From IMG/VR virus record IMGVR_UViG_3300021255_003627: a stretch of DNA of 64,000 nucleotides, one strand, 5' to 3'. A model generated the notes under the pieces. The model did not search any database. It was not told the origin of the DNA and worked only from the letters and a program-made list of their open reading frames with translations. Positions 1-64,000 of this stretch are shown in pieces. The translations under genes were made by a program, and so were the position numbers. The stretch comes from an uncultured virus (IMG/VR IMGVR_UViG_3300021255_003627) (lineage: Duplodnaviria > Heunggongvirae > Uroviricota > Caudoviricetes). Within the stretch, counting starts at the first letter, position 1, and each line of letters begins with the position of its first letter.

Positions 1-2409
1 CCTTTATATTTAGATTATACGTCAACGGGTGGCGTTCAGCCAATCTTGTATCGCCAAGTAGTTCCAAGATATCAAAAACTTCAAGGTTATGTCTTCCAAG
101 ACGAAAACAAGGTTGTGATAGAACCACACCAAAGCAATATTGTTTCTAGGAACTATGATGAGATGCCTGATGCCGATGGCCCATACTTCAATACATATAT
201 TGATAGTAACAGTACTGAATTAAATGGAAATTATTTTGCCGCATTTACTAGAGACGGTTCATATGTCAATACACAAAAAATCGACGGCGTGAACATAAAC
301 ATCGAGAGGAGTCCATCGTTTGCCTCAATAAGCCCAGACATTAGCACTAGAGTCCCAAAACGAAAGGGTTCGGTCATCGAGAGCGGTACAATTAATAGAT
401 TTAGGTTGGCATATGATAAAGGCACGCAAACACTCGAAGGGGATGTCACTAGAAACACGCTACCGTATTTTAGGGGTATGTTTGTTGACAGACGCTTTGA
501 TTACGATTTGGTGATTTTGGCCCCAGTTATGGGTTCTTATTTCACCCTTAACAAAGATAAAGATGCAGAATGGAAAGAAGAGGTTTGGAAAGGTGTCCGT
601 TTATCGGGTACTACGTATAATGGTATAGAGATGGCCTATGATGATGAATATAACATAATATCGGCAAGTACAGAGAACCTCGGAATCAACGAGGGTGAAG
701 ATGGAAAAGTGGAAACGGCATCTGAACTTGGTAGATGGGAATATTCATACACCCTCACATCTAATACCGAATCAGATGCAAAAACAGTTTATAACCTAAG
801 GGGGGGAGACTGTGTATGGAATTCTAAAAACCTATTTTACGATGTTAGTATAGACTCTGAGGATAAGCAGCTTATTAAGCAGTTCTACTCGTCCGACATT
901 AATGGTCTTGATATTAGGCAATTCTATTGGTCTGACTTTAACAAAAAGCGTTTAAGTACGTTTACCAATAGTAGAAGCATCTCAAATGCAGAAAAACCAT
1001 ATGTCTTCAAATACCCGCAAAAACTTCCTAAGTTCTATAATGGTGAATTTAATCGAGAAGATGTTGCCAACAATAAGAATTATCCAACTAGGAGGTATTT
1101 GGATATTGGCAAAATGCCAAGCATTCCGTACTTTAACTTTAATAACACTGGGTGTTCTTATGGCATTAAAACGATGATGACCCAAGACTATAGAATAGAG
1201 TGTAAAGCAACGGAAGGAGAGGTCACAAATATTGAAATTGATTTCTCCAAACCAATAACTATGGTTCAAATGAACGAAGATAATTTAAGTCACGAAAATG
1301 TATTCTATAAAACAAATACAAGAGAACAAGAGAAAATAACGTTTAAGGCAGAAAACGTTAAATTTAGGTTTAAGTTCAATGAGTTCTCTTGCGACAGACA
1401 TGATGTGTACACCAAGACACCAAAAATAATAAGAGTGTTACCGCGTTTCGGTAAAGATGATAAGATTGATGGAATTGGCTATATTAAGTTGTCAAACGAA
1501 GATAATGAATTTCAAGGGCAATATAGTGACGGCAAAACACTCCAAGAAGCAATCAAAGCGGTCACGATATTGGATTTCCCCAACGACTCAAACGACTCAC
1601 TTCCGTTCTCAAGTTTTATCAGATGGAGCGACAGCGGCTATGTTCTTCCAAGCGGTGTAAGGGTGTCAGACAGATATTTCATGAAAAACGGTGAAAAGAT
1701 GAAGTCTAACGACACCGACTTTACGAATATCGAGTGTGTTGCAGTAATGGACAGCAACAAGATAGCCGACACCAAGGTATTCGCTGTATTAATTGAAAGG
1801 GAGTTCAAGGGCAATGAGGATGACAAACTGACAAGAAGGATTGAGAGCGTCGAGTTTTCCGAGATATTCGACTGTAGGGACATAAGTATCGGTTTAATTA
1901 ACGGCATCGACAACTGTTATGTTACGCTCAACAAAACGAGTGATACTAGTAGTAATACGGATGACCAAGGAAACACAAACACCGAGACGACTAACACCAA
2001 ACTTTTCAACCAAATCCTTACATTGACGCTGATATTTAAAACCGATGAGCAAAGTGCTGTTGAGGATTTAAACTGTGAGGCACTAATGGATTCTTCGTCC
2101 ATGTCTTACAAGTTCTTCTTCCGAAACAGCAGTGGTGAACAATTTGAGGTGACCCCGTCGAACATAGAGTTGGAGGAGGGTGATGACATTGTGATGAAGT
2201 TCACCTTGCGTTGGGGTGCTGACATGGGTATATTGTCAGATGGTGTATGGAGAGGTGGTAAATGTAAATGTTCGTTTATGGCGTCGTCAGTGAGCAACTT
2301 CATATATAAGACCGAAGAATTCGCGATTTACGTTGCCGATGATGCTCCGACAAGAGAGCGTATTACCGACCCAGACACACACTATCAAACTATCATAAGA
2401 TTTACCTAA
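1..2409 (+). CDS. Large hypothetical protein, probably virion structural (5'-truncated by window)
   Basis: Frame is open from base 1 to TAA 2409; first of a run of tightly packed giant ORFs; no recognisable motif. Confidence 0.6.
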   Translation, partial: PLYLDYTSTGGVQPILYRQVVPRYQKLQGYVFQDENKVVIEPHQSNIVSRNYDEMPDADGPYFNTYIDSNSTELNGNYFAAFTRDGSYVNTQKIDGVNINIERSPSFASISPDISTRVPKRKGSVIESGTINRFRLAYDKGTQTLEGDVTRNTLPYFRGMFVDRRFDYDLVILAPVMGSYFTLNKDKDAEWKEEVWKGVRLSGTTYNGIEMAYDDEYNIISASTENLGINEGEDGKVETASELGRWEYSYTLTSNTESDAKTVYNLRGGDCVWNSKNLFYDVSIDSEDKQLIKQFYSSDINGLDIRQFYWSDFNKKRLSTFTNSRSISNAEKPYVFKYPQKLPKFYNGEFNREDVANNKNYPTRRYLDIGKMPSIPYFNFNNTGCSYGIKTMMTQDYRIECKATEGEVTNIEIDFSKPITMVQMNEDNLSHENVFYKTNTREQEKITFKAENVKFRFKFNEFSCDRHDVYTKTPKIIRVLPRFGKDDKIDGIGYIKLSNEDNEFQGQYSDGKTLQEAIKAVTILDFPNDSNDSLPFSSFIRWSDSGYVLPSGVRVSDRYFMKNGEKMKSNDTDFTNIECVAVMDSNKIADTKVFAVLIEREFKGNEDDKLTRRIESVEFSEIFDCRDISIGLINGIDNCYVTLNKTSDTSSNTDDQGNTNTETTNTKLFNQILTLTLIFKTDEQSAVEDLNCEALMDSSSMSYKFFFRNSSGEQFEVTPSNIELEEGDDIVMKFTLRWGADMGILSDGVWRGGKCKCSFMASSVSNFIYKTEEFAIYVADDAPTRERITDPDTHYQTIIRFT

Positions 2410-2423
2410 AACTAGTACATAAA

Positions 2424-5400
2424 GTGGAAACAAGGATATTTTTACAAGGTTCAAAAGGCAAGTCTTCAACCAACACTAGCAGTGCGGTGAACGTGGAAGT
2501 AAAGGGTAAGAGAAAACTCTTACCCACCACTGACTATGGTGAGGTATTGAGCCTTTATGAGCAATACTCTGACGAACGAAGGAAATCCAACATAATTCGT
2601 CTCACTTGTCAAGTCAACCCAATTGCGACTAATGTTTTGTTCAACCGAATTACAGAAATCGTGAAGAACGAGGGGAGTGATGACGTCATTTATATCAATT
2701 ACAACCAACCAAATGGTTATCATATTGTTGGTGATTTAAGTTTCAAGAGTAATGAAATATCTTTTTGGAGTGGTCAAAAACAAACACGATACTTTCAGAC
2801 ATTTAGCCCACAATCTGTATCTGACTTTAAAATAGATAAAACGCATCCCACAAATGCTATTAGGGATACGCAATTGTCTAGTTTGGGTTATGTATATCAT
2901 TGTGGAATTGACATATTCAACAACCATTTGGTAAGAAGCAACACATTCAAGACAATCTGCGGATATGGCAAAAGGATAGGCGACTTCAATACCATCGCCG
3001 ACATGATGAGGGAGGTAAACGGCGAGAACGTGAAAGAGAGTTTGTATTTCCCATATGACGCCTTTAAGGGACAAGCAAAAGAAATCTATCTCCACCTCTA
3101 CAAGTACGAGGACCTAGATACGTTTGAGGAAGCCATCAATCGAAAACTAATAAAGAAGTATAACGGTTGGGTCGGATTCAACAACCGTTCAAAGATTAAG
3201 TCATATGAAGTTTTTGCATCTGGAACAGAGTTGAAAATAGAACGTCCTATTATGTATTTGAATGGCGGTGACTTTGTCGATATGTACCCTAGTAGAGACT
3301 TGTATTCTTTTGTCCCTAAGTACAATAAGTTCAAGAAAAGGATTGAAAAAAACTGGAATTACTGCATAACCTACCCAAGTTCGTCTTACACTCCTAGCAA
3401 CGAAGATGATGAATTCTCCGACATTATAGAGACGAATGACGGACTTAACTCATTGAAAGCCTTGTATTTCGACGAAAACACTAGAAGCGACAATGGAACG
3501 ACCCAACTTGTAATCTATGGTATATCTAAGCATGGATTACGACAAGGGGATTATGTGAACATATATAAAACCTATGAGACAAATCTATATTGGGTGGTTA
3601 AAACGGTTGGTGATTACACTCAAGTTGTGTCCAAGAAATATGAGACCGAATCCGAGGCAAAGGACGAGAAAAACATCCTAGAAAGTTATGATGGCGGTAA
3701 TTATGGCATACAATCGCAAGAGGGGGTTCTTGTGAACAAACTCGTCCTTGCAGAGGCTGAGGTGTCTAATGTTGTTGATGACTATATCTTTACTGTTTTC
3801 AACGCTGACACACAGATAAGCAACATGTGGGTGTTACTAACTAAAGACGAAAGAAGAAGTGGCGGTACATTCGATAGTAGGGTTTTCAAGTTTCTGACGG
3901 ATGATAAGCGTTATTTGAATGAGGTTGACGCCGAGGGGCGTCCAGTCTCAGGGAATTACTACATTGTAAACGACACATATGTGAACATAGACAAGAAGGC
4001 CCAGAGAATATCATACAAAAAAACCGTTGGTGGGATTGAGTGTGACTATTACGTAAGGATATTTTCAAGATTGCCAAACTTCAAGTATGCAAGCGGTGAC
4101 ACGTCAAACGAGTATGAGATATACAAGAACGACGAGGAGGTACTGAATGAATATAAAGACATCAAATATGATTTCGACAGCCATATAAGCAGGTTAGCGT
4201 TTGCGCAGAACATCTACGCGGACGAAATCGGAGAAGTTGTTTTCACCGACGACATCGACGTCTCAAACATACATGACAATCTTGGAAGGCCGTTGACGTC
4301 CTTATACTTGACTTTTGTCAAGAACAACAAGGGGTACAAGGAATGGTACGGTTATGACTACCAAACACAAACAACGTGGGCTACGACCCATATCAATTGT
4401 GACAGCGTCGAATATTCGCATGCTTTTGGCAGAATCACTTGTGGTATAAAGACGTCTGATGACGCGGCGTTAAGCGACTCTGTTAAGTCAATTAACAAGA
4501 TAAACAACGTAAGTGGCATAAATTACGGCTACAAAATCGGCGGCGTCATCAATCCATCTTTTAGGACGTATACAACCAAATGTAACGGAAATACCTTGAC
4601 GATGAACGTGAAAGACGAGGAGGTGTGGTATGAGATTGACAAGAACTTCTACGGAGACCTTTGTTACTATGACAATTACAATGCAATTGAGGAAAGCATA
4701 TCTCCTATATTGCATAGGTTCAATACCGCCCAAAGGGAGAGTTCAATGTCTAAATCTAAAGACTATTACGACGCTTTCCTATATGACGAGATAGCGTATG
4801 ACGATTATGACATTTCCTCTAAGTTTACAATAGCTAGTCGCACACAAAATAGTTGTAACGCTTTCAAAGAGGGCTATTACTACGAGCCTCACTATGAGAT
4901 ACCGATTAACACGCTTGCAGCGCTTAAGACTATAGTTCCAGACTTCTTGAACATGAGGGAGTTCAGATATGTTGATAAGGAAGATAAGGTATGTACATAT
5001 AGGATAGTGACCTCAAAGCAGCACTTCTTAACAGTTGGGGATAAGGCGATGATATATGACACATTGCAAGACAAGTACTATAACTTGGAAGTGGTTAGCG
5101 GTGATGGAGACAACTACAACATCTTTACTTGTCGAGTATTTAATGATTCTATGAAATACGATAACGCATTGGGCATAACATTATCGAACAACGGGGTAGA
5201 AAAGACAGTAAAATATATTTCTACAAACAACTCGTTAGGGGAAGTTGAAATCAGCGACTACCGACTTTTCAAGATGGACAATTTGGACGTACCATCATAT
5301 GCCAAGGTTTTGAAAGATGGTACTTGTAGGGTCATTTGGAGGGATGTCATCAAGAATGGGTTTGACACCGATAACGATTCAGTCGAGAAGTATCCATTTA

Positions 5401-5561
5401 CTAACGGAGCGCTTTACATCAACAAAAGGATTGACATACACGTTAGGAGGCAAGACCCATACGACGTATACAAGTTATACGATGAACGCGACATTGAGGG
5501 CAATTACCTTGAAATAGAGGGCGCCGATAATTATATTAAGGACACTGACATAGAATGCTAA
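2424..5561 (+). CDS. 1045-aa hypothetical, putative baseplate/tail structural protein
   Basis: Long ORF with GTG start, overlapping the next gene; function inferred from context only. Confidence 0.55.
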   Translation: METRIFLQGSKGKSSTNTSSAVNVEVKGKRKLLPTTDYGEVLSLYEQYSDERRKSNIIRLTCQVNPIATNVLFNRITEIVKNEGSDDVIYINYNQPNGYHIVGDLSFKSNEISFWSGQKQTRYFQTFSPQSVSDFKIDKTHPTNAIRDTQLSSLGYVYHCGIDIFNNHLVRSNTFKTICGYGKRIGDFNTIADMMREVNGENVKESLYFPYDAFKGQAKEIYLHLYKYEDLDTFEEAINRKLIKKYNGWVGFNNRSKIKSYEVFASGTELKIERPIMYLNGGDFVDMYPSRDLYSFVPKYNKFKKRIEKNWNYCITYPSSSYTPSNEDDEFSDIIETNDGLNSLKALYFDENTRSDNGTTQLVIYGISKHGLRQGDYVNIYKTYETNLYWVVKTVGDYTQVVSKKYETESEAKDEKNILESYDGGNYGIQSQEGVLVNKLVLAEAEVSNVVDDYIFTVFNADTQISNMWVLLTKDERRSGGTFDSRVFKFLTDDKRYLNEVDAEGRPVSGNYYIVNDTYVNIDKKAQRISYKKTVGGIECDYYVRIFSRLPNFKYASGDTSNEYEIYKNDEEVLNEYKDIKYDFDSHISRLAFAQNIYADEIGEVVFTDDIDVSNIHDNLGRPLTSLYLTFVKNNKGYKEWYGYDYQTQTTWATTHINCDSVEYSHAFGRITCGIKTSDDAALSDSVKSINKINNVSGINYGYKIGGVINPSFRTYTTKCNGNTLTMNVKDEEVWYEIDKNFYGDLCYYDNYNAIEESISPILHRFNTAQRESSMSKSKDYYDAFLYDEIAYDDYDISSKFTIASRTQNSCNAFKEGYYYEPHYEIPINTLAALKTIVPDFLNMREFRYVDKEDKVCTYRIVTSKQHFLTVGDKAMIYDTLQDKYYNLEVVSGDGDNYNIFTCRVFNDSMKYDNALGITLSNNGVEKTVKYISTNNSLGEVEISDYRLFKMDNLDVPSYAKVLKDGTCRVIWRDVIKNGFDTDNDSVEKYPFTNGALYINKRIDIHVRRQDPYDVYKLYDERDIEGNYLEIEGADNYIKDTDIEC

Positions 5562-8500
5562 CATACAAGATAAGGCTTGGTAAGGACGATTTTAAGATGG
5601 AAGAAATTGTGTGGGGGGAGAAATACCTCTCACCAGACTTATCGTTCGTCTCTGGCGTCACAGATACGGAATACCATTTAGAAAAATACAAGGCAATACC
5701 ATCGTCAAACTCATTTGCCAACATGGACTCTACGTTGTCCGTGGAATGTGAAAATGTAATGAGGCAAGGCTATATTGTCGTAAAAAACAAAGAATATAAT
5801 GTAATAGACATTAACTCTGTTGACTATGACATTGGCAATTCAGTCAGTGAGGTTTCGGCCAAGGCCCTTTTCATCAATGGGAAATATTTCTACTACAACA
5901 GACTAAAAGGTAGTGACGCATCAGGCTACACCATAACCAATCTACTGACTCTCGACAACGGAACAATATCAGAGTACGTGGTCAAGGAGGCTCTGCCAAG
6001 TGAAAAAGTGATTAAGATAGACACTCTGTATTGGATTGAAGACGGCCATGTAGACATTGATGGTTATAGGTACATATATGACAAGAACGAATCAGATTCT
6101 GGCACATTAAGATACCTTGATAACGGAAAGGCATTGGATGCGTCACAAATCGGTGGCAATCGTTTGGAGTTCCACCCATACCAAGAGAAAGAAATGCGCG
6201 AAGTGACGAAATTCAAGTTGAGGAAAAATGATGTAATGGAATTGGACATCGAAGATGTTTCGTTTTGCCGTTATTACTATTTTGTCACATACAAGGGATA
6301 TGAGTGTCCTATCGTGCAGAAAAATACGGAAGATTCTTATAGTTTTGTGTGTGAGGTTCCAGAAGGGTTGTTGATTGGAAGTGGTATAACTGACAGCAAG
6401 GGGGTCAGAGAGTTTCCATTATATTATATCACGGAGTATGGGGAATATGGCCCTGAGATTAATTATGAGTCAGCAATAAACGATGGATGTTTGATAAACT
6501 CTGCAAACTATTCCGAACATTTGGTGGGCAACCTAAACGATTTGAAAAACGTTTATTCTTTCATCTACATTAAAACGGAAGAAAAAGCATTTTTCAAAGT
6601 CCAGCATGATGTGATGTACGGAAATGACGGCAATGAAATATTGTTGTCAATGGGTAGCGAACATTGTCCGCTAAGGGTCGGCGACAAAGTGAATTTCAAG
6701 GCAATGAACTCCGATTCGCATGAGTGTGCGGTGTTTAATTCCAATGATTTCGATGGAGAGAATGAGGAGTATATCATTCATAACGGAGTTAAATATCTAA
6801 TCGAGCCAAACATATGTGACAAAGCCATCATAAATGATGAGGAATATGTTATTACCTACAACAAAGGAAAAGTGCTTGGCAATGACTGTCTTGTACTCAT
6901 CAACGGAGAAGAAGTGCCTATGAAAATCGTGGCTAGCGGCGGCGGTATGGCGCTTGAGAGGTATGGCAGAATTGTGCGAAGTGGTGTCAAAAGGGCGACG
7001 GATGCAACATATGAGATAAAGCCATACAGCGGTGTTACGATAAACAACGAGCGTTATTTGCAGTATGTACTTGACGATAAGAACAAGTACGTCGTGATAA
7101 ACAAGCCGCTAGAGTATGAGTTTGAAATTATTGAAAAAATGGGCAACTCATCATATGTGTGTGTACCTCACATTAACGATAGGGGATTTACCGATGAGTT
7201 TGTCCGTTACTTCTCAAGGGAAATGTGCTCGCAAGTCGTCAATAACAAAGACGAGTATCTGTTGGAGGCCAAAAACAAGATTTTCGGGGATAGGGAAATA
7301 ACAAGCCTACTAGCGTTCGACAAGGTGCACCAACCGTCATCTAGTGACGACTATTATGATTTGTTCTCTGACTTGAGGATTTATTCAAGAAACGCCTATG
7401 CCTTGCTGCCCATTTCACTGTCAAAGGATGTCGCCATCAATGCACTACAAGAGGACTTGGTCAGACGTGATTTCTTTGAGAAAGAAAAGGAAAGGGCGTT
7501 GAACGAGATTGTCGACATGGAGAAAGACGTGTACTCCCCAAAGTACATAAGCAACGAGTCTAGCGCCCAAAACGAGAATGGGAAGTATCTTGGTTCCAAA
7601 ACACTGTTCAAACCAATAACCGAGATAAACTTTAATCTACATTTCAGGACTAGAGACATGTCATCTTGGAAAATTAATGACGGAAACAATAGAATTGACT
7701 CCAAAGACAAAGCCGACAACTGGTTCATTACGGATTATCACCCGTATTGTGATTTGCTAAAAAAGAAGACTAGCGATAGCAAGAGAACATACGGAAAGGC
7801 ACTGATGGAGGCATCTGATTTGATGGGTTATTTGTTTTTCACGAACGACGACATATTCTACCAGCGAGACAAGGTTGGGAAATCGTTCATAAGGTTGTCG
7901 TATTATGACAGTACTGACCCACAGACACAGTCATTGCTTGCTACGTCATGTGTATTTGTGGATGAACACAAACTTTTCAAGAAGTTTATAGATAACTCTA
8001 GGAAAAACGAAATGACATTCGGTTCAACGAGTAGTCCGACATATGGCGAAAACGAAGAGAAAATATTTACCTTAAACAAAATATCAGTGACAAGTGAGTT
8101 CTTGTGTAATAGAGTAAGCGGATGTACGAATGTTGAATATGATGACTATGAAAACGATTGCGTGAACGCAAGAATAGACAATGAGAGGCATCGTTTAAGT
8201 TCTAGGCTGACACTCAATAACAAATATGAGACAGACACATCATCCGAGGGTTTCTATCTCTACATATTCAAGGAATATTCTGAGAATCTGCACCCAAAAC
8301 CAATATACATGAAAATAGAGTACAATCACGCTGGTATAGGGAAAATATTGCCATTCTTGATACCTATGAAGTGGGAAAAGAAAGATGACAAAGATAGGAA
8401 TAAGATGTACCCGAAGGAGGCATATAGGTTTGAGAATATGAATGACGATGAACTTGTCGAGTTCAAGAAAGGCATTCCATTGTCATATGTCTATGCACAG

Positions 8501-8767
8501 ACATATATACCTATGTATGCTGTATATGACTTCATCAATAAAGAATATGCCTATGTGTTTGATTCTAGATATGTACAAGTAGAGGAAAGCGACACTGGGG
8601 CTACCGTCAACTTGAATCTCTTCGAGTTGAAGGTTAAGGATGAATCAAATGTTCTACCTGAGGAGCAAGACCAAAAAGACATGACGATGGGGAAGCAAAA
8701 ACGAGCAGTCATCAACGTCAACACAAACCAATTCAATAAAGGCGACTTTAACTATGAAGTTGAATGA
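5555..8767 (+). CDS. 1070-aa hypothetical, putative virion structural protein
   Basis: Long ORF overlapping both neighbours. Confidence 0.55.
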   Translation: MLTYKIRLGKDDFKMEEIVWGEKYLSPDLSFVSGVTDTEYHLEKYKAIPSSNSFANMDSTLSVECENVMRQGYIVVKNKEYNVIDINSVDYDIGNSVSEVSAKALFINGKYFYYNRLKGSDASGYTITNLLTLDNGTISEYVVKEALPSEKVIKIDTLYWIEDGHVDIDGYRYIYDKNESDSGTLRYLDNGKALDASQIGGNRLEFHPYQEKEMREVTKFKLRKNDVMELDIEDVSFCRYYYFVTYKGYECPIVQKNTEDSYSFVCEVPEGLLIGSGITDSKGVREFPLYYITEYGEYGPEINYESAINDGCLINSANYSEHLVGNLNDLKNVYSFIYIKTEEKAFFKVQHDVMYGNDGNEILLSMGSEHCPLRVGDKVNFKAMNSDSHECAVFNSNDFDGENEEYIIHNGVKYLIEPNICDKAIINDEEYVITYNKGKVLGNDCLVLINGEEVPMKIVASGGGMALERYGRIVRSGVKRATDATYEIKPYSGVTINNERYLQYVLDDKNKYVVINKPLEYEFEIIEKMGNSSYVCVPHINDRGFTDEFVRYFSREMCSQVVNNKDEYLLEAKNKIFGDREITSLLAFDKVHQPSSSDDYYDLFSDLRIYSRNAYALLPISLSKDVAINALQEDLVRRDFFEKEKERALNEIVDMEKDVYSPKYISNESSAQNENGKYLGSKTLFKPITEINFNLHFRTRDMSSWKINDGNNRIDSKDKADNWFITDYHPYCDLLKKKTSDSKRTYGKALMEASDLMGYLFFTNDDIFYQRDKVGKSFIRLSYYDSTDPQTQSLLATSCVFVDEHKLFKKFIDNSRKNEMTFGSTSSPTYGENEEKIFTLNKISVTSEFLCNRVSGCTNVEYDDYENDCVNARIDNERHRLSSRLTLNNKYETDTSSEGFYLYIFKEYSENLHPKPIYMKIEYNHAGIGKILPFLIPMKWEKKDDKDRNKMYPKEAYRFENMNDDELVEFKKGIPLSYVYAQTYIPMYAVYDFINKEYAYVFDSRYVQVEESDTGATVNLNLFELKVKDESNVLPEEQDQKDMTMGKQKRAVINVNTNQFNKGDFNYEVE

Positions 8768-11700
8768 TGAGAAAGATTCAAAAACAAATATCATTAGAAC
8801 CAATGACATCTAGGCTACCTAGCGTATGGCCGAGTTATATGGGCGACAAACTTTATTTTTTCGACGAGGTTTCGCTTGAAGAAAGGAAGTGGCAATATTT
8901 GTCCAACTATGGCATGATACCGATGAACATCATTGTAACCCCTAGGCCATCAAAGGATTTAAAGAGTTCAGCGTATTCACTCTCAAGTGGTTGCCATTGC
9001 TACGAGGGTGTAGGTGACCATGACTACGACGAGTTGTGCGACTTTGTCTTGTCGTATGAGAACTTTGGGAAGTGGTACCATTTCTTCGTTGAATACTATA
9101 ACCTATTGAAAGAATACGGGCATTGTTCTAGGGTGTATACGTCGGCAGAAGATTACTACAATTATGAGTCATTGTCGAAGTATGCCGACCAGATGGTATA
9201 TGGTGGTGGGCGAGAGGCGTATGTCGATTTGGACAAGAGGTTTGGTGAAATGGGTGGAAATGTAATGGTTACAGTATTCAATAAGGTGACTAGTAAATAT
9301 GCCGAAGTTACGCCGCAGAAAGCGCACGATGAGGCGGAGGATGACAGCACGGCAATCGTTGACGTGTATGATGTTGGGTTTTTCAAATGGCTGTGCGAAA
9401 ACGTAATGCCCTCATTTATCATACCAAGCGATTATTCGGATTATTGGAAAAAAGATGTGTTGTTCTATCCTGACGTCATCGAATGGCTATCTTGGTTTAA
9501 TGCTCGAAACGACAAATATAGAGACCTATACATAGAAGGTGAAAATGGGGAGGTCCCACATTGGAACTGCAAAGACGAAAGTGTTGACGAATGTTGCGAA
9601 TGTGAGGAATACTTCAACCGAGGCGGTGAAAAAATGTTCAACGCCTTAAAAGCGTGGCTCAATGCTGTCCAAAGGAACATAAAGGACAACAAGGTGTACA
9701 TTTCAAATAATAAGGCGTGTTTCATACCAACCGTAATTCACCCAATTCAAATCGAGACATCTATTGATGATTTGGGCGAAAAAAGTATCTTTTCTAAAGA
9801 ATATGAACTCGGAATCGATTATCGGACGGTAAAAACCACAACGTCTGACGATGGGAAAGTCACAATTGATTATAATGGCGGCAATACCAATAGCGGGACA
9901 ACGGCAAGTGTTGATGGAGAGTCAGTGATTCTAAGCAGTGGCGTTGGCTTCAACTTCGACGACGTCTTCATGGAGAAATGGTTCAACAAATGTGAAAAAT
10001 GTTCGTATGAAGGAGTCTTTGGCTCTGTGTGTCCTAAATGCGGGCGTAAGCACTCAAGAGATTGGTATGGTCTTCAAGATGGCAGTTTGTGGAAAAGTTA
10101 CACACGAAAGTACATTGACGACAATATCGATGACTTTGCCGTGAAAGACATAACATTTTATGCCTTCGATGAGGATAACGTCAAATACACCACTGATGAG
10201 ACTCGCCGTGAGGATGCCATGGTTGACTTGAGGAGCCAGATGAACAAAAGGTATGAACTTACGTTGTCCGAGCATGGATGGGTACTGATTGGTGATTCAT
10301 TATATGAGATAGAGGAGAGGGAATATGGCGTGTACGACTCGTCCAACCAATATTTGAGCGGAAAGACATACACCGTCGAGAGGGAAGAGTTTACGAAAAC
10401 GCCCTACACGTATGTCAATGGAAAGAAGATATATGCGGAGTTTTATGACAAGGAAGGCTTGTTCTATTTTCCGTTCTTCAAGAAGAAAGAATCAAAATCG
10501 ACGTGTAGTGGGACCACGTTCAACATTAATGACTATTATACATATAAGCGGAACCAACCAACCGAAAGAAAACTCTGTGTGAACTATTTAGACACGGCAT
10601 TTATAATTGATAGCACTGCAACAACCGTAAACGTTGGAGATGGTCTAGTGTGTTCGAGAATAAGCGGTTATACGCTAGATTCAAACGGAGAATACCTTTA
10701 TTACACTTATGACAGAGAGATAGTGGACAAAGACCTAAATAAGGTGGCGAACGCAACCTTGGACGGCAATTATGTAGTCATACAAAATATCGGGGACTTT
10801 CTTATGTATTCGGTTGACGAAATAACTGGTAGAACAGTTTCAAAACTTTATGACTTGAGACTATTGAACATATTGTACGACGACATTGGGAACGAGATAG
10901 ACGGTATTTACGATGTGTTAAAGAAAGATAACCACCAACCTAGCGAGGGCGAGGAGCTCGACTTGATTTACCAAGTAGGTAATGTTGCCAACGTGAACAG
11001 GTTCTCAATTACCGCAAAGGATTCGAAAGACATAACGTTCGAACAAAACTTCTTTGTTGGGGACATCATCACCAAAATGTCCTTCTACTTTAACGAAAGT
11101 AATCTCGGAAAAATAGATGACCTTGTGGTCGATGTCGTGTTAGAGAATGACTCAGATGTCTATGTATACAATAAAGGTAAAGAACTGAAAAAATACGACA
11201 AACCGAGTGAGTGTTCCTCTTTGTACGCAATAACAGAGGCTCGTAAACTCATGGAGAAGTACCGAGAAGAAAACATACTTGCGGTGTTTGACGAGGATGT
11301 GCATTGTGACATAACGTATTATGTCGGTGCAACATTGATGAGGACGATTGGAAAAAGATTCAACTTGTCCAACGTCTATGACAGAAATAACCACGGTGTT
11401 AGATATGACGAGAGTGTTAGGTTTGCGAGGGAAAACAGAGAATATTACTTGAAAATGCCGAAAAAGATAGATAAGGTTCTGCCACGTGAAAAGAATGTAG
11501 TTGGCAACCACTCGGTAAGTTATCCTGTTGTGGTGTATACTTTAACGCAAAATTTGGAGCGCGTGACAGAGTCGCAGTATGACACTTCGTATGATGTGCC
11601 AATGGCAACGTTCAAGACCAACATAGATATCTATGAGCCATATGGAGGTTCTAGCACGTATCAAGGAGAATTGGACATGGCGAAACGAAACAACATGGAG

Positions 11701-11886
11701 GTTTACCCAACATTCAGGGAGGAGTACCTATTGGGGTCGTCAAGCCTCGAAAATGTAGATGCCGATATTTATATAGACCGAGGCATCAATGCGGCTTACG
11801 AGAAACACATAAAACTCGGAGAGGTGCGTTCTTTGGAGAGTCTTGAACAATACGGCTTAAACTTTTTTAAGATATTAACGAGTTAA
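8764..11886 (+). CDS. 1040-aa hypothetical, putative virion structural protein with internal Zn-ribbon
   Basis: Long ORF; CEKC-x9-CPKC motif and a CCECEE cluster. Confidence 0.55.
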   Translation: MMRKIQKQISLEPMTSRLPSVWPSYMGDKLYFFDEVSLEERKWQYLSNYGMIPMNIIVTPRPSKDLKSSAYSLSSGCHCYEGVGDHDYDELCDFVLSYENFGKWYHFFVEYYNLLKEYGHCSRVYTSAEDYYNYESLSKYADQMVYGGGREAYVDLDKRFGEMGGNVMVTVFNKVTSKYAEVTPQKAHDEAEDDSTAIVDVYDVGFFKWLCENVMPSFIIPSDYSDYWKKDVLFYPDVIEWLSWFNARNDKYRDLYIEGENGEVPHWNCKDESVDECCECEEYFNRGGEKMFNALKAWLNAVQRNIKDNKVYISNNKACFIPTVIHPIQIETSIDDLGEKSIFSKEYELGIDYRTVKTTTSDDGKVTIDYNGGNTNSGTTASVDGESVILSSGVGFNFDDVFMEKWFNKCEKCSYEGVFGSVCPKCGRKHSRDWYGLQDGSLWKSYTRKYIDDNIDDFAVKDITFYAFDEDNVKYTTDETRREDAMVDLRSQMNKRYELTLSEHGWVLIGDSLYEIEEREYGVYDSSNQYLSGKTYTVEREEFTKTPYTYVNGKKIYAEFYDKEGLFYFPFFKKKESKSTCSGTTFNINDYYTYKRNQPTERKLCVNYLDTAFIIDSTATTVNVGDGLVCSRISGYTLDSNGEYLYYTYDREIVDKDLNKVANATLDGNYVVIQNIGDFLMYSVDEITGRTVSKLYDLRLLNILYDDIGNEIDGIYDVLKKDNHQPSEGEELDLIYQVGNVANVNRFSITAKDSKDITFEQNFFVGDIITKMSFYFNESNLGKIDDLVVDVVLENDSDVYVYNKGKELKKYDKPSECSSLYAITEARKLMEKYREENILAVFDEDVHCDITYYVGATLMRTIGKRFNLSNVYDRNNHGVRYDESVRFARENREYYLKMPKKIDKVLPREKNVVGNHSVSYPVVVYTLTQNLERVTESQYDTSYDVPMATFKTNIDIYEPYGGSSTYQGELDMAKRNNMEVYPTFREEYLLGSSSLENVDADIYIDRGINAAYEKHIKLGEVRSLESLEQYGLNFFKILTS

Positions 11887-11925
11887 AGCCACAATGGTGA
11901 ATAAGTTTTTTTTTAAGTAAAACAT

Positions 11926-12843
11926 ATGGGAAGTTTAGGTGCTTATGGGACGATAATCCCGATAAATATCTCAAATTCGGACATTTCGAACCTTGTAGAT
12001 ATTTCTTATGTGTACCATGAGACTAGGTCGTATGACTCTTTGTCTAAAACAAGGTTCAAACACTTGGACTCAAGTGTGCTTACACAAGCAAAAAGAGAAA
12101 TGGTTAACGGTGATGCTGACGAGTATGTCGAAGGCATGTACAATTTGCAGTTACCTTTGAGTGAATTCAACAAAAAGGGCTTTTACACCGTTTACATCAA
12201 GCCAAAGGAAATAGAGGCGGTGATTACGGATGTCGGAACGCTTACGGCATTCCCCAATGTGAGGGGCTTGGTCATAGATACCACACAGATTAATAACAAT
12301 AGCATTCAAACCAAGGCAAAGAATAACAATGACTTGGTTGGGTATAGAATAATATATCTTAATGATTCTGGCCAGAGACAAGACTATTATAGGATAATTA
12401 CGTCGAATAATAAATGTGAGCCAGTGGTCAGCGCACCGAACTCCTCTAGCGACAAATCCTATACATATAGATACGAGGACTCCTCGTCTCTCATTTTTGT
12501 AACGGTATCTCCGTCGTCGGCACCAACGTTTAAACAGAATTGGTTGCCATATATTGGGAAACCTACGCAGAAAATCTTACTTGTCAACACCTATTTCGAG
12601 CCGATACAACTTGACATAGAATTAGTTGACCATGATTTCGATACAATCAGCTTTATGCTTGAGGGTAATCAGTTGAGGGATTTGGATAACGGTCTTGTAA
12701 CTACGTACAACAACGAGAATGCCATTTACGTACAACACGAGCATTACACACTCAAGAGCCAGTATACGGGACAGCCTGTATACGAAGTCAAGAAGAACAA
12801 GAAGGACAGTATTGACTTTAGCCAAACAATCGGTAACAAATAG
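11926..12843 (+). CDS. Hypothetical 305-aa protein, putative baseplate component
   Basis: Clean ORF with A-rich leader within the structural operon. Confidence 0.5.
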   Translation: MGSLGAYGTIIPINISNSDISNLVDISYVYHETRSYDSLSKTRFKHLDSSVLTQAKREMVNGDADEYVEGMYNLQLPLSEFNKKGFYTVYIKPKEIEAVITDVGTLTAFPNVRGLVIDTTQINNNSIQTKAKNNNDLVGYRIIYLNDSGQRQDYYRIITSNNKCEPVVSAPNSSSDKSYTYRYEDSSSLIFVTVSPSSAPTFKQNWLPYIGKPTQKILLVNTYFEPIQLDIELVDHDFDTISFMLEGNQLRDLDNGLVTTYNNENAIYVQHEHYTLKSQYTGQPVYEVKKNKKDSIDFSQTIGNK

Positions 12844-12857
12844 AATGTAGTACCGTC

Positions 12858-13113
12858 ATGAGCAAGAGGTTGACAACACAAGAATTCATAGATAGGGCGA
12901 GAGATGTGCATGGTGACAAGTACGACTACTCGAAGGTTGAGTATGTTAACGCCAACACAAAGGTGTGCATTGTATGTCCAAAACATGGTGAATTTTGGCA
13001 AAAACCATCAAGCCACTTACGAGCCATAGGGTAAAACTTCATTATATCAACTACGATGACGATGTCGAAACTAAATTAGAAAAAATACTCAAGGAAACAT
13101 GCCAAAATATATA
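12858..13113 (+). pseudogene. Internally deleted homing-type endonuclease (DUF723-like Zn repeat plus nuclease C-terminal tail)
   Basis: 12858-13034 encodes MSKRLTTQEFIDRARDVHGDKYDYSKVEYVNANTKVCIVCPKHGEFWQKPSSHLRAIG*. A second frame continues HRVKLHYINYDDDVETKLEKILKE, resembling the end of DUF559/Vsr-like nucleases. Confidence 0.7.
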
Positions 13114-16100
13114 AAAACACATAGTAACTATGTATTGAAAAAGAAACACCAAGATGTTTCTGACGGGAGAATCTGGGAACGCGACATCACCACAATCGGA
13201 GGTGTCAACCAATTCTCTCCGAGTCAAACCCCAATCTATAAAAGTAGTAATTTTATTATTACTGTCAGAAACGATGGGAATGCCTCTAATCAATATAATA
13301 GTACGAGATGGGAGAGTAATGGTAAAAGTGAAGTCTGGACTCTTGAGAACCTTAATGGACTTGTTAACCCAGACAGTAGTGAGAATGACTTGAAAATTGT
13401 CCTAAAAAACGACTATTACGATTTCTGTGATTTTGCATACTATGGCTCCTTGAGCGAATTGTTCCGAGCTTCTATCAATGATGCGGTTTCTAGATTTCCA
13501 GGAGAACTTTTTGGGACGTCCGAAGTGGCTTATTATTATACGTCTGCCATAACCATAGATTTTGATAGGATTGAGGAGAGTATACAATTGGGTGACAAAA
13601 TTTTCGATGACGGTAATTGTCCAAGTGTCGAAGTTAAGGGTAGAAAAACAACCATTTGCGAATTAAATAGTACCACAAAAGTAGAAATTAAAGATAGGTA
13701 TGTCGACAATCCATTCTCAATTGACATCCATTCCATCAAAAAACCATTTGATGCGGAAAAATTGAAATTCTTCGCTGATGGAGGATTCTCCAACTACAAC
13801 ATCATATCGAGAAGTGAGGACGGTTCCAAGATAACTAGTTGGAAAACAAAGAACTTCATCAAAGTGGTGAGGGACGAGCATGTCTTGGATTCCATTTATG
13901 GAAAGGATGCCTTTTACCGCGATTACTTGAAGCCAAACGTCTTATCAAAATACTTTAAGCAAGACAACAACGAAATCTGGTGGATGGAGAGCGACAACGA
14001 CGCCATCAAAGAGAAAAGCATTAAATATGACGATAGTCAAGAGGTAGAAGGAAGTGTTGCATATGACGCCTTGGTCGAAAGTTTCCAAAGCGGAGAGATA
14101 CGCGATGAATTCGATAAGTACCAGACTAAGTATTGGATAGAGAAAAGGGAAAGTGGCACTAGAGGGTGTGAGTGCGTCGAGTATTCAGCCTATAACAATA
14201 GATTCTACACCAAAGACGAATATGAAGATTGTAAAGCCTACGTCGAAAGGCTGAACGAAGATGAAAGTGATGAGAATATCGAGTATTTCATTGGCCACGG
14301 GGCTATGTGCTGCGATATAGAGTGCTATGTCAGCACACCTTGCAAGGGTTATAAGACCGCTAGCGTCTCGGCGTCGACAAATACTGAGACCGTGATTATA
14401 GACGCTTGGGTCGGCGACAACGATGAAATCGTCTACATGTCAAAGAATGCAAAGGGCGTACACATTAGGCCATTGGAAGAATTCGTAGACGCATTCTATG
14501 ATGAGTGTGACCATTTCGAGAGGATTTTATTGTCTAGGAAGACAACTCCGCTCTATAAATCGTCATTCTCCGTAATCAAGGAAAATGAGAGGGGATACTA
14601 CCGTGAGATGGAGACGTTTGTCTTCCCGACCACATACGGAGGCTATAATTTAGACGTGTCTGAATATGGCCTCAACGACTTTACAAGCCGATTGGCGGAG
14701 ATAGGCGCCTATTACGATGAGTTATTTACGGACAATTTGTACCGCTCAATGACCCATGAGGCAATCAAGAACTTTGACTGGACATATACTCGTGACTTTT
14801 ATGTGGGGGACGAGGAAGAATATGTCCATGGGGGTGAAAAGATACAGAAAGCACTTAGGGTGTTCGCTAGGGAATTTGATGAAACGCTGCTTTATATCAA
14901 TAATATCAAGAATGTGAATCGCGTCACATATGACGAGAGGAACAACATACCAGACTATTTCTTGGTCGACGAAGCCAACAAAAAAGGATGGGATACCATT
15001 CTTGTATACCCTTACGACTTGGATGAATATTATTATGACGACAATAATAATAAGCAGACAATTGAAGAGGACAAATATGTTGAGAAAGAACAATTGGATA
15101 ACAAACTTCAAGACGGCAAAAAGATATACCGTGTCTTCAAGCAAAACGCCCAAAACAAGATAAGGCCATATTCTAAGGAGTACATAGACAAGTTCCCAAA
15201 CGGATACTTCGTTGTCTGTGACGATAGCGGTGAGGAGAGCGGACCTTGTGAGTATGGCGACCAAAGCCTATACACATTCAAAAAGGCTAGCGCAAACACC
15301 AGCACTTACTATGATAGCAAAGTCGGGAAAATAAAAAACAAGATACAAACCTATTCCGATGAAAGGGAATATACGTATCAAGAGGCAAACAATGCGTTCC
15401 TAAGGAACCTAGTCATCAATGCAAATAACATATGGAGGCACAAAGGTACTTTGGAGGGTATTGAAATGCTGCTGTCTTTGTTTGGACTAAGAAGCAAGAG
15501 ATGGATTGAAAGATTACCTGAATATGAGTGTAGGGAGTATATGCCTGATTATGAGATTAATGAATATACTTCGTTTGCAGAGAGAATAGAAGAGAAATGG
15601 GATGCTGTCCATCAGATGTATAGGATAGATTGGATTAACTCGACGAAGACCATCGTCTATGACTATAGGTCTATGTCAAACTATACACAATATGGCGCAA
15701 TGCCAGACTATATCCCATATCAAGGCCTTCCAGTCTCTTATAGGGATGAATATATCCTTAGTGATAATGAACCTTATATCAAGGTTAGTGCGCTTGACTT
15801 TGATAAACCGCAAGAAACAACAAACGATAAGACCAAGGCATTCAAGAGGATTGACACAAACAACGGCGAAGTTGTCAGAAGGTATCTTTACCCAAACTTT
15901 GAGAAATACGAACAAATAGACGGAGGAGTGTTTTTTCAAATGAACGGCGGGTGGATGTCGAAGACATTGTCCAATTCAAAAGATGGAAAATATAATTTCC
16001 AGTTTGATGTTGATGACAACATAGCATATACTTGCCACGTTGCTAGAGGATATGTATCCAATAATGGTGATGTCAACGACAACCATCCAATATACAAGGA

Positions 16101-17313
16101 AACCGTAAGGAACATCAAGCGAGTCGACAATATCCAAGAACTCATATCCACACCAATTGATTCGGTGTCCGTTGGCGATATTGTCTATGTTTCAATGGTT
16201 GAGAAAGACATTGCAATTATCGACAATGAGGTGTTTGGGATAAACTATGAATACGTAAACGATAGTAAGAGTAAGACCTTGAGATATGTCACCTTGAGGA
16301 AGACTGGCGGTGTAATACAAGTTGGTGATTCAAAGTTTTTCGACACAACGGTCGTCGTCTATGACAAGAACTCAATAAAGACGATGTACACCCTTGATGA
16401 CAAAGAAGACGGATATGAGATTAAGGCTTACATCACGAGCGATGATAAGTTTATATGCCAAGCGACAAGTGACGATAACATCTATACCATTGATTCATTT
16501 GTGATTTTCGACAACACAGTATCGGATACCACAACCAACTATTTCATAATCCATGAGCCATATTACGCCAACAGGATTGCAACCGACGACATACCTAACG
16601 GGTGGAAAAGGCTAGATTCCAACGACGCAGAATACATAAAGATAAACACCATCAAGAATTATTATGGCGGAAATAACCCACACAACGGGAATATGGCATA
16701 TGATGGCGGACACGAGTATTTCACATACTTCAAGCGCTTGTTTAAACATGCGATGGATAACGACCTATTCGACGAAAGGTGCTATGAGTCCTTCTTCTAC
16801 AACTACGACGAAGAGATAGGGAAATATGGATTTAAGGGTTTGATAGACGAGAACGAGGATATAACGCAATACTTCCCTTACATACTGAATGATACAAAGA
16901 TTCACTATTTTGGGAACTATTACAAATGTGAAGATGGCAAAGGTAAGAGTGACTGCAATACTGTGATGTGGTACGGCGAAAACACCGAAAAGATGGCCGC
17001 ACAAAAGGAATCTTATAAACACATAAAGGGCGAAGATATCAAACTTGAAAAGTATATCCTAAACGAAGACGGTGGGATGATAAACGGTTCGCCATACGCT
17101 TCCAAAAGCGGAGACACAGTGGACGAGGTCACAAACCAAATCGTAAACAATAAAAGGCTGACCATTAAGTTCAACCTACACAAAGAATGGCACACAAAAG
17201 AAGGGCAGTGCGAGGTTAAGTATTTGGACGCAGTCGTGTTGCCGTACTTGGCGCAAATGATACCGTCGACTACAATAGTTGACATCGCTTATGTATATCA
17301 AGAGAAGAGTTAG
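13099..17313 (+). CDS. 1404-aa putative baseplate wedge protein
   Basis: IWRHKGTLEGIEMLLSLFGL resembles the KGT..GI motif of Tail_P2_I/wedge proteins; C-terminal QMIPSTTIVDI. Confidence 0.5.
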   Translation: MPKYIKTHSNYVLKKKHQDVSDGRIWERDITTIGGVNQFSPSQTPIYKSSNFIITVRNDGNASNQYNSTRWESNGKSEVWTLENLNGLVNPDSSENDLKIVLKNDYYDFCDFAYYGSLSELFRASINDAVSRFPGELFGTSEVAYYYTSAITIDFDRIEESIQLGDKIFDDGNCPSVEVKGRKTTICELNSTTKVEIKDRYVDNPFSIDIHSIKKPFDAEKLKFFADGGFSNYNIISRSEDGSKITSWKTKNFIKVVRDEHVLDSIYGKDAFYRDYLKPNVLSKYFKQDNNEIWWMESDNDAIKEKSIKYDDSQEVEGSVAYDALVESFQSGEIRDEFDKYQTKYWIEKRESGTRGCECVEYSAYNNRFYTKDEYEDCKAYVERLNEDESDENIEYFIGHGAMCCDIECYVSTPCKGYKTASVSASTNTETVIIDAWVGDNDEIVYMSKNAKGVHIRPLEEFVDAFYDECDHFERILLSRKTTPLYKSSFSVIKENERGYYREMETFVFPTTYGGYNLDVSEYGLNDFTSRLAEIGAYYDELFTDNLYRSMTHEAIKNFDWTYTRDFYVGDEEEYVHGGEKIQKALRVFAREFDETLLYINNIKNVNRVTYDERNNIPDYFLVDEANKKGWDTILVYPYDLDEYYYDDNNNKQTIEEDKYVEKEQLDNKLQDGKKIYRVFKQNAQNKIRPYSKEYIDKFPNGYFVVCDDSGEESGPCEYGDQSLYTFKKASANTSTYYDSKVGKIKNKIQTYSDEREYTYQEANNAFLRNLVINANNIWRHKGTLEGIEMLLSLFGLRSKRWIERLPEYECREYMPDYEINEYTSFAERIEEKWDAVHQMYRIDWINSTKTIVYDYRSMSNYTQYGAMPDYIPYQGLPVSYRDEYILSDNEPYIKVSALDFDKPQETTNDKTKAFKRIDTNNGEVVRRYLYPNFEKYEQIDGGVFFQMNGGWMSKTLSNSKDGKYNFQFDVDDNIAYTCHVARGYVSNNGDVNDNHPIYKETVRNIKRVDNIQELISTPIDSVSVGDIVYVSMVEKDIAIIDNEVFGINYEYVNDSKSKTLRYVTLRKTGGVIQVGDSKFFDTTVVVYDKNSIKTMYTLDDKEDGYEIKAYITSDDKFICQATSDDNIYTIDSFVIFDNTVSDTTTNYFIIHEPYYANRIATDDIPNGWKRLDSNDAEYIKINTIKNYYGGNNPHNGNMAYDGGHEYFTYFKRLFKHAMDNDLFDERCYESFFYNYDEEIGKYGFKGLIDENEDITQYFPYILNDTKIHYFGNYYKCEDGKGKSDCNTVMWYGENTEKMAAQKESYKHIKGEDIKLEKYILNEDGGMINGSPYASKSGDTVDEVTNQIVNNKRLTIKFNLHKEWHTKEGQCEVKYLDAVVLPYLAQMIPSTTIVDIAYVYQEKS

Positions 17314-17315
17314 CC

Positions 17316-17906
17316 ATGTTAAGTATTAGCGGAGAAACAAGTACGTACAGACTTGACTTGAACGAGTTTCCATACGAAACGAACACTTTGGAGATAGTAT
17401 CGGAAAATGACGGTTTCCCATTGTCATTCGGGGTAAAATACATTTCAAATCCATCCGTAAACTCGTTTGTTAACGGAACCAACGAACTTGTCGTTTCCGT
17501 AGACTTGGAAGTGCTGAAGGAGAAATGTTGGATATGTTTGGCAAATACAAATAACGAGACTTTCATGATTGAGGTTGTCCCGAACCATGAGATGTCTAGG
17601 GAGAAACATTACACGTTCAAACTAGGTAAAACAAGTGTTGAAGAAGGGGTCGCGGTAATAAATGTCATCTCGAAAGAAAGCGGAAAATACCACCCTTGGT
17701 CTATTACGTTAGACGGAAAGCCGTTGCCATATGAGATAACAAGGGCAAAGACGAAGATGACAGCAAAGTTAAAAATGAAACTTGAAAGTGATTTTAACGC
17801 AAAATTTGTGCTAACCCAAGAAAAAAGTGAGAAAGAAATAGTATTCTTCTTGCAGCATAAAGTGGACGGGACCTTGACAATAGAAGAAAAGAGTGATAGA
17901 ACTTAA
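17316..17906 (+). CDS. Hypothetical beta-rich protein
   Basis: 196-aa ORF at the end of the operon. Confidence 0.55.
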   Translation: MLSISGETSTYRLDLNEFPYETNTLEIVSENDGFPLSFGVKYISNPSVNSFVNGTNELVVSVDLEVLKEKCWICLANTNNETFMIEVVPNHEMSREKHYTFKLGKTSVEEGVAVINVISKESGKYHPWSITLDGKPLPYEITRAKTKMTAKLKMKLESDFNAKFVLTQEKSEKEIVFFLQHKVDGTLTIEEKSDRT

Positions 17907-18730
17907 AAGTTAATCACTCTTTCCTTGTCATTGTCAATATCTTCAATGTCCCTTACCTCGATGTCATATAGGGCGTACTCGTTGTCGACATCAACATACT
18001 TATGTGTCATGGTTTCAATGTCCCAGACAACAAAGCCATGCTGCGACACTGTTTCACCAAAGGTTTGCTGAATCAACGAGCCGCTATAAACAATTTCCAC
18101 GTCCCCTTTTTTTATAACTTGACGTTTGTGTATGTCACCAGCCATTACACAATCGCACCCATTAAAGTAGTTTCCGTCTAATGCATCGTCTATGACTGTG
18201 CCGTTGTTCAATGTGGCGCCGTTTATCATTCCGTGAAACAAACCGATTACCTTCTTCTTTTCTCGATTTTCAATCGACTCTATGTCTGGCCTCGCAAAGC
18301 CATCGTAGATTGAATATAACGCCCATACAATGTTTTCATCCTCAACCAATCCGCTCTCATATCCCAACATCATATCCAAGAACCTACAATTTGAGAAGTT
18401 CGCCGTTTCAAAAAGAGCCGTCAAGGTATCCACCCTAGACATATTATTGACAAGTAGGTCATGGTTTCCAGCAATGACAATTACGGTCGCAATCTCTTCA
18501 AGTTGACGTAGGAAGAAACTAGCAAAGGTAATCATCTCGTTCGAAATGTCTATCTTGGAGTGCGCTATATCGCCAGAAATTAATATCCTCACCTCATCCT
18601 TTTCGTATTCACTAGCAACCTCTCGGCATTTGTCAACAAATACAGACAAGGTCTCGGCGTATTCTTTCAATCGCTGAAATGGCCTGATGTGTATGTCTGA
18701 ACAGTGTATGACACATTTAATTTTTCCCAT
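17903..18730 (-). CDS. Mre11/SbcD-like metallophosphoesterase (gp47-like)
   Basis: SDIH, SGDIAH, AGNHD, FHG, AGDIHKRQ and YSGSL motifs. Likely start MGKIK at 18730, downstream of a TATCTTTG promoter. Confidence 0.85.
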   Translation of the reverse strand: MGKIKCVIHCSDIHIRPFQRLKEYAETLSVFVDKCREVASEYEKDEVRILISGDIAHSKIDISNEMITFASFFLRQLEEIATVIVIAGNHDLLVNNMSRVDTLTALFETANFSNCRFLDMMLGYESGLVEDENIVWALYSIYDGFARPDIESIENREKKKVIGLFHGMINGATLNNGTVIDDALDGNYFNGCDCVMAGDIHKRQVIKKGDVEIVYSGSLIQQTFGETVSQHGFVVWDIETMTHKYVDVDNEYALYDIEVRDIEDIDNDKERVINF

Positions 18731-18745
18731 AGTTTTACTTTTCTG

Positions 18746-18753
18746 CAAAGATA
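18746..18753 (-). promoter_or_regulatory. Bacteroidota sigma-A-type -7 promoter element (TAnnTTTG), representative of 13 copies
   Basis: TATCTTTG/TATATTTG, usually followed by CA, at 18746(-), 22493(-), 24689, 29900, 41665, 44874, 46978, 50763, 52018, 53923, 57659, 61473 and 62360. All are intergenic and upstream of an ATG, often with TTTG/TTGG about 20 nt further upstream. Confidence 0.85.
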
Positions 18754-18812
18754 TAAAAAAAAAAGCATATTTCAAAAATCTTTTGGCGAATAAGTTTTTT
18801 CTCGATGCGAAC

Positions 18813-18819
18813 TATTTAT
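18813..18819 (+). promoter_or_regulatory. Putative phage late promoter TATTTAT, representative copy
   Basis: TATTTAT lies 10-55 nt before ATG at 18813, 20092, 22567, 28148, 31391, 34748, 51947(-), 59504 and 61442(-). It precedes the endolysin, tail spike and leader-bearing genes. Confidence 0.65.
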
Positions 18820-18842
18820 TGAAAGACAATTGAAATGTGAAT

Positions 18843-19139
18843 ATGAAAAGGACGATAAAACTCACTGAAAATGAACTAAGGAAAATGGTTGCCGAATCGG
18901 TTAAGAGAGTTCTGAATGAGGGAAGGTACGGCGAAATAAAGAAACTTTACCACCAATTGATGGACAACATAGATACGCTAGTTGACTACTTGCATAGCGA
19001 GGGTTATGTTGGTGATGGATGCGTTGAAGGAAATAACTTAGTAGAGAAGTTGTTGTCAACGAGAGATGACATTCACACGTTTTTCGCACAAGCCGATGTC
19101 GGCGGCAACAAAAAAGTTTGGGATAGCGTAGGTTTTTAA
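18843..19139 (+). CDS. Small protein with LTENEL...ESVKRVLNE leader (putative capsid-internal protein)
   Basis: MKRTIKLTENELRKMVAESVKRVLNE; upstream TATTTAT motif. Confidence 0.6.
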   Translation: MKRTIKLTENELRKMVAESVKRVLNEGRYGEIKKLYHQLMDNIDTLVDYLHSEGYVGDGCVEGNNLVEKLLSTRDDIHTFFAQADVGGNKKVWDSVGF

Positions 19140-19164
19140 CCATATGCATTTTACATAAAAAGAT

Positions 19165-19195
19165 ATGAGCGAACTACAACAGTTCGCTCATTTTT
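19165..19195. terminator. Intrinsic terminator between convergent genes
   Basis: ATGAGCGAACT-acaac-AGTTCGCTCAT followed by a T-tract, with an A-tract upstream. Confidence 0.75.
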
Positions 19196-19220
19196 ATTAT
19201 GACATGGTGACACTTAACAC

Positions 19221-20048
19221 CTAAGCAATGATTTGAACGCCGTCGTCGCAGCAAAAATTACACTCACCATCATAACAAAAGCATGACCCATCACGGTCGT
19301 CATAGTTTTCATATATATATATTATTTCTGGGGCGTTACTAATGTCCAAAGAGGCCAGTTGGTTGTTGCGACAGTCTAATACTTTCAGCGCGGTGTTCTG
19401 CGACACATCCAAAGAGGTCAGATTGTTGTTGCCGCAGTACAAGTTCGTTATCGCGGTGTTCTTTGAGACATCGAGCGAAGTCAGTGGGTTTCTAGAGCAG
19501 TACAACGATGTCAGATTGGTGTTCTTCGACACATCGAGTGAGGTCAGTTGGTTGTTGTAGCAGTACAAATATTCCAGCGCGGTGCATCCCGACACATTGA
19601 GCGAGGTCAGTTGATTGTAGTTGCATTCCAACTTTTTCAGCGCGGTGCATCCTGACACGTCCAAAGAGGTCAGTTGGTTGTTGTCGCAGTACAACTCTGT
19701 CATCTCGGTGTTCTGTGATACATCAAGGGTGGTCAGTTGGTTATTCTTGCACCACAACTCTCTCAGCGCGGCGAAATGCTCGACGCCTTTTAGGTCGGCT
19801 ATTGATTTGTTAAAAACATTGAGCGAGGTCGTTGCAGCAATTTTCGCTGCGGTGATTTCCTCACCCTCGTTGATTTCGAGTATCTCGGCTAGTGCTGCTC
19901 GGAAGTTGGCGTCTGGGAAGTTCTCGGCGTTCAAGCGAAGTGATGAGTTTAAAAGTTCGATGTCGTCAATAATGTGGCCAAGTATTGGTTTATTTCCTTC
20001 TTGGTCATATTCTTGTTTGTTTTGGTATATTTTCAAATAGTTTTCCAT
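19221..20048 (-). CDS. Leucine-rich repeat protein (internalin-like Bacteroidales LRR, 21-aa repeats)
   Basis: NFPDANFR cap, then about 7 LxCxNNQLTSLDVSxNTAL repeats with 63-nt periodicity. Confidence 0.9.
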   Translation of the reverse strand: MENYLKIYQNKQEYDQEGNKPILGHIIDDIELLNSSLRLNAENFPDANFRAALAEILEINEGEEITAAKIAATTSLNVFNKSIADLKGVEHFAALRELWCKNNQLTTLDVSQNTEMTELYCDNNQLTSLDVSGCTALKKLECNYNQLTSLNVSGCTALEYLYCYNNQLTSLDVSKNTNLTSLYCSRNPLTSLDVSKNTAITNLYCGNNNLTSLDVSQNTALKVLDCRNNQLASLDISNAPEIIYIYENYDDRDGSCFCYDGECNFCCDDGVQIIA

Positions 20049-20059
20049 AATGTTAGAAT

Positions 20060-20084
20060 CTTATTAATATTAAATATTAATAAG
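20060..20084. repeat. 25-bp perfect palindrome (12-bp arms)
   Basis: CTTATTAATATT-A-AATATTAATAAG between the divergent LRR and amidase genes. Confidence 0.85.
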
Positions 20085-20138
20085 TAAGCAATATTTATCA
20101 TTAGAGGTTAATAAAACTTCCGAAAAACTATTTTAGGT

Positions 20139-20783
20139 ATGGTAATATTGATTGATAATGGCCATGGAAATGGCGTAAAGGGTAAGTATTCCCCGTTATT
20201 GAAGAACAGTGGGGTAGAGGTTGGTGATGAATTCAAGGAAAACGGTAGGTTCCGTGAATGGAAATACACTAGGGTGATAAGTGACTTAGTGGTTTCATCG
20301 CTGAAGGATATGGGATATGACGCTAGGTTGTTGGTCAGTGAGGACAGCGATGTTTCCTTGGGCGAGAGGGTTCGTAGGGTCAATTCCTTGTGTTCAAAGT
20401 ATGGTTCGAAGAATGTTGTCTTGGTGTCCATTCACGCCAATGCAGTTGGTGATGGTTCCGAGTGGATGGGCGGAAAGGGATGGGAGGCATACTCCACCGT
20501 TGGTAAGACCGTCTCTGACAAATTAGCGGAGTGTCTATACAAGAGAGCCGAGAAGAATTTCAAGGATAGGAAGGTTAGGAAGGACATGACGGACAAGGAC
20601 AGCGACAAAGAGTCTAACTTCTACATAATCAAGAACGCCAAATGCGCTTCCGTGCTTACAGAGAACTTTTTCTATGACAACAAGGATGACTTGAAGTTTA
20701 TGGTGTCAGAACAAGGTATACATGAAGTGGTCAGGACACACGTAGAGGGCATAGCAGACTATATCTCTTTACAAAGTACGTGA
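20139..20783 (+). CDS. N-acetylmuramoyl-L-alanine amidase (Amidase_3), probable endolysin
   Basis: IDNGHG, FRE, SIHANA and SVLTENFF Zn-amidase motifs; late motif upstream. Confidence 0.9.
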   Translation: MVILIDNGHGNGVKGKYSPLLKNSGVEVGDEFKENGRFREWKYTRVISDLVVSSLKDMGYDARLLVSEDSDVSLGERVRRVNSLCSKYGSKNVVLVSIHANAVGDGSEWMGGKGWEAYSTVGKTVSDKLAECLYKRAEKNFKDRKVRKDMTDKDSDKESNFYIIKNAKCASVLTENFFYDNKDDLKFMVSEQGIHEVVRTHVEGIADYISLQST

Positions 20784-20855
20784 ACCCTTTGTGTCATTTG
20801 ACAGCCTTGATAGCGTGCATTGTGAGCCGAAATTTGAGGGGGAATTATTGATGTT

Positions 20856-21890
20856 CTAAAAAAACAAGCGATATTCCTCTAATTTCTTACTTTCAGAAAG
20901 ACATTTTGCAATTCCCTTGTAGCCGTATTTTTCATATATTTCACTAGGGTCTTTCCCCATGTCGGTTTCAATTACCCTAACCTTGTCATACAGATTCCCA
21001 TGGTTCAGTAAGGAGTATATCTGTATTGCAGTGTCCTTTGCGTCATCGTCCAACCATACGTTGATGCAAGCCTTGGATTTGTTGATTAAATCCCAATAGA
21101 GTTTATAGCCTCTTTTTAGTGCCTTTCCAAGCAATGGTATTGAATTCGGTACTACTATATGGTCAAAGGGACCCTCTACCAACGTGACGTCTGCATCCCA
21201 TTGTATGTTTGACTCTCCGAATATGATGCTTGTCTTGTCGACCTTGGGGTTGTCGTATTTTACCCTGTTGAATTTGTCGTTGTGTGGTAGGTAGTCACGG
21301 CCAACCCAATAGTTTAGTTCCCCATATGTGTCATAAGACGGTATAATCACCCTATAGGAAGACCTTTTATTCTCAGTCTCTCGTTCCGTGTAACCAATTT
21401 TGTATTTGGTGATAATGTCCCAGCCGATGCCCCTATTTTGTAGGTATTTGAATGCAGTCTTGTTATAAGGCTCGTTTTCGCTGAACATCTTGAATGATGA
21501 CGGCAACTTGAGTTCTTCTCTCGTTACGACTGAAGTGTCGAAGTCTTGGAAATGGAGTTTGTAAAGTTCGCTGTCCCTAATTGACCTAATTATCGACATA
21601 TACTCGTTTAGGAGAGTGTCGTTCCCGTACAACCTAATTAACTTCCTAAACGAACCATGCATCGTCTCGTCACCTTCGGACGAACATTTCCAACAGCTGT
21701 ACACGCCCCTTGAAATGTTTGCCTCTAAGTTGAATTTACGGGCCTCTTGCATGCCATACTTCTCAATACACCTAGGGCATGGAAATTGGTATTGGAAACT
21801 GCTTTCATCAAATCCGCTTTTGGCCTCCCCAAGCATTGATACTAATATGTCATATATTCTGCTAATTTCGTCATTCATTTTATTATTCAA
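20856..21890 (-). CDS. DNA primase (Zn finger + TOPRIM; gp61/DnaG-like)
   Basis: CPRC...CWKC finger, YLQNRGI, LVEGPFD, WLDDDA and KDPSE motifs. Confidence 0.85.
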   Translation of the reverse strand: MNNKMNDEISRIYDILVSMLGEAKSGFDESSFQYQFPCPRCIEKYGMQEARKFNLEANISRGVYSCWKCSSEGDETMHGSFRKLIRLYGNDTLLNEYMSIIRSIRDSELYKLHFQDFDTSVVTREELKLPSSFKMFSENEPYNKTAFKYLQNRGIGWDIITKYKIGYTERETENKRSSYRVIIPSYDTYGELNYWVGRDYLPHNDKFNRVKYDNPKVDKTSIIFGESNIQWDADVTLVEGPFDHIVVPNSIPLLGKALKRGYKLYWDLINKSKACINVWLDDDAKDTAIQIYSLLNHGNLYDKVRVIETDMGKDPSEIYEKYGYKGIAKCLSESKKLEEYRLFF

Positions 21891-21918
21891 TTTTCTAAAG
21901 GCGTTACGTCTACCTTAA

Positions 21919-22461
21919 TTAAATTGTAATCTTAAACAAATTGTCGTTAATCGAACAGTCTTTCTTTGCCGCGAATTTTATTGCGTCCTCCATGGTGACG
22001 CCATAATCCATAAGGGCTGATACATAATCTCCAGCACTGCCAATGGCGCCACACTCGCTCTCATCTAATGTACAATATGGTTTTCCTTTGTCGTCGAAAA
22101 AGAAAACGCCATGGAACAAGCCCTTAATCAAGATGAGGAAGCCGCCTAGTTCCGAGAAAGACTCTTCGTTGGTATACGAGAAATTTGTCACAAGATGGTC
22201 CTTGAAATTGTTCATAAACCGCAATGCGGAAGTTTTGTCACAAATTTCATTCACCCCATCGTCAGTATTGTATGTCAAGTCCGCATAATTGAAAAATACG
22301 TCTTTCGAATCTACGAGACCCGTTACGCCCAAGATTATTGAGTCGCCAATCAACTTAATTTTTTTCTCATCCTCACGTGCTATCTTGTGTCCGTACAACA
22401 CTCTTCCGTCCGCAACAACAGAAGTCCTATCGTTCTCAATGTTAAAACAAATTACGCTCAT
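21919..22461 (-). CDS. HslV/proteasome-beta-like Ntn hydrolase
   Basis: M-S-V-I start, VVADGRV, KKI, LGVTG, AIGSAG and AIKFAAKKD. Confidence 0.7.
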   Translation of the reverse strand: MSVICFNIENDRTSVVADGRVLYGHKIAREDEKKIKLIGDSIILGVTGLVDSKDVFFNYADLTYNTDDGVNEICDKTSALRFMNNFKDHLVTNFSYTNEESFSELGGFLILIKGLFHGVFFFDDKGKPYCTLDESECGAIGSAGDYVSALMDYGVTMEDAIKFAAKKDCSINDNLFKITI

Positions 22462-22586
22462 ACTTTCATAAATTGTTACTTGTGTTTGTCAGCAAAGATA
22501 TGAAAAAAATATCAAAAAAACAAATAAGGCTGTGTGGCGGTACAAAAAGTTTTCCGCCCAATTTGATATTTATAGTAAAAAAATAG

Positions 22587-22859
22587 ATGGACAAAGTTAT
22601 TTTTAAAGATTCTGACATATTGGAGGCAATGACCGCCCACTTGGACTACGATAGTGTGGTGTACGGTGCAAATGGACATTATGGTGTTGGGGCATATCAT
22701 GACATCACAAAGGTAAGCAGCGTCTTCGGTGATAAAGATTACAACAGCCAGTCAAATTTAGATGCGGCAAGCGGTTCTACGGCTGCTGATGTATTCGTGA
22801 CGAATGACGGAAAGATGGGAGAATGGTTCCAAAAAGCAGAGTGGCTGAGAGAATTCTAA
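22587..22859 (+). CDS. Hypothetical late protein
   Basis: 90-aa ORF after TATTTAT at 22567. Confidence 0.6.
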   Translation: MDKVIFKDSDILEAMTAHLDYDSVVYGANGHYGVGAYHDITKVSSVFGDKDYNSQSNLDAASGSTAADVFVTNDGKMGEWFQKAEWLREF

Positions 22860-22870
22860 ATCTAAAGACT

Positions 22871-23698
22871 ATGAAAAGAAGAGTTACAGAAAATGAACTA
22901 AAAGAGATGTTAAGGGAGTCAGTCAAGAAAGTATTATCCGAACTTGACTGGAGGACATATGCTAGTGCAGCAAAGAAAAACGACATATGGAGGCAAAACA
23001 ATCCTAAGCATAGGGCGAATCAATGGAATAGGTCTGGCGACTTCAGTATTGCTGCGAGAAAAGAGTTTGATAAGTCACATGGCTTGGAAGGACAGTATGA
23101 CGGCGAGCCGTATGGAGGTGAAAAAGGTACCATTAACTATAACATTTACAGCCGTGATAATGATGTAAGCGGTTCTCGCGTCCATGATTTTGGGGATAAA
23201 AACCCACATGGCCTAAAACATAACGTTTATCATATGTCCAAAAAATATGGTAAGAATGGTGGATACGGCAGAACTAGAATGTGGGACTTCGCGCACGAAA
23301 CGACCCCAGAGGAATTCTATGGTGATAAAGAAATGGCCAAGAAATTCCGAGATGCAGAAAAGGACGTTGAGGATTTCGAGAGCGGTAGAACACGCTACGT
23401 GAAAGGTAAAGGTTGGAGTAACGAGTCTAAGAGCCGTAGGAAAATAATGAGTGAATCCATGCGAAACAACCAAGACTACACACACTTCGCAGTAAATAAG
23501 GCGACTAACAAAATAGTTAATGGTTGGGATTACAGCGGATACGACCCAAGTGATTTGAGACAATTTAAGAAAGACTACTTTGACATAGACTTGGTAGATT
23601 ACGACCTTAATCCAAAGGACTACAAAATAGTCACCTCGAAATTCTTATTGAGGCAAGGCATCGACCCTGATAACAATGAGAATTGGGCAATGGCATAG
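22871..23698 (+). CDS. Two-module protein with VTENEL...ESVKKVLSE leader (putative capsid-internal protein)
   Basis: MKRRVTENELKEMLRESVKKVLSE; internal SNES...IMSES linker between the two modules. Confidence 0.6.
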   Translation: MKRRVTENELKEMLRESVKKVLSELDWRTYASAAKKNDIWRQNNPKHRANQWNRSGDFSIAARKEFDKSHGLEGQYDGEPYGGEKGTINYNIYSRDNDVSGSRVHDFGDKNPHGLKHNVYHMSKKYGKNGGYGRTRMWDFAHETTPEEFYGDKEMAKKFRDAEKDVEDFESGRTRYVKGKGWSNESKSRRKIMSESMRNNQDYTHFAVNKATNKIVNGWDYSGYDPSDLRQFKKDYFDIDLVDYDLNPKDYKIVTSKFLLRQGIDPDNNENWAMA

Positions 23699-23719
23699 AA
23701 GACGTCCAAATACGAAAAA

Positions 23720-23750
23720 AAATGAGCAGCCATTTATGGTTGCTCATTTA
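23720..23750. terminator. Bidirectional intrinsic terminator
   Basis: AAATGAGCAGCCAT-tt-ATGGTTGCTCATTT between convergent genes. Confidence 0.7.
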
Positions 23751-24520
23751 TTAGTGCCGCTAATGTACGTCGTCCTTTTATCTTCCTTGTCCCAATACCT
23801 AACAAGGTAGGTTATCTCCATATTGCCATTACCGTCATTTGCCTCTCCAATTATTTCGCTTGAAAAACACAATTCCCCATAACGATTTTTATTGAGAAAA
23901 CCAAGGAGTGCGATATACGAGTCTACCGCATCGAAGTTTTCCTTCTTCATTGCTCCGTTTTTGCCATAGACCCATTTGATGTCTGGGAATATTTCCGACA
24001 CTTTGTCCATCATTACAAACTTCTTGTCGATTGACCAAGGGTAGCTTCCGAACAAGACGAGTTTGCATTCTTTTATGTCCTTTAGGATTTTCTGTGAAGC
24101 GTATTGTTTTTCATCTTTTCCGTATTTTCTTACGGCCATTAATTCTGGGAATGAATATTTTCTAGCGTCATATGATGATATATAGTCAGGAACCACTCCT
24201 AGTTCATTGTATATGCAGTCTGCAATCATCCCGTTGAATCTCAATAGGGTTGATACTGTATTGACATTATTAGACCTCAGTAGTGGGCTTTCTATGACTA
24301 CTTTTGTAATACCTAGTTCCTTATATTTCTGTATAAAATCCTTGAGTGCCTTTTTCTTAAGGTGCAAGACTTCGTTTTCGTGTGTCTTTTTCGGTACTTT
24401 TGGGTTGATGTGCGTCAGTTCTAGTATCTTCCCGTACTCTGTATCGTCGTTTTCAAGGAGACAGATTCCGATTGTTTTCGTGCTGATGTCGAAGCCTAAG
24501 TATTTTTCGCCTTTTTCCAT
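23744..24520 (-). CDS. RuvC-like Holliday junction resolvase
   Basis: YLGFDISTKTIG, VVIESP and FDAVDSY acidic catalytic pattern. Confidence 0.8.
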   Translation of the reverse strand: MEKGEKYLGFDISTKTIGICLLENDDTEYGKILELTHINPKVPKKTHENEVLHLKKKALKDFIQKYKELGITKVVIESPLLRSNNVNTVSTLLRFNGMIADCIYNELGVVPDYISSYDARKYSFPELMAVRKYGKDEKQYASQKILKDIKECKLVLFGSYPWSIDKKFVMMDKVSEIFPDIKWVYGKNGAMKKENFDAVDSYIALLGFLNKNRYGELCFSSEIIGEANDGNGNMEITYLVRYWDKEDKRTTYISGTNK

Positions 24521-24608
24521 ATTTTAAGTAACTTTGTGGTTTGAAGATGTAATGCTCGCGCTCCATCTATCTTAATATAAAAGTCTTAACTATAACAGTT
24601 TCTTAAAA

Positions 24609-24640
24609 AATATATTTAAATAATAATATATTTAAATAAT
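24609..24640. repeat. Tandem 16-nt repeat x2 in a very AT-rich divergent spacer
   Basis: AATATATTTAAATAAT AATATATTTAAATAAT. Confidence 0.7.
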
Positions 24641-24712
24641 AATTTTAAAATATTTTCTAATATATTTGTATTTTATAACTTTTTTTTATATATTTGCAAA
24701 TATAATATCATT

Positions 24713-25003
24713 ATGATAGAGAATATATTAATAGACAAGAAACTTTCCAAAGCAATACAAGAGTATTGTGAGATTAACTCAATTGAGGACGTTTCCTCTT
24801 TTGCCAACAAATGTACGTTAAATGGTTTTAATGTTGTTAAGTATGGGACATCGCCAATGGACAACATAAGACGAGAGGAGTCTGGCGTAAGTGACGTATC
24901 CGTAAAAGAATACGCCCAACAAAGCGATAGTGATGAGGAACGTGTTGTTGAACCGAAGAAGCCTAAGATTGAATCAAGGAAAATTAAAATAGTAAAGAAG
25001 TGA
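24713..25003 (+). CDS. Hypothetical protein
   Basis: 96-aa ORF after a -7 promoter; overlaps the Rad50 start. Confidence 0.6.
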   Translation: MIENILIDKKLSKAIQEYCEINSIEDVSSFANKCTLNGFNVVKYGTSPMDNIRREESGVSDVSVKEYAQQSDSDEERVVEPKKPKIESRKIKIVKK

Positions 25004-27399
25004 TGATAGAGGTCAAAAGCAAGTCGAAAATACACTTACACTGGAAGGTCAACCCATATGACTACTCGAAGGAGAAATGCGATATATTGTCTGCGAAGGC
25101 GTCGAAGAAATATGGTATACCTAAAGATAGGATTAAGGTGATTCCTGATTTTGTCATCAAGGATGAGGCGTCCGATTCAATGGATTTCACTTCTGATGTA
25201 ATACAGAACATACAAGACCCAACCTTCCAAGTGAAGTTGTTTAAGGAATATCTTGATATTAACAATATTGAGGGTTATGATTTTGATTTAATAAAACAAA
25301 TAGATTCTGAAATAAATGGACAAATTGATTATCAAGTTTACGACAAGTATAGGAGATATTCTATCAAATGGGTACGATGGGATAATTTTCTCTCTTATGG
25401 AACCGACAACTATCTCGATTTTGGTTCTCTTAGGGGGCTTGTTCTACTAAGTGGTGAACCGCTTAATCAGTCTGGAAAAACAACCATGAGCGTCGACCTT
25501 TTACATTTCTTGTTATTTGGTAAAACGTCGAAAGCGGCAACTCAAGACAAAGTTTTCAACAAGCATCTTAGGGATGCGACGAATGTTGTTGTCGAGGGGT
25601 GTATAAACATTGACGGGAGTGACTATATTATAAAGAGGACACTAACAAGGCCCCAACTATCAAAGAGAAGTGACAAAAGCAAGACGACGCAGAAGGTTGA
25701 ATATTACAAGGTGACTAACGGTTCCTTGGAGGAACTTGAGGAATATACTGACAATTACCAAGAGGAAAACAGCATTAAGACCAACAAGGTTATCAAAGAG
25801 GCGATAGGAAGGGAAAGCGACTTTGATTTGATAATGTGCGTGACCGAGTCCACGCTCGACGAGTTGGTGCGGAAGAAGGAGACCGAGCGAGGCCGATTGT
25901 TGTCGAGGTGGATAGGTCTACTACCGTTAGAGGAAAAGGATGTGATTGCAAGGGAAACGTTCAACTCATCCGTGAAGCCGAAACTATCGTCCAACCAATA
26001 CAATGAGGAAGAACTGACGCAAGAAATCTCCGCATTTGAGATTAAGAGCAAGGAAAGCCTTGGCGAAAACAAGTCATTGGCTAAAGAGAACAAGGCGCTC
26101 GAAAAGGAGATTGGGGCGCTTGAGAAGACAATGGAAACCCTAATGTCATCGAAACAGAGCATTGATGACAACTTGCTGAAAATAGACATAACAACGTTAA
26201 AGGCGAAGATAGAGAGGAACATAGAGGACGGGAAGCGCAAAGCCCAAGAAATAAAGATGATAGACGCAGAGATGTCAAAGATTGGTGACGTTGAGTTCTC
26301 GGCGGATTTGTTTGATGAAAGATATAAGGCTTTGTCGAGTTTAAATGGGGAAATTGGCATTCTAGGCGAACAGTACAAGAATTTGGTTAAGCAATCGGAA
26401 CACCTCAAGAAGAGTGAAGTATGTCCAACGTGCGGTAGGAAACTTGACGGCGTGGATAACTCAAAGAAAATCGCAGAGATAGAAAAGGAGGTTGCTGAGA
26501 CCGAAAGTAAGGGGAAGGCAAAGCGTATGGAGGTTGACGCGCTTTCGAAGGAAATTGAGAAGATGAAAGCGGACAGGGACTTGTATCATAAGAAATCACA
26601 GTTGATGATGAAAAAGTCCGCATTAGAAGTCAATGTCGAGAAACTTCGCAACGAATATAAAGACAACGCTGCCCTAATGAAGGAATACGAGAGGAATTCA
26701 GCAGCAATTGACAAGAACAACAAGATAGACATTGAGGTCAGGAATACCAACAAAATAATATCTAGCAAGAGAGAGAACAAGGAAGCAAACCTATCAAAGA
26801 TTTCCTCAAACGAGACAAACATCAAATACTACAAAGAGCAGATTGAAGGTAGGAAGTCCATCATTAAAAAGTTGAAGGATGAGGAACATCTTGTAAAGAA
26901 CTGGAAGCTATACCTAGAACTTGTTGGAAAAAACGGCATTTCTAAAATGGTTCTTAGGAAGACCCTACCGATTATAAACGCAAGGCTATCAGAACTCTTG
27001 TGTGACGTGTGCGACTTCGACGTAGAACTTGCGATGACCAATAAGAACGATGTTATGTTTTATATTGTTAAAGATGGTGTCTACTCGGACTTGTCTAGTG
27101 GTAGTGGGTTTGAACTCACCGCAGCAGCCTTGGCGCTCAGGGCCGTCTTGGGTGAGATGTCGACAATACCAAAATGCTCATACGTTACATATGACGAAGT
27201 ATGGGGAAGAGTATCAAAGGAGAACTATGAGAATATGAGAAGGCTGCTAGAGAAAATATCCAAGTCCTTCGACGCCGTACTGCTCATATCTCACATAGAC
27301 GAGATAAAAGAATGGTGCAACACAAACATTGTTGTCAAGAAAGAAAACAACATAAGCAAGATAGTTGTGAATAACTCGGTCGCGTCCGAGAATGTTTAA
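25000..27399 (+). CDS. Rad50/SbcC-like ABC ATPase (gp46-like) with N-terminal extension
   Basis: NFLSYG, Walker A NQSGKTT, coiled coil with CPTC zinc hook, SGSGFE signature, YDEVWG Walker B, ISH H-loop. Confidence 0.9.
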   Translation: MMIEVKSKSKIHLHWKVNPYDYSKEKCDILSAKASKKYGIPKDRIKVIPDFVIKDEASDSMDFTSDVIQNIQDPTFQVKLFKEYLDINNIEGYDFDLIKQIDSEINGQIDYQVYDKYRRYSIKWVRWDNFLSYGTDNYLDFGSLRGLVLLSGEPLNQSGKTTMSVDLLHFLLFGKTSKAATQDKVFNKHLRDATNVVVEGCINIDGSDYIIKRTLTRPQLSKRSDKSKTTQKVEYYKVTNGSLEELEEYTDNYQEENSIKTNKVIKEAIGRESDFDLIMCVTESTLDELVRKKETERGRLLSRWIGLLPLEEKDVIARETFNSSVKPKLSSNQYNEEELTQEISAFEIKSKESLGENKSLAKENKALEKEIGALEKTMETLMSSKQSIDDNLLKIDITTLKAKIERNIEDGKRKAQEIKMIDAEMSKIGDVEFSADLFDERYKALSSLNGEIGILGEQYKNLVKQSEHLKKSEVCPTCGRKLDGVDNSKKIAEIEKEVAETESKGKAKRMEVDALSKEIEKMKADRDLYHKKSQLMMKKSALEVNVEKLRNEYKDNAALMKEYERNSAAIDKNNKIDIEVRNTNKIISSKRENKEANLSKISSNETNIKYYKEQIEGRKSIIKKLKDEEHLVKNWKLYLELVGKNGISKMVLRKTLPIINARLSELLCDVCDFDVELAMTNKNDVMFYIVKDGVYSDLSSGSGFELTAAALALRAVLGEMSTIPKCSYVTYDEVWGRVSKENYENMRRLLEKISKSFDAVLLISHIDEIKEWCNTNIVVKKENNISKIVVNNSVASENV

Positions 27400-27412
27400 C
27401 GTCTAACAAAAA

Positions 27413-28147
27413 ATGAACCAATATGCAAATGACTTCAACGAAACAGTAAGAAGGTATTATTCTGATTTGAAACCGTACAAGCCAATGACCAAGTCAATGG
27501 AAAGGAGGCTCTTCAAGAAATATAAGAAGGGCGACAAGGCTGCACGAAACAAAATACTCGAATCAAATCTTAAGTTCGTATTTGACATTGCTCGAAGGTA
27601 TACTGGCCGAGGCGTCTCAATTTCGGACCTAATTTCAGAGGGTAATATGGGTTTGTTAAAGGCAATTGAGAAATTTGATGAGACGAAAGGAGTCAAGTTC
27701 ATCTCATATGCCGTATGGTGGATTAGACAGTTTATGCAAGAAGCGATAAAGAAGAACAAACTCGTTGAACTTTGCGAGATTGAAATGTCTGTCAACAACG
27801 ACGATGCAATCGGAAATATGAAATTAGCACACGATGACGATTTGCCAAAGCCAAACGATAAATCTATCCACGAGCCGAGCGATGAGGAGGAAGCCTTTGA
27901 AAAAGAGGCGAACGACACATACAAGGAGGTCGTAAACAATATTATGCTCACACTTAGCGAGAGGGAACGTGACGTGATTGAATCATACTACGGCTTAAAC
28001 GACAACAAAGAACAGACGCTATTCAAAATCGGGGAAAAATACGACTTGTCAAGCGAAAGGGTTAGACAGATAAAGAAAACAGCAATAAGGAAACTCCGAA
28101 CAAATGTCCTTATGATGGATGGTTTGGAACATTTTCCATTCAAATGA
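27413..28147 (+). CDS. Phage sigma-70 family factor
   Basis: SNLKFVFDIARRY, DLISEGNMGL, KFISYAVWWIRQ and region 4 LSSERVRQI. Confidence 0.9.
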   Translation: MNQYANDFNETVRRYYSDLKPYKPMTKSMERRLFKKYKKGDKAARNKILESNLKFVFDIARRYTGRGVSISDLISEGNMGLLKAIEKFDETKGVKFISYAVWWIRQFMQEAIKKNKLVELCEIEMSVNNDDAIGNMKLAHDDDLPKPNDKSIHEPSDEEEAFEKEANDTYKEVVNNIMLTLSERERDVIESYYGLNDNKEQTLFKIGEKYDLSSERVRQIKKTAIRKLRTNVLMMDGLEHFPFK

Positions 28148-28171
28148 TATTTATAAAGAAAAACAATTATT

Positions 28172-28531
28172 ATGGCAAAAAAAACAACATCCACGAAAAA
28201 GCAGCAAAACAAGAAAGTGGTTAAGAAAGAAGATAACGTCATCAACGAGCCGATGCTCAAGCAAGAAGAGGTTTTAACGCAAGTACAAGAGGAGGACAAT
28301 ACTGCCGAGGACGACAAGAAACTCCACGATGAAGTACTCCAACAAGTCGCCAATGACATCCTAGCTGACAATGACAACAGTATCACAAAGGTAATGGACA
28401 TGCCTCGTGAGGAAATGGTTGAGAAAGCCAAGGAGAAAATCGACGATTTCAAGAAGAATAACAAGGAAACGGCCAAGAGGGTTGATAATATGTTCGGCTA
28501 TCTTTGGAACGGACAAGAAGTAGACTATTAA
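28172..28531 (+). CDS. Hypothetical late protein
   Basis: 119-aa ORF after TATTTAT at 28148. Confidence 0.6.
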   Translation: MAKKTTSTKKQQNKKVVKKEDNVINEPMLKQEEVLTQVQEEDNTAEDDKKLHDEVLQQVANDILADNDNSITKVMDMPREEMVEKAKEKIDDFKKNNKETAKRVDNMFGYLWNGQEVDY

Positions 28532-28533
28532 AC

Positions 28534-29124
28534 ATGAACGAGAATAGGAAAACTAGGGAGATGCTCAAGGTTCTCAGGAAACCAATCCATGAGAAACATG
28601 ACAGACTCACGAAAGATTTCGCTCCGCGAGAGAAGGTCCACAAGGACAATTACTTCAGAATCAGCCAAGCACTCATGGAAGAGGCCGTGATGAGTGAGTT
28701 TAGTAATAAAAAAACCTTGAATGAGGAGAATGAAGTTGACAATAACCACAGTGACAGCGTCGTGATAAAGAAGACGACGCCACAGTTCGGAGACGTGCGC
28801 ACCTCGCAAGAGGACATGATACGCAAGGCCGTCAATGACAACGTGAAGTTCTCCGATGATGCCTTGAGGTACTTTCCGAACGCGGATGATATGACGCTTG
28901 ACGGCGAAATACCGTCATTGAACCTCAAGTTTCAGTTTAGGTTCTCAGACCCGTCTGGTGATGGTGTCTACATATGGTGCGACTCAATGCAACTTACAGA
29001 CACAAATGCTAGGACCATAGGAAAGATTAGGGACGCATTCAGTAATTGGAGGAATTCAATCATACAAGACAATGACTTTATGGAAAAACTCAAGAATATG
29101 GTAAAAAATAACTCAGACGATTAA
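28534..29124 (+). CDS. Hypothetical protein (possible head protein with xxE processing sites)
   Basis: Start MNENRK; IHE, LMEE, VMSE and LNEE in the N-terminal third. Confidence 0.55.
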   Translation: MNENRKTREMLKVLRKPIHEKHDRLTKDFAPREKVHKDNYFRISQALMEEAVMSEFSNKKTLNEENEVDNNHSDSVVIKKTTPQFGDVRTSQEDMIRKAVNDNVKFSDDALRYFPNADDMTLDGEIPSLNLKFQFRFSDPSGDGVYIWCDSMQLTDTNARTIGKIRDAFSNWRNSIIQDNDFMEKLKNMVKNNSDD

Positions 29125-29143
29125 GCCTGAGTTATTTTTTTTT
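29104..29143. terminator. Bidirectional intrinsic terminator
   Basis: AAAATAACTCAG...CTGAGTTATTTT followed by poly-T. Confidence 0.75.
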
Positions 29144-29147
29144 CTGT

Positions 29148-29834
29148 TCATGGACGAGTCGTGATACGATGAATTTTGTCTCGCTTCCAATTGGTAAGTT
29201 TCTGTATCTTGTCAATCCATTGTACCTTATGTTTGCTTTTCGATATGTCGCCTATGAAGAAAATGTACTTTAACTTGTCGTTTGACGACTTCTTTTCTGC
29301 TAGGTTATAAAACCTGAGCGCATCTTTTTTGTTTTTACATATCACCATATCGAGGTTTCCGTCACATTCAATCAGAACCTTGTTGTTATACAAAACCATT
29401 GATTTGAATTTGTATTTGTTCCTTGCATCTTTGGATATGATATTGTCATATATCCAAGTGAAAGTCTTGCGCTGAAGTTTTGGGTGATAGCCATAGACCC
29501 AAAATGTCTCCTCAACAAAGTATTCGGCACGGTCTACAACTATCCAATCCTCGTCGTTCGTTTCATAATTGGTGAACTTACCATAAGAGTCCCTTACCTT
29601 GATTACCTTATCATCACCTTCTTGCCTCTCCTTGATTAGTATAATCTCGTACATCGATTCCGTCATGACGTGCTTAAGGTTGTTGTATTGTATGGGGAAC
29701 ACAACCTCCTTGTTTTCTTCAATGAGAGCATTAAACTTTTTGTAAGCCTTTTCTTCAGTTTCCCATGAAGATAGCGTTTTTTGTCTCTTTCCGTGATTGA
29801 CTAAAATGATGGAGTACTTTCTTTTTCTAGGCAT
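29148..29834 (-). CDS. Hypothetical basic protein
   Basis: Likely start MPRKRKY at 29834. Confidence 0.6.
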   Translation of the reverse strand: MPRKRKYSIILVNHGKRQKTLSSWETEEKAYKKFNALIEENKEVVFPIQYNNLKHVMTESMYEIILIKERQEGDDKVIKVRDSYGKFTNYETNDEDWIVVDRAEYFVEETFWVYGYHPKLQRKTFTWIYDNIISKDARNKYKFKSMVLYNNKVLIECDGNLDMVICKNKKDALRFYNLAEKKSSNDKLKYIFFIGDISKSKHKVQWIDKIQKLTNWKRDKIHRITTRP

Positions 29835-29926
29835 ATATAAAAAATAATATTTTTTTTGTTTTCTCAAAGAAATGACTTGTTTTTTTAACATTTTTTTTAT
29901 ATCTTTGCGGAAAACGAATAAAAAAA

Positions 29927-30220
29927 ATGGAATATATCAACAGAGGTTCTTTTATTTGCGACAACTGTAGAGAAGTGTGTAAGGGCGGTTGTCACGAAAA
30001 ACTTTCCGATATTATAAACGGAAATTTAAAGCATTATGAGGAAAATAAAGACTTGATAGGTAGAAAACAAATCATACATTGTTTGGGGAAGTATTGTGAG
30101 ACACCTTGTCATCTCCAGAGGGACGAATATACCCCATTCAATGAAGAAGATGGCTTAAAGCCATTATTCGCATTGATTAAATGGTTGGGTACGGAATTGA
30201 ATAATAGGTTTAAAGAATAA
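29927..30220 (+). CDS. Hypothetical Cys-rich (Zn-binding?) protein
   Basis: CDNCREVC...C and HCLGKYC..C motifs; follows a -7 promoter. Confidence 0.55.
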   Translation: MEYINRGSFICDNCREVCKGGCHEKLSDIINGNLKHYEENKDLIGRKQIIHCLGKYCETPCHLQRDEYTPFNEEDGLKPLFALIKWLGTELNNRFKE

Positions 30221-30224
30221 ACAT

Positions 30225-30683
30225 ATGAAAATTTTTAAAACATCTGAAGACGTGCTTGAGTTGGCACTTAATAAGTTCGAAGAAACGTCATTATCTGAAC
30301 TTGGAATTAACTTAAAGGTCTTGTCCACCTCGAAGGCAAAGAATGTTTTGAAGGTCTCTAGGGCTGGCGCAATTTTGAACAACTTGACGAACAACGACAT
30401 TATTCTTGTTATCTATGAAGAGGCATTTGATAGACTCACTGATGAACATAAAGAAAAACTTTTGGAAGGATGCCTAAGCAATGTGTCATATGACACGGAA
30501 AAAGATAAACTCAACGTGGATGGCGATATCGCAAGGGAGATTTTCCGTATGCGCAGGAAATATCAAGACTATGTGGACATCTTAGAGACATCTTATATTA
30601 CCATTGAACAAATTGAAGAAGAAGAAAAAGAGCGAAAAGAAGCAGAAAAATTAACTAAAAAAGCAAAAAAACAGAATAACTAA
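30225..30683 (+). CDS. Hypothetical protein (possible degenerate phage metallopeptidase fold)
   Basis: DIILVIYEEAFDRLTDE resembles that family but no HExxH is present. Confidence 0.45.
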   Translation: MKIFKTSEDVLELALNKFEETSLSELGINLKVLSTSKAKNVLKVSRAGAILNNLTNNDIILVIYEEAFDRLTDEHKEKLLEGCLSNVSYDTEKDKLNVDGDIAREIFRMRRKYQDYVDILETSYITIEQIEEEEKERKEAEKLTKKAKKQNN

Positions 30684-30726
30684 ATGAAAAGATGTGCGGT
30701 TCCTCGCACAAATTTATTATAAAAAA

Positions 30727-31380
30727 ATGAATAAAATAGGAACACTTGCGGATTTTAAACACTTTGCAAAAGACAAAGTCGGACTTAAGAACATTGTGTA
30801 CCCAACAATCGTAGAGGAACGAGACTCTGCCATGAGAGCATATGAAATGAATGTGTTCTCTCGCCTTATAAAAGAGAGAATTGTCTTCCTAAGCGGTGAA
30901 GTAAGCCAAGAGTCGATAGATACTATTGTCGCCCAATTGTTATATTTGGATTCTGTGGATAATAGGGACATAAATATTTACATATCAAGTCCAGGAGGAG
31001 ATTGTTATAGCGGCCTAGAACTAGTGTCAGTCATGGATTTTGTTAAAAGCGACGTCTCTACCACTGTGTTAGGTTTAGCGGCTTCAATGGGTGCGGTAAT
31101 CGCTTCTAACGGCGCAAAGGGAAAGAGATTTGTCCTACCATATTCTAGGTTTATGATACACCAACCACTTAGTTCCTTTGGTTATTCTAAGTTTACGGAT
31201 TCAAAGATAGCCCTACAAGAAATGGAAAGCGTGAGGGGTGACTTATATGAGATACTAGCCAAAAACAGTGGGAAAACCGTCGATGAAATCATATATCTAT
31301 GCGAGAACGGAGATAAGTGGTATAAAGGGGAGGAGATTATCAAGGAGAACTTTATGGATGCCTTGGTTACTAAAAAGTGA
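30727..31380 (+). CDS. clpP: ATP-dependent Clp protease proteolytic subunit
   Basis: VFSRLIKERIVFL, AQLLYL, YISSPGG, GLAASMGA (Ser), MIHQP (His), DKWY (Asp). Confidence 0.95.
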   Translation: MNKIGTLADFKHFAKDKVGLKNIVYPTIVEERDSAMRAYEMNVFSRLIKERIVFLSGEVSQESIDTIVAQLLYLDSVDNRDINIYISSPGGDCYSGLELVSVMDFVKSDVSTTVLGLAASMGAVIASNGAKGKRFVLPYSRFMIHQPLSSFGYSKFTDSKIALQEMESVRGDLYEILAKNSGKTVDEIIYLCENGDKWYKGEEIIKENFMDALVTKK

Positions 31381-31429
31381 CGCAATGGTATATTTATAGT
31401 AATATATGACATAAAAGGAGTAAAGTGCT

Positions 31430-31882
31430 ATGAAAAAAATATTCAGACTAACCGAGTCCGAACTCAAGGGGCTAGTCAGCGAAAGCGTACAAAGGATTCT
31501 CATGGAGCATGAAGGCGAAAAAATGCTACTCCAAGTGATAGCCCAAGGAATTGTGTCTAAAGGAACGTTGGAGTGTACAGATGGGACAAACGAGACAGAA
31601 GTCGCCTTGGGAGAGGATGAGTTTGCTAGCATCACATATGAGGTTCTCTCATCGCCATACTTTAAGAAAAGTGGGAGGAGGAGTACGTATGAGATGCCAG
31701 ACGATGAGATTGTTGACGACATTGAGATACAATCAGTTTCCATTTTTCATTGCATAGATGGGGAATGCAATGAGATATATGACGACGGCTTGGTCAAGGC
31801 GGCACTAGAAAAAACAGTTGTAATGTCGTATGACACGACAAGAATTCCTAGTGAGGATGAGTATTTTTACCATGAAGATTAA
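31430..31882 (+). CDS. Acidic protein with LTESEL...ESVQRILME leader (putative capsid-internal protein)
   Basis: MKKIFRLTESELKGLVSESVQRILME; TATTTAT at 31391. Confidence 0.6.
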   Translation: MKKIFRLTESELKGLVSESVQRILMEHEGEKMLLQVIAQGIVSKGTLECTDGTNETEVALGEDEFASITYEVLSSPYFKKSGRRSTYEMPDDEIVDDIEIQSVSIFHCIDGECNEIYDDGLVKAALEKTVVMSYDTTRIPSEDEYFYHED

Positions 31883-31913
31883 AATAAAATGATAAGAAAA
31901 AACATAAATTAAT

Positions 31914-32051
31914 ATGGCTTGCGGATGTAGTAAAAACAAAAGTACGAGTAACAGCGTCACCAAGAGGGCGACGACAACCACACCGAAGGCGACAAGGCCA
32001 CTGAGTGAGGGGGGTAGGACTCGTAGGGCAGAGAGAAGGATTATACGTTGA
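31914..32051 (+). CDS. 45-aa basic microprotein with MACGC N-terminus
   Basis: MACGCSKNKSTSNSVTKRATTTTPKATRPLSEGGRTRRAERRIIR*; A-rich leader; fills the intergenic gap. Confidence 0.6.
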   Translation: MACGCSKNKSTSNSVTKRATTTTPKATRPLSEGGRTRRAERRIIR

Positions 32052-32075
32052 GGTTGGTCGGAGAGAAATAATGTT

Positions 32076-32459
32076 ATGATACACGTATATAATGTCCATA
32101 CGGAGGATTATTCTTCGCATGAGGGGAATTTCTATTGTGGTAGGAGCAAAGGTGGAAACCCGCTAAGCAATCCTTATACCTTCAACGGTGTCAAATCAAA
32201 CTTAGCCAAACTGTCCTTCAAGACAAGAGAAGAGGCAATCAAGGCTTATGAAGCGTATTTTGACAAGATGTATGGTACGGACGAAGAACTTACGAATGCG
32301 TTCGATGAGATATACGAACTATACAAGGAAGGGAAGGATATATACTTAGGCTGTTTCTGCGCACCAAATGAATGCCACTGCAATGTAATTGCGGAGAGGT
32401 TGCAGAGAAGGTTGATAAAGGAACGGCTGATGGAAAGAAAAAAATGTAAACAACGGTGA
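32076..32459 (+). CDS. DUF4326-like protein
   Basis: FYCGR...LSNPY...LGCFCAPNECHCNVI. Confidence 0.75.
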   Translation: MIHVYNVHTEDYSSHEGNFYCGRSKGGNPLSNPYTFNGVKSNLAKLSFKTREEAIKAYEAYFDKMYGTDEELTNAFDEIYELYKEGKDIYLGCFCAPNECHCNVIAERLQRRLIKERLMERKKCKQR

Positions 32460-32485
32460 TTCGAGACGATGCCTTTGGAATAACA

Positions 32486-32516
32486 AGCAACACACGAAAA
32501 GTGTGTTGCTTTTTTT
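32486..32516 (+). terminator. Intrinsic terminator
   Basis: AGCAACACAC-gaaaa-GTGTGTTGCT followed by poly-T. Confidence 0.8.
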
Positions 32517-32517
32517 A

Positions 32518-33132
32518 CTATTCACTGCTCATCAAGTTTACAATGTCAAAACTCAACTTCTCTGGATAACCAGTCGTAAAGTCATAGGCTTCGACTTCCT
32601 CTTTTGACGTAAGTTGCTGAATAGCCGCAAGATGAAGGGACGTGTTATTGAAAGACCTAACTGCGTACCTTTTCAAATCATCAAGAGCAGCAAGGAACTT
32701 CTTACAATTCAAAGGTAAGGTAATCCCAAGTTCTCGTATGTCAAAATTGTAATAGTCTTGAACCTTTGAGAAGGCAGTTACATCACCTTCTAACGATGTC
32801 CGCAAGTCGGGTTTCATCCAATAGTCGATGATTTTTACACCGTTCTGCAAGAGTTCAAATGAATTAACGGCGTCCGACTCATCATAAACCATTAGTTCTG
32901 CAATCTTTATCTTCTTTGCCAACTCCAAATCACGCTCTGCCCTATAAGCCTTGTACTCTTGCAATTCTTGTGTCAGTTCTGCAAGGTTAGGCTCTGAATC
33001 TGTCATACACTCGTAGCATGTGGTAATCTCACCCTCTGCCACACCCTCCAAGTGGACTACATACTTGTTGCCTACTTGTTTTACTTCTGTATATCCCTCT
33101 GTGGGGACTTGTGTTTTAATAAATTCTTTCAT
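32518..33132 (-). CDS. DUF4376-like tail fibre assembly protein
   Basis: YDESDAVNSF...HLAAIQQLTSKEEVEAYDFTTGYPEKL; directly downstream of the fibre gene. Confidence 0.7.
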   Translation of the reverse strand: MKEFIKTQVPTEGYTEVKQVGNKYVVHLEGVAEGEITTCYECMTDSEPNLAELTQELQEYKAYRAERDLELAKKIKIAELMVYDESDAVNSFELLQNGVKIIDYWMKPDLRTSLEGDVTAFSKVQDYYNFDIRELGITLPLNCKKFLAALDDLKRYAVRSFNNTSLHLAAIQQLTSKEEVEAYDFTTGYPEKLSFDIVNLMSSE

Positions 33133-33147
33133 ATATACTTATTTATT

Positions 33148-34656
33148 TTAGATTGTGTAGAATGGGATGGTATATGAAAACCTTGAACTAATATTTTTAT
33201 TTGCTTCTGATAATCCTGTGGTAAATGAATAAGCTATTGATGCGTCTAATTCTGTCGAAGTCCATTTTCGATTAGTAATGTTAGACAACAGTCTTGTTGC
33301 TGATGGACGACAATAGAGAATCATTTCATCAATAGTGTCTTTCATTCTCCATAATAATGTCCATTGATTTGGAGAGCCAAGGAAGCCATCTAATGTTGTT
33401 GTGTCAAGAACAACACTTTTTTGTACACATAACAAAGCAGCTCGAGCATTTATATTATTTGTAGCAGCATTACTCAAAATGGTTAACGTGTTGGCATATC
33501 CATTATACATATTTCTACCACCAAGCATTATGCTATTATTATTAGCCCATGCACCGTTCGTTAGTTCCATTTCCGTTATATCGTCAATAGATATACAGAA
33601 AGGGGAATCGTTAGAACAAAGAATCTCCGTTGCAATCTTAATCAATTTTGCATCAGATTTTTGAACCCACCCACCTTCTACTGCGGTTTGAAAATCTTCA
33701 AAATGATATTGTCCTCCTTGCTGTGTTACAATGTAAACACCTGTATCGTAAGGTACAAGTTTAATGGTCGCTTCATATAATGCCGACAATGCAGTCTTAG
33801 TGAAACTTGTCCTACCTTCGTACATATAATAACCATCAGGTCTTATCACCGTATAGGCATAAGTAGTACTAATAGGAATGTCAAACTCAATCACACCTTG
33901 TGCATCAGAAATGTAATGTTCAACGTGTTCGCCATACTCCACCTTGACTTCCACACCCTCAAACGGTTGAATATCACTAATGCTGTCGGCTTTCTTCACG
34001 TTAAACTTAACATGCTCGTAGGCGATGAACTCCTCAACATAGACTGCTTCAACACTTCTTTGCGACATCACGGCAGTGTGCCTAACATCGGGAATTGGAT
34101 TACACCCTACAAGTCTTGGGAACACAATCCTATAAATGGTTCCGTTTGGAATATCAATTCTTGCACTGCCTTGTGCATTGGTAGTCAAGGTAGTGTGTAG
34201 AACATCACCGTAGTACACGTTAATATTCAATCCACTTACCGAAGTACCCTCAACCGTAGTTGAACAGTTGATAAAAACCCTCTCGTCAGTAGCATCTTGA
34301 AGGTCAATCTCCTTCTCCACACCCTCCTTGTTTGTAATTGTGATGACACTGCCTTCCAACTCTACGTTTAATCTTTCTGCTTGTGCTATTGCGGTTTGTG
34401 TGGCTTGTGTGGCAGCATCTGCGTTTTGTGTGGCGACAATTGCAGCAGCAGTTGCCGTTTCAGCAGCAACTTTCGCAGCGTCCATTTCAGCAATTTTGGT
34501 AGTCTTTGCCGTTTCAAGGTCTGACAAAGCCGTATTAATCCTACCTGTCTGCGTGTTGATGTCAGTGTTCAGTTGCTGAATATCACTACGGACTTGTGTG
34601 TCGTCGTAATTTGTTAAGAGTTCGCCTGTTGATGTACAATTACAAATATCGCTCAT
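33148..34656 (-). CDS. Tail fibre/receptor-binding protein with C-terminal C-type-lectin-like domain
   Basis: YDDTQVR anchor, Ala-rich coiled coil, beta-sandwich domains, C-terminal NGYANT...GFLGS...WTSTE. Confidence 0.65.
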   Translation of the reverse strand: MSDICNCTSTGELLTNYDDTQVRSDIQQLNTDINTQTGRINTALSDLETAKTTKIAEMDAAKVAAETATAAAIVATQNADAATQATQTAIAQAERLNVELEGSVITITNKEGVEKEIDLQDATDERVFINCSTTVEGTSVSGLNINVYYGDVLHTTLTTNAQGSARIDIPNGTIYRIVFPRLVGCNPIPDVRHTAVMSQRSVEAVYVEEFIAYEHVKFNVKKADSISDIQPFEGVEVKVEYGEHVEHYISDAQGVIEFDIPISTTYAYTVIRPDGYYMYEGRTSFTKTALSALYEATIKLVPYDTGVYIVTQQGGQYHFEDFQTAVEGGWVQKSDAKLIKIATEILCSNDSPFCISIDDITEMELTNGAWANNNSIMLGGRNMYNGYANTLTILSNAATNNINARAALLCVQKSVVLDTTTLDGFLGSPNQWTLLWRMKDTIDEMILYCRPSATRLLSNITNRKWTSTELDASIAYSFTTGLSEANKNISSRFSYTIPFYTI

Positions 34657-34690
34657 TATTAGTTATGGTTTTCCATATTATTGAAGAATA

Positions 34691-34715
34691 CTTCTTTATA
34701 TTAAATATAAAGAAG
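34691..34715. repeat. 25-bp perfect palindrome (12-bp arms)
   Basis: CTTCTTTATATT-A-AATATAAAGAAG between divergent fibre genes. Confidence 0.85.
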
Positions 34716-34806
34716 CATAATAAAATGTCTTTTTTTAAAGGGTTAACTATTTATTAAAGAAGGTATATACCTTAGTTAATAAACATACTATATAGTATAA
34801 AGAATT

Positions 34807-37074
34807 ATGAGCAAAGACAGAAGAAAGTCTGTGAATATTCACAGCAGCGTACTCGACAAACAGCCAACTCCTGCAACTCTTGAACTTGGAGAATTGGCAG
34901 TAAACACTGCACCAAATGGTGCGTTTATTTCCACGAAGAACTCGCAGAATAAGGTTGTGAGGTTTTCTGAGGATGGAACCATCATTAATTGGATGGAACT
35001 TAAGGAAGTCTTCCCATATGAAGCGTCTGTAAATGGAAGCAATGCCGATGGCAGCATAGGCGACCCCGATTTGTGGGAAAACAAGTCTTGCATTAACATC
35101 AAGCTGAACCAAATTGTAGGTGTTGAAAGCCCACACAAATCAGATGTTAATGGGGCAATGGATATTTTTAACAGAGAAATTAACCCAATTGTACGAGATA
35201 CTAGTGGCAAGCCGATTGGCGGCGGCGCTGGCCTATCCATCGACATGTCACGCTATGCCATGATTGGCGCAAACCCATCTTTTAGTTCGACAACAGTTTC
35301 AACCATCACCAATTTAAACGGTACAACAAATATCTATGGTGGCCTTGTTGGTAGCGGAAATACAGCAAAACTGCACTTCTGTGACTTGTTTGACGTGGCT
35401 TCGGATAATATTTCTTTCAGCAGTTGCACAGAAGAAAGCGGAGTTTTCACCGTTGACATGGAAGATGCTTGTATCGTAGGCACAAGGAAAATCAATGTGT
35501 ATGGCAATGAGACATACATCGGCGTAGATTGTGATGGAACAACGATAGCTAATTCTCTAAACCTAAGCGGCGAGACCATCGAAATGGGTGCTCGTGATTG
35601 CGCTTGGGTTTATGGTTTGTCTGGCACAACGATAGGCGACAAATCCAATTGTGAAAATGGTGCCACTTCCATCTATGGACAAAAAGTGATTGTACACGCT
35701 AAAGACTCAAACTTAGGACTTACGGCAAAGAAAGACATTGTTGAAAGCGCAGAAAGCGGAATAACCATAACCGCTGGTGTAGACCTATGTGAAAGTGCAG
35801 GAAACAAGGCATCATTCTTCGGAGTATCTAGTACCACAATCGGTATGTCTTGTGATGGGTCAAGTGTTGCATCAAGCAACATCATTATCGGAAGAACACC
35901 CTCTACAACAAGTTCCCAAATTAATGCCACAACCGTTGACGGTGCCATAGAGGAGGCTTTCAACAGAAGCAAAATGAGTATGAGTGTTGTTGAACACACA
36001 CCTCAAAGCGAGATTCTCAAGACATACAAACTATTCCAAGACGGAGTTCAAGTAGGTGAGGACATCAACATACCGAAAGACCATGTGCTGAAGGATGCAA
36101 GGATTGTGTATGGTGGATTCACGGATATTAGTGGAACATTCGTCGACTGCGAAGAACTTGGTGGTGAAAACTGTCACTATTACATCGAGTTTACATGGAA
36201 CGTATTCGACCCATCAAGCGGTCACGCCGATGACAAGGTGACATACCTTCCTTGCGACGACTTCATCCAAGTCGTTGAAGCGGAAAACGACCCACTTAGC
36301 GGAATCACGACAAGTGTGAAGTTCGAAGACGGAAAGTACAAGGTATCGGCAAATACTTCAGTGAACGTTGCATATGGAAATGGCAGTTTAGTGCAAGCTA
36401 AACAGAGTTTGGAAAGTGGCTTTACCCTATCTGCTGGAACTTTGACGCTAAAAGTGGAAAAAGGAGTTCCGTCAGCATATAGCAATACCTTCGATGTATT
36501 CCAAGCAAACAAGACATTCACCTTTAACGTTCCTAGTGCCGTATCGCACTTAACGCGAGGAACTTTAACTTTGACTCTTAGTAACGGAAAACCGACATCT
36601 AGTTCTGCGCAAACCCAATATGATGCCACATCGAACAATGAGTTCAACGTCACTGTTCCGTCATCACTTGACCATTTGTCCGAGTATAACGGCACTGTCG
36701 GTGGAGAAGGCTGCTATATGTTCAACCACGACATTTGTATGTCTAGTAACACTGTTGTGGCTCAAGGTTTCTATGCTTCATCGGATAGAAACTTGAAGGA
36801 GAATATAAATCCGCTCATGCATTCAGAATATAGCAAGTCCGACAACGTGTCGTTCAAGACCTTCAATTTCAAGGACGATGAGAGCAAGACCAAGACATAC
36901 GGTGTCATAGCACAAGACGTCGCTGCCGCGGGGCTTGATGAAATTGTGCATAGAAATGCAGACGGAACACTAAACGTAGACTACATTTCATTGCTGATAC
37001 TGAAAATGGCTAGCCTTGAGAACAAGGTTAATGAACTATCCGAAGAGATAAAACACCTCAAAGGCGAACAATAA
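34807..37074 (+). CDS. Tail fibre/spike with C-terminal S74 intramolecular chaperone
   Basis: GELAVN N-terminal motif; C-terminal SSDRNLKENI...GVIAQDV...VDYI plus coiled coil. Confidence 0.8.
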   Translation: MSKDRRKSVNIHSSVLDKQPTPATLELGELAVNTAPNGAFISTKNSQNKVVRFSEDGTIINWMELKEVFPYEASVNGSNADGSIGDPDLWENKSCINIKLNQIVGVESPHKSDVNGAMDIFNREINPIVRDTSGKPIGGGAGLSIDMSRYAMIGANPSFSSTTVSTITNLNGTTNIYGGLVGSGNTAKLHFCDLFDVASDNISFSSCTEESGVFTVDMEDACIVGTRKINVYGNETYIGVDCDGTTIANSLNLSGETIEMGARDCAWVYGLSGTTIGDKSNCENGATSIYGQKVIVHAKDSNLGLTAKKDIVESAESGITITAGVDLCESAGNKASFFGVSSTTIGMSCDGSSVASSNIIIGRTPSTTSSQINATTVDGAIEEAFNRSKMSMSVVEHTPQSEILKTYKLFQDGVQVGEDINIPKDHVLKDARIVYGGFTDISGTFVDCEELGGENCHYYIEFTWNVFDPSSGHADDKVTYLPCDDFIQVVEAENDPLSGITTSVKFEDGKYKVSANTSVNVAYGNGSLVQAKQSLESGFTLSAGTLTLKVEKGVPSAYSNTFDVFQANKTFTFNVPSAVSHLTRGTLTLTLSNGKPTSSSAQTQYDATSNNEFNVTVPSSLDHLSEYNGTVGGEGCYMFNHDICMSSNTVVAQGFYASSDRNLKENINPLMHSEYSKSDNVSFKTFNFKDDESKTKTYGVIAQDVAAAGLDEIVHRNADGTLNVDYISLLILKMASLENKVNELSEEIKHLKGEQ

Positions 37075-37146
37075 ACTAATATAATGGGACACGCTAGACA
37101 AAAACGGCGTGTCCCATCAAGATAAGCAAGACACATTGAATATAAT

Positions 37147-38166
37147 ATGGCAAACTGCTGCTCACATACACCTTGCCAAGAATTGGTGACGGTCGGGTAC
37201 CTCAAGTCATTTCTTCAACTATCTCCTTGCATTACGATTAACGATGGCCAAGGATATGATGCTTGTTGCGGAACATACGGAGGGGACAACTATGTTGTGA
37301 CAAAAAGATACGACTTCCATACAAGAGTCATTAGTCAAACCACTCCAAGTGACGACAAAGACGGGTTTATAATAGATGGGCTTGTCGGAGAATCTTCTTG
37401 TTGCGGCAACCTTTCGAGTGATGATTCGTGCATTGCCAAGTCAAGACTTACTTTCGGTAGGACGGTCTTAACTGCCTCGACGTTGAACGCATCAACTAGT
37501 TATGATAAACCGTGTAATCCAACATATAGTGTCACGAAAACAGATACATATGTTAGGGAAAAATATGAATGCAACGATACCGACGGAACGCATATAAAAG
37601 TAGAGGAAATAAATACTAGCGTGACGAGTTCCGTAAAGAGCGATGAATCGTTTACCAAAAACGTGGCGGTAGATGAGGATGAGAATAAGTTCAACATAAG
37701 TTTCACGGCGGACGAAATAACTAGTTCCACGCAACACTGCGGTGTTACGCTCACGGCCTCAACAACACCGACTGCTAATGGGTATAGCATTGTAGTTAGC
37801 CCAACAATCCCAATCAAAATACCTTGTACTGGCGAAAACAATGTCCACTTTGCCACAATTAATGGGGATTGTTCAAGCGATGTTGAAATTGGTGACGTTA
37901 CTGGCGTGACTAGTGCGATAATTGACGAGGGAAACAAAGTAATGGTGAACTTTGGACACTCTGACAACGCTCCGACAACAAACGTACAAGTTAATTTTAA
38001 GATTAAAGGTGATGACACAATTTTGACAATTGAACAAGAGTACACTAGGTCATCTTGCGGATTCACTCCAACCATAACACCTGATAACACTTGTGGGGTA
38101 TTCTGGTACAATGAGTCGTGGGACAATGCGCAAAACGTCGTGTACCATCCATACCAAACAACCTAA
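37147..38166 (+). CDS. Cys/Thr-rich hypothetical, putative fibre-associated protein
   Basis: 339 aa in the tail module; several CC pairs. Confidence 0.55.
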   Translation: MANCCSHTPCQELVTVGYLKSFLQLSPCITINDGQGYDACCGTYGGDNYVVTKRYDFHTRVISQTTPSDDKDGFIIDGLVGESSCCGNLSSDDSCIAKSRLTFGRTVLTASTLNASTSYDKPCNPTYSVTKTDTYVREKYECNDTDGTHIKVEEINTSVTSSVKSDESFTKNVAVDEDENKFNISFTADEITSSTQHCGVTLTASTTPTANGYSIVVSPTIPIKIPCTGENNVHFATINGDCSSDVEIGDVTGVTSAIIDEGNKVMVNFGHSDNAPTTNVQVNFKIKGDDTILTIEQEYTRSSCGFTPTITPDNTCGVFWYNESWDNAQNVVYHPYQTT

Positions 38167-38190
38167 GAAAAGAAAAAAAAACAAATATAA

Positions 38191-40101
38191 ATGGCTAGTA
38201 AAATACTATATAGCGGCGGAATCTTGGCGTGTGACGCCGACAACAACGTCTCTGTGTATAAGCATGGGAACGACGACCCCACCTATAGACAAGAATTTTC
38301 CGATATGTTTATTGACACGGACGGAAATATCAAGACAACGGCAAAAAACCCAACTGATGCCGATGCCTATGTGCTATACACAGATTCTAGTAACGTTGAA
38401 ACCCTCCATGTGTTCGAGAGCAAGTGCTCACCAAAGATGAAGTGCACTTACAAAAGGGGCGCTAGCGACACCATTAAACTATTGAACTACACTGACAATA
38501 TATGGTCCAAGGACATCGACGATGGTAAAATGACAGTCTTGGTGGATTACAACAAGGGAGAAAGGATAAAAGACGAGTATGTTTTCAAAGGTTCACAAAC
38601 CGCAGTCACAATCTCATACGACTTTGTCGAGGATGATAATGTTGGCTATCCGAATCAAACCACGGCAAGTATGTTTGGTGCTAGTGAAGACGGTAGTATT
38701 AGTCCTGTCACGGCATTGACTGAGTGTGAATTGCCTTGTGAAATGAGGATAATCACAAATAGGACTTTTGCAAACTGCTACAGTCTGACATCGTATACTA
38801 AAACACCTGAGTTTATACAAGAAATAGACGAATCGGCTTTCAGCGAGTGTAGTAGATTGCCAAAAATTTCATTTGGAAAATGCACGAAATTACACAACAG
38901 TTGTTTTCAAGGGTGTGCCGCAGCTACTACATTGGAGATAGTTGGGCTTACTAGCGAGACAGACGGCAACACAGGACATATAAGCACTGAAAATATGTGT
39001 GGGATGACAAAGATACCCGATAATGCATTTAAGGCTTGTACGAATTTATCGAGGACCATCATTGGTGACACTCCATATGAAAATAGCATTGTGATTCCTA
39101 ATGGAATTGAAGAGATTGGGATGAGTTCGTTTGCGGATTGTTCTGCTTTTAGTGACTTATATCTGAATGGTGTTGAAACAATAGGAGAAGGTGCATTCTC
39201 AGATGCAATAAGTCTAACGAGCATAAGCGGTTTCGGTACGGTGACCACAATAGGGGATAATGCGTTCCAATATTGCACCTATCTAAGCAGTATGGACGAC
39301 ACAAGCAACGTGAGCACGTTGGGAGTGGCGTCGTTCTATGGGTGTACGAGTTTACCTTCATTTGACTTTACAAACGTCACTAGTGTCCCGAAGGATTGTT
39401 TTAATGGCGACACATCCTTGACTAGTTTAACTAATACCAATGGGGTAACGAGTATTGGAGAAAATGCATTTTCAAGTTGCTCCAACCTATTAAGTTTTGA
39501 CGGTTCATCGGCAAAGGACATAGCCGCTGCCGCGTTTTATAACTGTACTAACTTGAATAGCATTACCCTTCCATCTTCTTTTCAAATTATATCTATAGGT
39601 GACAGTGCGTTCGAAAGATGCACGAGTTTGACTTCATTTGTTGTTGAACAAGTAAGTGGCGTCCACATTGGCAAAAGTGCGTTTAAAGGGTGTACGAGTC
39701 TTTCAAATGTCAGAATAATGCAAGCTGAAGGCGAAAGTTTGTTTTTACAAAAAGAGTCCTTTGGGGACTGCACGAGTTTGACGGCAATTACATTCGACAC
39801 TATTGTCATTTCTGCTTCGAACGATACGTTTGCTAATTGTCATGCCTTGAAAGAAATCAATTTGGCAATAGAAACATATACGCGACTTAATTTGCAAAAC
39901 ACGAATGGATGTTTCAATTCCATCCCTAGCAGCAGCTCGTCACCAATCGAAGTAACAATCCGAAGTCTCGCCGTGTGCACGACACTTAGTTATGCGTTCG
40001 CCTCAAGTCAGTCTATAGTTTTCTATGTCCCAAGCAACTTAATTAATGACTACATAACTACTTACATTGATGAGACACAATGGACATTTGAGGAGTTATA
40101 A
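38191..40101 (+). CDS. BspA-type leucine-rich repeat (LRR_5) protein
   Basis: Many IGxxAFxxCxxLxS repeats after a unique N-terminal domain. Confidence 0.9.
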   Translation: MASKILYSGGILACDADNNVSVYKHGNDDPTYRQEFSDMFIDTDGNIKTTAKNPTDADAYVLYTDSSNVETLHVFESKCSPKMKCTYKRGASDTIKLLNYTDNIWSKDIDDGKMTVLVDYNKGERIKDEYVFKGSQTAVTISYDFVEDDNVGYPNQTTASMFGASEDGSISPVTALTECELPCEMRIITNRTFANCYSLTSYTKTPEFIQEIDESAFSECSRLPKISFGKCTKLHNSCFQGCAAATTLEIVGLTSETDGNTGHISTENMCGMTKIPDNAFKACTNLSRTIIGDTPYENSIVIPNGIEEIGMSSFADCSAFSDLYLNGVETIGEGAFSDAISLTSISGFGTVTTIGDNAFQYCTYLSSMDDTSNVSTLGVASFYGCTSLPSFDFTNVTSVPKDCFNGDTSLTSLTNTNGVTSIGENAFSSCSNLLSFDGSSAKDIAAAAFYNCTNLNSITLPSSFQIISIGDSAFERCTSLTSFVVEQVSGVHIGKSAFKGCTSLSNVRIMQAEGESLFLQKESFGDCTSLTAITFDTIVISASNDTFANCHALKEINLAIETYTRLNLQNTNGCFNSIPSSSSSPIEVTIRSLAVCTTLSYAFASSQSIVFYVPSNLINDYITTYIDETQWTFEEL

Positions 40102-40136
40102 TTACAAATAAAACATTAATTCATAACAGTAGTATT

Positions 40137-41555
40137 ATGGCATACGGATGGACAAGTGTGACCGAAGGCAGCATTGTCAAGGCACACGCCAATAGCGGAG
40201 ATTTGACATACAACGGTACTTTATGCGGTGGTGTCCCAAGTGGGTGCGACAAAACGATAAACAGAAGTTACAGCGTTGGGTTGAACGGTTGGAATACAAG
40301 TAACACAGAAATACTAAAAAGCGGAGGTGTGACCTCTTGCAATAGGGATGCAATGGTCATGTGGTTTTCTCTATTTTCGACAGCGGCGAGCACAGTTGTC
40401 ATGAGAGATGACTTCGAGAAATTCTGTCAAGTCAAGAACGTTGACGAGTGTGATAGGATTGTCGCGAAAAGTGACGATGTCGTTGGAAGTAGTGAATACA
40501 AGTTCAACAATGAAGAGCGTTTCAGAACCACTTCTTACACGGATAGCGGGTACCCTTGTATCCTAACTGACCCAAGTAATAAAGAAAGTGGGCAGAGATA
40601 CAAAGAAAATACAACTTATAGGGGGCACAAGATAGCCTATCATGTATCTGACGAAGGTGGTGTGGTAGTTCCAAGTAAGTGTTTTGGTTACTACGCCGAC
40701 CCTACAGTAGAAGACAATAGGCTTGAAAAACTATCTGAAGTGTATTTTCCTTCTAACACAGAAAGAACACATAACGTTGTTCAAATCGATAGCAGCGCGT
40801 TTGCGTTAAGCCAGAGTTTGACGGCGGTTACATTTGGCGCGGTCGAGAGGATAGGCGCGAGTGCGTTTAAAGAGTGTAGTAGGTTAACACGTATTGATTT
40901 TGGCAATAGTTGCTGCGATGTACACAACATAAAGTATATTGGTGACAATGCCTTTAGTGGTTGTACGAGTTTGGAAAGTGTCGATTTGAGCAAATTACAT
41001 AATGACTTTGACGACAAAAATTATTCGTACCGAATATGTCCTTTTGCTTTTGCGGGGTGTACAAGCCTATCGAAACTTAAACTCCCTAATAACCCAGGTT
41101 ATACCACGGTTTCAGCATATACGTTTAGTGACTGTCCAAGTTTGACTAGTGTGACAATTCCGTCAAATGTACAAAAGATAGAGGAGTGTGCATTCGCTTC
41201 GACTAACGGCACAGACATAACTTCCGTTACTTTAAATGGTATCACCGCTACAGGCAATAACGCTAGCATCGCAATCGACGCATTTAGAGGCTCGATAATA
41301 TTAAGTAAGATATATATTACTTCCGAAACAAACTTGACGTATGCAAACAAATGCTTCGACAGAACAAATATGGGGGGTAGGCAAGCTAATCTTGATGTAT
41401 ACATAAATGGGCAAGTTGTCAACGAAACATTGGGTGGCGCGTTTGATGGTGGCGAGCGAATCTCGTTCCATGTGGCCAACCAATCACTTGTTGGGGAATA
41501 CCAAAACGAATATTCGCGGTATGTCAACTGGACGTTTATTTATAATTCAAATTAA
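40137..41555 (+). CDS. BspA-type leucine-rich repeat (LRR_5) protein
   Basis: IGASAFKECSRL, IGDNAFSGCTSL and similar repeats. Confidence 0.9.
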   Translation: MAYGWTSVTEGSIVKAHANSGDLTYNGTLCGGVPSGCDKTINRSYSVGLNGWNTSNTEILKSGGVTSCNRDAMVMWFSLFSTAASTVVMRDDFEKFCQVKNVDECDRIVAKSDDVVGSSEYKFNNEERFRTTSYTDSGYPCILTDPSNKESGQRYKENTTYRGHKIAYHVSDEGGVVVPSKCFGYYADPTVEDNRLEKLSEVYFPSNTERTHNVVQIDSSAFALSQSLTAVTFGAVERIGASAFKECSRLTRIDFGNSCCDVHNIKYIGDNAFSGCTSLESVDLSKLHNDFDDKNYSYRICPFAFAGCTSLSKLKLPNNPGYTTVSAYTFSDCPSLTSVTIPSNVQKIEECAFASTNGTDITSVTLNGITATGNNASIAIDAFRGSIILSKIYITSETNLTYANKCFDRTNMGGRQANLDVYINGQVVNETLGGAFDGGERISFHVANQSLVGEYQNEYSRYVNWTFIYNSN

Positions 41556-41597
41556 TCCAACGAAAAAATAAGCAACCACAACAAATTCACCAAACAT

Positions 41598-41632
41598 ATG
41601 GGCGAATCGTTCTGATTCGCTCATTTTTTTTT
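41598..41632 (+). terminator. Intrinsic terminator at end of tail module
   Basis: ATGGGCGAATC-gttct-GATTCGCTCAT followed by poly-T. Confidence 0.8.
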
Positions 41633-41685
41633 CTTAAAATTTTGGTTATTTGGATTTTTTTCCATATATTTGCAAAAACCATAAA

Positions 41686-42573
41686 ATGTTAAACATAGAA
41701 GACATAAACGAAAGGCTTAAGAGATGCGCAGAACCAATCGAGGTTACTAAAATAAGGGATGCAATATCTAAGCGCTTTGGCAATTTGGAGTTTATCCAAG
41801 AAGGCCATAAGTACTACCTTCATAAGAACGGCTCCAAAAAGGAAATGGAGAGTGTATCATCAGTGTGCCATAGGTTTGAGCCTTATGTGGATTGGGATGT
41901 CATACTTGAGCGCAAGGCATTGAAGTTAGGTATTGACAAAGAAGTTCTCAGAAGACAATGGAAGGAGAAGAATATCACTTCCACGTCCAATGGAAGTCTG
42001 ACGCACTTGTTCGCTGAAGCCTATATGTATTTCTTCATGGGGCGTGTGGACCTAATGCCTAGCATCATCAAGGAGATGCAGTATGAGGATGGGTACTTGA
42101 TACCGTATGGCGAGAAACAAGTTGCGGTTGCAAAATACTATGAGGATTTGTTTGAGGTTGATGATTTCTGGCCAGTGATGCCAGAAACGCAAGTTTACAT
42201 AGACTCAGATGATAATCCATATGGGATTGCACTTGACATTAGCGGAACATTTGATGCATTGTTTGCCTTCAAGGATTCTGACGGAGAATTGGCGTTGTCA
42301 ATACGAGACTGGAAGACAAATGCCTCACTTGAGAATGACTATAATAAGGCGTATGGAAATACGCTATTGGAGCCATTTGATGCGTTAATCAACCAGCCTA
42401 AATCAATCTACACAATACAGTTAAGTCTCTATCAGTTGGCGTTGGAACAGATAGGTTACAAAGTAAAGGATAGGAAACTACTGTGGCTCACCCAAGATGC
42501 GGAATATTATAAGATTGGAGTTGAAGATGTGACGAAAGATATTATAAATGTTTTATCAGACGAAAAGCAATAG
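41686..42573 (+). CDS. PD-(D/E)XK exonuclease (Cas4/RecB-like)
   Basis: GSLTH, PETQV, SGTFDAL, IRDWKT and YTIQLSLY motifs. Confidence 0.8.
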   Translation: MLNIEDINERLKRCAEPIEVTKIRDAISKRFGNLEFIQEGHKYYLHKNGSKKEMESVSSVCHRFEPYVDWDVILERKALKLGIDKEVLRRQWKEKNITSTSNGSLTHLFAEAYMYFFMGRVDLMPSIIKEMQYEDGYLIPYGEKQVAVAKYYEDLFEVDDFWPVMPETQVYIDSDDNPYGIALDISGTFDALFAFKDSDGELALSIRDWKTNASLENDYNKAYGNTLLEPFDALINQPKSIYTIQLSLYQLALEQIGYKVKDRKLLWLTQDAEYYKIGVEDVTKDIINVLSDEKQ

Positions 42574-42575
42574 TT

Positions 42576-42824
42576 ATGGCAAAAATATTATTGGAACTTT
42601 TGTGTAAGTTATATAAACTTAACTATGTGGTGAAGAAGTTGTATCGTCCTGAAGGGTGTAAGGATTGGGGGTTCTCTGACACAAAGGACGTGGCTTACTC
42701 CATTTACGTTACAAGGAAGAATAGTACGAAAAAGTACTATGCATTTGGTTTTTGGATAAACGATGATAACTTATCAAAAGCGTATCTACGCGCAACCATA
42801 ATGGCATTGAGGAATCTTTTCTGA
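42576..42824 (+). CDS. Hypothetical protein
   Basis: 82-aa ORF in operon. Confidence 0.5.
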   Translation: MAKILLELLCKLYKLNYVVKKLYRPEGCKDWGFSDTKDVAYSIYVTRKNSTKKYYAFGFWINDDNLSKAYLRATIMALRNLF

Positions 42825-42993
42825 AAATAACTTGGTTAGTACAACAAAAATGACATAAAAAAATTTAACAAGTGTACAGAAAACGGTATAAAAGTAATTT
42901 ATGTGGTTAATGATAAAAAAGATGTAATAGATAATGTTATATACAGATATAATAATGTATATGATAAAAATGAATTTATCGAATTTTTAAAAA

Positions 42994-43557
42994 ATGGAAC
43001 TTAAAGTTTTGTCTCACTATCTTTTTGATGAGGATATGAGAAATATGAATCTTAATGATGAGAATGTTGAAAAAACTGATACGGCATTCATATCAATTAT
43101 TGGTACTCCAGAATGTTTAAAATATTGGCTTGGTGAAGATAGCACAAAACATTATTTTAAAGACCATCCCAATGTATTGAATCTTGAGTTTGATGACATT
43201 GGAACAGATGTTAACTATGGTGGTCACATCTTCAAGACAATGACTATGGAGCAAGCCGAAAAGACAGTTGACTTTATTGAAGATATGATTAAAAAGGGAG
43301 TTAAAAAGATAGAAGGTCATTGCCGTGCTGGTTATTCAAGAAGCAGAGCCATTTTTTCTTTTATCTATCGTTATTGCCAAGAAAATAACATAGAAGTTGA
43401 ATATTCAGATGAAAGTGACTATAGGTTATTTCTCAATCAAGGAGTATTGACCAAACTTAATCACGCATATTGGAAGAAGCATAAAATGTATGAGTATTCG
43501 AATAGCGGCTATGATTATCCTGATGACATTAAAGGGAACAAGATAGAATATGTTTAA
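42994..43557 (+). CDS. Cys-based (PTP/DSP family) phosphatase
   Basis: LEFDD and HCRAGYSRS (CX5R) motifs. Confidence 0.85.
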   Translation: MELKVLSHYLFDEDMRNMNLNDENVEKTDTAFISIIGTPECLKYWLGEDSTKHYFKDHPNVLNLEFDDIGTDVNYGGHIFKTMTMEQAEKTVDFIEDMIKKGVKKIEGHCRAGYSRSRAIFSFIYRYCQENNIEVEYSDESDYRLFLNQGVLTKLNHAYWKKHKMYEYSNSGYDYPDDIKGNKIEYV

Positions 43558-43678
43558 GAGTTGCCTTGTTTGCGCAAACCACCAAAAATGCGAATACATA
43601 AAAGATATGAGAAATAACAACATTGCGGAAGTGTGCGAATTATTTATCGGAGAAAACTCCCAATTATCCGCAAGATAA
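43550..43678 (+). CDS. 42-aa Cys4 microprotein
   Basis: MFKSCLVCANHQKCEYIKDMRNNNIAEVCELFIGENSQLSAR*; overlaps the upstream stop. Confidence 0.45.
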   Translation: MFKSCLVCANHQKCEYIKDMRNNNIAEVCELFIGENSQLSAR

Positions 43679-43687
43679 AAAAATTAT

Positions 43688-44167
43688 ATGAAAAACTATG
43701 ATGGAATTGTGTGGGAGATAGTACACCACAGCGAGAAAACGAATGATGGGCGTTGGGTGATTCCAATTGAGGTAGATTGGGATTTCACCATAACAAAATG
43801 TTCTTCTTGGGAAAACAACACAATGGAGGTTGACGAAGCCGCACTGAAGGTAATGAGGGAATGGCAAGTCAAGTATAATGTTGGTTGGATTCTCAATACG
43901 ATGAGACCGAATGAAATGCTTGCTGAACCGATGCGAATCTTGCGTGAACACAACATTGATGTATATGGGGTTAGGACAAATCCGATACAAGGGAAAGGTG
44001 ATGTCACAAAAGTATTTGCAGTTATGTCAATAGATGACAGAAATTTAGGCGTACCGCACAAATGGGCAGAGGGTTGCGACAGACCGCATGTTGATTGGGA
44101 AGAGGTTGACAAGTTGGGGAAACCCATATTGGAAGCCATATATGAAAAACTTCGGAATACAAAATAA
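43688..44167 (+). CDS. HAD-superfamily phosphatase
   Basis: VDWDFT (DxDxT), ILNTMR, K and IDDRN motifs. Confidence 0.75.
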   Translation: MKNYDGIVWEIVHHSEKTNDGRWVIPIEVDWDFTITKCSSWENNTMEVDEAALKVMREWQVKYNVGWILNTMRPNEMLAEPMRILREHNIDVYGVRTNPIQGKGDVTKVFAVMSIDDRNLGVPHKWAEGCDRPHVDWEEVDKLGKPILEAIYEKLRNTK

Positions 44168-44186
44168 TTAAAAAAAATATTGTAAT

Positions 44187-44387
44187 ATGGATGAAAAATA
44201 TGTTTTGATAAAACCATTTGAATGTCAGTATGGCAGACTTCCAGAAGGCACGGAAATAGTTGGGTTTAGAGGGCAGATATATGTTAATGGGGGTCCAATC
44301 CCTAGCACATTCAACCGCATCTTTCTCGACCTTATTAATAATGCGGAATATGTTAGAAAAGTGAAAATAACAAAGAACCAAATTTAA
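44187..44387 (+). CDS. Hypothetical protein
   Basis: 66-aa ORF in operon. Confidence 0.5.
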   Translation: MDEKYVLIKPFECQYGRLPEGTEIVGFRGQIYVNGGPIPSTFNRIFLDLINNAEYVRKVKITKNQI

Positions 44388-44389
44388 TT

Positions 44390-44803
44390 ATGAAACAGAA
44401 ATTCTATAGTATGTATGGGACGGCAACCGACTCAAACGGTGATAAGCACGTCGTGACGGTAGTTGGAAAGTTTGAACAGTATCGTGAACGGAAGATGGTC
44501 GAGGAAGAGGTGGATGTCGCACTGAAACCAAACTCTAGGGTCGTAGGCAGACTCAAATACCCATCAAACAAGATTCTGACAAGGAAACTTACCCTAGGTA
44601 TGTCAATTTGTCACCCAAACGATGAATTTGATAAAGAAGTCGGCATAGAGCTCGCGAAAAAGAGGATTGCAAATGGGGAGATATTGGGCGCACTTGAAAC
44701 CAATGACGTCACAATGCTCACACAAGATGCAGTAATGGGAGAACTCTTTGTTAAACTTCAACACATAACAAAGAACATTGACAAATATATTGGCGATAAC
44801 TAA
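44390..44803 (+). CDS. Hypothetical phage protein
   Basis: SICHPNDEFDKEVGIELAKKR, a motif type seen in small phage proteins. Confidence 0.6.
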   Translation: MKQKFYSMYGTATDSNGDKHVVTVVGKFEQYRERKMVEEEVDVALKPNSRVVGRLKYPSNKILTRKLTLGMSICHPNDEFDKEVGIELAKKRIANGEILGALETNDVTMLTQDAVMGELFVKLQHITKNIDKYIGDN

Positions 44804-44979
44804 AACAAGACTAAACATTTGTTAATATACAAAATATGAGTCCAATTAATTTTGCTGACTCATATTTTTTCCGTATATTTGCAAAGGTATGTCCATAGGA
44901 TAAACAAATAAGATACACTTTGGCACACTTTTTGTAGAATGAAAGAAAAGAATAATTGGTTTAATTAAATAAAACAAAT

Positions 44980-46866
44980 ATGAGTAAAGTTATCGGAATA
45001 GATTTAGGTTCGACGCTTAGCGAAGTAGCCGTCATTGAGAATGGAAGGCCGACTGTAGTTGTTAACGAGGATGGAAGTTATACCACTCCATCTGTGGTTT
45101 CTTTCTCTGACGGAGAGCGTAAAGTTGGTGCCGCCGCAAAGAGGCAGCAAGTTGTGAACCCTAAAAACACGGTTTATCTAATCAAAAGGTTTATGGGTTT
45201 AAATTACGATGAGGCCGCAGATGCCACGAAGCATGTTCAGTACGACGTGGTGAACAACGGAGGAAAGGCGTGTGTTTCAATTGACGGAAGGACATTTTCT
45301 CCAGAGGAAATTTCCTCTCATATCCTTTCTAAGATGAAAAAAATTGCCGAGGACTATCTTGGTCAAGAGGTAAAGGATGCTGTGATTACGGTACCAGCAT
45401 TTTTCAATGATGCGGCAAGGCAAGCGACTAAGCAAGCAGGTGAAATTGCTGGACTTAATGTTCTTCGAGTAATTGCAGAACCCACTGCTGCCATTCTTTC
45501 TTCGAACATAGACATGCAGAAAGGTGGTAAGTATATGGTCGTAGATTTTGGCGGCTCGACTCTAGATAATTCGGTTGCGGATATATCAGACGGCGTAGTT
45601 GAAATCTTGTCGACGAACGGTGATGTTTACCTTGGTGGCAGTGATATTGACAAACTTGTGGCAGACTACGTAGTTGGCGAGTTTAAGAAGACTTGCAGTG
45701 TTGACGTTTCCAAAGACCCACAAGCGATGACTAGGGTCTTGGAGGCTTGTGAGAAGGCCAAAATTGAACTATCTAATTCTCCTAGTGCTGAAATCAACAT
45801 ACCTTATATAACGGTAGTTGACAACGTACCACAACACTTGAACGTCTCTTTAAGCAAAGCCAAGTTCGAGCAGATTATTTCGCCTATTGTCACCAAGTTG
45901 ATAACTTGTGCTAAGAAGGCTGTTGAACTAGCGAAGATTGAATACAAGGAACTTAACGGAATTCTTCTTATTGGCGGTTCTTGCAGAATACCGATGATAC
46001 AAGAAGCATTAAGTAAAGAGTTTGGCGTGGAACTCATCAAATCATCCAACATGGATTTGGCAGTTGCAGAAGGTGCTGCAATCCAAGCCAACAACATTGT
46101 TGGTGGCGAAGGCTCTAGCGACATTCTACTTGTTGACGTCCTTCCTATATCGGTTGGTATAGAGACTATGCATGGTGTTTTCACCAAACTTGTCGAGGCT
46201 AACACAACGATACCTTGTAAGAAAGAGGAGACGTTCACGACTGCTGAGGCGAATCAGACGGTTGTAACCGTGAATGTGTTGCAAGGTGAACGTCCGATGG
46301 CCAAGGACAACAAACCTCTTGGTAGGTTTAACCTAGATGGGATATTACCAGCCCCTGCGCATGTGCCGCAGATTATTGTCACCTTCGACATCGATGCCAA
46401 CGGTATTCTGAACGTCTCGGCCAAGGACAAGGCCACTGGAAAAGAACAGTCCATCCGTATTGAGGGTAGCAGCAAACTAGACCAATCTGAGGTAGACCGA
46501 ATTAAGGCAGAGGCAGAGAAGTATGCCGATGCTGACAAGAAGGCAAAAGAAGAGGCAGATACCCTAAACAAGGCTGAAAGCATTGTCTATAGCCAAGAAA
46601 AACTCATCGAGGAACAAGCAAGCACGTTGTCTTCTGACGAGAAAGAAAAATTGCAAGGTTTTGTCTCCGAACTCAAGAAAGCCCTTGAGACTAAAGATGC
46701 TAGCAAGGTTGATTCTCTTGAATCATCTATCAATGAGGTTTGGCAGTCTGTTTCTCAAAGAGTCTATTCTCAGCAGCAACAAACTTCGGAGAATCAAACA
46801 ACTGACGGAACCACTAGTGGTGGTGATAGCGTACAAGACGCAGAATTTACCGAGGTTGTTGAGTAA
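44980..46866 (+). CDS. dnaK: Hsp70 chaperone DnaK
   Basis: VIGIDLG, TPSVV, TVPAFFND, EPTAA, DFGGST, LQGER and FDIDANGIL. Confidence 0.97.
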   Translation: MSKVIGIDLGSTLSEVAVIENGRPTVVVNEDGSYTTPSVVSFSDGERKVGAAAKRQQVVNPKNTVYLIKRFMGLNYDEAADATKHVQYDVVNNGGKACVSIDGRTFSPEEISSHILSKMKKIAEDYLGQEVKDAVITVPAFFNDAARQATKQAGEIAGLNVLRVIAEPTAAILSSNIDMQKGGKYMVVDFGGSTLDNSVADISDGVVEILSTNGDVYLGGSDIDKLVADYVVGEFKKTCSVDVSKDPQAMTRVLEACEKAKIELSNSPSAEINIPYITVVDNVPQHLNVSLSKAKFEQIISPIVTKLITCAKKAVELAKIEYKELNGILLIGGSCRIPMIQEALSKEFGVELIKSSNMDLAVAEGAAIQANNIVGGEGSSDILLVDVLPISVGIETMHGVFTKLVEANTTIPCKKEETFTTAEANQTVVTVNVLQGERPMAKDNKPLGRFNLDGILPAPAHVPQIIVTFDIDANGILNVSAKDKATGKEQSIRIEGSSKLDQSEVDRIKAEAEKYADADKKAKEEADTLNKAESIVYSQEKLIEEQASTLSSDEKEKLQGFVSELKKALETKDASKVDSLESSINEVWQSVSQRVYSQQQQTSENQTTDGTTSGGDSVQDAEFTEVVE

Positions 46867-46880
46867 ATGACAAAGTAGGC

Positions 46881-46921
46881 AGTGCCTATCTGTGCAATCA
46901 AGCATTGGACAGATGGGCACT
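46881..46921 (+). terminator. Long hairpin after dnaK (terminator or stabiliser)
   Basis: AGTGCCTATCTGT...ACAGATGGGCACT. Confidence 0.6.
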
Positions 46922-47061
46922 CTTAATACTTTTGTTAAAAAAATCTTAAAAAATTTGTTTATTTGATTTTTTTTCCGTATATTTGCAATTAGGTAAACAA
47001 AAAATCATATAGTTTGTTCAAGTTTTAACATACTGTAGGATACGGTCAGATAAAATGTATT

Positions 47062-48147
47062 ATGGCAGAAAGAAAGGACTATTACAAGATATTAGGGCTA
47101 AGTGACGAGGAAAGAAAACTTAAGGGTAAGGAATTTCAAGACATAATTAAAAAGAAATTCCGTAAGATTTCCATTGAGAAGCACCCAGACAAACAGCACG
47201 GAAAAAGTGACGCTGAGAAGAAACAAGCCGAGGAAGAATTCAAGGAGGCGGCACAAGCGTATGAAGTCTTGTCCGACGAAAAGAAACGTGCTGAATATGA
47301 CAATCCGCACTCCTCGTTTGATTTCAGCGGAATGGACTTTGGCGATATGCATATTGACGACATCCTTAGGCATTTCGGCTTTGGCCACGATTCGCGGCCA
47401 AAAGAAATAAAGGGAACGAGCATTAGGATTACGCTACCCTTGACTCTTGAGGAAATGGCAAATGGCGTCATCAAGAAGATTAAGTATAAACGTTTCGTCT
47501 TATGTGATAGCTGTAATGGTAGCGGGCGAACTGCAAACACAAAGGAAAGGGTGTGTCGCACTTGCGGTGGAAGTGGTATGGTCTTCTCACAGAACCATTT
47601 TATGATGGTTCAGCAAACTTGTCCGACTTGTGGTGGTCAAGGTAGATATTTGGAAAACCCTTGTACGAGATGTGGCGGTCACGGAATTGCAGAAAAGACA
47701 AATGAGGAAGCGGAGATAAAAGTAGAGAAAGGTGTATTAGGCGGCATGAGTTTTGTCTTAGAAGGCATGGGTAACTATCCGCCGCACGGAGAAGGTATTC
47801 CAGGAGACCTAATAATCCTAGTTCGCCAAATTGAACATGACACTTTTGAATGTATTAATTCCGACTTATATTGTGAGATTGGGATAAGTGTCGTCGACGC
47901 AATACTTGGTGCGAAGATTAATGTATCTACGCTCGATGGGAAGGTCTTGAGTGCTACCATACCGCAAGGAACAAAGGAAGGTGACAAACTTAGGTTTAGG
48001 GGGTATGGGATGCCAAAGTATGGGTCTAACCATGTTGGGGATATGATTGGTATCATTAGGATTAAAATACCAAAGCAAATTACAGACGACGAAAGGCAGT
48101 TGTTAGAAAAACTCAGAGAACAAGAACACTTCAAAAATGGCGATTAG
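47062..48147 (+). CDS. dnaJ: DnaJ chaperone
   Basis: DYYKILG, HPD, four CxxCxGxG repeats and a C-terminal domain. Confidence 0.95.
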   Translation: MAERKDYYKILGLSDEERKLKGKEFQDIIKKKFRKISIEKHPDKQHGKSDAEKKQAEEEFKEAAQAYEVLSDEKKRAEYDNPHSSFDFSGMDFGDMHIDDILRHFGFGHDSRPKEIKGTSIRITLPLTLEEMANGVIKKIKYKRFVLCDSCNGSGRTANTKERVCRTCGGSGMVFSQNHFMMVQQTCPTCGGQGRYLENPCTRCGGHGIAEKTNEEAEIKVEKGVLGGMSFVLEGMGNYPPHGEGIPGDLIILVRQIEHDTFECINSDLYCEIGISVVDAILGAKINVSTLDGKVLSATIPQGTKEGDKLRFRGYGMPKYGSNHVGDMIGIIRIKIPKQITDDERQLLEKLREQEHFKNGD

Positions 48148-48748
48148 GGTTATCAAGGACGAGGATATATATGACCACTTTGACGAATATGATGTCATAC
48201 TCATAGGGACTAACCTTTATTGCACGATGTCAAATGGCATTCAACTTAAGGTCATGCTAAACTATCCGTATGTGTTCAATAAAAACCTTGAAACCAAATA
48301 TGGCGACTTGGAAAAGTTAGGGACCATATTGGAATGTACAAATGAGAATGAGCCTACATTTTGTTTGTGTTTCATTACCAAAGGTTATAACTTTCGCCCT
48401 GATTTACAATCTGACTACCTTTCATATGAGGCGTTGGAAAAATGTTTGAGGCTTGTCAACATCAAGTATAAGGGCATGAGGGTTGCTTGTCCAATGTTAG
48501 GGAATAGTAGGTTTGACGGAAATGGTGACAAGGGGCGAATTATGAACATCTTTGAAGAGTCCATTAGTGATGTCGACTTGACTATTTACGACTACCACCA
48601 ACTATCTAGGGATGAAATGGTGAAAGCAATGCTAACGGCTGAGAACGAGGTTAAACTTAAGGATAGGGATGCTTATTACAAGATGGTTAGGAAGCGGAAG
48701 GCAGAAGCGGATGAACGTTTTAATAAGAATGGGCATAGAAGATACTAA
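48137..48748 (+). CDS. Macrodomain-like (ADP-ribose processing) protein
   Basis: GTNLYCTMSNGIQ matches the NxxxxMxxGI pattern; LSYEALEKCL; ACPMLG. Confidence 0.6.
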   Translation: MAIRVIKDEDIYDHFDEYDVILIGTNLYCTMSNGIQLKVMLNYPYVFNKNLETKYGDLEKLGTILECTNENEPTFCLCFITKGYNFRPDLQSDYLSYEALEKCLRLVNIKYKGMRVACPMLGNSRFDGNGDKGRIMNIFEESISDVDLTIYDYHQLSRDEMVKAMLTAENEVKLKDRDAYYKMVRKRKAEADERFNKNGHRRY

Positions 48749-48770
48749 AAACATTATAAATTAAATTCAA

Positions 48771-49145
48771 ATGATTCTACACTTACATTTAAATGAAGAC
48801 CATTTAAAACTAATCAAGTTCATTAAGATTATTGATGAGGATGACGAATTCCTAAAAATTGACAAGGTTGGGATGTTGACGATACAGTCGCATGTACTAG
48901 ATGATGTTGCAATGATTTTGGGAATGAAAGACAAAGCCATTAAAGGAACCTCTGAGGATGCAGATGGAGGTGCTTACCCCGATGATGTCGAGAAATATCT
49001 TTTGGACACGTACAACTATGTTAGGGATAACCTATATTACATAGAGACGTTGCTTCATCAATTTGCGACTGATGGTATTAAAGTCGGTCACTACAAGTGT
49101 AACGATGCAAGTTTATTTTGGGAAAAGGTCGACGATGAGGTATAA
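48771..49145 (+). CDS. Hypothetical protein
   Basis: 124-aa ORF in operon. Confidence 0.55.
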   Translation: MILHLHLNEDHLKLIKFIKIIDEDDEFLKIDKVGMLTIQSHVLDDVAMILGMKDKAIKGTSEDADGGAYPDDVEKYLLDTYNYVRDNLYYIETLLHQFATDGIKVGHYKCNDASLFWEKVDDEV

Positions 49146-49668
49146 CAAGAACAACAATCGTCAAAAAGGAATTTGGTATCCTGTTAATGACGAGATTAAA
49201 ATCAGCGGCAATGTTAGGGTTGTCGGAGAAGGTGTCGATAGCAAGGTGGTATCCATCGCCGAGGCACGGTCAATGGCTATCGATATGGGGCTTGACCTTA
49301 TTGAAATAAACGGGAATCTCGAAACACCAATCTTGAGAATAGCAAACTATGAAAAGATGGTTTATGAGATGAAGCGTTCGGCCAAGAAAAACAAACAGAA
49401 CAACAAGCCGCTGAAAGAAATACAACTTAGTGTCAACATAGGAAGGCACGACTTGGAAACAAAGGCAAAACATGCCAAGAGTTTTCTAGAGGATGGGCAC
49501 AAAGTTAAGGTAGTGCTAAAAATGAGAGGAAGAGAAATGGCAAGACGAGAGGAAAACAAAAAGCCAATTCTTGAGTTCATTGTTATGCTAGAAGATGTCG
49601 CCTCCATTGATGGGACACTTAGGGACGAAGGCAATAAAACTACCGTTTATCTTAAAAAGAAAAATTGA
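49135..49668 (+). CDS. infC: Translation initiation factor IF-3
   Basis: VNDEI, VRVV, GLDLIEI, KEIQL, HDLETK, FLEDGHKVKV and RGRE. Confidence 0.92.
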   Translation: MRYNKNNNRQKGIWYPVNDEIKISGNVRVVGEGVDSKVVSIAEARSMAIDMGLDLIEINGNLETPILRIANYEKMVYEMKRSAKKNKQNNKPLKEIQLSVNIGRHDLETKAKHAKSFLEDGHKVKVVLKMRGREMARREENKKPILEFIVMLEDVASIDGTLRDEGNKTTVYLKKKN

Positions 49669-49692
49669 ACCCTTTAAATTAAATAAAAAAAA

Positions 49693-50649
49693 ATGCTCGT
49701 AATCAATCTTAAAGCAGATACTGGTCTTGTAGACCGTTCGGAGAACACAACTCGTTATTACAAGGACATCAAAGACTATCCTACCTTTACCAAGGAACAA
49801 GAGGTCGAATGGTTTACGAAGCTAGCCGAAGCAAGAGAAAACGTAGCCAAAGCCAAGGCGTCTAAAAATAGGGAGAAAATACTACTTGCAGAGAAAGAGT
49901 ATATGGACATTAGGGACTACATTGCATGCTGTAACCAAAGGTTGGTCATATCGGCTGCAAAAAACTACTCTAGCACGGAAACACTGACAGATTATATAAA
50001 TGAGGCCAACTTCGGACTTTTTGAGGCACTTGATAGATATGATGTCACGAACGGTGCAAAATTTGCTAGTTATGCAATGTGGTTCATTCTGAGGGCAATA
50101 AACAAATACAAGTACTGCATAGACCCAGCGGTTAAGAAAACAAATTACTATAAAACCTTTCACGTTGTTGCAAAGGCTCGGAACAAGTTCATGCAAGAAA
50201 ACGAACGCATGCCAACAAGCGAAGAACTTCTCGATGCAATCAATGATAAGTATAAGAAAGACATCAAGGACAAATACGATTTGTTGGACATTCATTATGC
50301 TAGCATAGATACAGACACCGACTCTGAGGAGGCATCATATGCATATGGAGACATTGATGCATTCAATACTTCTACCGCTTCATATAATGATTATGAAGAC
50401 CAACAGAAAACCGACTTCGACAAGGAGTTGATAACTACATTGCTAGATGTCTTGACCCCAAGGGAAAGAACCATCATTGAGATGAGATTCGGCTTGTATA
50501 ACGACGAAAGCGGAATTAACAGGCAATTAGAACTTAAGGAGATTAGCGAGAGGTTGAATATAACGTCTGAACGAGTTCGCCAAATTGCGAGGGACTCCAT
50601 AAAAAAAATGAAGGACGAATATAAGCAAAGAATGGGGAAACTTCTTTAA
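49693..50649 (+). CDS. Second phage sigma-70 family factor
   Basis: NQRLVISAAKNY, EANFGLFEA, KFASYAMWFI and ITSERVRQI. Confidence 0.9.
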   Translation: MLVINLKADTGLVDRSENTTRYYKDIKDYPTFTKEQEVEWFTKLAEARENVAKAKASKNREKILLAEKEYMDIRDYIACCNQRLVISAAKNYSSTETLTDYINEANFGLFEALDRYDVTNGAKFASYAMWFILRAINKYKYCIDPAVKKTNYYKTFHVVAKARNKFMQENERMPTSEELLDAINDKYKKDIKDKYDLLDIHYASIDTDTDSEEASYAYGDIDAFNTSTASYNDYEDQQKTDFDKELITTLLDVLTPRERTIIEMRFGLYNDESGINRQLELKEISERLNITSERVRQIARDSIKKMKDEYKQRMGKLL

Positions 50650-50806
50650 ATTTTGGGACACAATAGTATAGCACTTGGCACAACTAATTTATGAAATATA
50701 GATATTTTCTAAGAAAAACAAAAAATCATCAACTAAAATTTGGAATTGTCAAATATTAGATATATCTTTGTATTGGTTAACCGAAAATAGAAATAATAAA
50801 ATAGTT

Positions 50807-51397
50807 ATGAAGAAAATAATAATTGCGCTGTTATTGGCTTGTACGTTACCTATAAATTCTCAGATAATCTACAACCAAATGGAAAATGACTCAACACGAG
50901 TCAAAATAGCAGGAATGACGTGTTGCCGAAGTTTCACAGACAAACGAGTTTTAAATGTTGGAGTTCAACAAATAACAGTAAATCAAGACACTGCATATTT
51001 TGTCGCTATCTGTATTAACCAATTAAGTAGTGGTGATATACCAACTGAAGGAAGAATGTTACTGAAAACAGAAGATGATAATGTCATAGAATTATATAAT
51101 AGTGCTTCGACAAAAGTTTATTCAACTAAGGATTATGGAACTACAACAACTGCTTATATGGTTGGTAGAAGACTAAACGTTAGAACCCAACAAAATACAG
51201 TTAGAATGAACCAAATAATAGGTTATTATCCTATTGAAGAAACTACATTAATGAGTTTATCTAAAGGTGTAACCAAGGTCAGAATTGAGTTAACACCAGC
51301 AAATTATGAAAAATCTTTTAGTAAAGATAAGGTTGGAAAAGCACTACTCAAACATTACTTAGAACTTAAAAAAGATGGATTTAAGGATGATTTTTAA
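50807..51397 (+). CDS. Exported hypothetical protein (signal peptide)
   Basis: MKKIIIALLLACTLPINSQ; has its own promoter and terminator. Confidence 0.65.
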   Translation: MKKIIIALLLACTLPINSQIIYNQMENDSTRVKIAGMTCCRSFTDKRVLNVGVQQITVNQDTAYFVAICINQLSSGDIPTEGRMLLKTEDDNVIELYNSASTKVYSTKDYGTTTTAYMVGRRLNVRTQQNTVRMNQIIGYYPIEETTLMSLSKGVTKVRIELTPANYEKSFSKDKVGKALLKHYLELKKDGFKDDF

Positions 51398-51423
51398 GAG
51401 CAATCAGTACTGATTGCTCTTTG
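51396..51423. terminator. Intrinsic terminator
   Basis: AAGAGCAATCAG-ta-CTGATTGCTCTT. Confidence 0.7.
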
Positions 51424-51449
51424 TTATAAATTATAGGGGACTTGTTAAC

Positions 51450-51923
51450 TTATTTCACGGCAACTTGTCCTCTTGAAATCATTTTCTCAAGTTTGGTTGC
51501 GACCTTTTTCGTCATTGGTCGTTCCCCATTTAGAACTTTTCTAAGTTGTGATTGTGCACCTTCTTCGGTGTGTTTTGGGAAAACGCTCCTTGCTACTGCT
51601 GCAATGTCAGTATTATCGGTGTCAATGGTGTGCCTAATTGATTCTGCGTCTGCTTGGCTTACTTTTTTGTTTTTGCTCTCATATTCATCGAAGTCATAGT
51701 ACTCTTTAGCACCTTTTGCCATTTTGCGCACTTTTATCTTACCCTTTCGATTTGCATGTTTTGCCTTCTCTTTCTTCTTTTTGTTACGCAATTCATCTAA
51801 TGTCTTCTTACGATAACTTTTTAAAATCTTTTTAACGTCGCTCAATGAATCTTCATTGAGAAACACCCTATTTTCAAGAACCTTATTGAAAGATTCGTCG
51901 ATTATTTTATCAATATTAACCAT
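51450..51923 (-). CDS. Basic XRE-like HTH protein with ESFNKVLE...FLNE leader
   Basis: C-terminal IAAVAR...QSQLRKVLNGERPMTKKVA; TATTTAT at 51947(-). Confidence 0.55.
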   Translation of the reverse strand: MVNIDKIIDESFNKVLENRVFLNEDSLSDVKKILKSYRKKTLDELRNKKKKEKAKHANRKGKIKVRKMAKGAKEYYDFDEYESKNKKVSQADAESIRHTIDTDNTDIAAVARSVFPKHTEEGAQSQLRKVLNGERPMTKKVATKLEKMISRGQVAVK

Positions 51924-52091
51924 GATTTAAATCCATACATTTTACAATAAATACTTGCTGAATACCTATTGTGTGTTGAATAATGTTAAAAATTTTGGTT
52001 ATTTGGTTTTTTTTCCATATATTTGCAGAAATAAAACTTGTCGTCATAAAGGTAACTAAACTTTTTCATATAAAATAAACACTAAAACGTT

Positions 52092-53777
52092 ATGAATAGT
52101 AAAAACTTGTTTGCGGAGGCAGTCTTCACACCTAGCACATCATTCACCTTGACTGAAAACGGAGCAAAGACACTGACCTCAACCAATTCTGCCATTGTGG
52201 ACCAATTTGGTAAAGCAGGAAACTATCGAGGCCGCTCGATTGCAGACGTATTTAAAGACCAAGCAGAAATTTGGGAGGAAAATGCGGAACTAGCGCTTCG
52301 TCTACCTTTCTACTTGAGAATGGTCACGAGAAAGACAAAAATCTCCAAGGGAAAAGAGACCGATAGGGTTCAGAGCGGACAAGGCGCAAGGGATGAAGCA
52401 TTTAAGAGGCTTTTGTGGGTTGCCAAAGAAAAACAAGATGCATTCTATAACAACATATGGCTTTTGCCAATTGTCGGTTCATGGAAGGATTTCTATACCC
52501 TTATGTTCTATGATGTAAAGGAAAACCTTAACGTCATCAATAGAGAGGCAATATATGAGATTATCGCACAAGGTCTTTTGAGCGAAACCCACGTTGATTT
52601 GGTTAAGAAATACATGCCTAGAATCAAATCCAACAAAAAATGCACGACGGAATGGACAAGATGTACAAATATGTTTGCAAAAGAATTTGCAAACATAATG
52701 AAAATGTCCTTCAAGGAATACAACAAACTAAAAGTAAGCGGAAAAGCACACGAGTTCCAAAAACTCATATGCTCTAGAAGGTTCAATGAACTTAAATGGG
52801 ATAAGATTCCAGGACGCGCACTTAGCATCATCACATCAACCAAATTCTTGGAAAACCACAATCTCGTTGATGATTATACAAAATGGATAGAAGAACAGCC
52901 AGTGGCAAAATACACTGGGTATGTCTTTGAACTTGCCGCCAAACTAAAGAAAGAGGTGCTCAGTAGGCGTTGTGGTAATTTCTACCACGGAGACATTGGT
53001 TTTAGGACACGTTTACCATTGCACATAAAACATACTATTGACGCACAGTTCAATTCGTTGGTCGCACAAGCGGAGGCCGACGGAAAGATTAACGAAAACG
53101 TATGGTGCTGCCTAGACACAAGTGGTTCAATGCAAAGACAAGTAAATGGCTTGAAAGGGATAACTTGTGGCGATATAGCTGACTCTTTGGCATTGTTCTT
53201 CACAACCCTAAACAATGGGGCTTTCCACAATAAACTCATTATGTTCGACCATAAATCCTACCCTTATACAATGGAAGGAGAGTCATTCTGTGAAAGGTTC
53301 CTAAAACTACCTAGCGTGAGTTGTGGAAGCACAAACTTCCAATCGGCAATTGATGAAATAATTAAGATTAGGAAGGAACATCCAGAAATCCCATTGGAGC
53401 AGTACCCGACAACCGTTCTAGTGGTTTCTGATATGCAATTTAATGCTGTAGACCGCTCTAGTTCTTATCGAAACCAACCAACAAACTACGAGTATTCCGT
53501 GCAGTCATTGAAAAGTGTCTTTCCAAGTGAGTTCGTGGACAATATGAAGTTCATTTGGTGGGACGTGACCTCTAGGTATGGGAATACAGACTTTGAGGGT
53601 GATTGTTCTACTCCAGGAGTGTATTACTTCAGTGGGTTTGACGGTTCAATTATGAATCTCATATTGGGCAACACTTCTGTTGTTGATGAGGGTACGAAGA
53701 AAGTTCGTCAGATGACGGCCTCTGAAATGGTTGAAAAGGCCCTAAACCAAGAGATACTTACGTATATTAGGATTTAA
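52092..53777 (+). CDS. TROVE-like/DUF2828 + vWA domain protein (Ro60-like architecture)
   Basis: TENGA, GQGARD, GSWKD, KYMPR; MIDAS DTSGSM, STNF and VSDMQF. Confidence 0.8.
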   Translation: MNSKNLFAEAVFTPSTSFTLTENGAKTLTSTNSAIVDQFGKAGNYRGRSIADVFKDQAEIWEENAELALRLPFYLRMVTRKTKISKGKETDRVQSGQGARDEAFKRLLWVAKEKQDAFYNNIWLLPIVGSWKDFYTLMFYDVKENLNVINREAIYEIIAQGLLSETHVDLVKKYMPRIKSNKKCTTEWTRCTNMFAKEFANIMKMSFKEYNKLKVSGKAHEFQKLICSRRFNELKWDKIPGRALSIITSTKFLENHNLVDDYTKWIEEQPVAKYTGYVFELAAKLKKEVLSRRCGNFYHGDIGFRTRLPLHIKHTIDAQFNSLVAQAEADGKINENVWCCLDTSGSMQRQVNGLKGITCGDIADSLALFFTTLNNGAFHNKLIMFDHKSYPYTMEGESFCERFLKLPSVSCGSTNFQSAIDEIIKIRKEHPEIPLEQYPTTVLVVSDMQFNAVDRSSSYRNQPTNYEYSVQSLKSVFPSEFVDNMKFIWWDVTSRYGNTDFEGDCSTPGVYYFSGFDGSIMNLILGNTSVVDEGTKKVRQMTASEMVEKALNQEILTYIRI

Positions 53778-53782
53778 CATAT

Positions 53783-53826
53783 AAGAAATAAGAGGAACAG
53801 ATGTTTAGTTCCTCTTATTTCTTTTA
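53783..53826 (+). terminator. Intrinsic terminator
   Basis: AAGAAATAAGAGGAAC...GTTCCTCTTATTTCTT. Confidence 0.8.
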
Positions 53827-53947
53827 GCAAATCTTTTTTTCATTGTAAGAATCTCTGACTACATAGAAAATAATTTTTTCTTAAAAAAAGTGAATATTTT
53901 TGTTGTTTTTGCGGCAAAAATATATCTTTGCATCGAATAGGTAGATT

Positions 53948-54067
53948 ATGTTTAAGAAAAAACGGAAGAAAAAAAATAAGCCAAGACAAGCAATGAGCCA
54001 AAAACAAATGACAAAGATGTATGATTCATTGTTGTCAAAGAAGAGGTTATCGGTTTGTCTTGTATAG
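53948..54067 (+). CDS. 39-aa Lys-rich peptide upstream of tyrS
   Basis: MFKKKRKKKNKPRQAMSQKQMTKMYDSLLSKKRLSVCLV*; first ORF after the promoter at 53923. Confidence 0.4.
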   Translation: MFKKKRKKKNKPRQAMSQKQMTKMYDSLLSKKRLSVCLV

Positions 54068-54115
54068 GTTTTGGCAAGGATTGTTAAACGAGTTTTAAAT
54101 AGTTTTTTTTTAAAG

Positions 54116-55417
54116 ATGGATAATTCAAAAAAATTAGTTGAGGAACTTAAGGCTAGGGGTCTAATATCTAGCACGAACGGTGATTTGTACGAAGCATTTT
54201 CAAAACAAGCGACATTTTATGTTGGGACAGACAGCACAGGAGACAGCCTTCATGTTGGTCACCTATTGGCATTTACAACGGCTAAGTTGTTACAGTCCTA
54301 TGGACATAAGCCAATCGTTTTGGTTGGCTCATTCACCGCCAAGATTGGTGACCCGTCATTTCGTGACACTTCTCGTCCAATGATTAGTGACGAACAAGTC
54401 GCCCACAATACGAAGTGTATCAAGGAGCAAGTTAGTCGTTTGATTGATTTTGATAGTGACATTCCAAATAAGGCCATTATGGTTGATAATGAGGAATGGA
54501 TGTCCAATATGAGTTTTGGTGACTTCATGAACAATGTCGCCAAACTGACCACCGTCAACTATATGATGGCAAAGGAGTCCGTCAAGAAGCGCCTTGATAG
54601 GGATGGCGAGGGTTTATCCTTGTGTGAATTTTTGTATATGTGTTGCCAAGGTTATGACTTTTTACATTTGTATAAGGAGTACAATTGTAATGGACAGATT
54701 GGTGGTCAAGACCAATACGGAAATTGCACAATAGGGCAAGAGTTTATTAGAAAGTCGCTTGGTAAGACGGATACATTTGTTATTACATGGCCTTTGGTGA
54801 CAAGGGCAGACGGAACCAAGTTCGGCAAATCTAGCAACGGTAAGAACGTTTGGTTGGACGCCAATAAGACTTCCTCGTTCGAGTTTTACCAATTTTGGCT
54901 GAACCAATCCGACAACGATGCCGAGGCATTCATCAAGAAATTCACCCTAATACCGTTGGAAGAAATTGACACAATGGTTGCGAGGCATAAGGAGAACCCT
55001 AGCAAGCGTTACTTGCAGATGGAGTTATCCAAATATATGACTTGTCTTGTACATGGCGAGGAAGAGTACAAAAAGGCAGTTGAGGCTTCAAATATTTTGT
55101 TCGGCAATGGGACGTTGGAGCAATTGAAGACAATCGAAGAAACAACCCTTCTATCCGCAATGGGCGGCGTGTCGAAGGTCGAGGTTAGCAAAGAATCATT
55201 TGATAATGGAATCCTTGTCCTAGACGTTGCATCTATGCATGATAAGGTTTCGTCAAAATCAGAGGCGAGAAAACTCATTAAGGCTAATGGTTTTTCTGTT
55301 AATAAAGAAAAGGTGACGGACGAAAAATCCACCATTGGCGCTGACAAACTAATCAATGGGAAATATCTTTTGCTGACAAAGGGCAAAAAAGACTATTGCC
55401 TTGTGGTAGTAGGATAA
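54116..55417 (+). CDS. tyrS: Tyrosyl-tRNA synthetase
   Basis: SLHVGH (HIGH), IGDPS, QGYDF, QIGGQDQYGN, KFGKS (KMSKS) and a C-terminal S4 domain. Confidence 0.95.
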   Translation: MDNSKKLVEELKARGLISSTNGDLYEAFSKQATFYVGTDSTGDSLHVGHLLAFTTAKLLQSYGHKPIVLVGSFTAKIGDPSFRDTSRPMISDEQVAHNTKCIKEQVSRLIDFDSDIPNKAIMVDNEEWMSNMSFGDFMNNVAKLTTVNYMMAKESVKKRLDRDGEGLSLCEFLYMCCQGYDFLHLYKEYNCNGQIGGQDQYGNCTIGQEFIRKSLGKTDTFVITWPLVTRADGTKFGKSSNGKNVWLDANKTSSFEFYQFWLNQSDNDAEAFIKKFTLIPLEEIDTMVARHKENPSKRYLQMELSKYMTCLVHGEEEYKKAVEASNILFGNGTLEQLKTIEETTLLSAMGGVSKVEVSKESFDNGILVLDVASMHDKVSSKSEARKLIKANGFSVNKEKVTDEKSTIGADKLINGKYLLLTKGKKDYCLVVVG

Positions 55418-55507
55418 TGTGCTTAACAAATGTTAAAAACAATGTCTTGCGGTTAAGAGAAAATTAGAAAATTGAATAGTAAACAATATATTGGAAACCT
55501 AAACTAA

Positions 55508-57277
55508 ATGGGAAAAGTTATTTTTACAAAATCAGACAAATTCACATCAGAATACTGTTGCAGTATTGTGAAGATTGGCGAGGTTAAAGCGATTGAGGGT
55601 AAGGACAAGATTGGCTACACCATTGTCAATGGCGAGACAATTGTGGTCCGTAAAGACCAAGTCAAGGAAGGTGATGTTCTTTTCTATGCTTCTAATGAGA
55701 CGCAGTTGGATAAGGGGTTTCTCGGTGCCAATAACCTTTTTGAGGCTTCTTCATACGAGCTCAATGCTAATGCAAACGAACTTAAACCTATTGTTGAGAA
55801 GAACAAGGAATTGAAGGTGGAGTTCGAGAATGTCGATAAAATCATTAGGAAACTCTCCACTTGCTCGGCGTTTATGGATGCGTATGAGGGTGAGATTATT
55901 GCAGCAAGCGGCGATGAGGATAAGGAGGAGGAACTTACGACTAAGTTCAATAACTGCAAGAAAACCATCATGAAGTATGCTGGTGGTAATTTGACCTTGG
56001 AATCATCTGTAAGTGATTTCGTCGCAACCGCAAATTCTCAGTGCGAGGAGAAGAAGGCTCAATATGAATCACTTAAAAACCTTATTGATGCGAATGCAAA
56101 TACAATAAGAAACAGTGTTGGTTTCTTCAATAAAACTGGTCGTGTACGCGCCATACGTCTTGGCGGCGTTCAGTCAATGGGCTACCTTTTCTCGATTGAT
56201 GAACTTGCAAGGTATAACCCAAATGTAAAGGACGTGAATGTCGACAACCTTGTTGGAGAAGATTTCGATACGATTGAAGGTGAACTTTTCATCAAGGCAT
56301 ATGTTCCATTTGTTCCCCAACGAGGCAATAAAGGTGATGGGAAGTCAAAAGACCGCAAGCGCAACAAAAAGATTGAGGAGTTCAACAGAATGGTCAAAGG
56401 TGAATTCTTTTTCCATTACAGCACAGACCCATTGCCAAAGTGTATCAATAGGGTTAAGCCAAATGATGTTGTGACAATAACAAGTAAGTTACACGGGACA
56501 TCAATCGTTATTGGCAAACTTCACGTGAAGACACCAATCAAATTACCATTCCACAAGTACATTTGGAATAAGTTCGTTGATTTGACAAGACTATTCAAAC
56601 CATACCGTTTTACAGACTACATTGTGGAGTATGGTAACGTAACCTCTTCACGCACTGTCATTAAAAACCAATATATCAACAAACAAGTCAAAGAAGGGTT
56701 CTACGGAGTTGACATATGGACGGAGTATGGCAACTTGATTTATCCTTTCATTGACGAGGGCATGACAATCTATGGCGAGATTGTTGGGTACATCACCAAT
56801 TCTGACAAGATGATTCAGAGTGGTTATGACTATGGCTGTGAAAATGGAGAGAACAAGTTGATGATATACCGCATTACCACGACCAATGACGATGGCACTA
56901 AACACGAGTGGAACGTCATCGAAGTCAAGGAGTGGACCGAAAGGCTGATTAGTGAACATCCTGAAATCAAGGATAGAATCCACGTTATCGATTTGCTTTA
57001 TCATGGTACGCTTGCAGATTTCTACCCAGAGATTTCAATTGAGAGTCATTGGCACGAAAATGTGCTTGAAGCCATGAGGAATGACAAGAAACGGCTGAAT
57101 ATGGAAAAGAACGACCCTATCTGCAAAAACAAAGTTCCGTTCGAGGGTATTGTGCTTCGCATTGACAATGACGAACTTGCAGAGGCGTTCAAGTTGAAGA
57201 CTCAGAAGTTCTTGTCAAAGGAACGTGAAAGCATTGATGCTGGTAAAGTCGATATTGAAATGGCAGACACTTATTAG
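55508..57277 (+). CDS. ATP-dependent RNA ligase (DRB0094-like) with N-terminal OB/tRNA-binding domain
   Basis: N-terminal IEGKDKI...RVRAIRLGGVQSMGYL; NTase motifs KLHGTS, YGEIVG, EGIVLR and FKLK. Confidence 0.8.
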   Translation: MGKVIFTKSDKFTSEYCCSIVKIGEVKAIEGKDKIGYTIVNGETIVVRKDQVKEGDVLFYASNETQLDKGFLGANNLFEASSYELNANANELKPIVEKNKELKVEFENVDKIIRKLSTCSAFMDAYEGEIIAASGDEDKEEELTTKFNNCKKTIMKYAGGNLTLESSVSDFVATANSQCEEKKAQYESLKNLIDANANTIRNSVGFFNKTGRVRAIRLGGVQSMGYLFSIDELARYNPNVKDVNVDNLVGEDFDTIEGELFIKAYVPFVPQRGNKGDGKSKDRKRNKKIEEFNRMVKGEFFFHYSTDPLPKCINRVKPNDVVTITSKLHGTSIVIGKLHVKTPIKLPFHKYIWNKFVDLTRLFKPYRFTDYIVEYGNVTSSRTVIKNQYINKQVKEGFYGVDIWTEYGNLIYPFIDEGMTIYGEIVGYITNSDKMIQSGYDYGCENGENKLMIYRITTTNDDGTKHEWNVIEVKEWTERLISEHPEIKDRIHVIDLLYHGTLADFYPEISIESHWHENVLEAMRNDKKRLNMEKNDPICKNKVPFEGIVLRIDNDELAEAFKLKTQKFLSKERESIDAGKVDIEMADTY

Positions 57278-57283
57278 TTGTCA

Positions 57284-57592
57284 TTAGAAAAACGGATTGT
57301 TTGACAAAGAATCAATTATGGTTTGATACTTTTGGCATGTCTCTTGAAAATCGTTTACATCGTCATGGCATAAGTCAAACCATTCCCCGTTAATCCTTGA
57401 GGAGTTGAACCGATTGTGAAGCATTGTTTCAAGTTTAAATGGCTTATCGGTCTCAAAGTTGTCCTTTAAGTAGATGACGGAAGAGTTGCCAGTTTGCAAC
57501 TGCTTGATTCGTTTGCCGATGTCCGATGAATTGGTTGAACCAATTTTATATCCTTCTCGCCCCATCTCTTTAAGAAGATAAACGTATCCCAT
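57284..57592 (-). CDS. GIY-YIG family (T5orf172/MUG113) nuclease domain protein
   Basis: GYVYL, YKIG, RIKQLQTGN, LETMLH and GEWF. Confidence 0.85.
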   Translation of the reverse strand: MGYVYLLKEMGREGYKIGSTNSSDIGKRIKQLQTGNSSVIYLKDNFETDKPFKLETMLHNRFNSSRINGEWFDLCHDDVNDFQETCQKYQTIIDSLSNNPFF

Positions 57593-57712
57593 GTCTAAAA
57601 AATAGTTAAAAATGGGAAGATGTTAAAGGTTTTTATTGGTTGGATGGAATATTTTCCGTATATTTGCAACAATAACAATTTTTATTAACAAAATAATAAA
57701 GGAAAAAACAAA

Positions 57713-58495
57713 ATGAAGAAAATTATTTTTATGCTTTTTGTGGCTATGTTTAGTACAGAAAGTTTTTGCCAAACTGAACCAGATTTTGCAATGGAACCAC
57801 ACGTTTTTAACTTCGCAGACTCCACCTTTGAGGTACCCCTACCTTGTGAGAGGACCTATGTGCGTGGAAAGGCTGACGCCTCATTGTATATTTTTGGTGT
57901 AGGAAAAACTAGTGTTTATCGTTACATTGATGGAGAAAAATCACCTTTAGAGATTGACAAAAACGTTAGTGGCATTATCATCAATACAGACGGTGAATCA
58001 CCAGTACACACCCTTTCCATCAACAAACTTGAAATACTAAAGACAAAACGAAGATGGAAAACTCATGAAAGTGGCACTTTTACGGGGTCGTCATACGGTA
58101 CAGATGCCTCTGTTGGGTTGAAGTATAAGAAATATGGCAAGAATTCCGTTATCATCAAAACTTCTGATTTGTCACCAGGGGAATATTGTATTACTGCTAT
58201 CAACATCAAAACTACCACAAACAATTTTAAAGCATTCACATTCAGAGTTAAAGGTGTAATCATAGATACCTACGAGAAATATTATGTTCGAGTTGTTGGA
58301 GGAAAAGGCGAAACTCTTCATATCCACAACACATCGGGTGACCTCATCCAAACCATTGACATTAAAACTGACGACGAGCGATTTAGACCCAAATTAAAGA
58401 AGAAAAATTCTTACATTTTAAAAGTTGGGTCGTCAGAAGAAAAAATTTCAATTGATAGGAATGGTTTTGTTTCAATTGACACTTCGTTTTTGTGA
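57713..58495 (+). CDS. Exported hypothetical protein (signal peptide)
   Basis: MKKIIFMLFVAMFSTESFCQ, a Bacteroidota-type signal ending at Gln. Confidence 0.65.
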   Translation: MKKIIFMLFVAMFSTESFCQTEPDFAMEPHVFNFADSTFEVPLPCERTYVRGKADASLYIFGVGKTSVYRYIDGEKSPLEIDKNVSGIIINTDGESPVHTLSINKLEILKTKRRWKTHESGTFTGSSYGTDASVGLKYKKYGKNSVIIKTSDLSPGEYCITAINIKTTTNNFKAFTFRVKGVIIDTYEKYYVRVVGGKGETLHIHNTSGDLIQTIDIKTDDERFRPKLKKKNSYILKVGSSEEKISIDRNGFVSIDTSFL

Positions 58496-58545
58496 TACCA
58501 CAAAGAATTGTAAAACATTTGAATAATTTTTAATATATTTATTTT

Positions 58546-58716
58546 ATGTACACAATTATTTGTTTAATCATTTTTTTTGGAATGTTTGTGGCAGTGAATG
58601 TGCCAAAACCTTGTACCGAAGAGACAAAAAAATCTTTGATTCCAGTCTTCCTCGTCGCGTTGATTGTTTCAGTTTTGATTGACATGTTTATTTTTCTACT
58701 TTGCTACGTTTTTTGA
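58546..58716 (+). CDS. 56-aa protein with two hydrophobic segments
   Basis: MYTIICLIIFFGMFVAVNVPKPCTEETKKSLIPVFLVALIVSVLIDMFIFLLCYVF*; ends 2 nt before the rtcB ATG. Confidence 0.45.
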   Translation: MYTIICLIIFFGMFVAVNVPKPCTEETKKSLIPVFLVALIVSVLIDMFIFLLCYVF

Positions 58717-58718
58717 TT

Positions 58719-59255
58719 ATGATTGAAATTAAAGGAAAACATTGTAAGGATTTGAAAATCTTTACTGACAATATAGAGGAAACGGCTTTATCCACTTTAT
58801 ACAAAGTGGCAGATGAAGTTCCGTATGAGAACACTAAAATACGAATCATGCCAGACGTACATCAAGGCGTTGGCAACACAGTTATTGGTTTTTCTTGTCC
58901 TATTGACCTCGAAAACGGTTATGTATCGGTACAAGCGGTTGGGTGCGATTTAGGCTGTTCGGTAAGTGCTTGGTTTTATGAGAAGCCGATTTCAGACGAC
59001 AAGATACAAGAGTTTGAGCACAAAATCCGAAAGGTCATACCGTTTGGTTTTAACATCAATCAGAAAAGCAAGGTTGATGTGAAGTGCCTAATCAAGGAAA
59101 TAAACAAGTCAATACAACGCATTGTGTCAAGACATCCGATTCTCTCTGATTATTCGATTGAGTTCAAGAGTGAGAGAGACCTTGAAAAATGGTGTGATAG
59201 GATTGGTATGGACTATGGTGTATTCCTAAAATCCATCGGAACTGTTGGCGGTGGT
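58719..59255 (+). CDS. rtcB: RtcB RNA ligase, exon 1
   Basis: MPDVHQG, VGCDLGC; ends SIGTVGGG. Confidence 0.9.
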
Positions 59256-60163
59256 GAAACGATTGCCACCGTGTGAGTTAATAGCTCACAGTAGTTAAAT
59301 TCGTCCAAATCGGTGGAGCCTGTGACGGTAATACCGAGGGAAGTGCTCTGACAATAGTCAACACCCCGTAACGAGCGGAGGGACTTGAAATGTCGTTTTA
59401 AATAGGCATAAGGTGCGCTCTGAACTATAGAGAAAAAGAATCTATAGAGAATGTCAGAAATGAGCATTCCAATTAATATTGAAAATGACCACTTCTTCAT
59501 TATTATTTATAATATATAAGTAATAATATGTTGAATAAAGACAAGAGTTATATTTTTGGTATTTTAATAACAGATGGTAGTTTATATTTAACCACTAGAA
59601 ATAGGGGGAAAGTAACATTAGAAATCTCTAAAAAAGACGAAGATTTAGTTGATAAATTAATCAAATTAGTTCCGTTTTCGACTAAAAGTACTAGAACTAG
59701 AAAAACTAATTTTTGCGCAAGTGGTACTGACTTTGTTTCTTTTAAAAATTATAGGAGAGAATTTAGAGAAAATCTAATTGAGAATGGCTTCCCAACAAAA
59801 AATAAAGCAATAAACGCATCAACTCCTTCTGAAGAATATGATGAAGTTTCTTTTTGGAGAGGCGTTATTGATGGGGATGGAAGTATAGGCGTGACTAATA
59901 AAAACGAGCCATTTGTTTCTCTAGTTACAAAAAGTGAAAATCTTAAAAATAAATACTTAGAATTTTTACACAAAAATTTTGGAATAGCCAAAAATGTAAA
60001 CAAGAACAAAAGAGACAATGTATACAATATTGTTGTAAAAAATAAAAACGCTAGAGACTTAGTTGATTTACTATACAACAATAAAGAAATACATCTTAAT
60101 CGTAAATATGATAAAGCAATGTTTATCCTTGAAAATTTTCAATATTAATTAGTAACAAATTTG
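59256..60163 (+). mobile_element. Group I self-splicing intron with homing endonuclease
   Basis: P1 CGGUGGU/GCCACCG with U.G at the splice site; GAUU/AAUC P10; P4 UCGGU/ACCGA; P7 GAGCG/CGCUC; terminal G at 60163. Removal restores GGG-NH. Confidence 0.9.
59528..60148 (+). CDS. Double-motif LAGLIDADG homing endonuclease (intron-encoded)
   Basis: YIFGILITDGSL and FWRGVIDGDGSI motifs; markedly AT-rich. Confidence 0.9.
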   Translation: MLNKDKSYIFGILITDGSLYLTTRNRGKVTLEISKKDEDLVDKLIKLVPFSTKSTRTRKTNFCASGTDFVSFKNYRREFRENLIENGFPTKNKAINASTPSEEYDEVSFWRGVIDGDGSIGVTNKNEPFVSLVTKSENLKNKYLEFLHKNFGIAKNVNKNKRDNVYNIVVKNKNARDLVDLLYNNKEIHLNRKYDKAMFILENFQY

Positions 60164-60952
60164 AATCATTACGTTGAATATGATGTAAACGAAGAGTTAG
60201 GAAAATATTGTATTTGTGTGCATTGTGGTTCTAGAAACTTGGGTCAAAAGGTCTTTAAGTATTGGGATAAGATTGCAAAAACCATGTGCATTTCAAAGGA
60301 TGAAATGAGGGCAATTACTGATGGGGTGAAGGCGACAGTGAAAGATAAGACCATCCTTTCGAAAGCAATAAAGGAAGCAAGGGAGGAATATCTTAAGGGT
60401 AGGATACCAAACTTCTTAAATGGGGAAAACATGTACAAGTACTTGATGGATGTGGCAGTTGCCCAAACATATGCAAGAATTAATCACGAGACGATTCAAG
60501 AACAAATATCAGAAATTTATATGTTTTTGTCGAAGGGTGCAAAGGTTGTAGATAAAATCTACACCACCCACAATTATGTTGACTTAGGTGATATGGTTCT
60601 GAGAAAAGGCGCAGTTCGTTCATATATCGGAGAGAGGCTGATTATTCCTTTTAACATGCGAGATGGTATAGGAATATTTGAGGGAAAATCAAATGAGGAT
60701 TGGAACTGTACAGCCCCGCATGGATGTGGAAGGCTTTACAGCAGAAGTAAGGCAAAAGAGCAGCTTAGCGTGGAAAACTTTAAGACAGAAATGGCTGCGG
60801 CTGGAATATACACAACCACAGCAGATGCCTCCACTTTGGATGAGGCACCTCAAGCCTACAAGTCTTATGAAGAGATTTTGGAGTTGATTGAGCCTACAGT
60901 TAATGTGCTCTATCTGATGAAACCAAAAATCAATATCAAGGCATCGGAATAG
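60164..60952 (+). CDS. rtcB: RtcB RNA ligase, exon 2
   Basis: NHYVE, VHCGSRNLG, HNYV, RKGA, PHGCGR and DEAPQAYK; spliced product 441 aa. Confidence 0.9.
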   Translation, partial: NHYVEYDVNEELGKYCICVHCGSRNLGQKVFKYWDKIAKTMCISKDEMRAITDGVKATVKDKTILSKAIKEAREEYLKGRIPNFLNGENMYKYLMDVAVAQTYARINHETIQEQISEIYMFLSKGAKVVDKIYTTHNYVDLGDMVLRKGAVRSYIGERLIIPFNMRDGIGIFEGKSNEDWNCTAPHGCGRLYSRSKAKEQLSVENFKTEMAAAGIYTTTADASTLDEAPQAYKSYEEILELIEPTVNVLYLMKPKINIKASE

Positions 60953-61430
60953 TGCCATCGATTTTCTCTTTTAAGAAATGTGTGAAATATGGCTTTGGTT
61001 TTGATTGGTAATACTCTTTCGCCCATTGGCGTTTTGTTTTAAGTGGTATCCCCTCTAGTTCTTTCCATAGCCATACGCTACCATTTTTACAATAATCCCA
61101 ATTGTCTTGTTGTAGGTATGCCTCCATTTCCATAGGTTCAAACTTGTATGGGGCATAAATGTCAACAAATATAAGTGGTAGGTTTTTTATCCATTCCCAT
61201 ACATATGTGACATAAAATCTAAACCAAGAGTCTTTTGTAGACTCTGCTTGTCTTATATGTATGGTCTCATGCGATTTTAGTTGAGAGTCAATCTCGTCGC
61301 TTTTGTTAAGGTCGTCTGCGTCATTCTTTGTCTTGCAGTACGCATAACCTTTCCAAACAAAACACTTGAAATTTGGTGGCAATATCCATGCTTTTTTGCC
61401 TTTGACACATTTGAATTCGCTAGGTTTCAT
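60936..61430 (-). CDS. HExxH zincin-like protein
   Basis: HETIHIRQ...EMEAY; start MKPSEF after TATTTAT at 61442(-). Confidence 0.6.
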   Translation of the reverse strand: MKPSEFKCVKGKKAWILPPNFKCFVWKGYAYCKTKNDADDLNKSDEIDSQLKSHETIHIRQAESTKDSWFRFYVTYVWEWIKNLPLIFVDIYAPYKFEPMEMEAYLQQDNWDYCKNGSVWLWKELEGIPLKTKRQWAKEYYQSKPKPYFTHFLKEKIDGTIPMP

Positions 61431-61498
61431 GTTTTTTTGAGATAAATATTTTGTTTTTTCCAATTTTTTACATATATTTGCACTAAATTAAACCATAA

Positions 61499-61762
61499 AT
61501 GGATTTGGAGAGTGTAAAAAACCATATTGGGGTGAATGAAGTTTCATATGGGAACATTTCAGCGAGCGAACTTGTCAGCATATGTTCACACGTCCACGTT
61601 GGCCTTGAAATCGATAAAGGTTCTCTCGACTATTTTTATGAAATAGATGTCGAAGAGATTTTGGAATCTGACATAACGACTGAAGATTTGGCATTGATGC
61701 AAAGTCAAGGTTGGGCATTTAATGAAAACAAGACGAAAATAATACTTTTTTTGAAAACATAA
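61499..61762 (+). CDS. Hypothetical protein
   Basis: 87-aa ORF after a -7 promoter. Confidence 0.55.
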   Translation: MDLESVKNHIGVNEVSYGNISASELVSICSHVHVGLEIDKGSLDYFYEIDVEEILESDITTEDLALMQSQGWAFNENKTKIILFLKT

Positions 61763-61767
61763 AAATC

Positions 61768-62178
61768 ATGATTTATTCTGAAGTAATTGGTCGGCTAGGT
61801 GCTGACTCTGAATTGAAAACATCAAAAAACGGAAACAAGTTTGTATCCATGAGAGTGGCCACAAATGACTATGTAAACAACGAGAACGTGACCACGTGGG
61901 TAAATGTTATGTGGAGTGGCGATAGGGCCGTAAAAATGCAAGAACACCTAAAAAAGGGTAACTCGGTAAGTGTTCGCGGAGTGCTTAGAACCACTATGTA
62001 CAAGACGAGGAACAATGAGGATGCCGTGTCGCTTGACATTTTTGCCGATAGGGTTGATTTTGTTGGCGGCGGAAGTGGAAACACACAGTCGAATGCAGAA
62101 TCTGAGGCACCAAAGACGAACACAAAGGCTGAGGTTGCCGATACGAGTACGACTACTGTTGACGATTTACCATTCTAA
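61768..62178 (+). CDS. ssb: Single-stranded DNA-binding protein
   Basis: VIGRLGAD, HLKKGNSVSVRG and acidic tail DDLPF. Confidence 0.93.
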   Translation: MIYSEVIGRLGADSELKTSKNGNKFVSMRVATNDYVNNENVTTWVNVMWSGDRAVKMQEHLKKGNSVSVRGVLRTTMYKTRNNEDAVSLDIFADRVDFVGGGSGNTQSNAESEAPKTNTKAEVADTSTTTVDDLPF

Positions 62179-62401
62179 AGGAGAAGAGGTATTCTCATCC
62201 TTTCATAGACCAAGTTGTTAAGTACTTAATCGTACCCAAATCAATTGATAGTTTCTCCAAGCCGTTTTGCGACTTGGAGAGATTTGTATGTGGCCGAGGA
62301 ATTGCGACACCAAATGTCTAAAAAAAGTTAAAAGATTTTGCCAACTAATCTTTTTTCCATATATTTGCAAGGAAACATTTACAATAAACATAAAAGCAAA
62401 T

Positions 62402-63637
62402 ATGAGTAAAGAAATGCAAATGGAGTTCGTTAAGACAGTGTCCAATGAAAATGAACCGACAATGACACATGAAGTACATGAAGGAACACAGATAACAGAA
62501 GCGCCTAAAACAACTAGTGTGCGAGTGTTAGGCGATGATGGCTCGGTTAACGTCGCTTCCCTAACCACAGACAAGCGAGCATATTACCACGAGATTAGTA
62601 AAGTTCTTGATGAAAAGGACTTGACTTCTGTAACAACCTATGGCTCTGACTTGCAACGCGCAATGGGCAACTACTCAAATGTTTTCCTAAAGCAATCGTT
62701 TAATTCCGAAAACGGGGTTGAAACAACACAACTGATTTCAAATTTGCTCGGTGAGTTGCATGAGGTCAACATTGACGACCTTGAGGCACCGAACGCTTGG
62801 AAAAGGTTCTTGGCTAAGGTTCCAGGTGTTAGGAAACTTATAGTGAGCGTTGAGCAAATCAAGGCGAAATATAACACCATTGAGAAGAATATTGATTCAA
62901 TTGTTGGTAAACTTGAGGCTAGCCGTCAGATTGCGTTACGAGACAACAACCTATTGCAGAAACAGTTTGAGGACAACTGTGATTACGTTGACCAACTCGA
63001 AGACCTCATTGTTGCTGGAAAAATTAAATCCGAGGAACTAGGTGCAAGAATCGGAAGCATGAAAGCGAACCGAGACTTGCATGAGGACTATGAGATTGGT
63101 GACATTGAGGAGTATAAAAATTCGCTCGACAAGCGTTTGAACGATTTGTGCCTCCTTCGTCATGCATTCAAACAGTCGCTAACGCAAATCCGCATCATTC
63201 AGCGGACAAACATGATGAATGCCAACAATACCGAGACACAGATTGCAATGACAATTCCAGTATGGAAAAACCAATTGTCCCTCGCAGTTGCTCTGTATGA
63301 CCAAAAAAAGGCACTTGAAGTTTCAAGTAAAGTTTCAGAAACAACAAATAAGATACTTCTTAAAAACAGCGAGATGATGAAGACCCAAGCCATTGAGGTG
63401 GCAAAACAATCTCAGCGTTCCGTCATCGACATTGACACATTGCGCAAGACCACACAAGACCTTCTTGAAACGGTCGAGGGTGTTCAGCGAGCAAATGAGG
63501 AAGGTGCTAAGAGACGTGCAGAGGCTGAGGTGGAACTCAGAAGGCTTGAACACGAAATGACCAAGTCGGCAGTAGGCGTCAATAATACGACGCAACGCAT
63601 TGTTGCCAAGGAACTTAAGAGAATAGAGCAACATTAA
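62402..63637 (+). CDS. Toxic anion resistance protein (TelA/KlaB family)
   Basis: YGSDLQ, IDSIVGKL, QIRIIQRTN, TIPVWKNQL and VIDIDTL; coiled coil. Confidence 0.85.
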   Translation: MSKEMQMEFVKTVSNENEPTMTHEVHEGTQITEAPKTTSVRVLGDDGSVNVASLTTDKRAYYHEISKVLDEKDLTSVTTYGSDLQRAMGNYSNVFLKQSFNSENGVETTQLISNLLGELHEVNIDDLEAPNAWKRFLAKVPGVRKLIVSVEQIKAKYNTIEKNIDSIVGKLEASRQIALRDNNLLQKQFEDNCDYVDQLEDLIVAGKIKSEELGARIGSMKANRDLHEDYEIGDIEEYKNSLDKRLNDLCLLRHAFKQSLTQIRIIQRTNMMNANNTETQIAMTIPVWKNQLSLAVALYDQKKALEVSSKVSETTNKILLKNSEMMKTQAIEVAKQSQRSVIDIDTLRKTTQDLLETVEGVQRANEEGAKRRAEAEVELRRLEHEMTKSAVGVNNTTQRIVAKELKRIEQH

Positions 63638-63673
63638 AAACGATATTGAAACATTTAACACTGTTTGTTTAGT

Positions 63674-64000
63674 ATGATGACTTCAGAATTGGCACCTCCG
63701 CGTGGTGTTAAATATATGACCTTCACACCTCCAAGGAGAGCGAGGGTGTATTTAGCCGACAGTCAAATCGAATTGGTTGACCACACTAATATGGGGGTGG
63801 TAAATGAAGATGTAGATGGCACCGTCATGTTTAAGGTTGGCGACTATTATACCCTATCTAATGTTGCTTGTGATGGGTTTGAGGGTAAGACTAAAACATA
63901 TGAGTTGGTCGCAATTGTCGACAAGTTTTACGACGTCGACATTGACTCAGTCGTGGTAAAACAAGTTGACGGGGATAAAGGAACTGTTTTCACACTATCG
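63674..64000 (+). CDS. Hypothetical protein (3'-truncated)
   Basis: MMTSELAPPRGVKY..., open to the window end. Confidence 0.5.
   Translation, partial: MMTSELAPPRGVKYMTFTPPRRARVYLADSQIELVDHTNMGVVNEDVDGTVMFKVGDYYTLSNVACDGFEGKTKTYELVAIVDKFYDVDIDSVVVKQVDGDKGTVFTLS

Follow-up and report, generated by a model that had tools for sequence, protein, structure and literature searches.

RNA-handling genes, among them an intron-split rtcB, in a conserved gene island of large ruminant-gut phages

Gene content of the locus

We analysed 64,000 nucleotides (the window) of an uncultured virus of the Caudoviricetes (IMG/VR IMGVR_UViG_3300021255_003627). The locus belongs to a conserved island of host-like genes shared by phages of ~300-410 kb that form one family and infect ruminant-gut bacteria. 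The island runs in the order DnaK, DnaJ, IF3, sigma factor, Ro60-like gene, small basic ORF, TyrRS, variable segment, RtcB (in some phages), SSB, TelA and tRNA array. The host is probably a member of the Bacteroidota, an assignment based on a presumed promoter consensus, the style of the signal peptides and BspA-type repeats. The ORF listing places genes for a Ro60-like protein, TyrRS, an RNA ligase and RtcB on the plus strand where an earlier note on this DNA had located them, all within 9 kb. The same arrangement is found in two near-identical contigs, L037 and L038, which represent the same strain as each other; L037 is 99% identical to the DNA of the window.

The Ro60-like protein (52092..53777, plus strand) has a TROVE-like helical ring and a vWA domain whose MIDAS motif is of the form DxSxS (D342, S344, S346). 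It matches Pfam DUF7788 (E 2e-14), DUF2828 and VWA_2, as well as PHROG 850 ("RNA-binding protein"). Its alignment holds 102 sequences (A3), and the PDB profile match to Ro60 has an E-value of 2e-4. The AlphaFold model (pLDDT 93.3) was searched with Foldseek against the PDB, and the 12 best matches were all Ro60/TROVE structures (1yvr, E 3e-9, TM 0.53/0.57). The earlier claim of a Ro60-like TROVE/vWA protein is thus borne out by domain matches and by fold. The ring would be expected to bind structured, damaged or tRNA-like RNA.

An intrinsic-terminator-like hairpin with a T run lies 3' of this gene (53783..53826, plus strand). It was noticed within chance alignments to Rfam, and a hairpin occurs at the same position in all 10 aligned relatives, with arms that differ in sequence yet remain mutually complementary (alignment A5). 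It is followed by a small, very basic ORF of 39 aa (53948..54067, plus strand), which has no Pfam match and a counterpart of 53-55 aa at the same position in relatives L025 and L030. The TyrRS gene (54071..55417, plus strand) is intact and encodes a bacterial-type enzyme that carries the motifs HVGH and KFGKS and, at its C-terminus, an S4-like domain. Its identity was confirmed by PF00579 (E 8e-71) and by a TIGR00234 score of 337 bits, far above the cut-off of 113.8. The true start is likely the ATG at 54116 (MDNSKK...), because the alignments of the relatives begin there. The enzyme would charge tRNA-Tyr, among others the phage-encoded tRNA-Tyr(GTA) found in relatives.

The ligase (55508..57277, plus strand; 589 aa) combines an N-terminal OB domain, a coiled-coil insert and a C-terminal nucleotidyltransferase. 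The OB module (about 1-95 and 205-265) is split by the coiled coil of ~110 aa (89-203, alignment A4). The insert is missing from some relatives of the ligase. The nucleotidyltransferase motifs are K327-x-H-G, E424, E546-G...R551 and K562-x-K564. Pfam matches to RNA_ligase and PHA02142-OB are weak, and there is a match to PHROG 968. The 13 best Foldseek matches of the model (pLDDT 80) were all the Naegleria RNA ligase NgrRnl (E 7e-11), followed at a distance by T4 Rnl2 (E 3e-5) and T4 Rnl1 (E 1.3e-2). Profile search and structure prediction therefore back the earlier identification of an OB-fused ATP-dependent RNA ligase, but as an Rnl5-type enzyme and not as an anticodon-loop ligase of the T4 Rnl1 type. 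Ligases of the Rnl5 type are described as sealers of duplex nicks with uncharted physiology that may serve DNA repair (PMC5397189). The predicted substrates of the present enzyme are RNA duplexes or RNA-DNA with 3'-OH/5'-phosphate nicks, and it may act in the repair of either RNA or DNA.

Unrelated genes lie within the same 9 kb. A T5orf172/MUG113 gene of the GIY-YIG superfamily, with no part in RNA repair, occupies the minus strand (57284..57592, E 1.2e-15). A strain-specific insertion of 1050 nt (57669..58718, plus strand), absent from L037 and from the contigs of runs X2, X3 and X4, encodes orf260 (57713-58495, plus strand), whose product starts like a signal-peptide protein or lipoprotein, and orf56 (58546-58716, plus strand).

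The genes had been described as lying behind host-type promoters. A scan of the window with the E. coli sigma-70 consensus gave no excess (37 found, 34.4 +/- 5.0 expected). The pattern TTTG-N17-23-TAnnTTTG, which we take to be the Bacteroidota-type promoter consensus, was enriched (14 found, 3.6 +/- 2.1 expected; 0/100 shuffles reached 14). The description thus fails for E. coli-type promoters and may hold for this pattern if the presumed consensus is right. Pattern scans placed such promoter-like motifs on the plus strand 67 nt 5' of the Ro60-like gene (51994..52025), 5' of the small ORF and TyrRS (53899..53930, with the TAnnTTTG part kept in relatives) and just 3' of the ligase gene (57300..57334). 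The latter lies ~360 nt upstream of RtcB in the insertion-free strain L037. None was found directly upstream of the ligase, which we read as a strain-level gain in the variable segment and which is probably co-transcribed with TyrRS.

The split rtcB gene

RtcB is present, as had been proposed, but not as one gene-length ORF: its matches fall in two ORFs in different frames (58701-59276 and 60161-60952), with 908 nt between the two parts of the gene. Exon 1 (58719..59255, plus strand) opens with an ATG at 58719, has 179 codons and ends in ...G-T-V-G-G-G. It covers Pfam positions 8-110 and PHROG 1075 positions 56-205, and is colinear with the intact RtcB of relatives. Exon 2 (60164..60952, plus strand; 262 codons) begins with N-H-Y-V-E and carries the HCGSR and HGCGR motifs, the latter with the histidine nucleophile. 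It covers Pfam positions 154-425 (E 1.9e-35) and PHROG 1075 positions 206-443, and was aligned to solved RtcB chains. The insert falls precisely at the boundary of the GGG and NH codons within a metal-site motif.

The insert (59256..60163, plus strand) resembles a group I intron and contains a LAGLIDADG homing-endonuclease ORF (59528..60148, plus strand; PF14528, E 1.9e-13; PHROG 4645). It is exactly missing from L037, where the flanks are 99.3-99.5% identical. A P1 helix could be read from the sequence (59250-59255 with 59265-59270; its pair at the splice site is U.G), as could an adjacent P10 of 4 bp (60164-60167 with 59261-59264) that shares its guide sequence with P1; the intron ends in G. 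The ORF-bearing loop is closed by a stem of 15 perfectly paired positions (59471-59485 with 60136-60150), and the 5' part folds far better than shuffled sequences (z-score -4.6, 0/200). The Rfam group I models gave no match at E up to 10, and the full P3-P8 core could not be drawn. Relative to the intron-less allele the exons show 31 differences, of which seven fall close to the site, at -6 to +11, with a single amino-acid change among these seven; overall there are 11 amino-acid changes in 441 codons. In one sheep-gut DNA run the exon-intron junction occurs alongside the joint without the intron, and the insert also occurs in a strain ~5% diverged (run X7). In the present strain RtcB would be made only once this mobile, presumably self-splicing intron has left the mRNA. 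RtcB is an accessory gene; judging from its protein family, the enzyme would seal 2',3'-cyclic-phosphate/5'-OH breaks, e.g., those made by host tRNA nucleases.

Linkage in related phages and its interpretation

The synteny set comprised 23 loci on 17 contigs, with a gene order common to 14 contigs. These 14 belong to one phage family (47-66% protein identity) and include near-duplicates (L017/L018, L025/L026). The Ro60-like gene adjoins TyrRS in all of them, and the two form the only constant pair. Because a single family at this identity was sampled, with some near-duplicates, the count is no argument for or against selection for linkage, and the constancy is inseparable from plain synteny; it could also mean a real functional unit, undervalued here. 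RtcB was found uninterrupted in eight of the 14 and is missing from six, and the Rnl5-type ligase was found in none. Whole-record searches of five relatives that are 96-100% complete gave TyrRS in all five, RtcB in two (it is absent from one 96%-complete record) and the ligase in none, with a positive control in 5/5 records known to contain it. Between TyrRS and SSB, nearly every relative has a different set of genes. The variable segment between TyrRS and RtcB (50 ORFs scanned) holds NAD synthase, radical SAM, FMN reductase, GIY-YIG and DUF723 endonuclease genes, and unknowns.

The ligase is found elsewhere on its own. At 10 viral loci with its homologues, neither TyrRS nor RtcB nor a Ro60-like gene lies within 10 kb, and these genes are absent from five whole viral records with the ligase. 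Among 55 metagenome ligase loci the other three genes occur only in L037 and L038, and they are absent from 20 loci of at least 15 kb. Relatives keep other PF09414 ligases, ~70 kb away. No end-healing polynucleotide kinase/phosphatase (Pnkp-like) was found in the window, and the PF13671 kinase was found in none of the five relatives (control positive in 14/14 genomes). In CBB-like jumbo phages TyrRS adjoins GroES, without a Ro60-like gene, RtcB or ligase there.

A looser link of the Ro60-like gene to tRNA holds. In 10 of 12 phage records, hand-picked as one per genus, homologues lie at most 3 kb from annotated tRNA genes; for five records whose tRNAs are fully mapped, our own arithmetic puts the chance of such proximity at roughly 6-16% each. 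Downstream of TelA, L012, L019 and L022 have tRNA arrays that include tRNA-Tyr(GTA); tRNAs for Glu, Gln, Arg, Pro, His and Leu also occur in the arrays of relatives. The window itself yielded neither a tRNA nor a Y-RNA-like element. In Listeria phage LMTA-34, RtcB lies 1.3 kb downstream of the Ro60-like homologue.

We therefore favour, with a probability of roughly 0.6, the reading that the four RNA-handling genes are separate units with separate histories that happen to be neighbours in the conserved island of this strain. A role of RtcB and the Ro60-like protein in RNA or tRNA repair and counter-defence is reasonable and in line with what has been proposed for jumbo phages (PMC7824862); RNA repair in such phages by RtcB, ATP ligases, TROVE proteins and tRNAs has already been published.

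One could go further and deny any functional link, with independent auxiliary genes piling up in a recombination-prone accessory region and adjacency as an accident of insertion. The three strain-specific insertions within 10 kb of the window, relative to 99%-identical contigs, fit this idea, as do the GIY-YIG, DUF723, T5orf172 and LAGLIDADG genes that share the segment here and in related phages, and the changing TyrRS-SSB content. We nevertheless regard it as unlikely, given the recurrent proximity of Ro60-like homologues to tRNA genes and the Ro60-like/RtcB linkage that recurs in Listeria phages.

The earlier note had proposed an integrated anti-defence module in which cut tRNA is bound by the Ro60-like protein, religated by RtcB or the ATP ligase for either end chemistry and recharged by TyrRS, possibly with tRNA-Tyr as the main client. 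The compact layout on one strand, the constant Ro60-like/TyrRS pair and the tRNA-Tyr(GTA) of nearby arrays agree with it, as do the neighbouring Ro60-like and RtcB genes of LMTA-34 and of the bacterial rsr-rtcBA operon (PMC7790460, PMC4201824) and the Ro60-like protein of phage Bas63, which is encoded upstream of tRNA genes and counters a defence system experimentally (PMC11482910). Yet the proposal fails as a four-part system, because the ligase is absent from the relatives and RtcB is patchy in them, the ligase is of the Rnl5 type, requiring duplex nicks, and no end-healing kinase was found in the window or in the five relatives. The gene-neighbourhood check, whose failure the note itself had named as a refutation, found the four genes unlinked in relatives apart from the Ro60-like/TyrRS pair. 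Moreover, unrelated metabolic genes occupy the gap in relatives, the conserved hairpin and a separate promoter motif part the Ro60-like gene from TyrRS, TyrRS and the ligase occur elsewhere without the other genes, and the mixed tRNA arrays speak against a focus on tRNA-Tyr. Hence, we consider this module improbable. There is only a slim chance that rtcB is decaying, i.e., that an endonuclease cassette disrupted it, stays unspliced and has cost the strain its RtcB: the lack of an Rfam match and the dispensability of RtcB in the family would suit this, but the frames of both exons are still open with every RtcB motif present, the exons differ little from the intact allele, the boundaries of the insert give P1, P10 and a terminal G, and the insert folds well in its 5' part and persists in a diverged strain.

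Comparison with known systems

Phage T4 repairs tRNA anticodon loops with Pnkp and Rnl1. The present locus shares with this pair a phage ATP-dependent RNA ligase and a putative counter-defence context, but no Pnkp was found and T4 Rnl1 is just a distant fold match. Group I introns with homing endonucleases are known from T4 td, nrdB and nrdD. Unlike these, the core of the present intron has no Rfam model match, and unlike intein-containing RtcB (NCBIfam NF038162, NF052663), rtcB here carries a predicted RNA intron. In all of these cases a mobile self-splicing element, here a putative one, sits at a conserved catalytic motif and its presence differs among strains.

As in the bacterial rsr-yrlA-rtcBA operon and Ro60/Y RNA particles (PMC4201824, PMC7790460), a Ro60-type ring is encoded near RtcB and linked to tRNA-like RNA. 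In contrast to them, we found no YrlA or Y RNA, RtcA or RtcR here, the protein belongs to Pfam DUF2828/DUF7788 and not to the TROVE family, and 5-7 kb lie between the Ro60-like gene and RtcB, each with signals of its own. Bas63 gp130 is likewise a phage Ro60-like protein beside tRNA genes, as in the 10 of 12 lineages, a likeness of fold label and position; it counters the ppl system, a putative DNA-degrading system and not a tRNA nuclease (PMC11482910). The Ro60 structure of Thermus phage phiLo (9l5y, PMC12135203) is among the fold matches of our model. The ligase shares with DraRnl and NgrRnl (PMC5397189; PDB 5cot, 6vt1), its best fold matches, the N-terminal OB domain, the C-terminal adenylyltransferase and the lysine motif, but has 589 aa instead of about 340, with the coiled coil inserted in the OB module.

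The RNA repair sets of jumbo phages have been read as counter-measures to host tRNA attack, with any combination of ligases possible in a given phage (PMC7824862, section 3.4.9; Iyer, Anantharaman, Krishnan, Burroughs, Aravind 2021). The present family, from the ruminant gut and with presumed promoters of the Bacteroidota type, does not figure among the isolates treated in the relevant passages of that section. Compared with those sets, its ligase is of the Rnl5 type with a coiled-coil insert and not Rnl1 or Rnl2, TyrRS adjoins the TROVE-like gene, and rtcB carries a mobile intron.

Gene linkage among relatives

The focus region (52092–60952) encodes a Ro60-like protein (52092–53777), a TyrRS (54071–55417), an Rnl5-type RNA ligase (55508–57277) and an RtcB (58719–60952). 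The earlier note had reported these four genes, largely correctly, but it overlooked that rtcB is split by an insert. It had also proposed that they form an integrated four-part machine repairing and recharging cut tRNA, possibly focused on tRNA-Tyr. The linkage data do not support this claim. We queried IMG/VR with the Ro60-like protein, TyrRS and RtcB and obtained 23 loci, distributed over 17 contigs. The gene order of the window from DnaK to TelA is kept in 14 contigs (up to 412 kb); they include near-duplicates and represent one phage family, in which the identity of the Ro60-like protein is 47–66%. The Ro60-like and TyrRS genes were adjacent in all 14, RtcB was encoded, always uninterrupted, in eight, and the ligase in none. 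In the relatives, the stretch from TyrRS to RtcB or SSB (50 ORFs scanned) encodes NAD synthase, a radical-SAM protein, FMN reductase, GIY-YIG and DUF723-type endonucleases, and unknown proteins.

The near-complete relative genomes (96–100% complete) gave a similar picture: TyrRS was found in five out of five, RtcB in two (one of those without it is 96% complete) and the ligase in none, with the same query being positive in five out of five known carriers. Each of these genomes (G006–G010) encodes one or two other genes of the PF09414 RNA-ligase family (frames of 232–379 aa), tens of kb away, e.g., at 238721–239062 in G006. Hence, the ATP-dependent ligase chemistry of the family does not rely on the Rnl5 gene. 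Conversely, in none of 10 viral loci with a ligase homologue did TyrRS, RtcB or a Ro60-like protein have a gene less than 10 kb away, and the three were absent throughout five of these records. Among 55 metagenome ligase loci, the four-gene arrangement was present only in L037 and L038, two contigs of the window's own strain, and 20 further loci, each 15 kb or longer, had none of the three genes. In the short contig L085, 44 residues match the end of a DUF2828 protein, around 3 kb before a ligase start. No kinase family was matched among the 53 window ORFs scanned, and PF13671, the sole kinase family searched in the near-complete relatives, was found in none of the five (control matches in 14 out of 14 genomes). 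The 8.9 kb region had no near-identical DNA in sequenced phages (megablast).

The four genes thus are not an operon, because of the gene content of the relatives and because a terminator, a conserved motif and a small ORF lie between the Ro60-like and TyrRS genes. The ligase, judging from the same comparisons, arrived at the strain level, in a segment of variable content. A T5orf172 gene lies in this segment too, as does an insertion, confined to this strain, that encodes a signal-peptide protein. The T5orf172/MUG113 gene (GIY-YIG superfamily; 57284–57592, minus strand) directly follows the ligase on the opposite strand. There was no support for a mobile cassette made of the two: beyond the same-strain L037, homologues never adjoin the ligase and lie 3.4–5.1 kb away in four loci. 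A candidate structured RNA at 57335–57668 was also discarded (z-score of −1.2), the stretch being the complement of the T5orf172 coding strand. Relative to the 99%-identical contigs L038 and L037, the window has strain-specific insertions at 50651–51446 and 57669–58718 (both of lower G+C, around 0.34), encoding orf209 and orf260, which have signal-peptide or lipoprotein-like starts of the MKKII type. We considered whether orf260 could be the absent kinase and dismissed it, given its signal-peptide start, the lack of a family match and its absence from near-identical strains.

The ATP-dependent ligase is of the Rnl5 type, with an N-terminal OB module and a C-terminal adenylyltransferase carrying a lysine nucleophile. 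Across an alignment of 21 sequences, motif I (K327-x-H-G) and motifs III, IV and V do not vary. The structural model (pLDDT 80) has as its best 13 fold matches the Naegleria gruberi RNA ligase NgrRnl (E-values of 7e-11 to 9e-10), across both domains, followed lower down by T4 Rnl2 (3e-5) and T4 Rnl1 (1.3e-2). The PHA02142 OB match in Pfam scored 21.9 bits, under the cut-off of 27, and the OB module carries an inserted coiled coil of around 110 residues. Rnl5 enzymes, as described in a study of the family, seal 3′-OH/5′-phosphate nicks in duplexes where RNA supplies the 3′ end (PMC5397189). The same study terms their physiology uncharted and mentions that the Deinococcus enzyme aids genome recovery after irradiation (PMC5397189).

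The window as a whole is phage-like, gene-dense on the plus strand, and devoid of tRNA genes. Genes for DnaK, DnaJ, IF3 and a sigma factor precede the focus region, and those for SSB and TelA follow it. At a greater distance upstream, the window encodes a second sigma factor, ClpP, a proteasome-like subunit and BspA-type leucine-rich-repeat proteins. The proteasome-like subunit, the two sigma-70-family proteins, ClpP, DnaK, DnaJ, IF3 and TelA make an unusually large host-like set for proteostasis and translation (21919–22461 on the minus strand, 27413–28147, 30694–31380, 44980–50649 and 62267–63637). The Bacteroidota-type promoter pattern TTTG-N17-23-TAnnTTTG occurs 14 times, against an expected 3.6 ± 2.1, and most of these sites shortly precede a gene start (e.g., 18746–18776 and 22493–22524 on the minus strand, and 41641–41672, 44851–44881, 46954–46985, 61450–61480 and 62337–62367). 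A scan of the window for E. coli-type promoters showed no enrichment. The enriched sites suggest Bacteroidota-type promoters and hence a host of that phylum.

The Ro60-like protein, TyrRS and tRNA genes

The Ro60-like protein matched DUF7788 and DUF2828, and weakly VWA_2, its sole Pfam matches at E-values up to 0.01; TROVE was not among them. Its PHROG family is 850 (“RNA-binding protein”). Single-protein sequence searches of the PDB gave nothing for the Ro60-like protein, the ligase or RtcB exon 1, and the phmmer search with the Ro60-like protein alone retrieved neither human nor any other Ro60. A profile built from its homologue alignment had as best solved relatives the human and Xenopus Ro60 (E-values of 2e-4 and 9e-4), through the vWA part. 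The MIDAS motif DxSxS (D342, S344 and S346) is invariant across an alignment of 102 diverse homologues and aligns with the DVSASM motif of Ro60. The AlphaFold model (pLDDT 93.3, pTM 0.92) has Ro60/TROVE proteins for all of its best 12 PDB fold matches, over the whole length (around 560–600 aligned columns), including 1yvr (E-value of 3e-9, TM 0.53/0.57), Deinococcus Rsr (2nvo) and the Ro60 of Thermus phage phiLo (9l5y). The predicted protein has a ring of helical repeats and, after it, a vWA domain, i.e., the overall Ro60 fold. Calling it Ro60-like TROVE/vWA, as had been done from the sequence, is therefore right by fold but not by sequence, where the family is DUF2828 and not Pfam TROVE. We found no literature on DUF2828 in phage.

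The adjacent TyrRS is of the bacterial type, with the class I motifs HVGH and KFGKS (equivalents of HIGH and KMSKS) and a C-terminal S4-like domain. It scored 337 bits with the NCBI tyrS equivalog TIGR00234 (cut-off of 113.8) and matched PF00579, SYY_C-terminal and S4 in Pfam. Comparison with relatives suggests that translation in fact begins with the ATG at 54116. The TyrRS matches in the relative genomes G010 and G011 were flagged for one or two in-frame TAA codons; as these matches already start ahead of the likely initiation codon, the TAA codons probably precede the gene itself. The spacer between the two genes has a terminator hairpin, which 10 out of 10 aligned relatives retain with arms that differ but still pair, and a conserved TAnnTTTG motif. 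Behind this promoter-like motif sits a conserved small and very basic ORF of 39–55 aa (53948–54067 in the window, 11809–11970 and 11801–11968 in the relatives L025 and L030), which starts as MF..KKK and continues to KKRL.V; it had no family match. We looked for a T-box or a Y RNA between the two genes and found neither; the spacer contains the terminator, the promoter-like motif and the small ORF. Outside this family, CBB- and GAP32-like jumbo phages encode a TyrRS beside GroES, without Ro60-like, RtcB or ligase genes.

Searches for a partner RNA near the Ro60-like gene gave no tRNA in the window, no Rfam family at the gathering score across the window, and no YrlA-like RNA at E-values up to 10 in 51300–54200; a divergent partner RNA would escape this search. 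All Rfam matches seen at E-values up to 10 were of chance level. In relatives whose loci extend sufficiently downstream, TelA is followed by a tRNA array: it includes tRNA-Tyr(GTA) in L012, L019 and L022, and its beginning is visible in L017, L018 and L023. By synteny, such an array would lie just past the end of the window. As the array also has Glu, Gln, Arg, Pro, His and Leu tRNAs, tyrosine is not singled out.

The association with tRNA genes extends to other phages. A tblastn search with the Ro60-like protein matched 528 out of 50,697 phage records, from which we picked 12, one per genus, from the match lists. Annotated tRNA genes were less than 3 kb from the DUF2828 gene in 10 of these 12, mostly at 0.2–1.3 kb, or with the gene being part of the array; the two exceptions, with none, were Mycobacterium phage Aegeus and Vibrio phage MS02. 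By our own arithmetic, for five of the 10 tRNA-adjacent records with full maps, a random gene would be equally close to a tRNA with a chance of around 6–16% each. Some of the tRNAs near DUF2828 genes are annotated as “pseudo” or “other” (KP2025, Porthos, PX29 and B3) and could be tRNA-like Y RNAs. Listeria phage LMTA-34 encodes RtcB 1.3 kb downstream of the Ro60-like gene. Its locus (L100, 2677–6737) has tRNA-Met, the Ro60-like gene, a metal-dependent phosphohydrolase and RtcB within 5 kb, and is an independent Ro60-like/RtcB neighbourhood. A preprint describes the Ro60-like gp130 of phage Bas63 as encoded directly upstream of tRNA genes and as countering the ppl defence (PMC11482910); gp130 may belong to the same family as the protein of the window. 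Its authors raise the possibility that some of these “tRNAs” are Y RNAs (PMC11482910).

A group-I-like intron in rtcB

The two RtcB pieces match Pfam positions 8–110 (ORF 58701–59276) and 154–425 (ORF 60161–60952). In PHROG 1075 they match positions 56–205 and 206–443, i.e., they meet at 205/206. The full-length family match holds only when both exons are joined, with the GGG|NH, HCGSR and HGCGR motifs present, and the exons are colinear with the intact RtcB of L037 and of eight relatives. L037 is 99.3–99.5% identical to the window over 7.8 kb and has an uninterrupted rtcB. Alignment of the junctions to this intron-less contig (site 4515/4516) places the insert at 59256–60163 (908 nt). Between the exons, inside the insert, lies an ORF for a LAGLIDADG protein (59528–60148, plus strand). 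The insert is not an intein, because in-frame stop codons come after exon 1.

Exon 1 ends with GGC GGT GGT (G-G-G) and exon 2 starts with AAT CAT TAC GTT (N-H-Y-V). A P1 helix can be drawn between GGUGGU (59250–59255) and GCCACC (59265–59270), with six pairs, one of them the U·G at the 5′ splice site, formed by the final U of exon 1. P10 would pair AAUC at the start of exon 2 (60164–60167) with GAUU (59261–59264), immediately 5′ of the P1 guide, and the last base of the insert (60163) is G. These predicted pairings and the terminal G are hallmarks of group I introns. The 5′ 287 nt of the insert fold better than shuffled sequences (z-score of −4.6, 0/200), and a perfect 15-bp stem (59471–59485 with 60136–60150) closes a loop containing the endonuclease gene. 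The Rfam group I models had no match at the gathering score in the window, nor at E-values up to 10 in 4.4 kb or in the 311-nt 5′ part; the long ORF may defeat these models. As in addition the P3–P8 catalytic core could not be assigned (P3 and P7 could not be placed by hand), we call the insert group-I-like. Its 5′ part had no blastn match in phages, nor had a 21-nt exact word of the intron any match in viral contigs.

Of the 31 differences between the RtcB exons of the two alleles, seven fall between −6 and +11 relative to the insertion site (18 nt), and only one of these seven alters an amino acid. Such clustering would be the look expected of a homing site made immune or co-converted. We surveyed the contigs of four ruminant-gut DNA runs (with sheep, goat or bovine labels), aligned on 57000–61200. 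One sheep-gut run contains both the intron-less joint, with the letters of L037, and the exon-intron junction. Another has the intron and lacks the neighbouring 1050-nt insertion, and a strain diverged by around 5% has both. The intron is therefore a polymorphic mobile element, and we infer that it is spliced out. A single contig of run X3 joins 59481 to 60105, a candidate intron without most of the endonuclease ORF; letters between the two sides are missing, and the joint is a hint that may reflect an assembly effect. The 412-kb relative L031 has an extra fragment (18245–18466) matching RtcB residues 6–80, around 2 kb upstream of its full rtcB (20213–21571), with two unknown ORFs in between. 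Among the titles listed by a literature search, none looked like an account of an intron in a phage rtcB.

A probable loose set of RNA-handling genes

The best reading of these genes is a loose and evolving RNA-handling set within a translation-related island. The parts worth testing are the Ro60-like/TyrRS pair and the general association of Ro60-like genes with tRNA genes. A more specific proposal is that the Ro60-like protein, the small basic protein and TyrRS form a functional unit. DUF2828 proteins might then make Ro60-type particles on phage tRNAs or tRNA-like decoys, protecting, checking or presenting them, here together with the phage TyrRS and tRNA-Tyr, as a counter-defence against tRNA-targeting immunity in which RtcB and extra ligases would be optional. 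We regard this as unlikely, with around one chance in five.

Should the looser reading be true, the phage family would be a natural experiment, in which RtcB, the Rnl5 ligase and the rtcB intron vary and the Ro60-like/TyrRS adjacency is constant. Such variation could help to assign roles to phage Ro60-like (DUF2828) proteins, which are usually encoded beside tRNA genes and of which, as far as the account of Bas63 goes, just one has an experimental phenotype (PMC11482910). The coexisting intron-less and intron-bearing rtcB alleles also provide a ready homing site for a new LAGLIDADG enzyme.

T4-type tRNA repair (Pnkp and Rnl1) differs from the present locus in having an end-healing kinase/phosphatase by its ligase; none was found beside the ligase of the window. 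Chen et al. (2014) identified 22 phages with YrlA RNAs near a TROVE-annotated Ro60 (PMC4201824). RNA repair in jumbo phages is already described in section 3.4.9 of Iyer et al. (2021), which lists RtcB, ATP-grasp ligases (Rnl1, Rnl2 and rare divergent forms), ROT/TROVE proteins and tRNAs, in any combination (PMC7824862). Since this parts list was already described, our results do not overturn current views.

Follow-up and report, generated by a model that had tools for sequence, protein, structure and literature searches.

In the T4 genes td, nrdB and nrdD/sunY, a group I intron interrupts a conserved, catalytically important segment and houses, within a peripheral loop, the gene of an endonuclease, and the same arrangement recurs in the window, by which we mean the whole 64,000-nt stretch of DNA that was analysed. 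In cyanophage S-PM2, an intron in psbA and the free-standing endonuclease F-CphI reportedly engage in collaborative homing. The Bacillus subtilis phages BSP36 (MH707436) and 278BB001 (MZ501265), both Herelleviridae, have group I introns at the very rtcB codon that is interrupted in the window, SLGGG/NHFIE (here and below, the slash within a motif marks the insertion point or the joint). Inteins also occupy this gene, RtcB being among the intein hosts listed in two sources (PMC4760082; bioRxiv 10.1101/2025.01.02.630785).

We suggest that the window adds a further case: its phage rtcB gene, encoding the RNA 3'-phosphate/5'-OH ligase, is very probably interrupted by a mobile group I intron that carries a homing-endonuclease gene, as judged from sequence comparison. 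The host of this intron is a very large phage.

Results

The interrupted gene comprises the following features:

58719..59255, plus strand: rtcB exon 1, 179 codons, ending GGC GGU GGU (GGG); Pfam RtcB 8.9e-10, profile 8-104
59256..60163, plus strand: predicted group I intron, 908 nt, terminal G
59528..60148, plus strand: LAGLIDADG homing endonuclease gene, 206 aa, open and intact; Pfam LAGLIDADG_3 1.9e-13, LAGLIDADG_1 4.3e-05
60164..60952, plus strand: rtcB exon 2, 262 codons and stop, beginning AAU CAU (NH); Pfam RtcB 2e-35, profile 154-425

The first-pass annotation had proposed that the two RtcB halves join in frame, and scripted excision of 59256-60163 bears this out: exon 1, ending in GGC GGT GGT, runs into exon 2, beginning AAT CAT TAC, to give an RtcB of 441 aa that reads GTVGGG/NHYVE at the junction. 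On the uninterrupted RtcB of a viral relative (L001), residues 1-178 align with exon 1 and residues 179-448 with exon 2; since these alignments are contiguous, the join neither loses nor adds residues. Once the insert is removed the RtcB domain is full-length and has its conserved motifs, and HCGSRNLG and PHGCGR of the joined protein align with HSGSRGLG and CHGAGR in an RtcB homologue of solved structure. The NH at the break we take to be part of the metal-binding motif of RtcB. Intron-less alleles, for which a survey of related phages had been suggested, do exist: the viral relatives L001-L004 all give uninterrupted RtcB matches, and GS[VL]G[GS]GNH[FY] is read in those of L001-L003. Homologues naturally encoded by two genes had been named as evidence that would speak against an intron; of the 120 best relatives of exon 2, 109 have at least 405 aa, so that the homologues are not natural two-gene RtcBs.

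The 908-nt insert is no multiple of three and carries stops in the rtcB frame, on which grounds an intein was rejected; its final base is G. A group II intron was likewise rejected, there being no reverse transcriptase and no Rfam match, and the boundaries suiting group I. Deposited phages gave no DNA similarity to 58600-61000. A variant of 59864-60952, about 91% identical (66 differences in 731 bases), was found in the contigs X1, of a kind not on record; its 3' tail is longer by one T, and its ORF is joined to exon 2, with no spliced joint in these contigs. Three metatranscriptome runs gave no cover of the stretch and are uninformative on expression.

The proposed ribozyme is built from these elements, percentages being of alignment cells paired:

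59249..59271, plus strand: P1, exon CGGUGGU (59249-55) with guide GCCACCG (59265-71), 7 pairs, 100% paired in 12 of 12 sequences
59261..59264, plus strand: P10 guide GAUU, complementary to exon 2 AAUC (60164-60167), invariant in alignment A2
59272..59290, plus strand: P2 hairpin, 6 bp (59272-77 with 59285-90), loop UUAAUAG, 6 of 6 pairs changing on both sides
59300..59306, plus strand: P3 5' strand, UUC+GUCC, partners GGAC 59381-84 and GAA 59387-89, crossing P7 as a pseudoknot; 98.8% paired, 4 pair types at the outermost pair
59310..59337, plus strand: P4 (59310-15 with 59332-37, 91.7% paired), J4/5 GA, P5 (59318-20 with 59327-29, 97.2%), J5/4 AA; both-sided change in 3 pairs
59338..59367, plus strand: P6/P6a (59338-40 with 59365-67, 59343-45 with 59362-64), 81.9% paired on the MAFFT alignment, less than other helices; both-sided change in 3 pairs
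59373..59377, plus strand: P7 5' strand GAGCG, partner CGCUC 59416-59420, the presumed guanosine-binding helix; 100% paired, both-sided change in 3 of 5 pairs
59381..59389, plus strand: P3 3' strand, GGAC, UU bulge, GAA
59390..59409, plus strand: P8 hairpin, 96.7% paired, both-sided change in 4 of 5 pairs
59410..59424, plus strand: J8/7 AAGGUG (AAGGU invariant), P7 3' strand CGCUC (59416-20), J7/9 UGAA
59425..59447, plus strand: P9 hairpin, 7 bp, 100% paired, both-sided change in 6 of 7 pairs
59449..59469, plus strand: P9a hairpin with conserved loop CAGAAAUGA, 100% paired, both-sided change in 6 of 6 pairs
59471..59486, plus strand: P9b 5' strand, partner 60135-60150, the endonuclease gene being looped out
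60135..60150, plus strand: P9b 3' strand, overlapping the last codons and stop of the endonuclease gene
60151..60163, plus strand: conserved 3' tail UAGUAACAAAUUUG, 13 nt, terminal G 60163

The argument for this fold is comparative. Twelve homologous introns share one rtcB codon in very divergent rtcB genes, with pairwise core identities of 67-77% by blastn. On an unfitted MAFFT alignment, the 58 proposed pairs of P1-P9a, the P3/P7 pseudoknot included, have 95.8% of their cells paired, against 75.5% in shuffled alignments, none of 500 shuffles reaching the observed value; because the 12 sequences include several that are closely related, counts of cells exaggerate how many independent events there are. 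Both-sided change is seen in 34 of the 58 pairs (5-14 in six slid controls), and the covariation score is 0.620 (0.06-0.14 in the slid controls). The minimum free energy of the intron fold is beyond chance (z = -4.48 against 200 shuffles), in agreement with the covariation controls. P3-P9 come in the canonical order, P3 and P7 forming the pseudoknot and P4-P6 and P8 being nested as they are in the group I family, and the ends have the terminal omega G, a P10 with the 3' exon and a P9.0 adjoining the terminal G. The splice-site wobble U59255.G59265, which closes P1, is an invariant U.G in 12 of 12 aligned introns, and AAUCA opens exon 2 in all 11 of the other introns checked. Much of this had been read from the single sequence, and the comparison of 12 introns upholds P1, P10, the terminal G at 60163 and P2. 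The 3' partner first assigned to P3, GGAGGGA (59378-84), was wrong, the actual one being GGAC and GAA across the UU bulge.

Around the endonuclease gene, P9b forms a 16-bp duplex (-14.5 kcal/mol, z -3.7), and an equivalent helix of 7-16 bp and unrelated sequence closes off the ORF in all 11 introns. The tail GUAACAA...UG/AAUCA is kept by 10 of the 11 introns checked, the exception being L015 with AUAACAA. A pairing of GUAACAA with J2/3 was considered by eye; both segments are nearly invariant.

The same comparison bears on whether rtcB might truly be split, an endonuclease cassette having left two genes, each translated on its own into a product that assembles with the other, with no RNA splicing. 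Exon 2 can be called as a 263-aa protein of its own from an in-frame UUG, the intron's three final bases, UUG here and AUG in some relatives, being in frame with it; the proteins P0001, P0002, P0003, P0005 and P0094 begin MNH; GenBank labels the Bacillus phage version 'RtcB N terminus', 'HTH homing endonuclease' and 'RtcB C terminus'; and members of this endonuclease family are found free-standing next to rtcB as well. Those UUG/AUG bases, however, covary with J7/9 as P9.0 predicts (A59423/A59424 with U60162/U60161; GAAC goes with UUG and GAUC with AUG in 11 of 11 introns), and the intron guide follows synonymous changes in the exon, two P1 pairs covarying with Gly codons (CG:7/UA:5; AU:9/UA:3). 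The non-coding RNA that separates exon 1 from the endonuclease gene, some 270 nt, is conserved and covaries as a group I core, ORF-less inserts of 240-251 nt also split rtcB with no endonuclease to account for them, and the break falls inside what we take to be a metal-binding motif. We consider two separately translated genes very improbable, and a spliced group I intron remains the reading that we prefer.

That reading had been expected to produce a match to covariance models, and here the outcome was divided. Rfam RF00028 (Intron_gpI) gave no match on the window at gathering, none at E<=10 on 59150-60300 or 59236-59530, none at E<=10 for 13 loci of the family and none at gathering for 20 loci. 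In a T4 control, just one of the three best RF00028 matches exceeds the cut-off, which is 50 bits. We therefore turn to R1, a covariance model made from the window intron's own family, which scores that family at 138-181 bits and the window intron, inside this range, at 162. R1 also matches Rfam-certified introns in the same locations: L102 (R1 64.6 bits, Rfam Intron_gpI 68.4), BSP36 (50.1, 72.6) and 278BB001 (48.5, 71), all three rtcB introns at the window's insertion site, and L076 (48.6 and 34.6, against 58 and 54.8). The best T4 intron reaches 17.4 bits with R1 (E 0.0097 in 38 kb), on the same strand as the Rfam match and overlapping it. Given the T4 control scores and the matching by R1 of introns that RF00028 scores at 55-73 bits, the Rfam miss of the rtcB intron family is a sensitivity gap of the model. 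As RF00028 is silent on the window intron, its connection with group I is an indirect one, by structure and by transitivity; the group I assignment at GGG/NH is thus supported by family covariation and R1, not by the route that the first-pass annotation proposed.

The departure from Rfam is visible in P7, which is GAGCG with CGCUC in the window's subfamily and GACU with AGUC in the Rfam-positive relatives. This departure from the consensus could be taken to mean that the intron is real and has lost splicing in the window's phage, leaving rtcB there a pseudogene. Such a loss seems highly unlikely: the variant P7 retains pairing via compensatory changes, all helices of the window copy are intact, its R1 score falls within the family range, the reading frames of the two exons and of the endonuclease are all open and conserved, and the roughly 91% identical variant, from another sample, also has its ORF joined to exon 2.

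The LAGLIDADG ORF was absent from the first-pass annotation. It has 155 relatives. In viral contigs a single-protein query confirmed no relative of it; an alignment query did recover relatives there. In alignment A1 (27 members), D16, G17, D115, G116 and G118 never vary, and conservation of D117 is at least 90%; a single ORF thus contains two motifs of the LAGLIDADG type and their conserved acidic residues, as in a single-chain enzyme. At many loci the family is found inside rtcB at GGG/NH or directly beside it, its free-standing members adjoining intact rtcB, and from this association the endonuclease is predicted to cleave the intron-less rtcB allele at the insertion site.

An exact 23-nt core string was absent from the viral contigs searched. 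The core motif lies in rtcB at GGG/NH in 34 of the 35 viral loci that hold it, and in 29 of these 34 the intron is ORF-less, with P9b a short hairpin where the ORF sits in the window. The gene in the P9b loop is in sense orientation in the window and antisense in L102. It is quite possible, though we propose it tentatively, that GGG/NH of phage rtcB is a long-lived, widely shared homing site at which all stages of the intron-endonuclease life cycle coexist, the endonuclease having targeted rtcB first and later moved, on more than one occasion, into an intron already present, while the lineage crossed between phages of very different hosts and the window's branch drifted beyond the standard group I model. 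The stages may be empty sites, ORF-less ribozymes, ORF-bearing P9b loops, and endonucleases free-standing up- or downstream of intact rtcB; the phages crossed may be Bacillus Herelleviridae and gut-type phages of 200-400 kb.

Discussion

Splicing, its dependence on guanosine, and the activity and target of the endonuclease are features that we infer, and the pathway would run as follows. The pre-mRNA would comprise a ribozyme of about 230 nt (P1-P9a, 59249-59469), then the P9b loop with the endonuclease gene, then the 13-nt tail. A free guanosine held in P7 would attack 3' of U59255, at the U.G wobble that ends P1; P10 (GAUU with exon-2 AAUC) and P9.0 would then place G60163 in the same guanosine site, and ligation of the exons as GGU/AAU would restore GGGNH and the 441-aa RtcB. 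The endonuclease would cut the intron-less rtcB of co-infecting phages, and repair would copy the intron in. The use of guanosine by both splicing and RtcB, remarked upon earlier, is a coincidence with no apparent mechanistic link.

The window intron is of a familiar selfish-element kind and reveals no new mechanism. The host gene had been called unusual, which holds for the literature searched in full text, where no paper on a group I intron in phage rtcB was found; among the phages themselves the intron recurs widely, GenBank Bacillus phages included. An RNA-repair gene thereby joins the phage genes known to be invaded by group I introns, and the intron accounts for deposited Bacillus phage genomes being annotated with a 'split RtcB'. 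Since a well-conserved branch of phage group I introns escapes the Rfam model in its entirety, introns of this sort are under-counted and interrupted genes mis-called as fragments; alignment A3 with its structure is a possible seed for an improved model. With intron-less, ORF-less, ORF-bearing and free-standing-endonuclease states at one site, rtcB offers a natural system for the intron-endonuclease partnership.

Against the known systems, the locus compares as follows. J8/7-P7-J7/9-P9 of one T4 intron aligns to R1. Unlike in T4, the host gene is an RNA-repair ligase, not one of nucleotide metabolism, the window intron has no helices between P3 and P8, and its ORF lies in the P9b loop near the 3' end; T4 intron endonucleases are GIY-YIG or HNH, whereas that of the window is LAGLIDADG. 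The RtcB inteins of bacteria, archaea and actinobacteriophages are likewise selfish endonuclease elements in rtcB that are removed post-transcription, restoring the ligase; they are in frame and splice at the protein level, in contrast to an insert with rtcB-frame stops and a ribozyme fold, and the Pyrococcus RtcB intein probably lies at a different motif. As in S-PM2, ORF-less introns and free-standing endonucleases occur separately around rtcB, the two together in one genome not being found among the loci examined, while the window's endonuclease is intron-internal. BSP36 and 278BB001 share with the window the order of exon 1, ribozyme, endonuclease gene, tail GUAACAgaUUG and exon 2, and their endonuclease is homologous to the window's (39% identity). 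Their records give a split RtcB and a 'homing endonuclease', with no intron annotated, and they differ from the window in a longer P5 region, a longer endonuclease (261 aa), recognition by Rfam, and unrelated host phages.

Split rtcB gene and its insert

The data support reading the 908-nt insert that splits rtcB as a mobile group I intron that encodes a LAGLIDADG endonuclease. Both open frames matching Pfam RtcB fall within 58719-60952 on the plus strand, and 908 nt (59256-60163) separate them. The features of the region are as follows.

54071-55417, tyrosyl-tRNA synthetase, before rtcB
55508-57277, RNA ligase (PF09414), before rtcB
57284-57592, minus strand, small T5orf172/MUG113 (GIY-YIG-related) protein of 102 aa, flanked by the RNA ligase gene and the ORF preceding rtcB
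58719-59255, plus strand, rtcB exon 1 frame (Pfam RtcB, E 8.9e-10, profile positions 8-104)
59528-60148, plus strand, intact LAGLIDADG homing-endonuclease gene of 206 aa (LAGLIDADG_3, 1.9e-13)
60164-60949, plus strand, rtcB exon 2 frame (Pfam RtcB, E 2e-35, profile positions 154-425)

The first-pass annotation had held that the two halves join in frame once the insert is removed, and a scripted fusion bears this out, giving 441 aa that read GTVGGG-NHYVE (here and below, a hyphen within a protein motif marks the join). Exon 1 aligns with residues 1-178 (56% identity) and exon 2 with residues 179-448 (61% identity) of an uninterrupted 454-aa RtcB on the related contig L001, so that a residue is neither lost nor added at the join; downstream genes are also common to L001 and the window. 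RtcB is listed among intein hosts (PMC4760082; bioRxiv 10.1101/2025.01.02.630785). An intein was rejected here, because the length of 908 nt is not divisible by three and the insert holds stops in the rtcB frame.

Intron-less alleles, for which a survey of related phages had been proposed, do exist. Uninterrupted matches were found in the relatives L001-L004, and L001-L003 read GS[VL]G[GS]GNH[FY] across the join. Among the 120 best-matching exon-2 relatives from the protein collection, 109 reach 405 aa or more, and 10 of the 11 shorter ones were fetched. An exact MNH start, which corresponds to exon 2 called from an in-frame UUG at the intron end, is found in P0002, P0003, P0005 and P0094, as well as in the window's own product, P0001. 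Two more (P0109, P0120) start five residues past MNH and are ambiguous, while P0029, P0054, P0057 and P0070 lack part of the N-terminus, yet read through GGGNH. Given the uninterrupted relatives, the predominance of long proteins and the few MNH starts, the insert is a minority, polymorphic state of rtcB.

The window appears to derive from a very large phage: viral contigs of 128-413 kb carry its rtcB relatives, and the phage families that PHROGs identifies on it include tail-fibre, SbcC-like and SSB proteins. Between 52092 and 60952, several RNA-related genes follow one another, namely the gene of a phrog_850 'RNA-binding protein' (Pfam DUF7788/DUF2828) and those of tyrosyl-tRNA synthetase, RNA ligase and RtcB; the group has the look of a phage RNA-repair and translation-support cluster. 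The T5orf172/MUG113 protein within it may be a further free-standing selfish nuclease remnant.

Ribozyme structure and splice sites

A blastn search with the non-coding segment 59240-59530 recovered homologous segments (67-81% identity) from 16 loci, each directly upstream of the endonuclease gene and together representing about 11 distinct sequences. In all examined loci with a homologous intron the host gene is rtcB and the codon is the same, G(T/S)xGGG-NH(F/Y/C), with widely divergent exon proteins. Twelve introns were aligned with MAFFT, unfitted to any structure, and the alignment served to score a group I structure drawn by hand and made up of P1, P2, P3 (extended by 3 bp beyond a UU bulge), P4, P5, P6/P6a, P7, P8, P9 and P9a. 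The canonical core order, with P3 crossing P7 in a pseudoknot, is upheld on this alignment. Standard pairs occupy 95.8% of 693 cells, against a shuffled mean of 75.5%, and none of 500 shuffles attains the observed value; because the alignment contains several closely related rows (L086/L010, L093/L090/L094, L085/L005), these cell counts overstate independent events, and it is safer to count pairs and pair types. By that measure, two-sided change is seen in 34 of 58 pairs, compared with 5-14 after sliding the 3' partners by 1-3 columns, and the covariation score is 0.620 versus 0.062-0.137 in the slid versions. P6 is the weakest helix (81.9% paired).

All 12 introns pair P1 completely, and the U.G that ends it at the splice site is invariant; the P10 guide GAUU does not vary either, nor does AAUCA at the start of exon 2. 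Two P1 pairs covary across the 12 introns (CG:7/UA:5 and AU:9/UA:3), and their exon partners are third positions of glycine codons (GGC/GGU, GGU/GGA): silent changes in rtcB are tracked by the intron guide. At the 3' end, J7/9 pairs with the two bases that precede the terminal G to form P9.0, consistently in 11 of 11 introns, with J7/9 GAAC accompanied by tail UUG in eight and GAUC by AUG in three (L094, L015, L085). Tail length varies among relatives (AAUUG to AAUUUUUG), the final UG or AUG being retained, and a variant about 91% identical to 59864-60952, found in sequencing run X1, carries a single additional T within the 3'-tail T-run at 60159-60163.

A further helix, P9b (7-16 bp), was found in 11 of 11 introns and joins the segment directly after P9a to that directly before the conserved tail GUAACAA, which places the endonuclease gene in its loop. 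P9b sequences are unrelated among the 11 introns; in the window, 59471-86 pairs with 60135-50 (16 bp, z -3.7), overlapping the last endonuclease codons.

Introns with and without the endonuclease

Scanning viral contigs for the core motif returned 35 loci, 34 of them in rtcB at GGG-NH. Five of the 34 are ORF-bearing introns found before; the other 29 have an intron of only 240-251 nt without an ORF, 27 forming one group with near-identical exons and two having other exons. These ORF-less introns fall within L170-L203, viral contigs of 148-401 kb (e.g., L170 1469-1719, L172 1484-1725, L187 1489-1728), and their P9b takes the form of a small hairpin, with AGUAACA...UG after it. About 250 nt therefore suffice for a complete ribozyme, the window's additional 650 nt being an endonuclease gene inserted in one loop. 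On L185, at about 1480-1760, the ribozyme subfamily occurs in a different gene (313-aa upstream frame), with the core motif, P9a loop and tail AGUAACAAAUCUG; a large GIY-YIG-like ORF lies just downstream on the opposite strand (1771-3123).

The LAGLIDADG gene, absent from the first-pass annotation, has 155 relatives, 27 of which were aligned and used to retrieve DNA from metagenome and viral contigs. Free-standing relatives (39-54% identity) lie directly upstream of uninterrupted rtcB in L022 and its duplicates (2001-4025), L091 (2001-3868) and L105 (2001-4175), and directly downstream in L029 (510-2585). A covariance model built from the intron family (R1) detected no intron in these four loci, nor did Rfam at gathering in L022 or L091. 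In L102, which has an intron at about 1875-2953 (minus) in the same rtcB codon, the endonuclease match (2001-2561, plus) lies inside the intron, antisense to both intron and rtcB. Further family members adjoin metallophosphatase genes or tRNA arrays; in L012 (551-1528) and L013 (104-1014), arrays of 6-7 tRNAs stand directly upstream of endonuclease homologues (53-54% identity), near which no R1-type intron was found.

Relation to known group I introns

A covariance-model search had been proposed, and the lack of a match was named beforehand among the grounds for refutation. Rfam Intron_gpI gave no match: neither on the whole window at the gathering cut-off, nor on 59150-60300 and 59236-59530 at E<=10, nor on 20 loci at gathering or 13 related loci at E<=10. 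On phage T4 as a control, RF00028 gave five matches at E<=1; of the three best (105.3, 40.3 and 35.7 bits), one alone, the first, exceeds the 50-bit cut-off; the model is patchy on phage introns in this control.

R1 covers the family core from P3 to P9a (163 positions, 40 pairs) and scores family members at 138-181 bits, the window at 162. It also reaches more distant introns, namely the rtcB introns at GGG-NH in L102 (64.6 bits), L017 (48.7), L103 (37.8) and L107 (31.6), and those of L076 (48.6 and 34.6). The Rfam Intron_gpI model exceeds its cut-off at L102 (68.4 bits) and at both L076 introns (58 and 54.8), with places and strand matching R1. Against the best T4 intron R1 gives 17.4 bits (E 0.0097 in 38 kb), with J8/7-P7-J7/9-P9 aligning well. 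The L076 pair (1162-1786, minus) are tandem introns about 100 nt apart on a GC-rich contig, beside a distant endonuclease homologue.

Three metatranscriptome runs compared with the window gave no coverage of it. By analogy with the family's behaviour, the insert would be expected to splice in a guanosine-dependent manner, and its product to be an active endonuclease capable of homing. The intron recurs at one rtcB codon across very different phages, and the window's branch is missed by the standard RNA library. Full-text searches of the literature outside subscription journals and supplements turned up no description of an rtcB group I intron; rtcB as a host is new relative to the literature searched, while the kind of intron is already known.

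A tblastn search of deposited phages with the endonuclease identified 39-40% relatives in five Bacillus subtilis phages. In two of these cultured phages, BSP36 (MH707436) and 278BB001 (MZ501265), the homologue lies between annotations of 'RtcB N terminus' and 'RtcB C terminus', the exon ends read SLGGG-NHFIE, and the spacer scores 50.1 and 48.5 bits with R1 and 72.6 and 71 bits as an Rfam group I intron. The first-pass assignment of a group I intron in rtcB therefore stands, on defining structural features tested directly and on a chain of homology to same-site introns that the curated model accepts.
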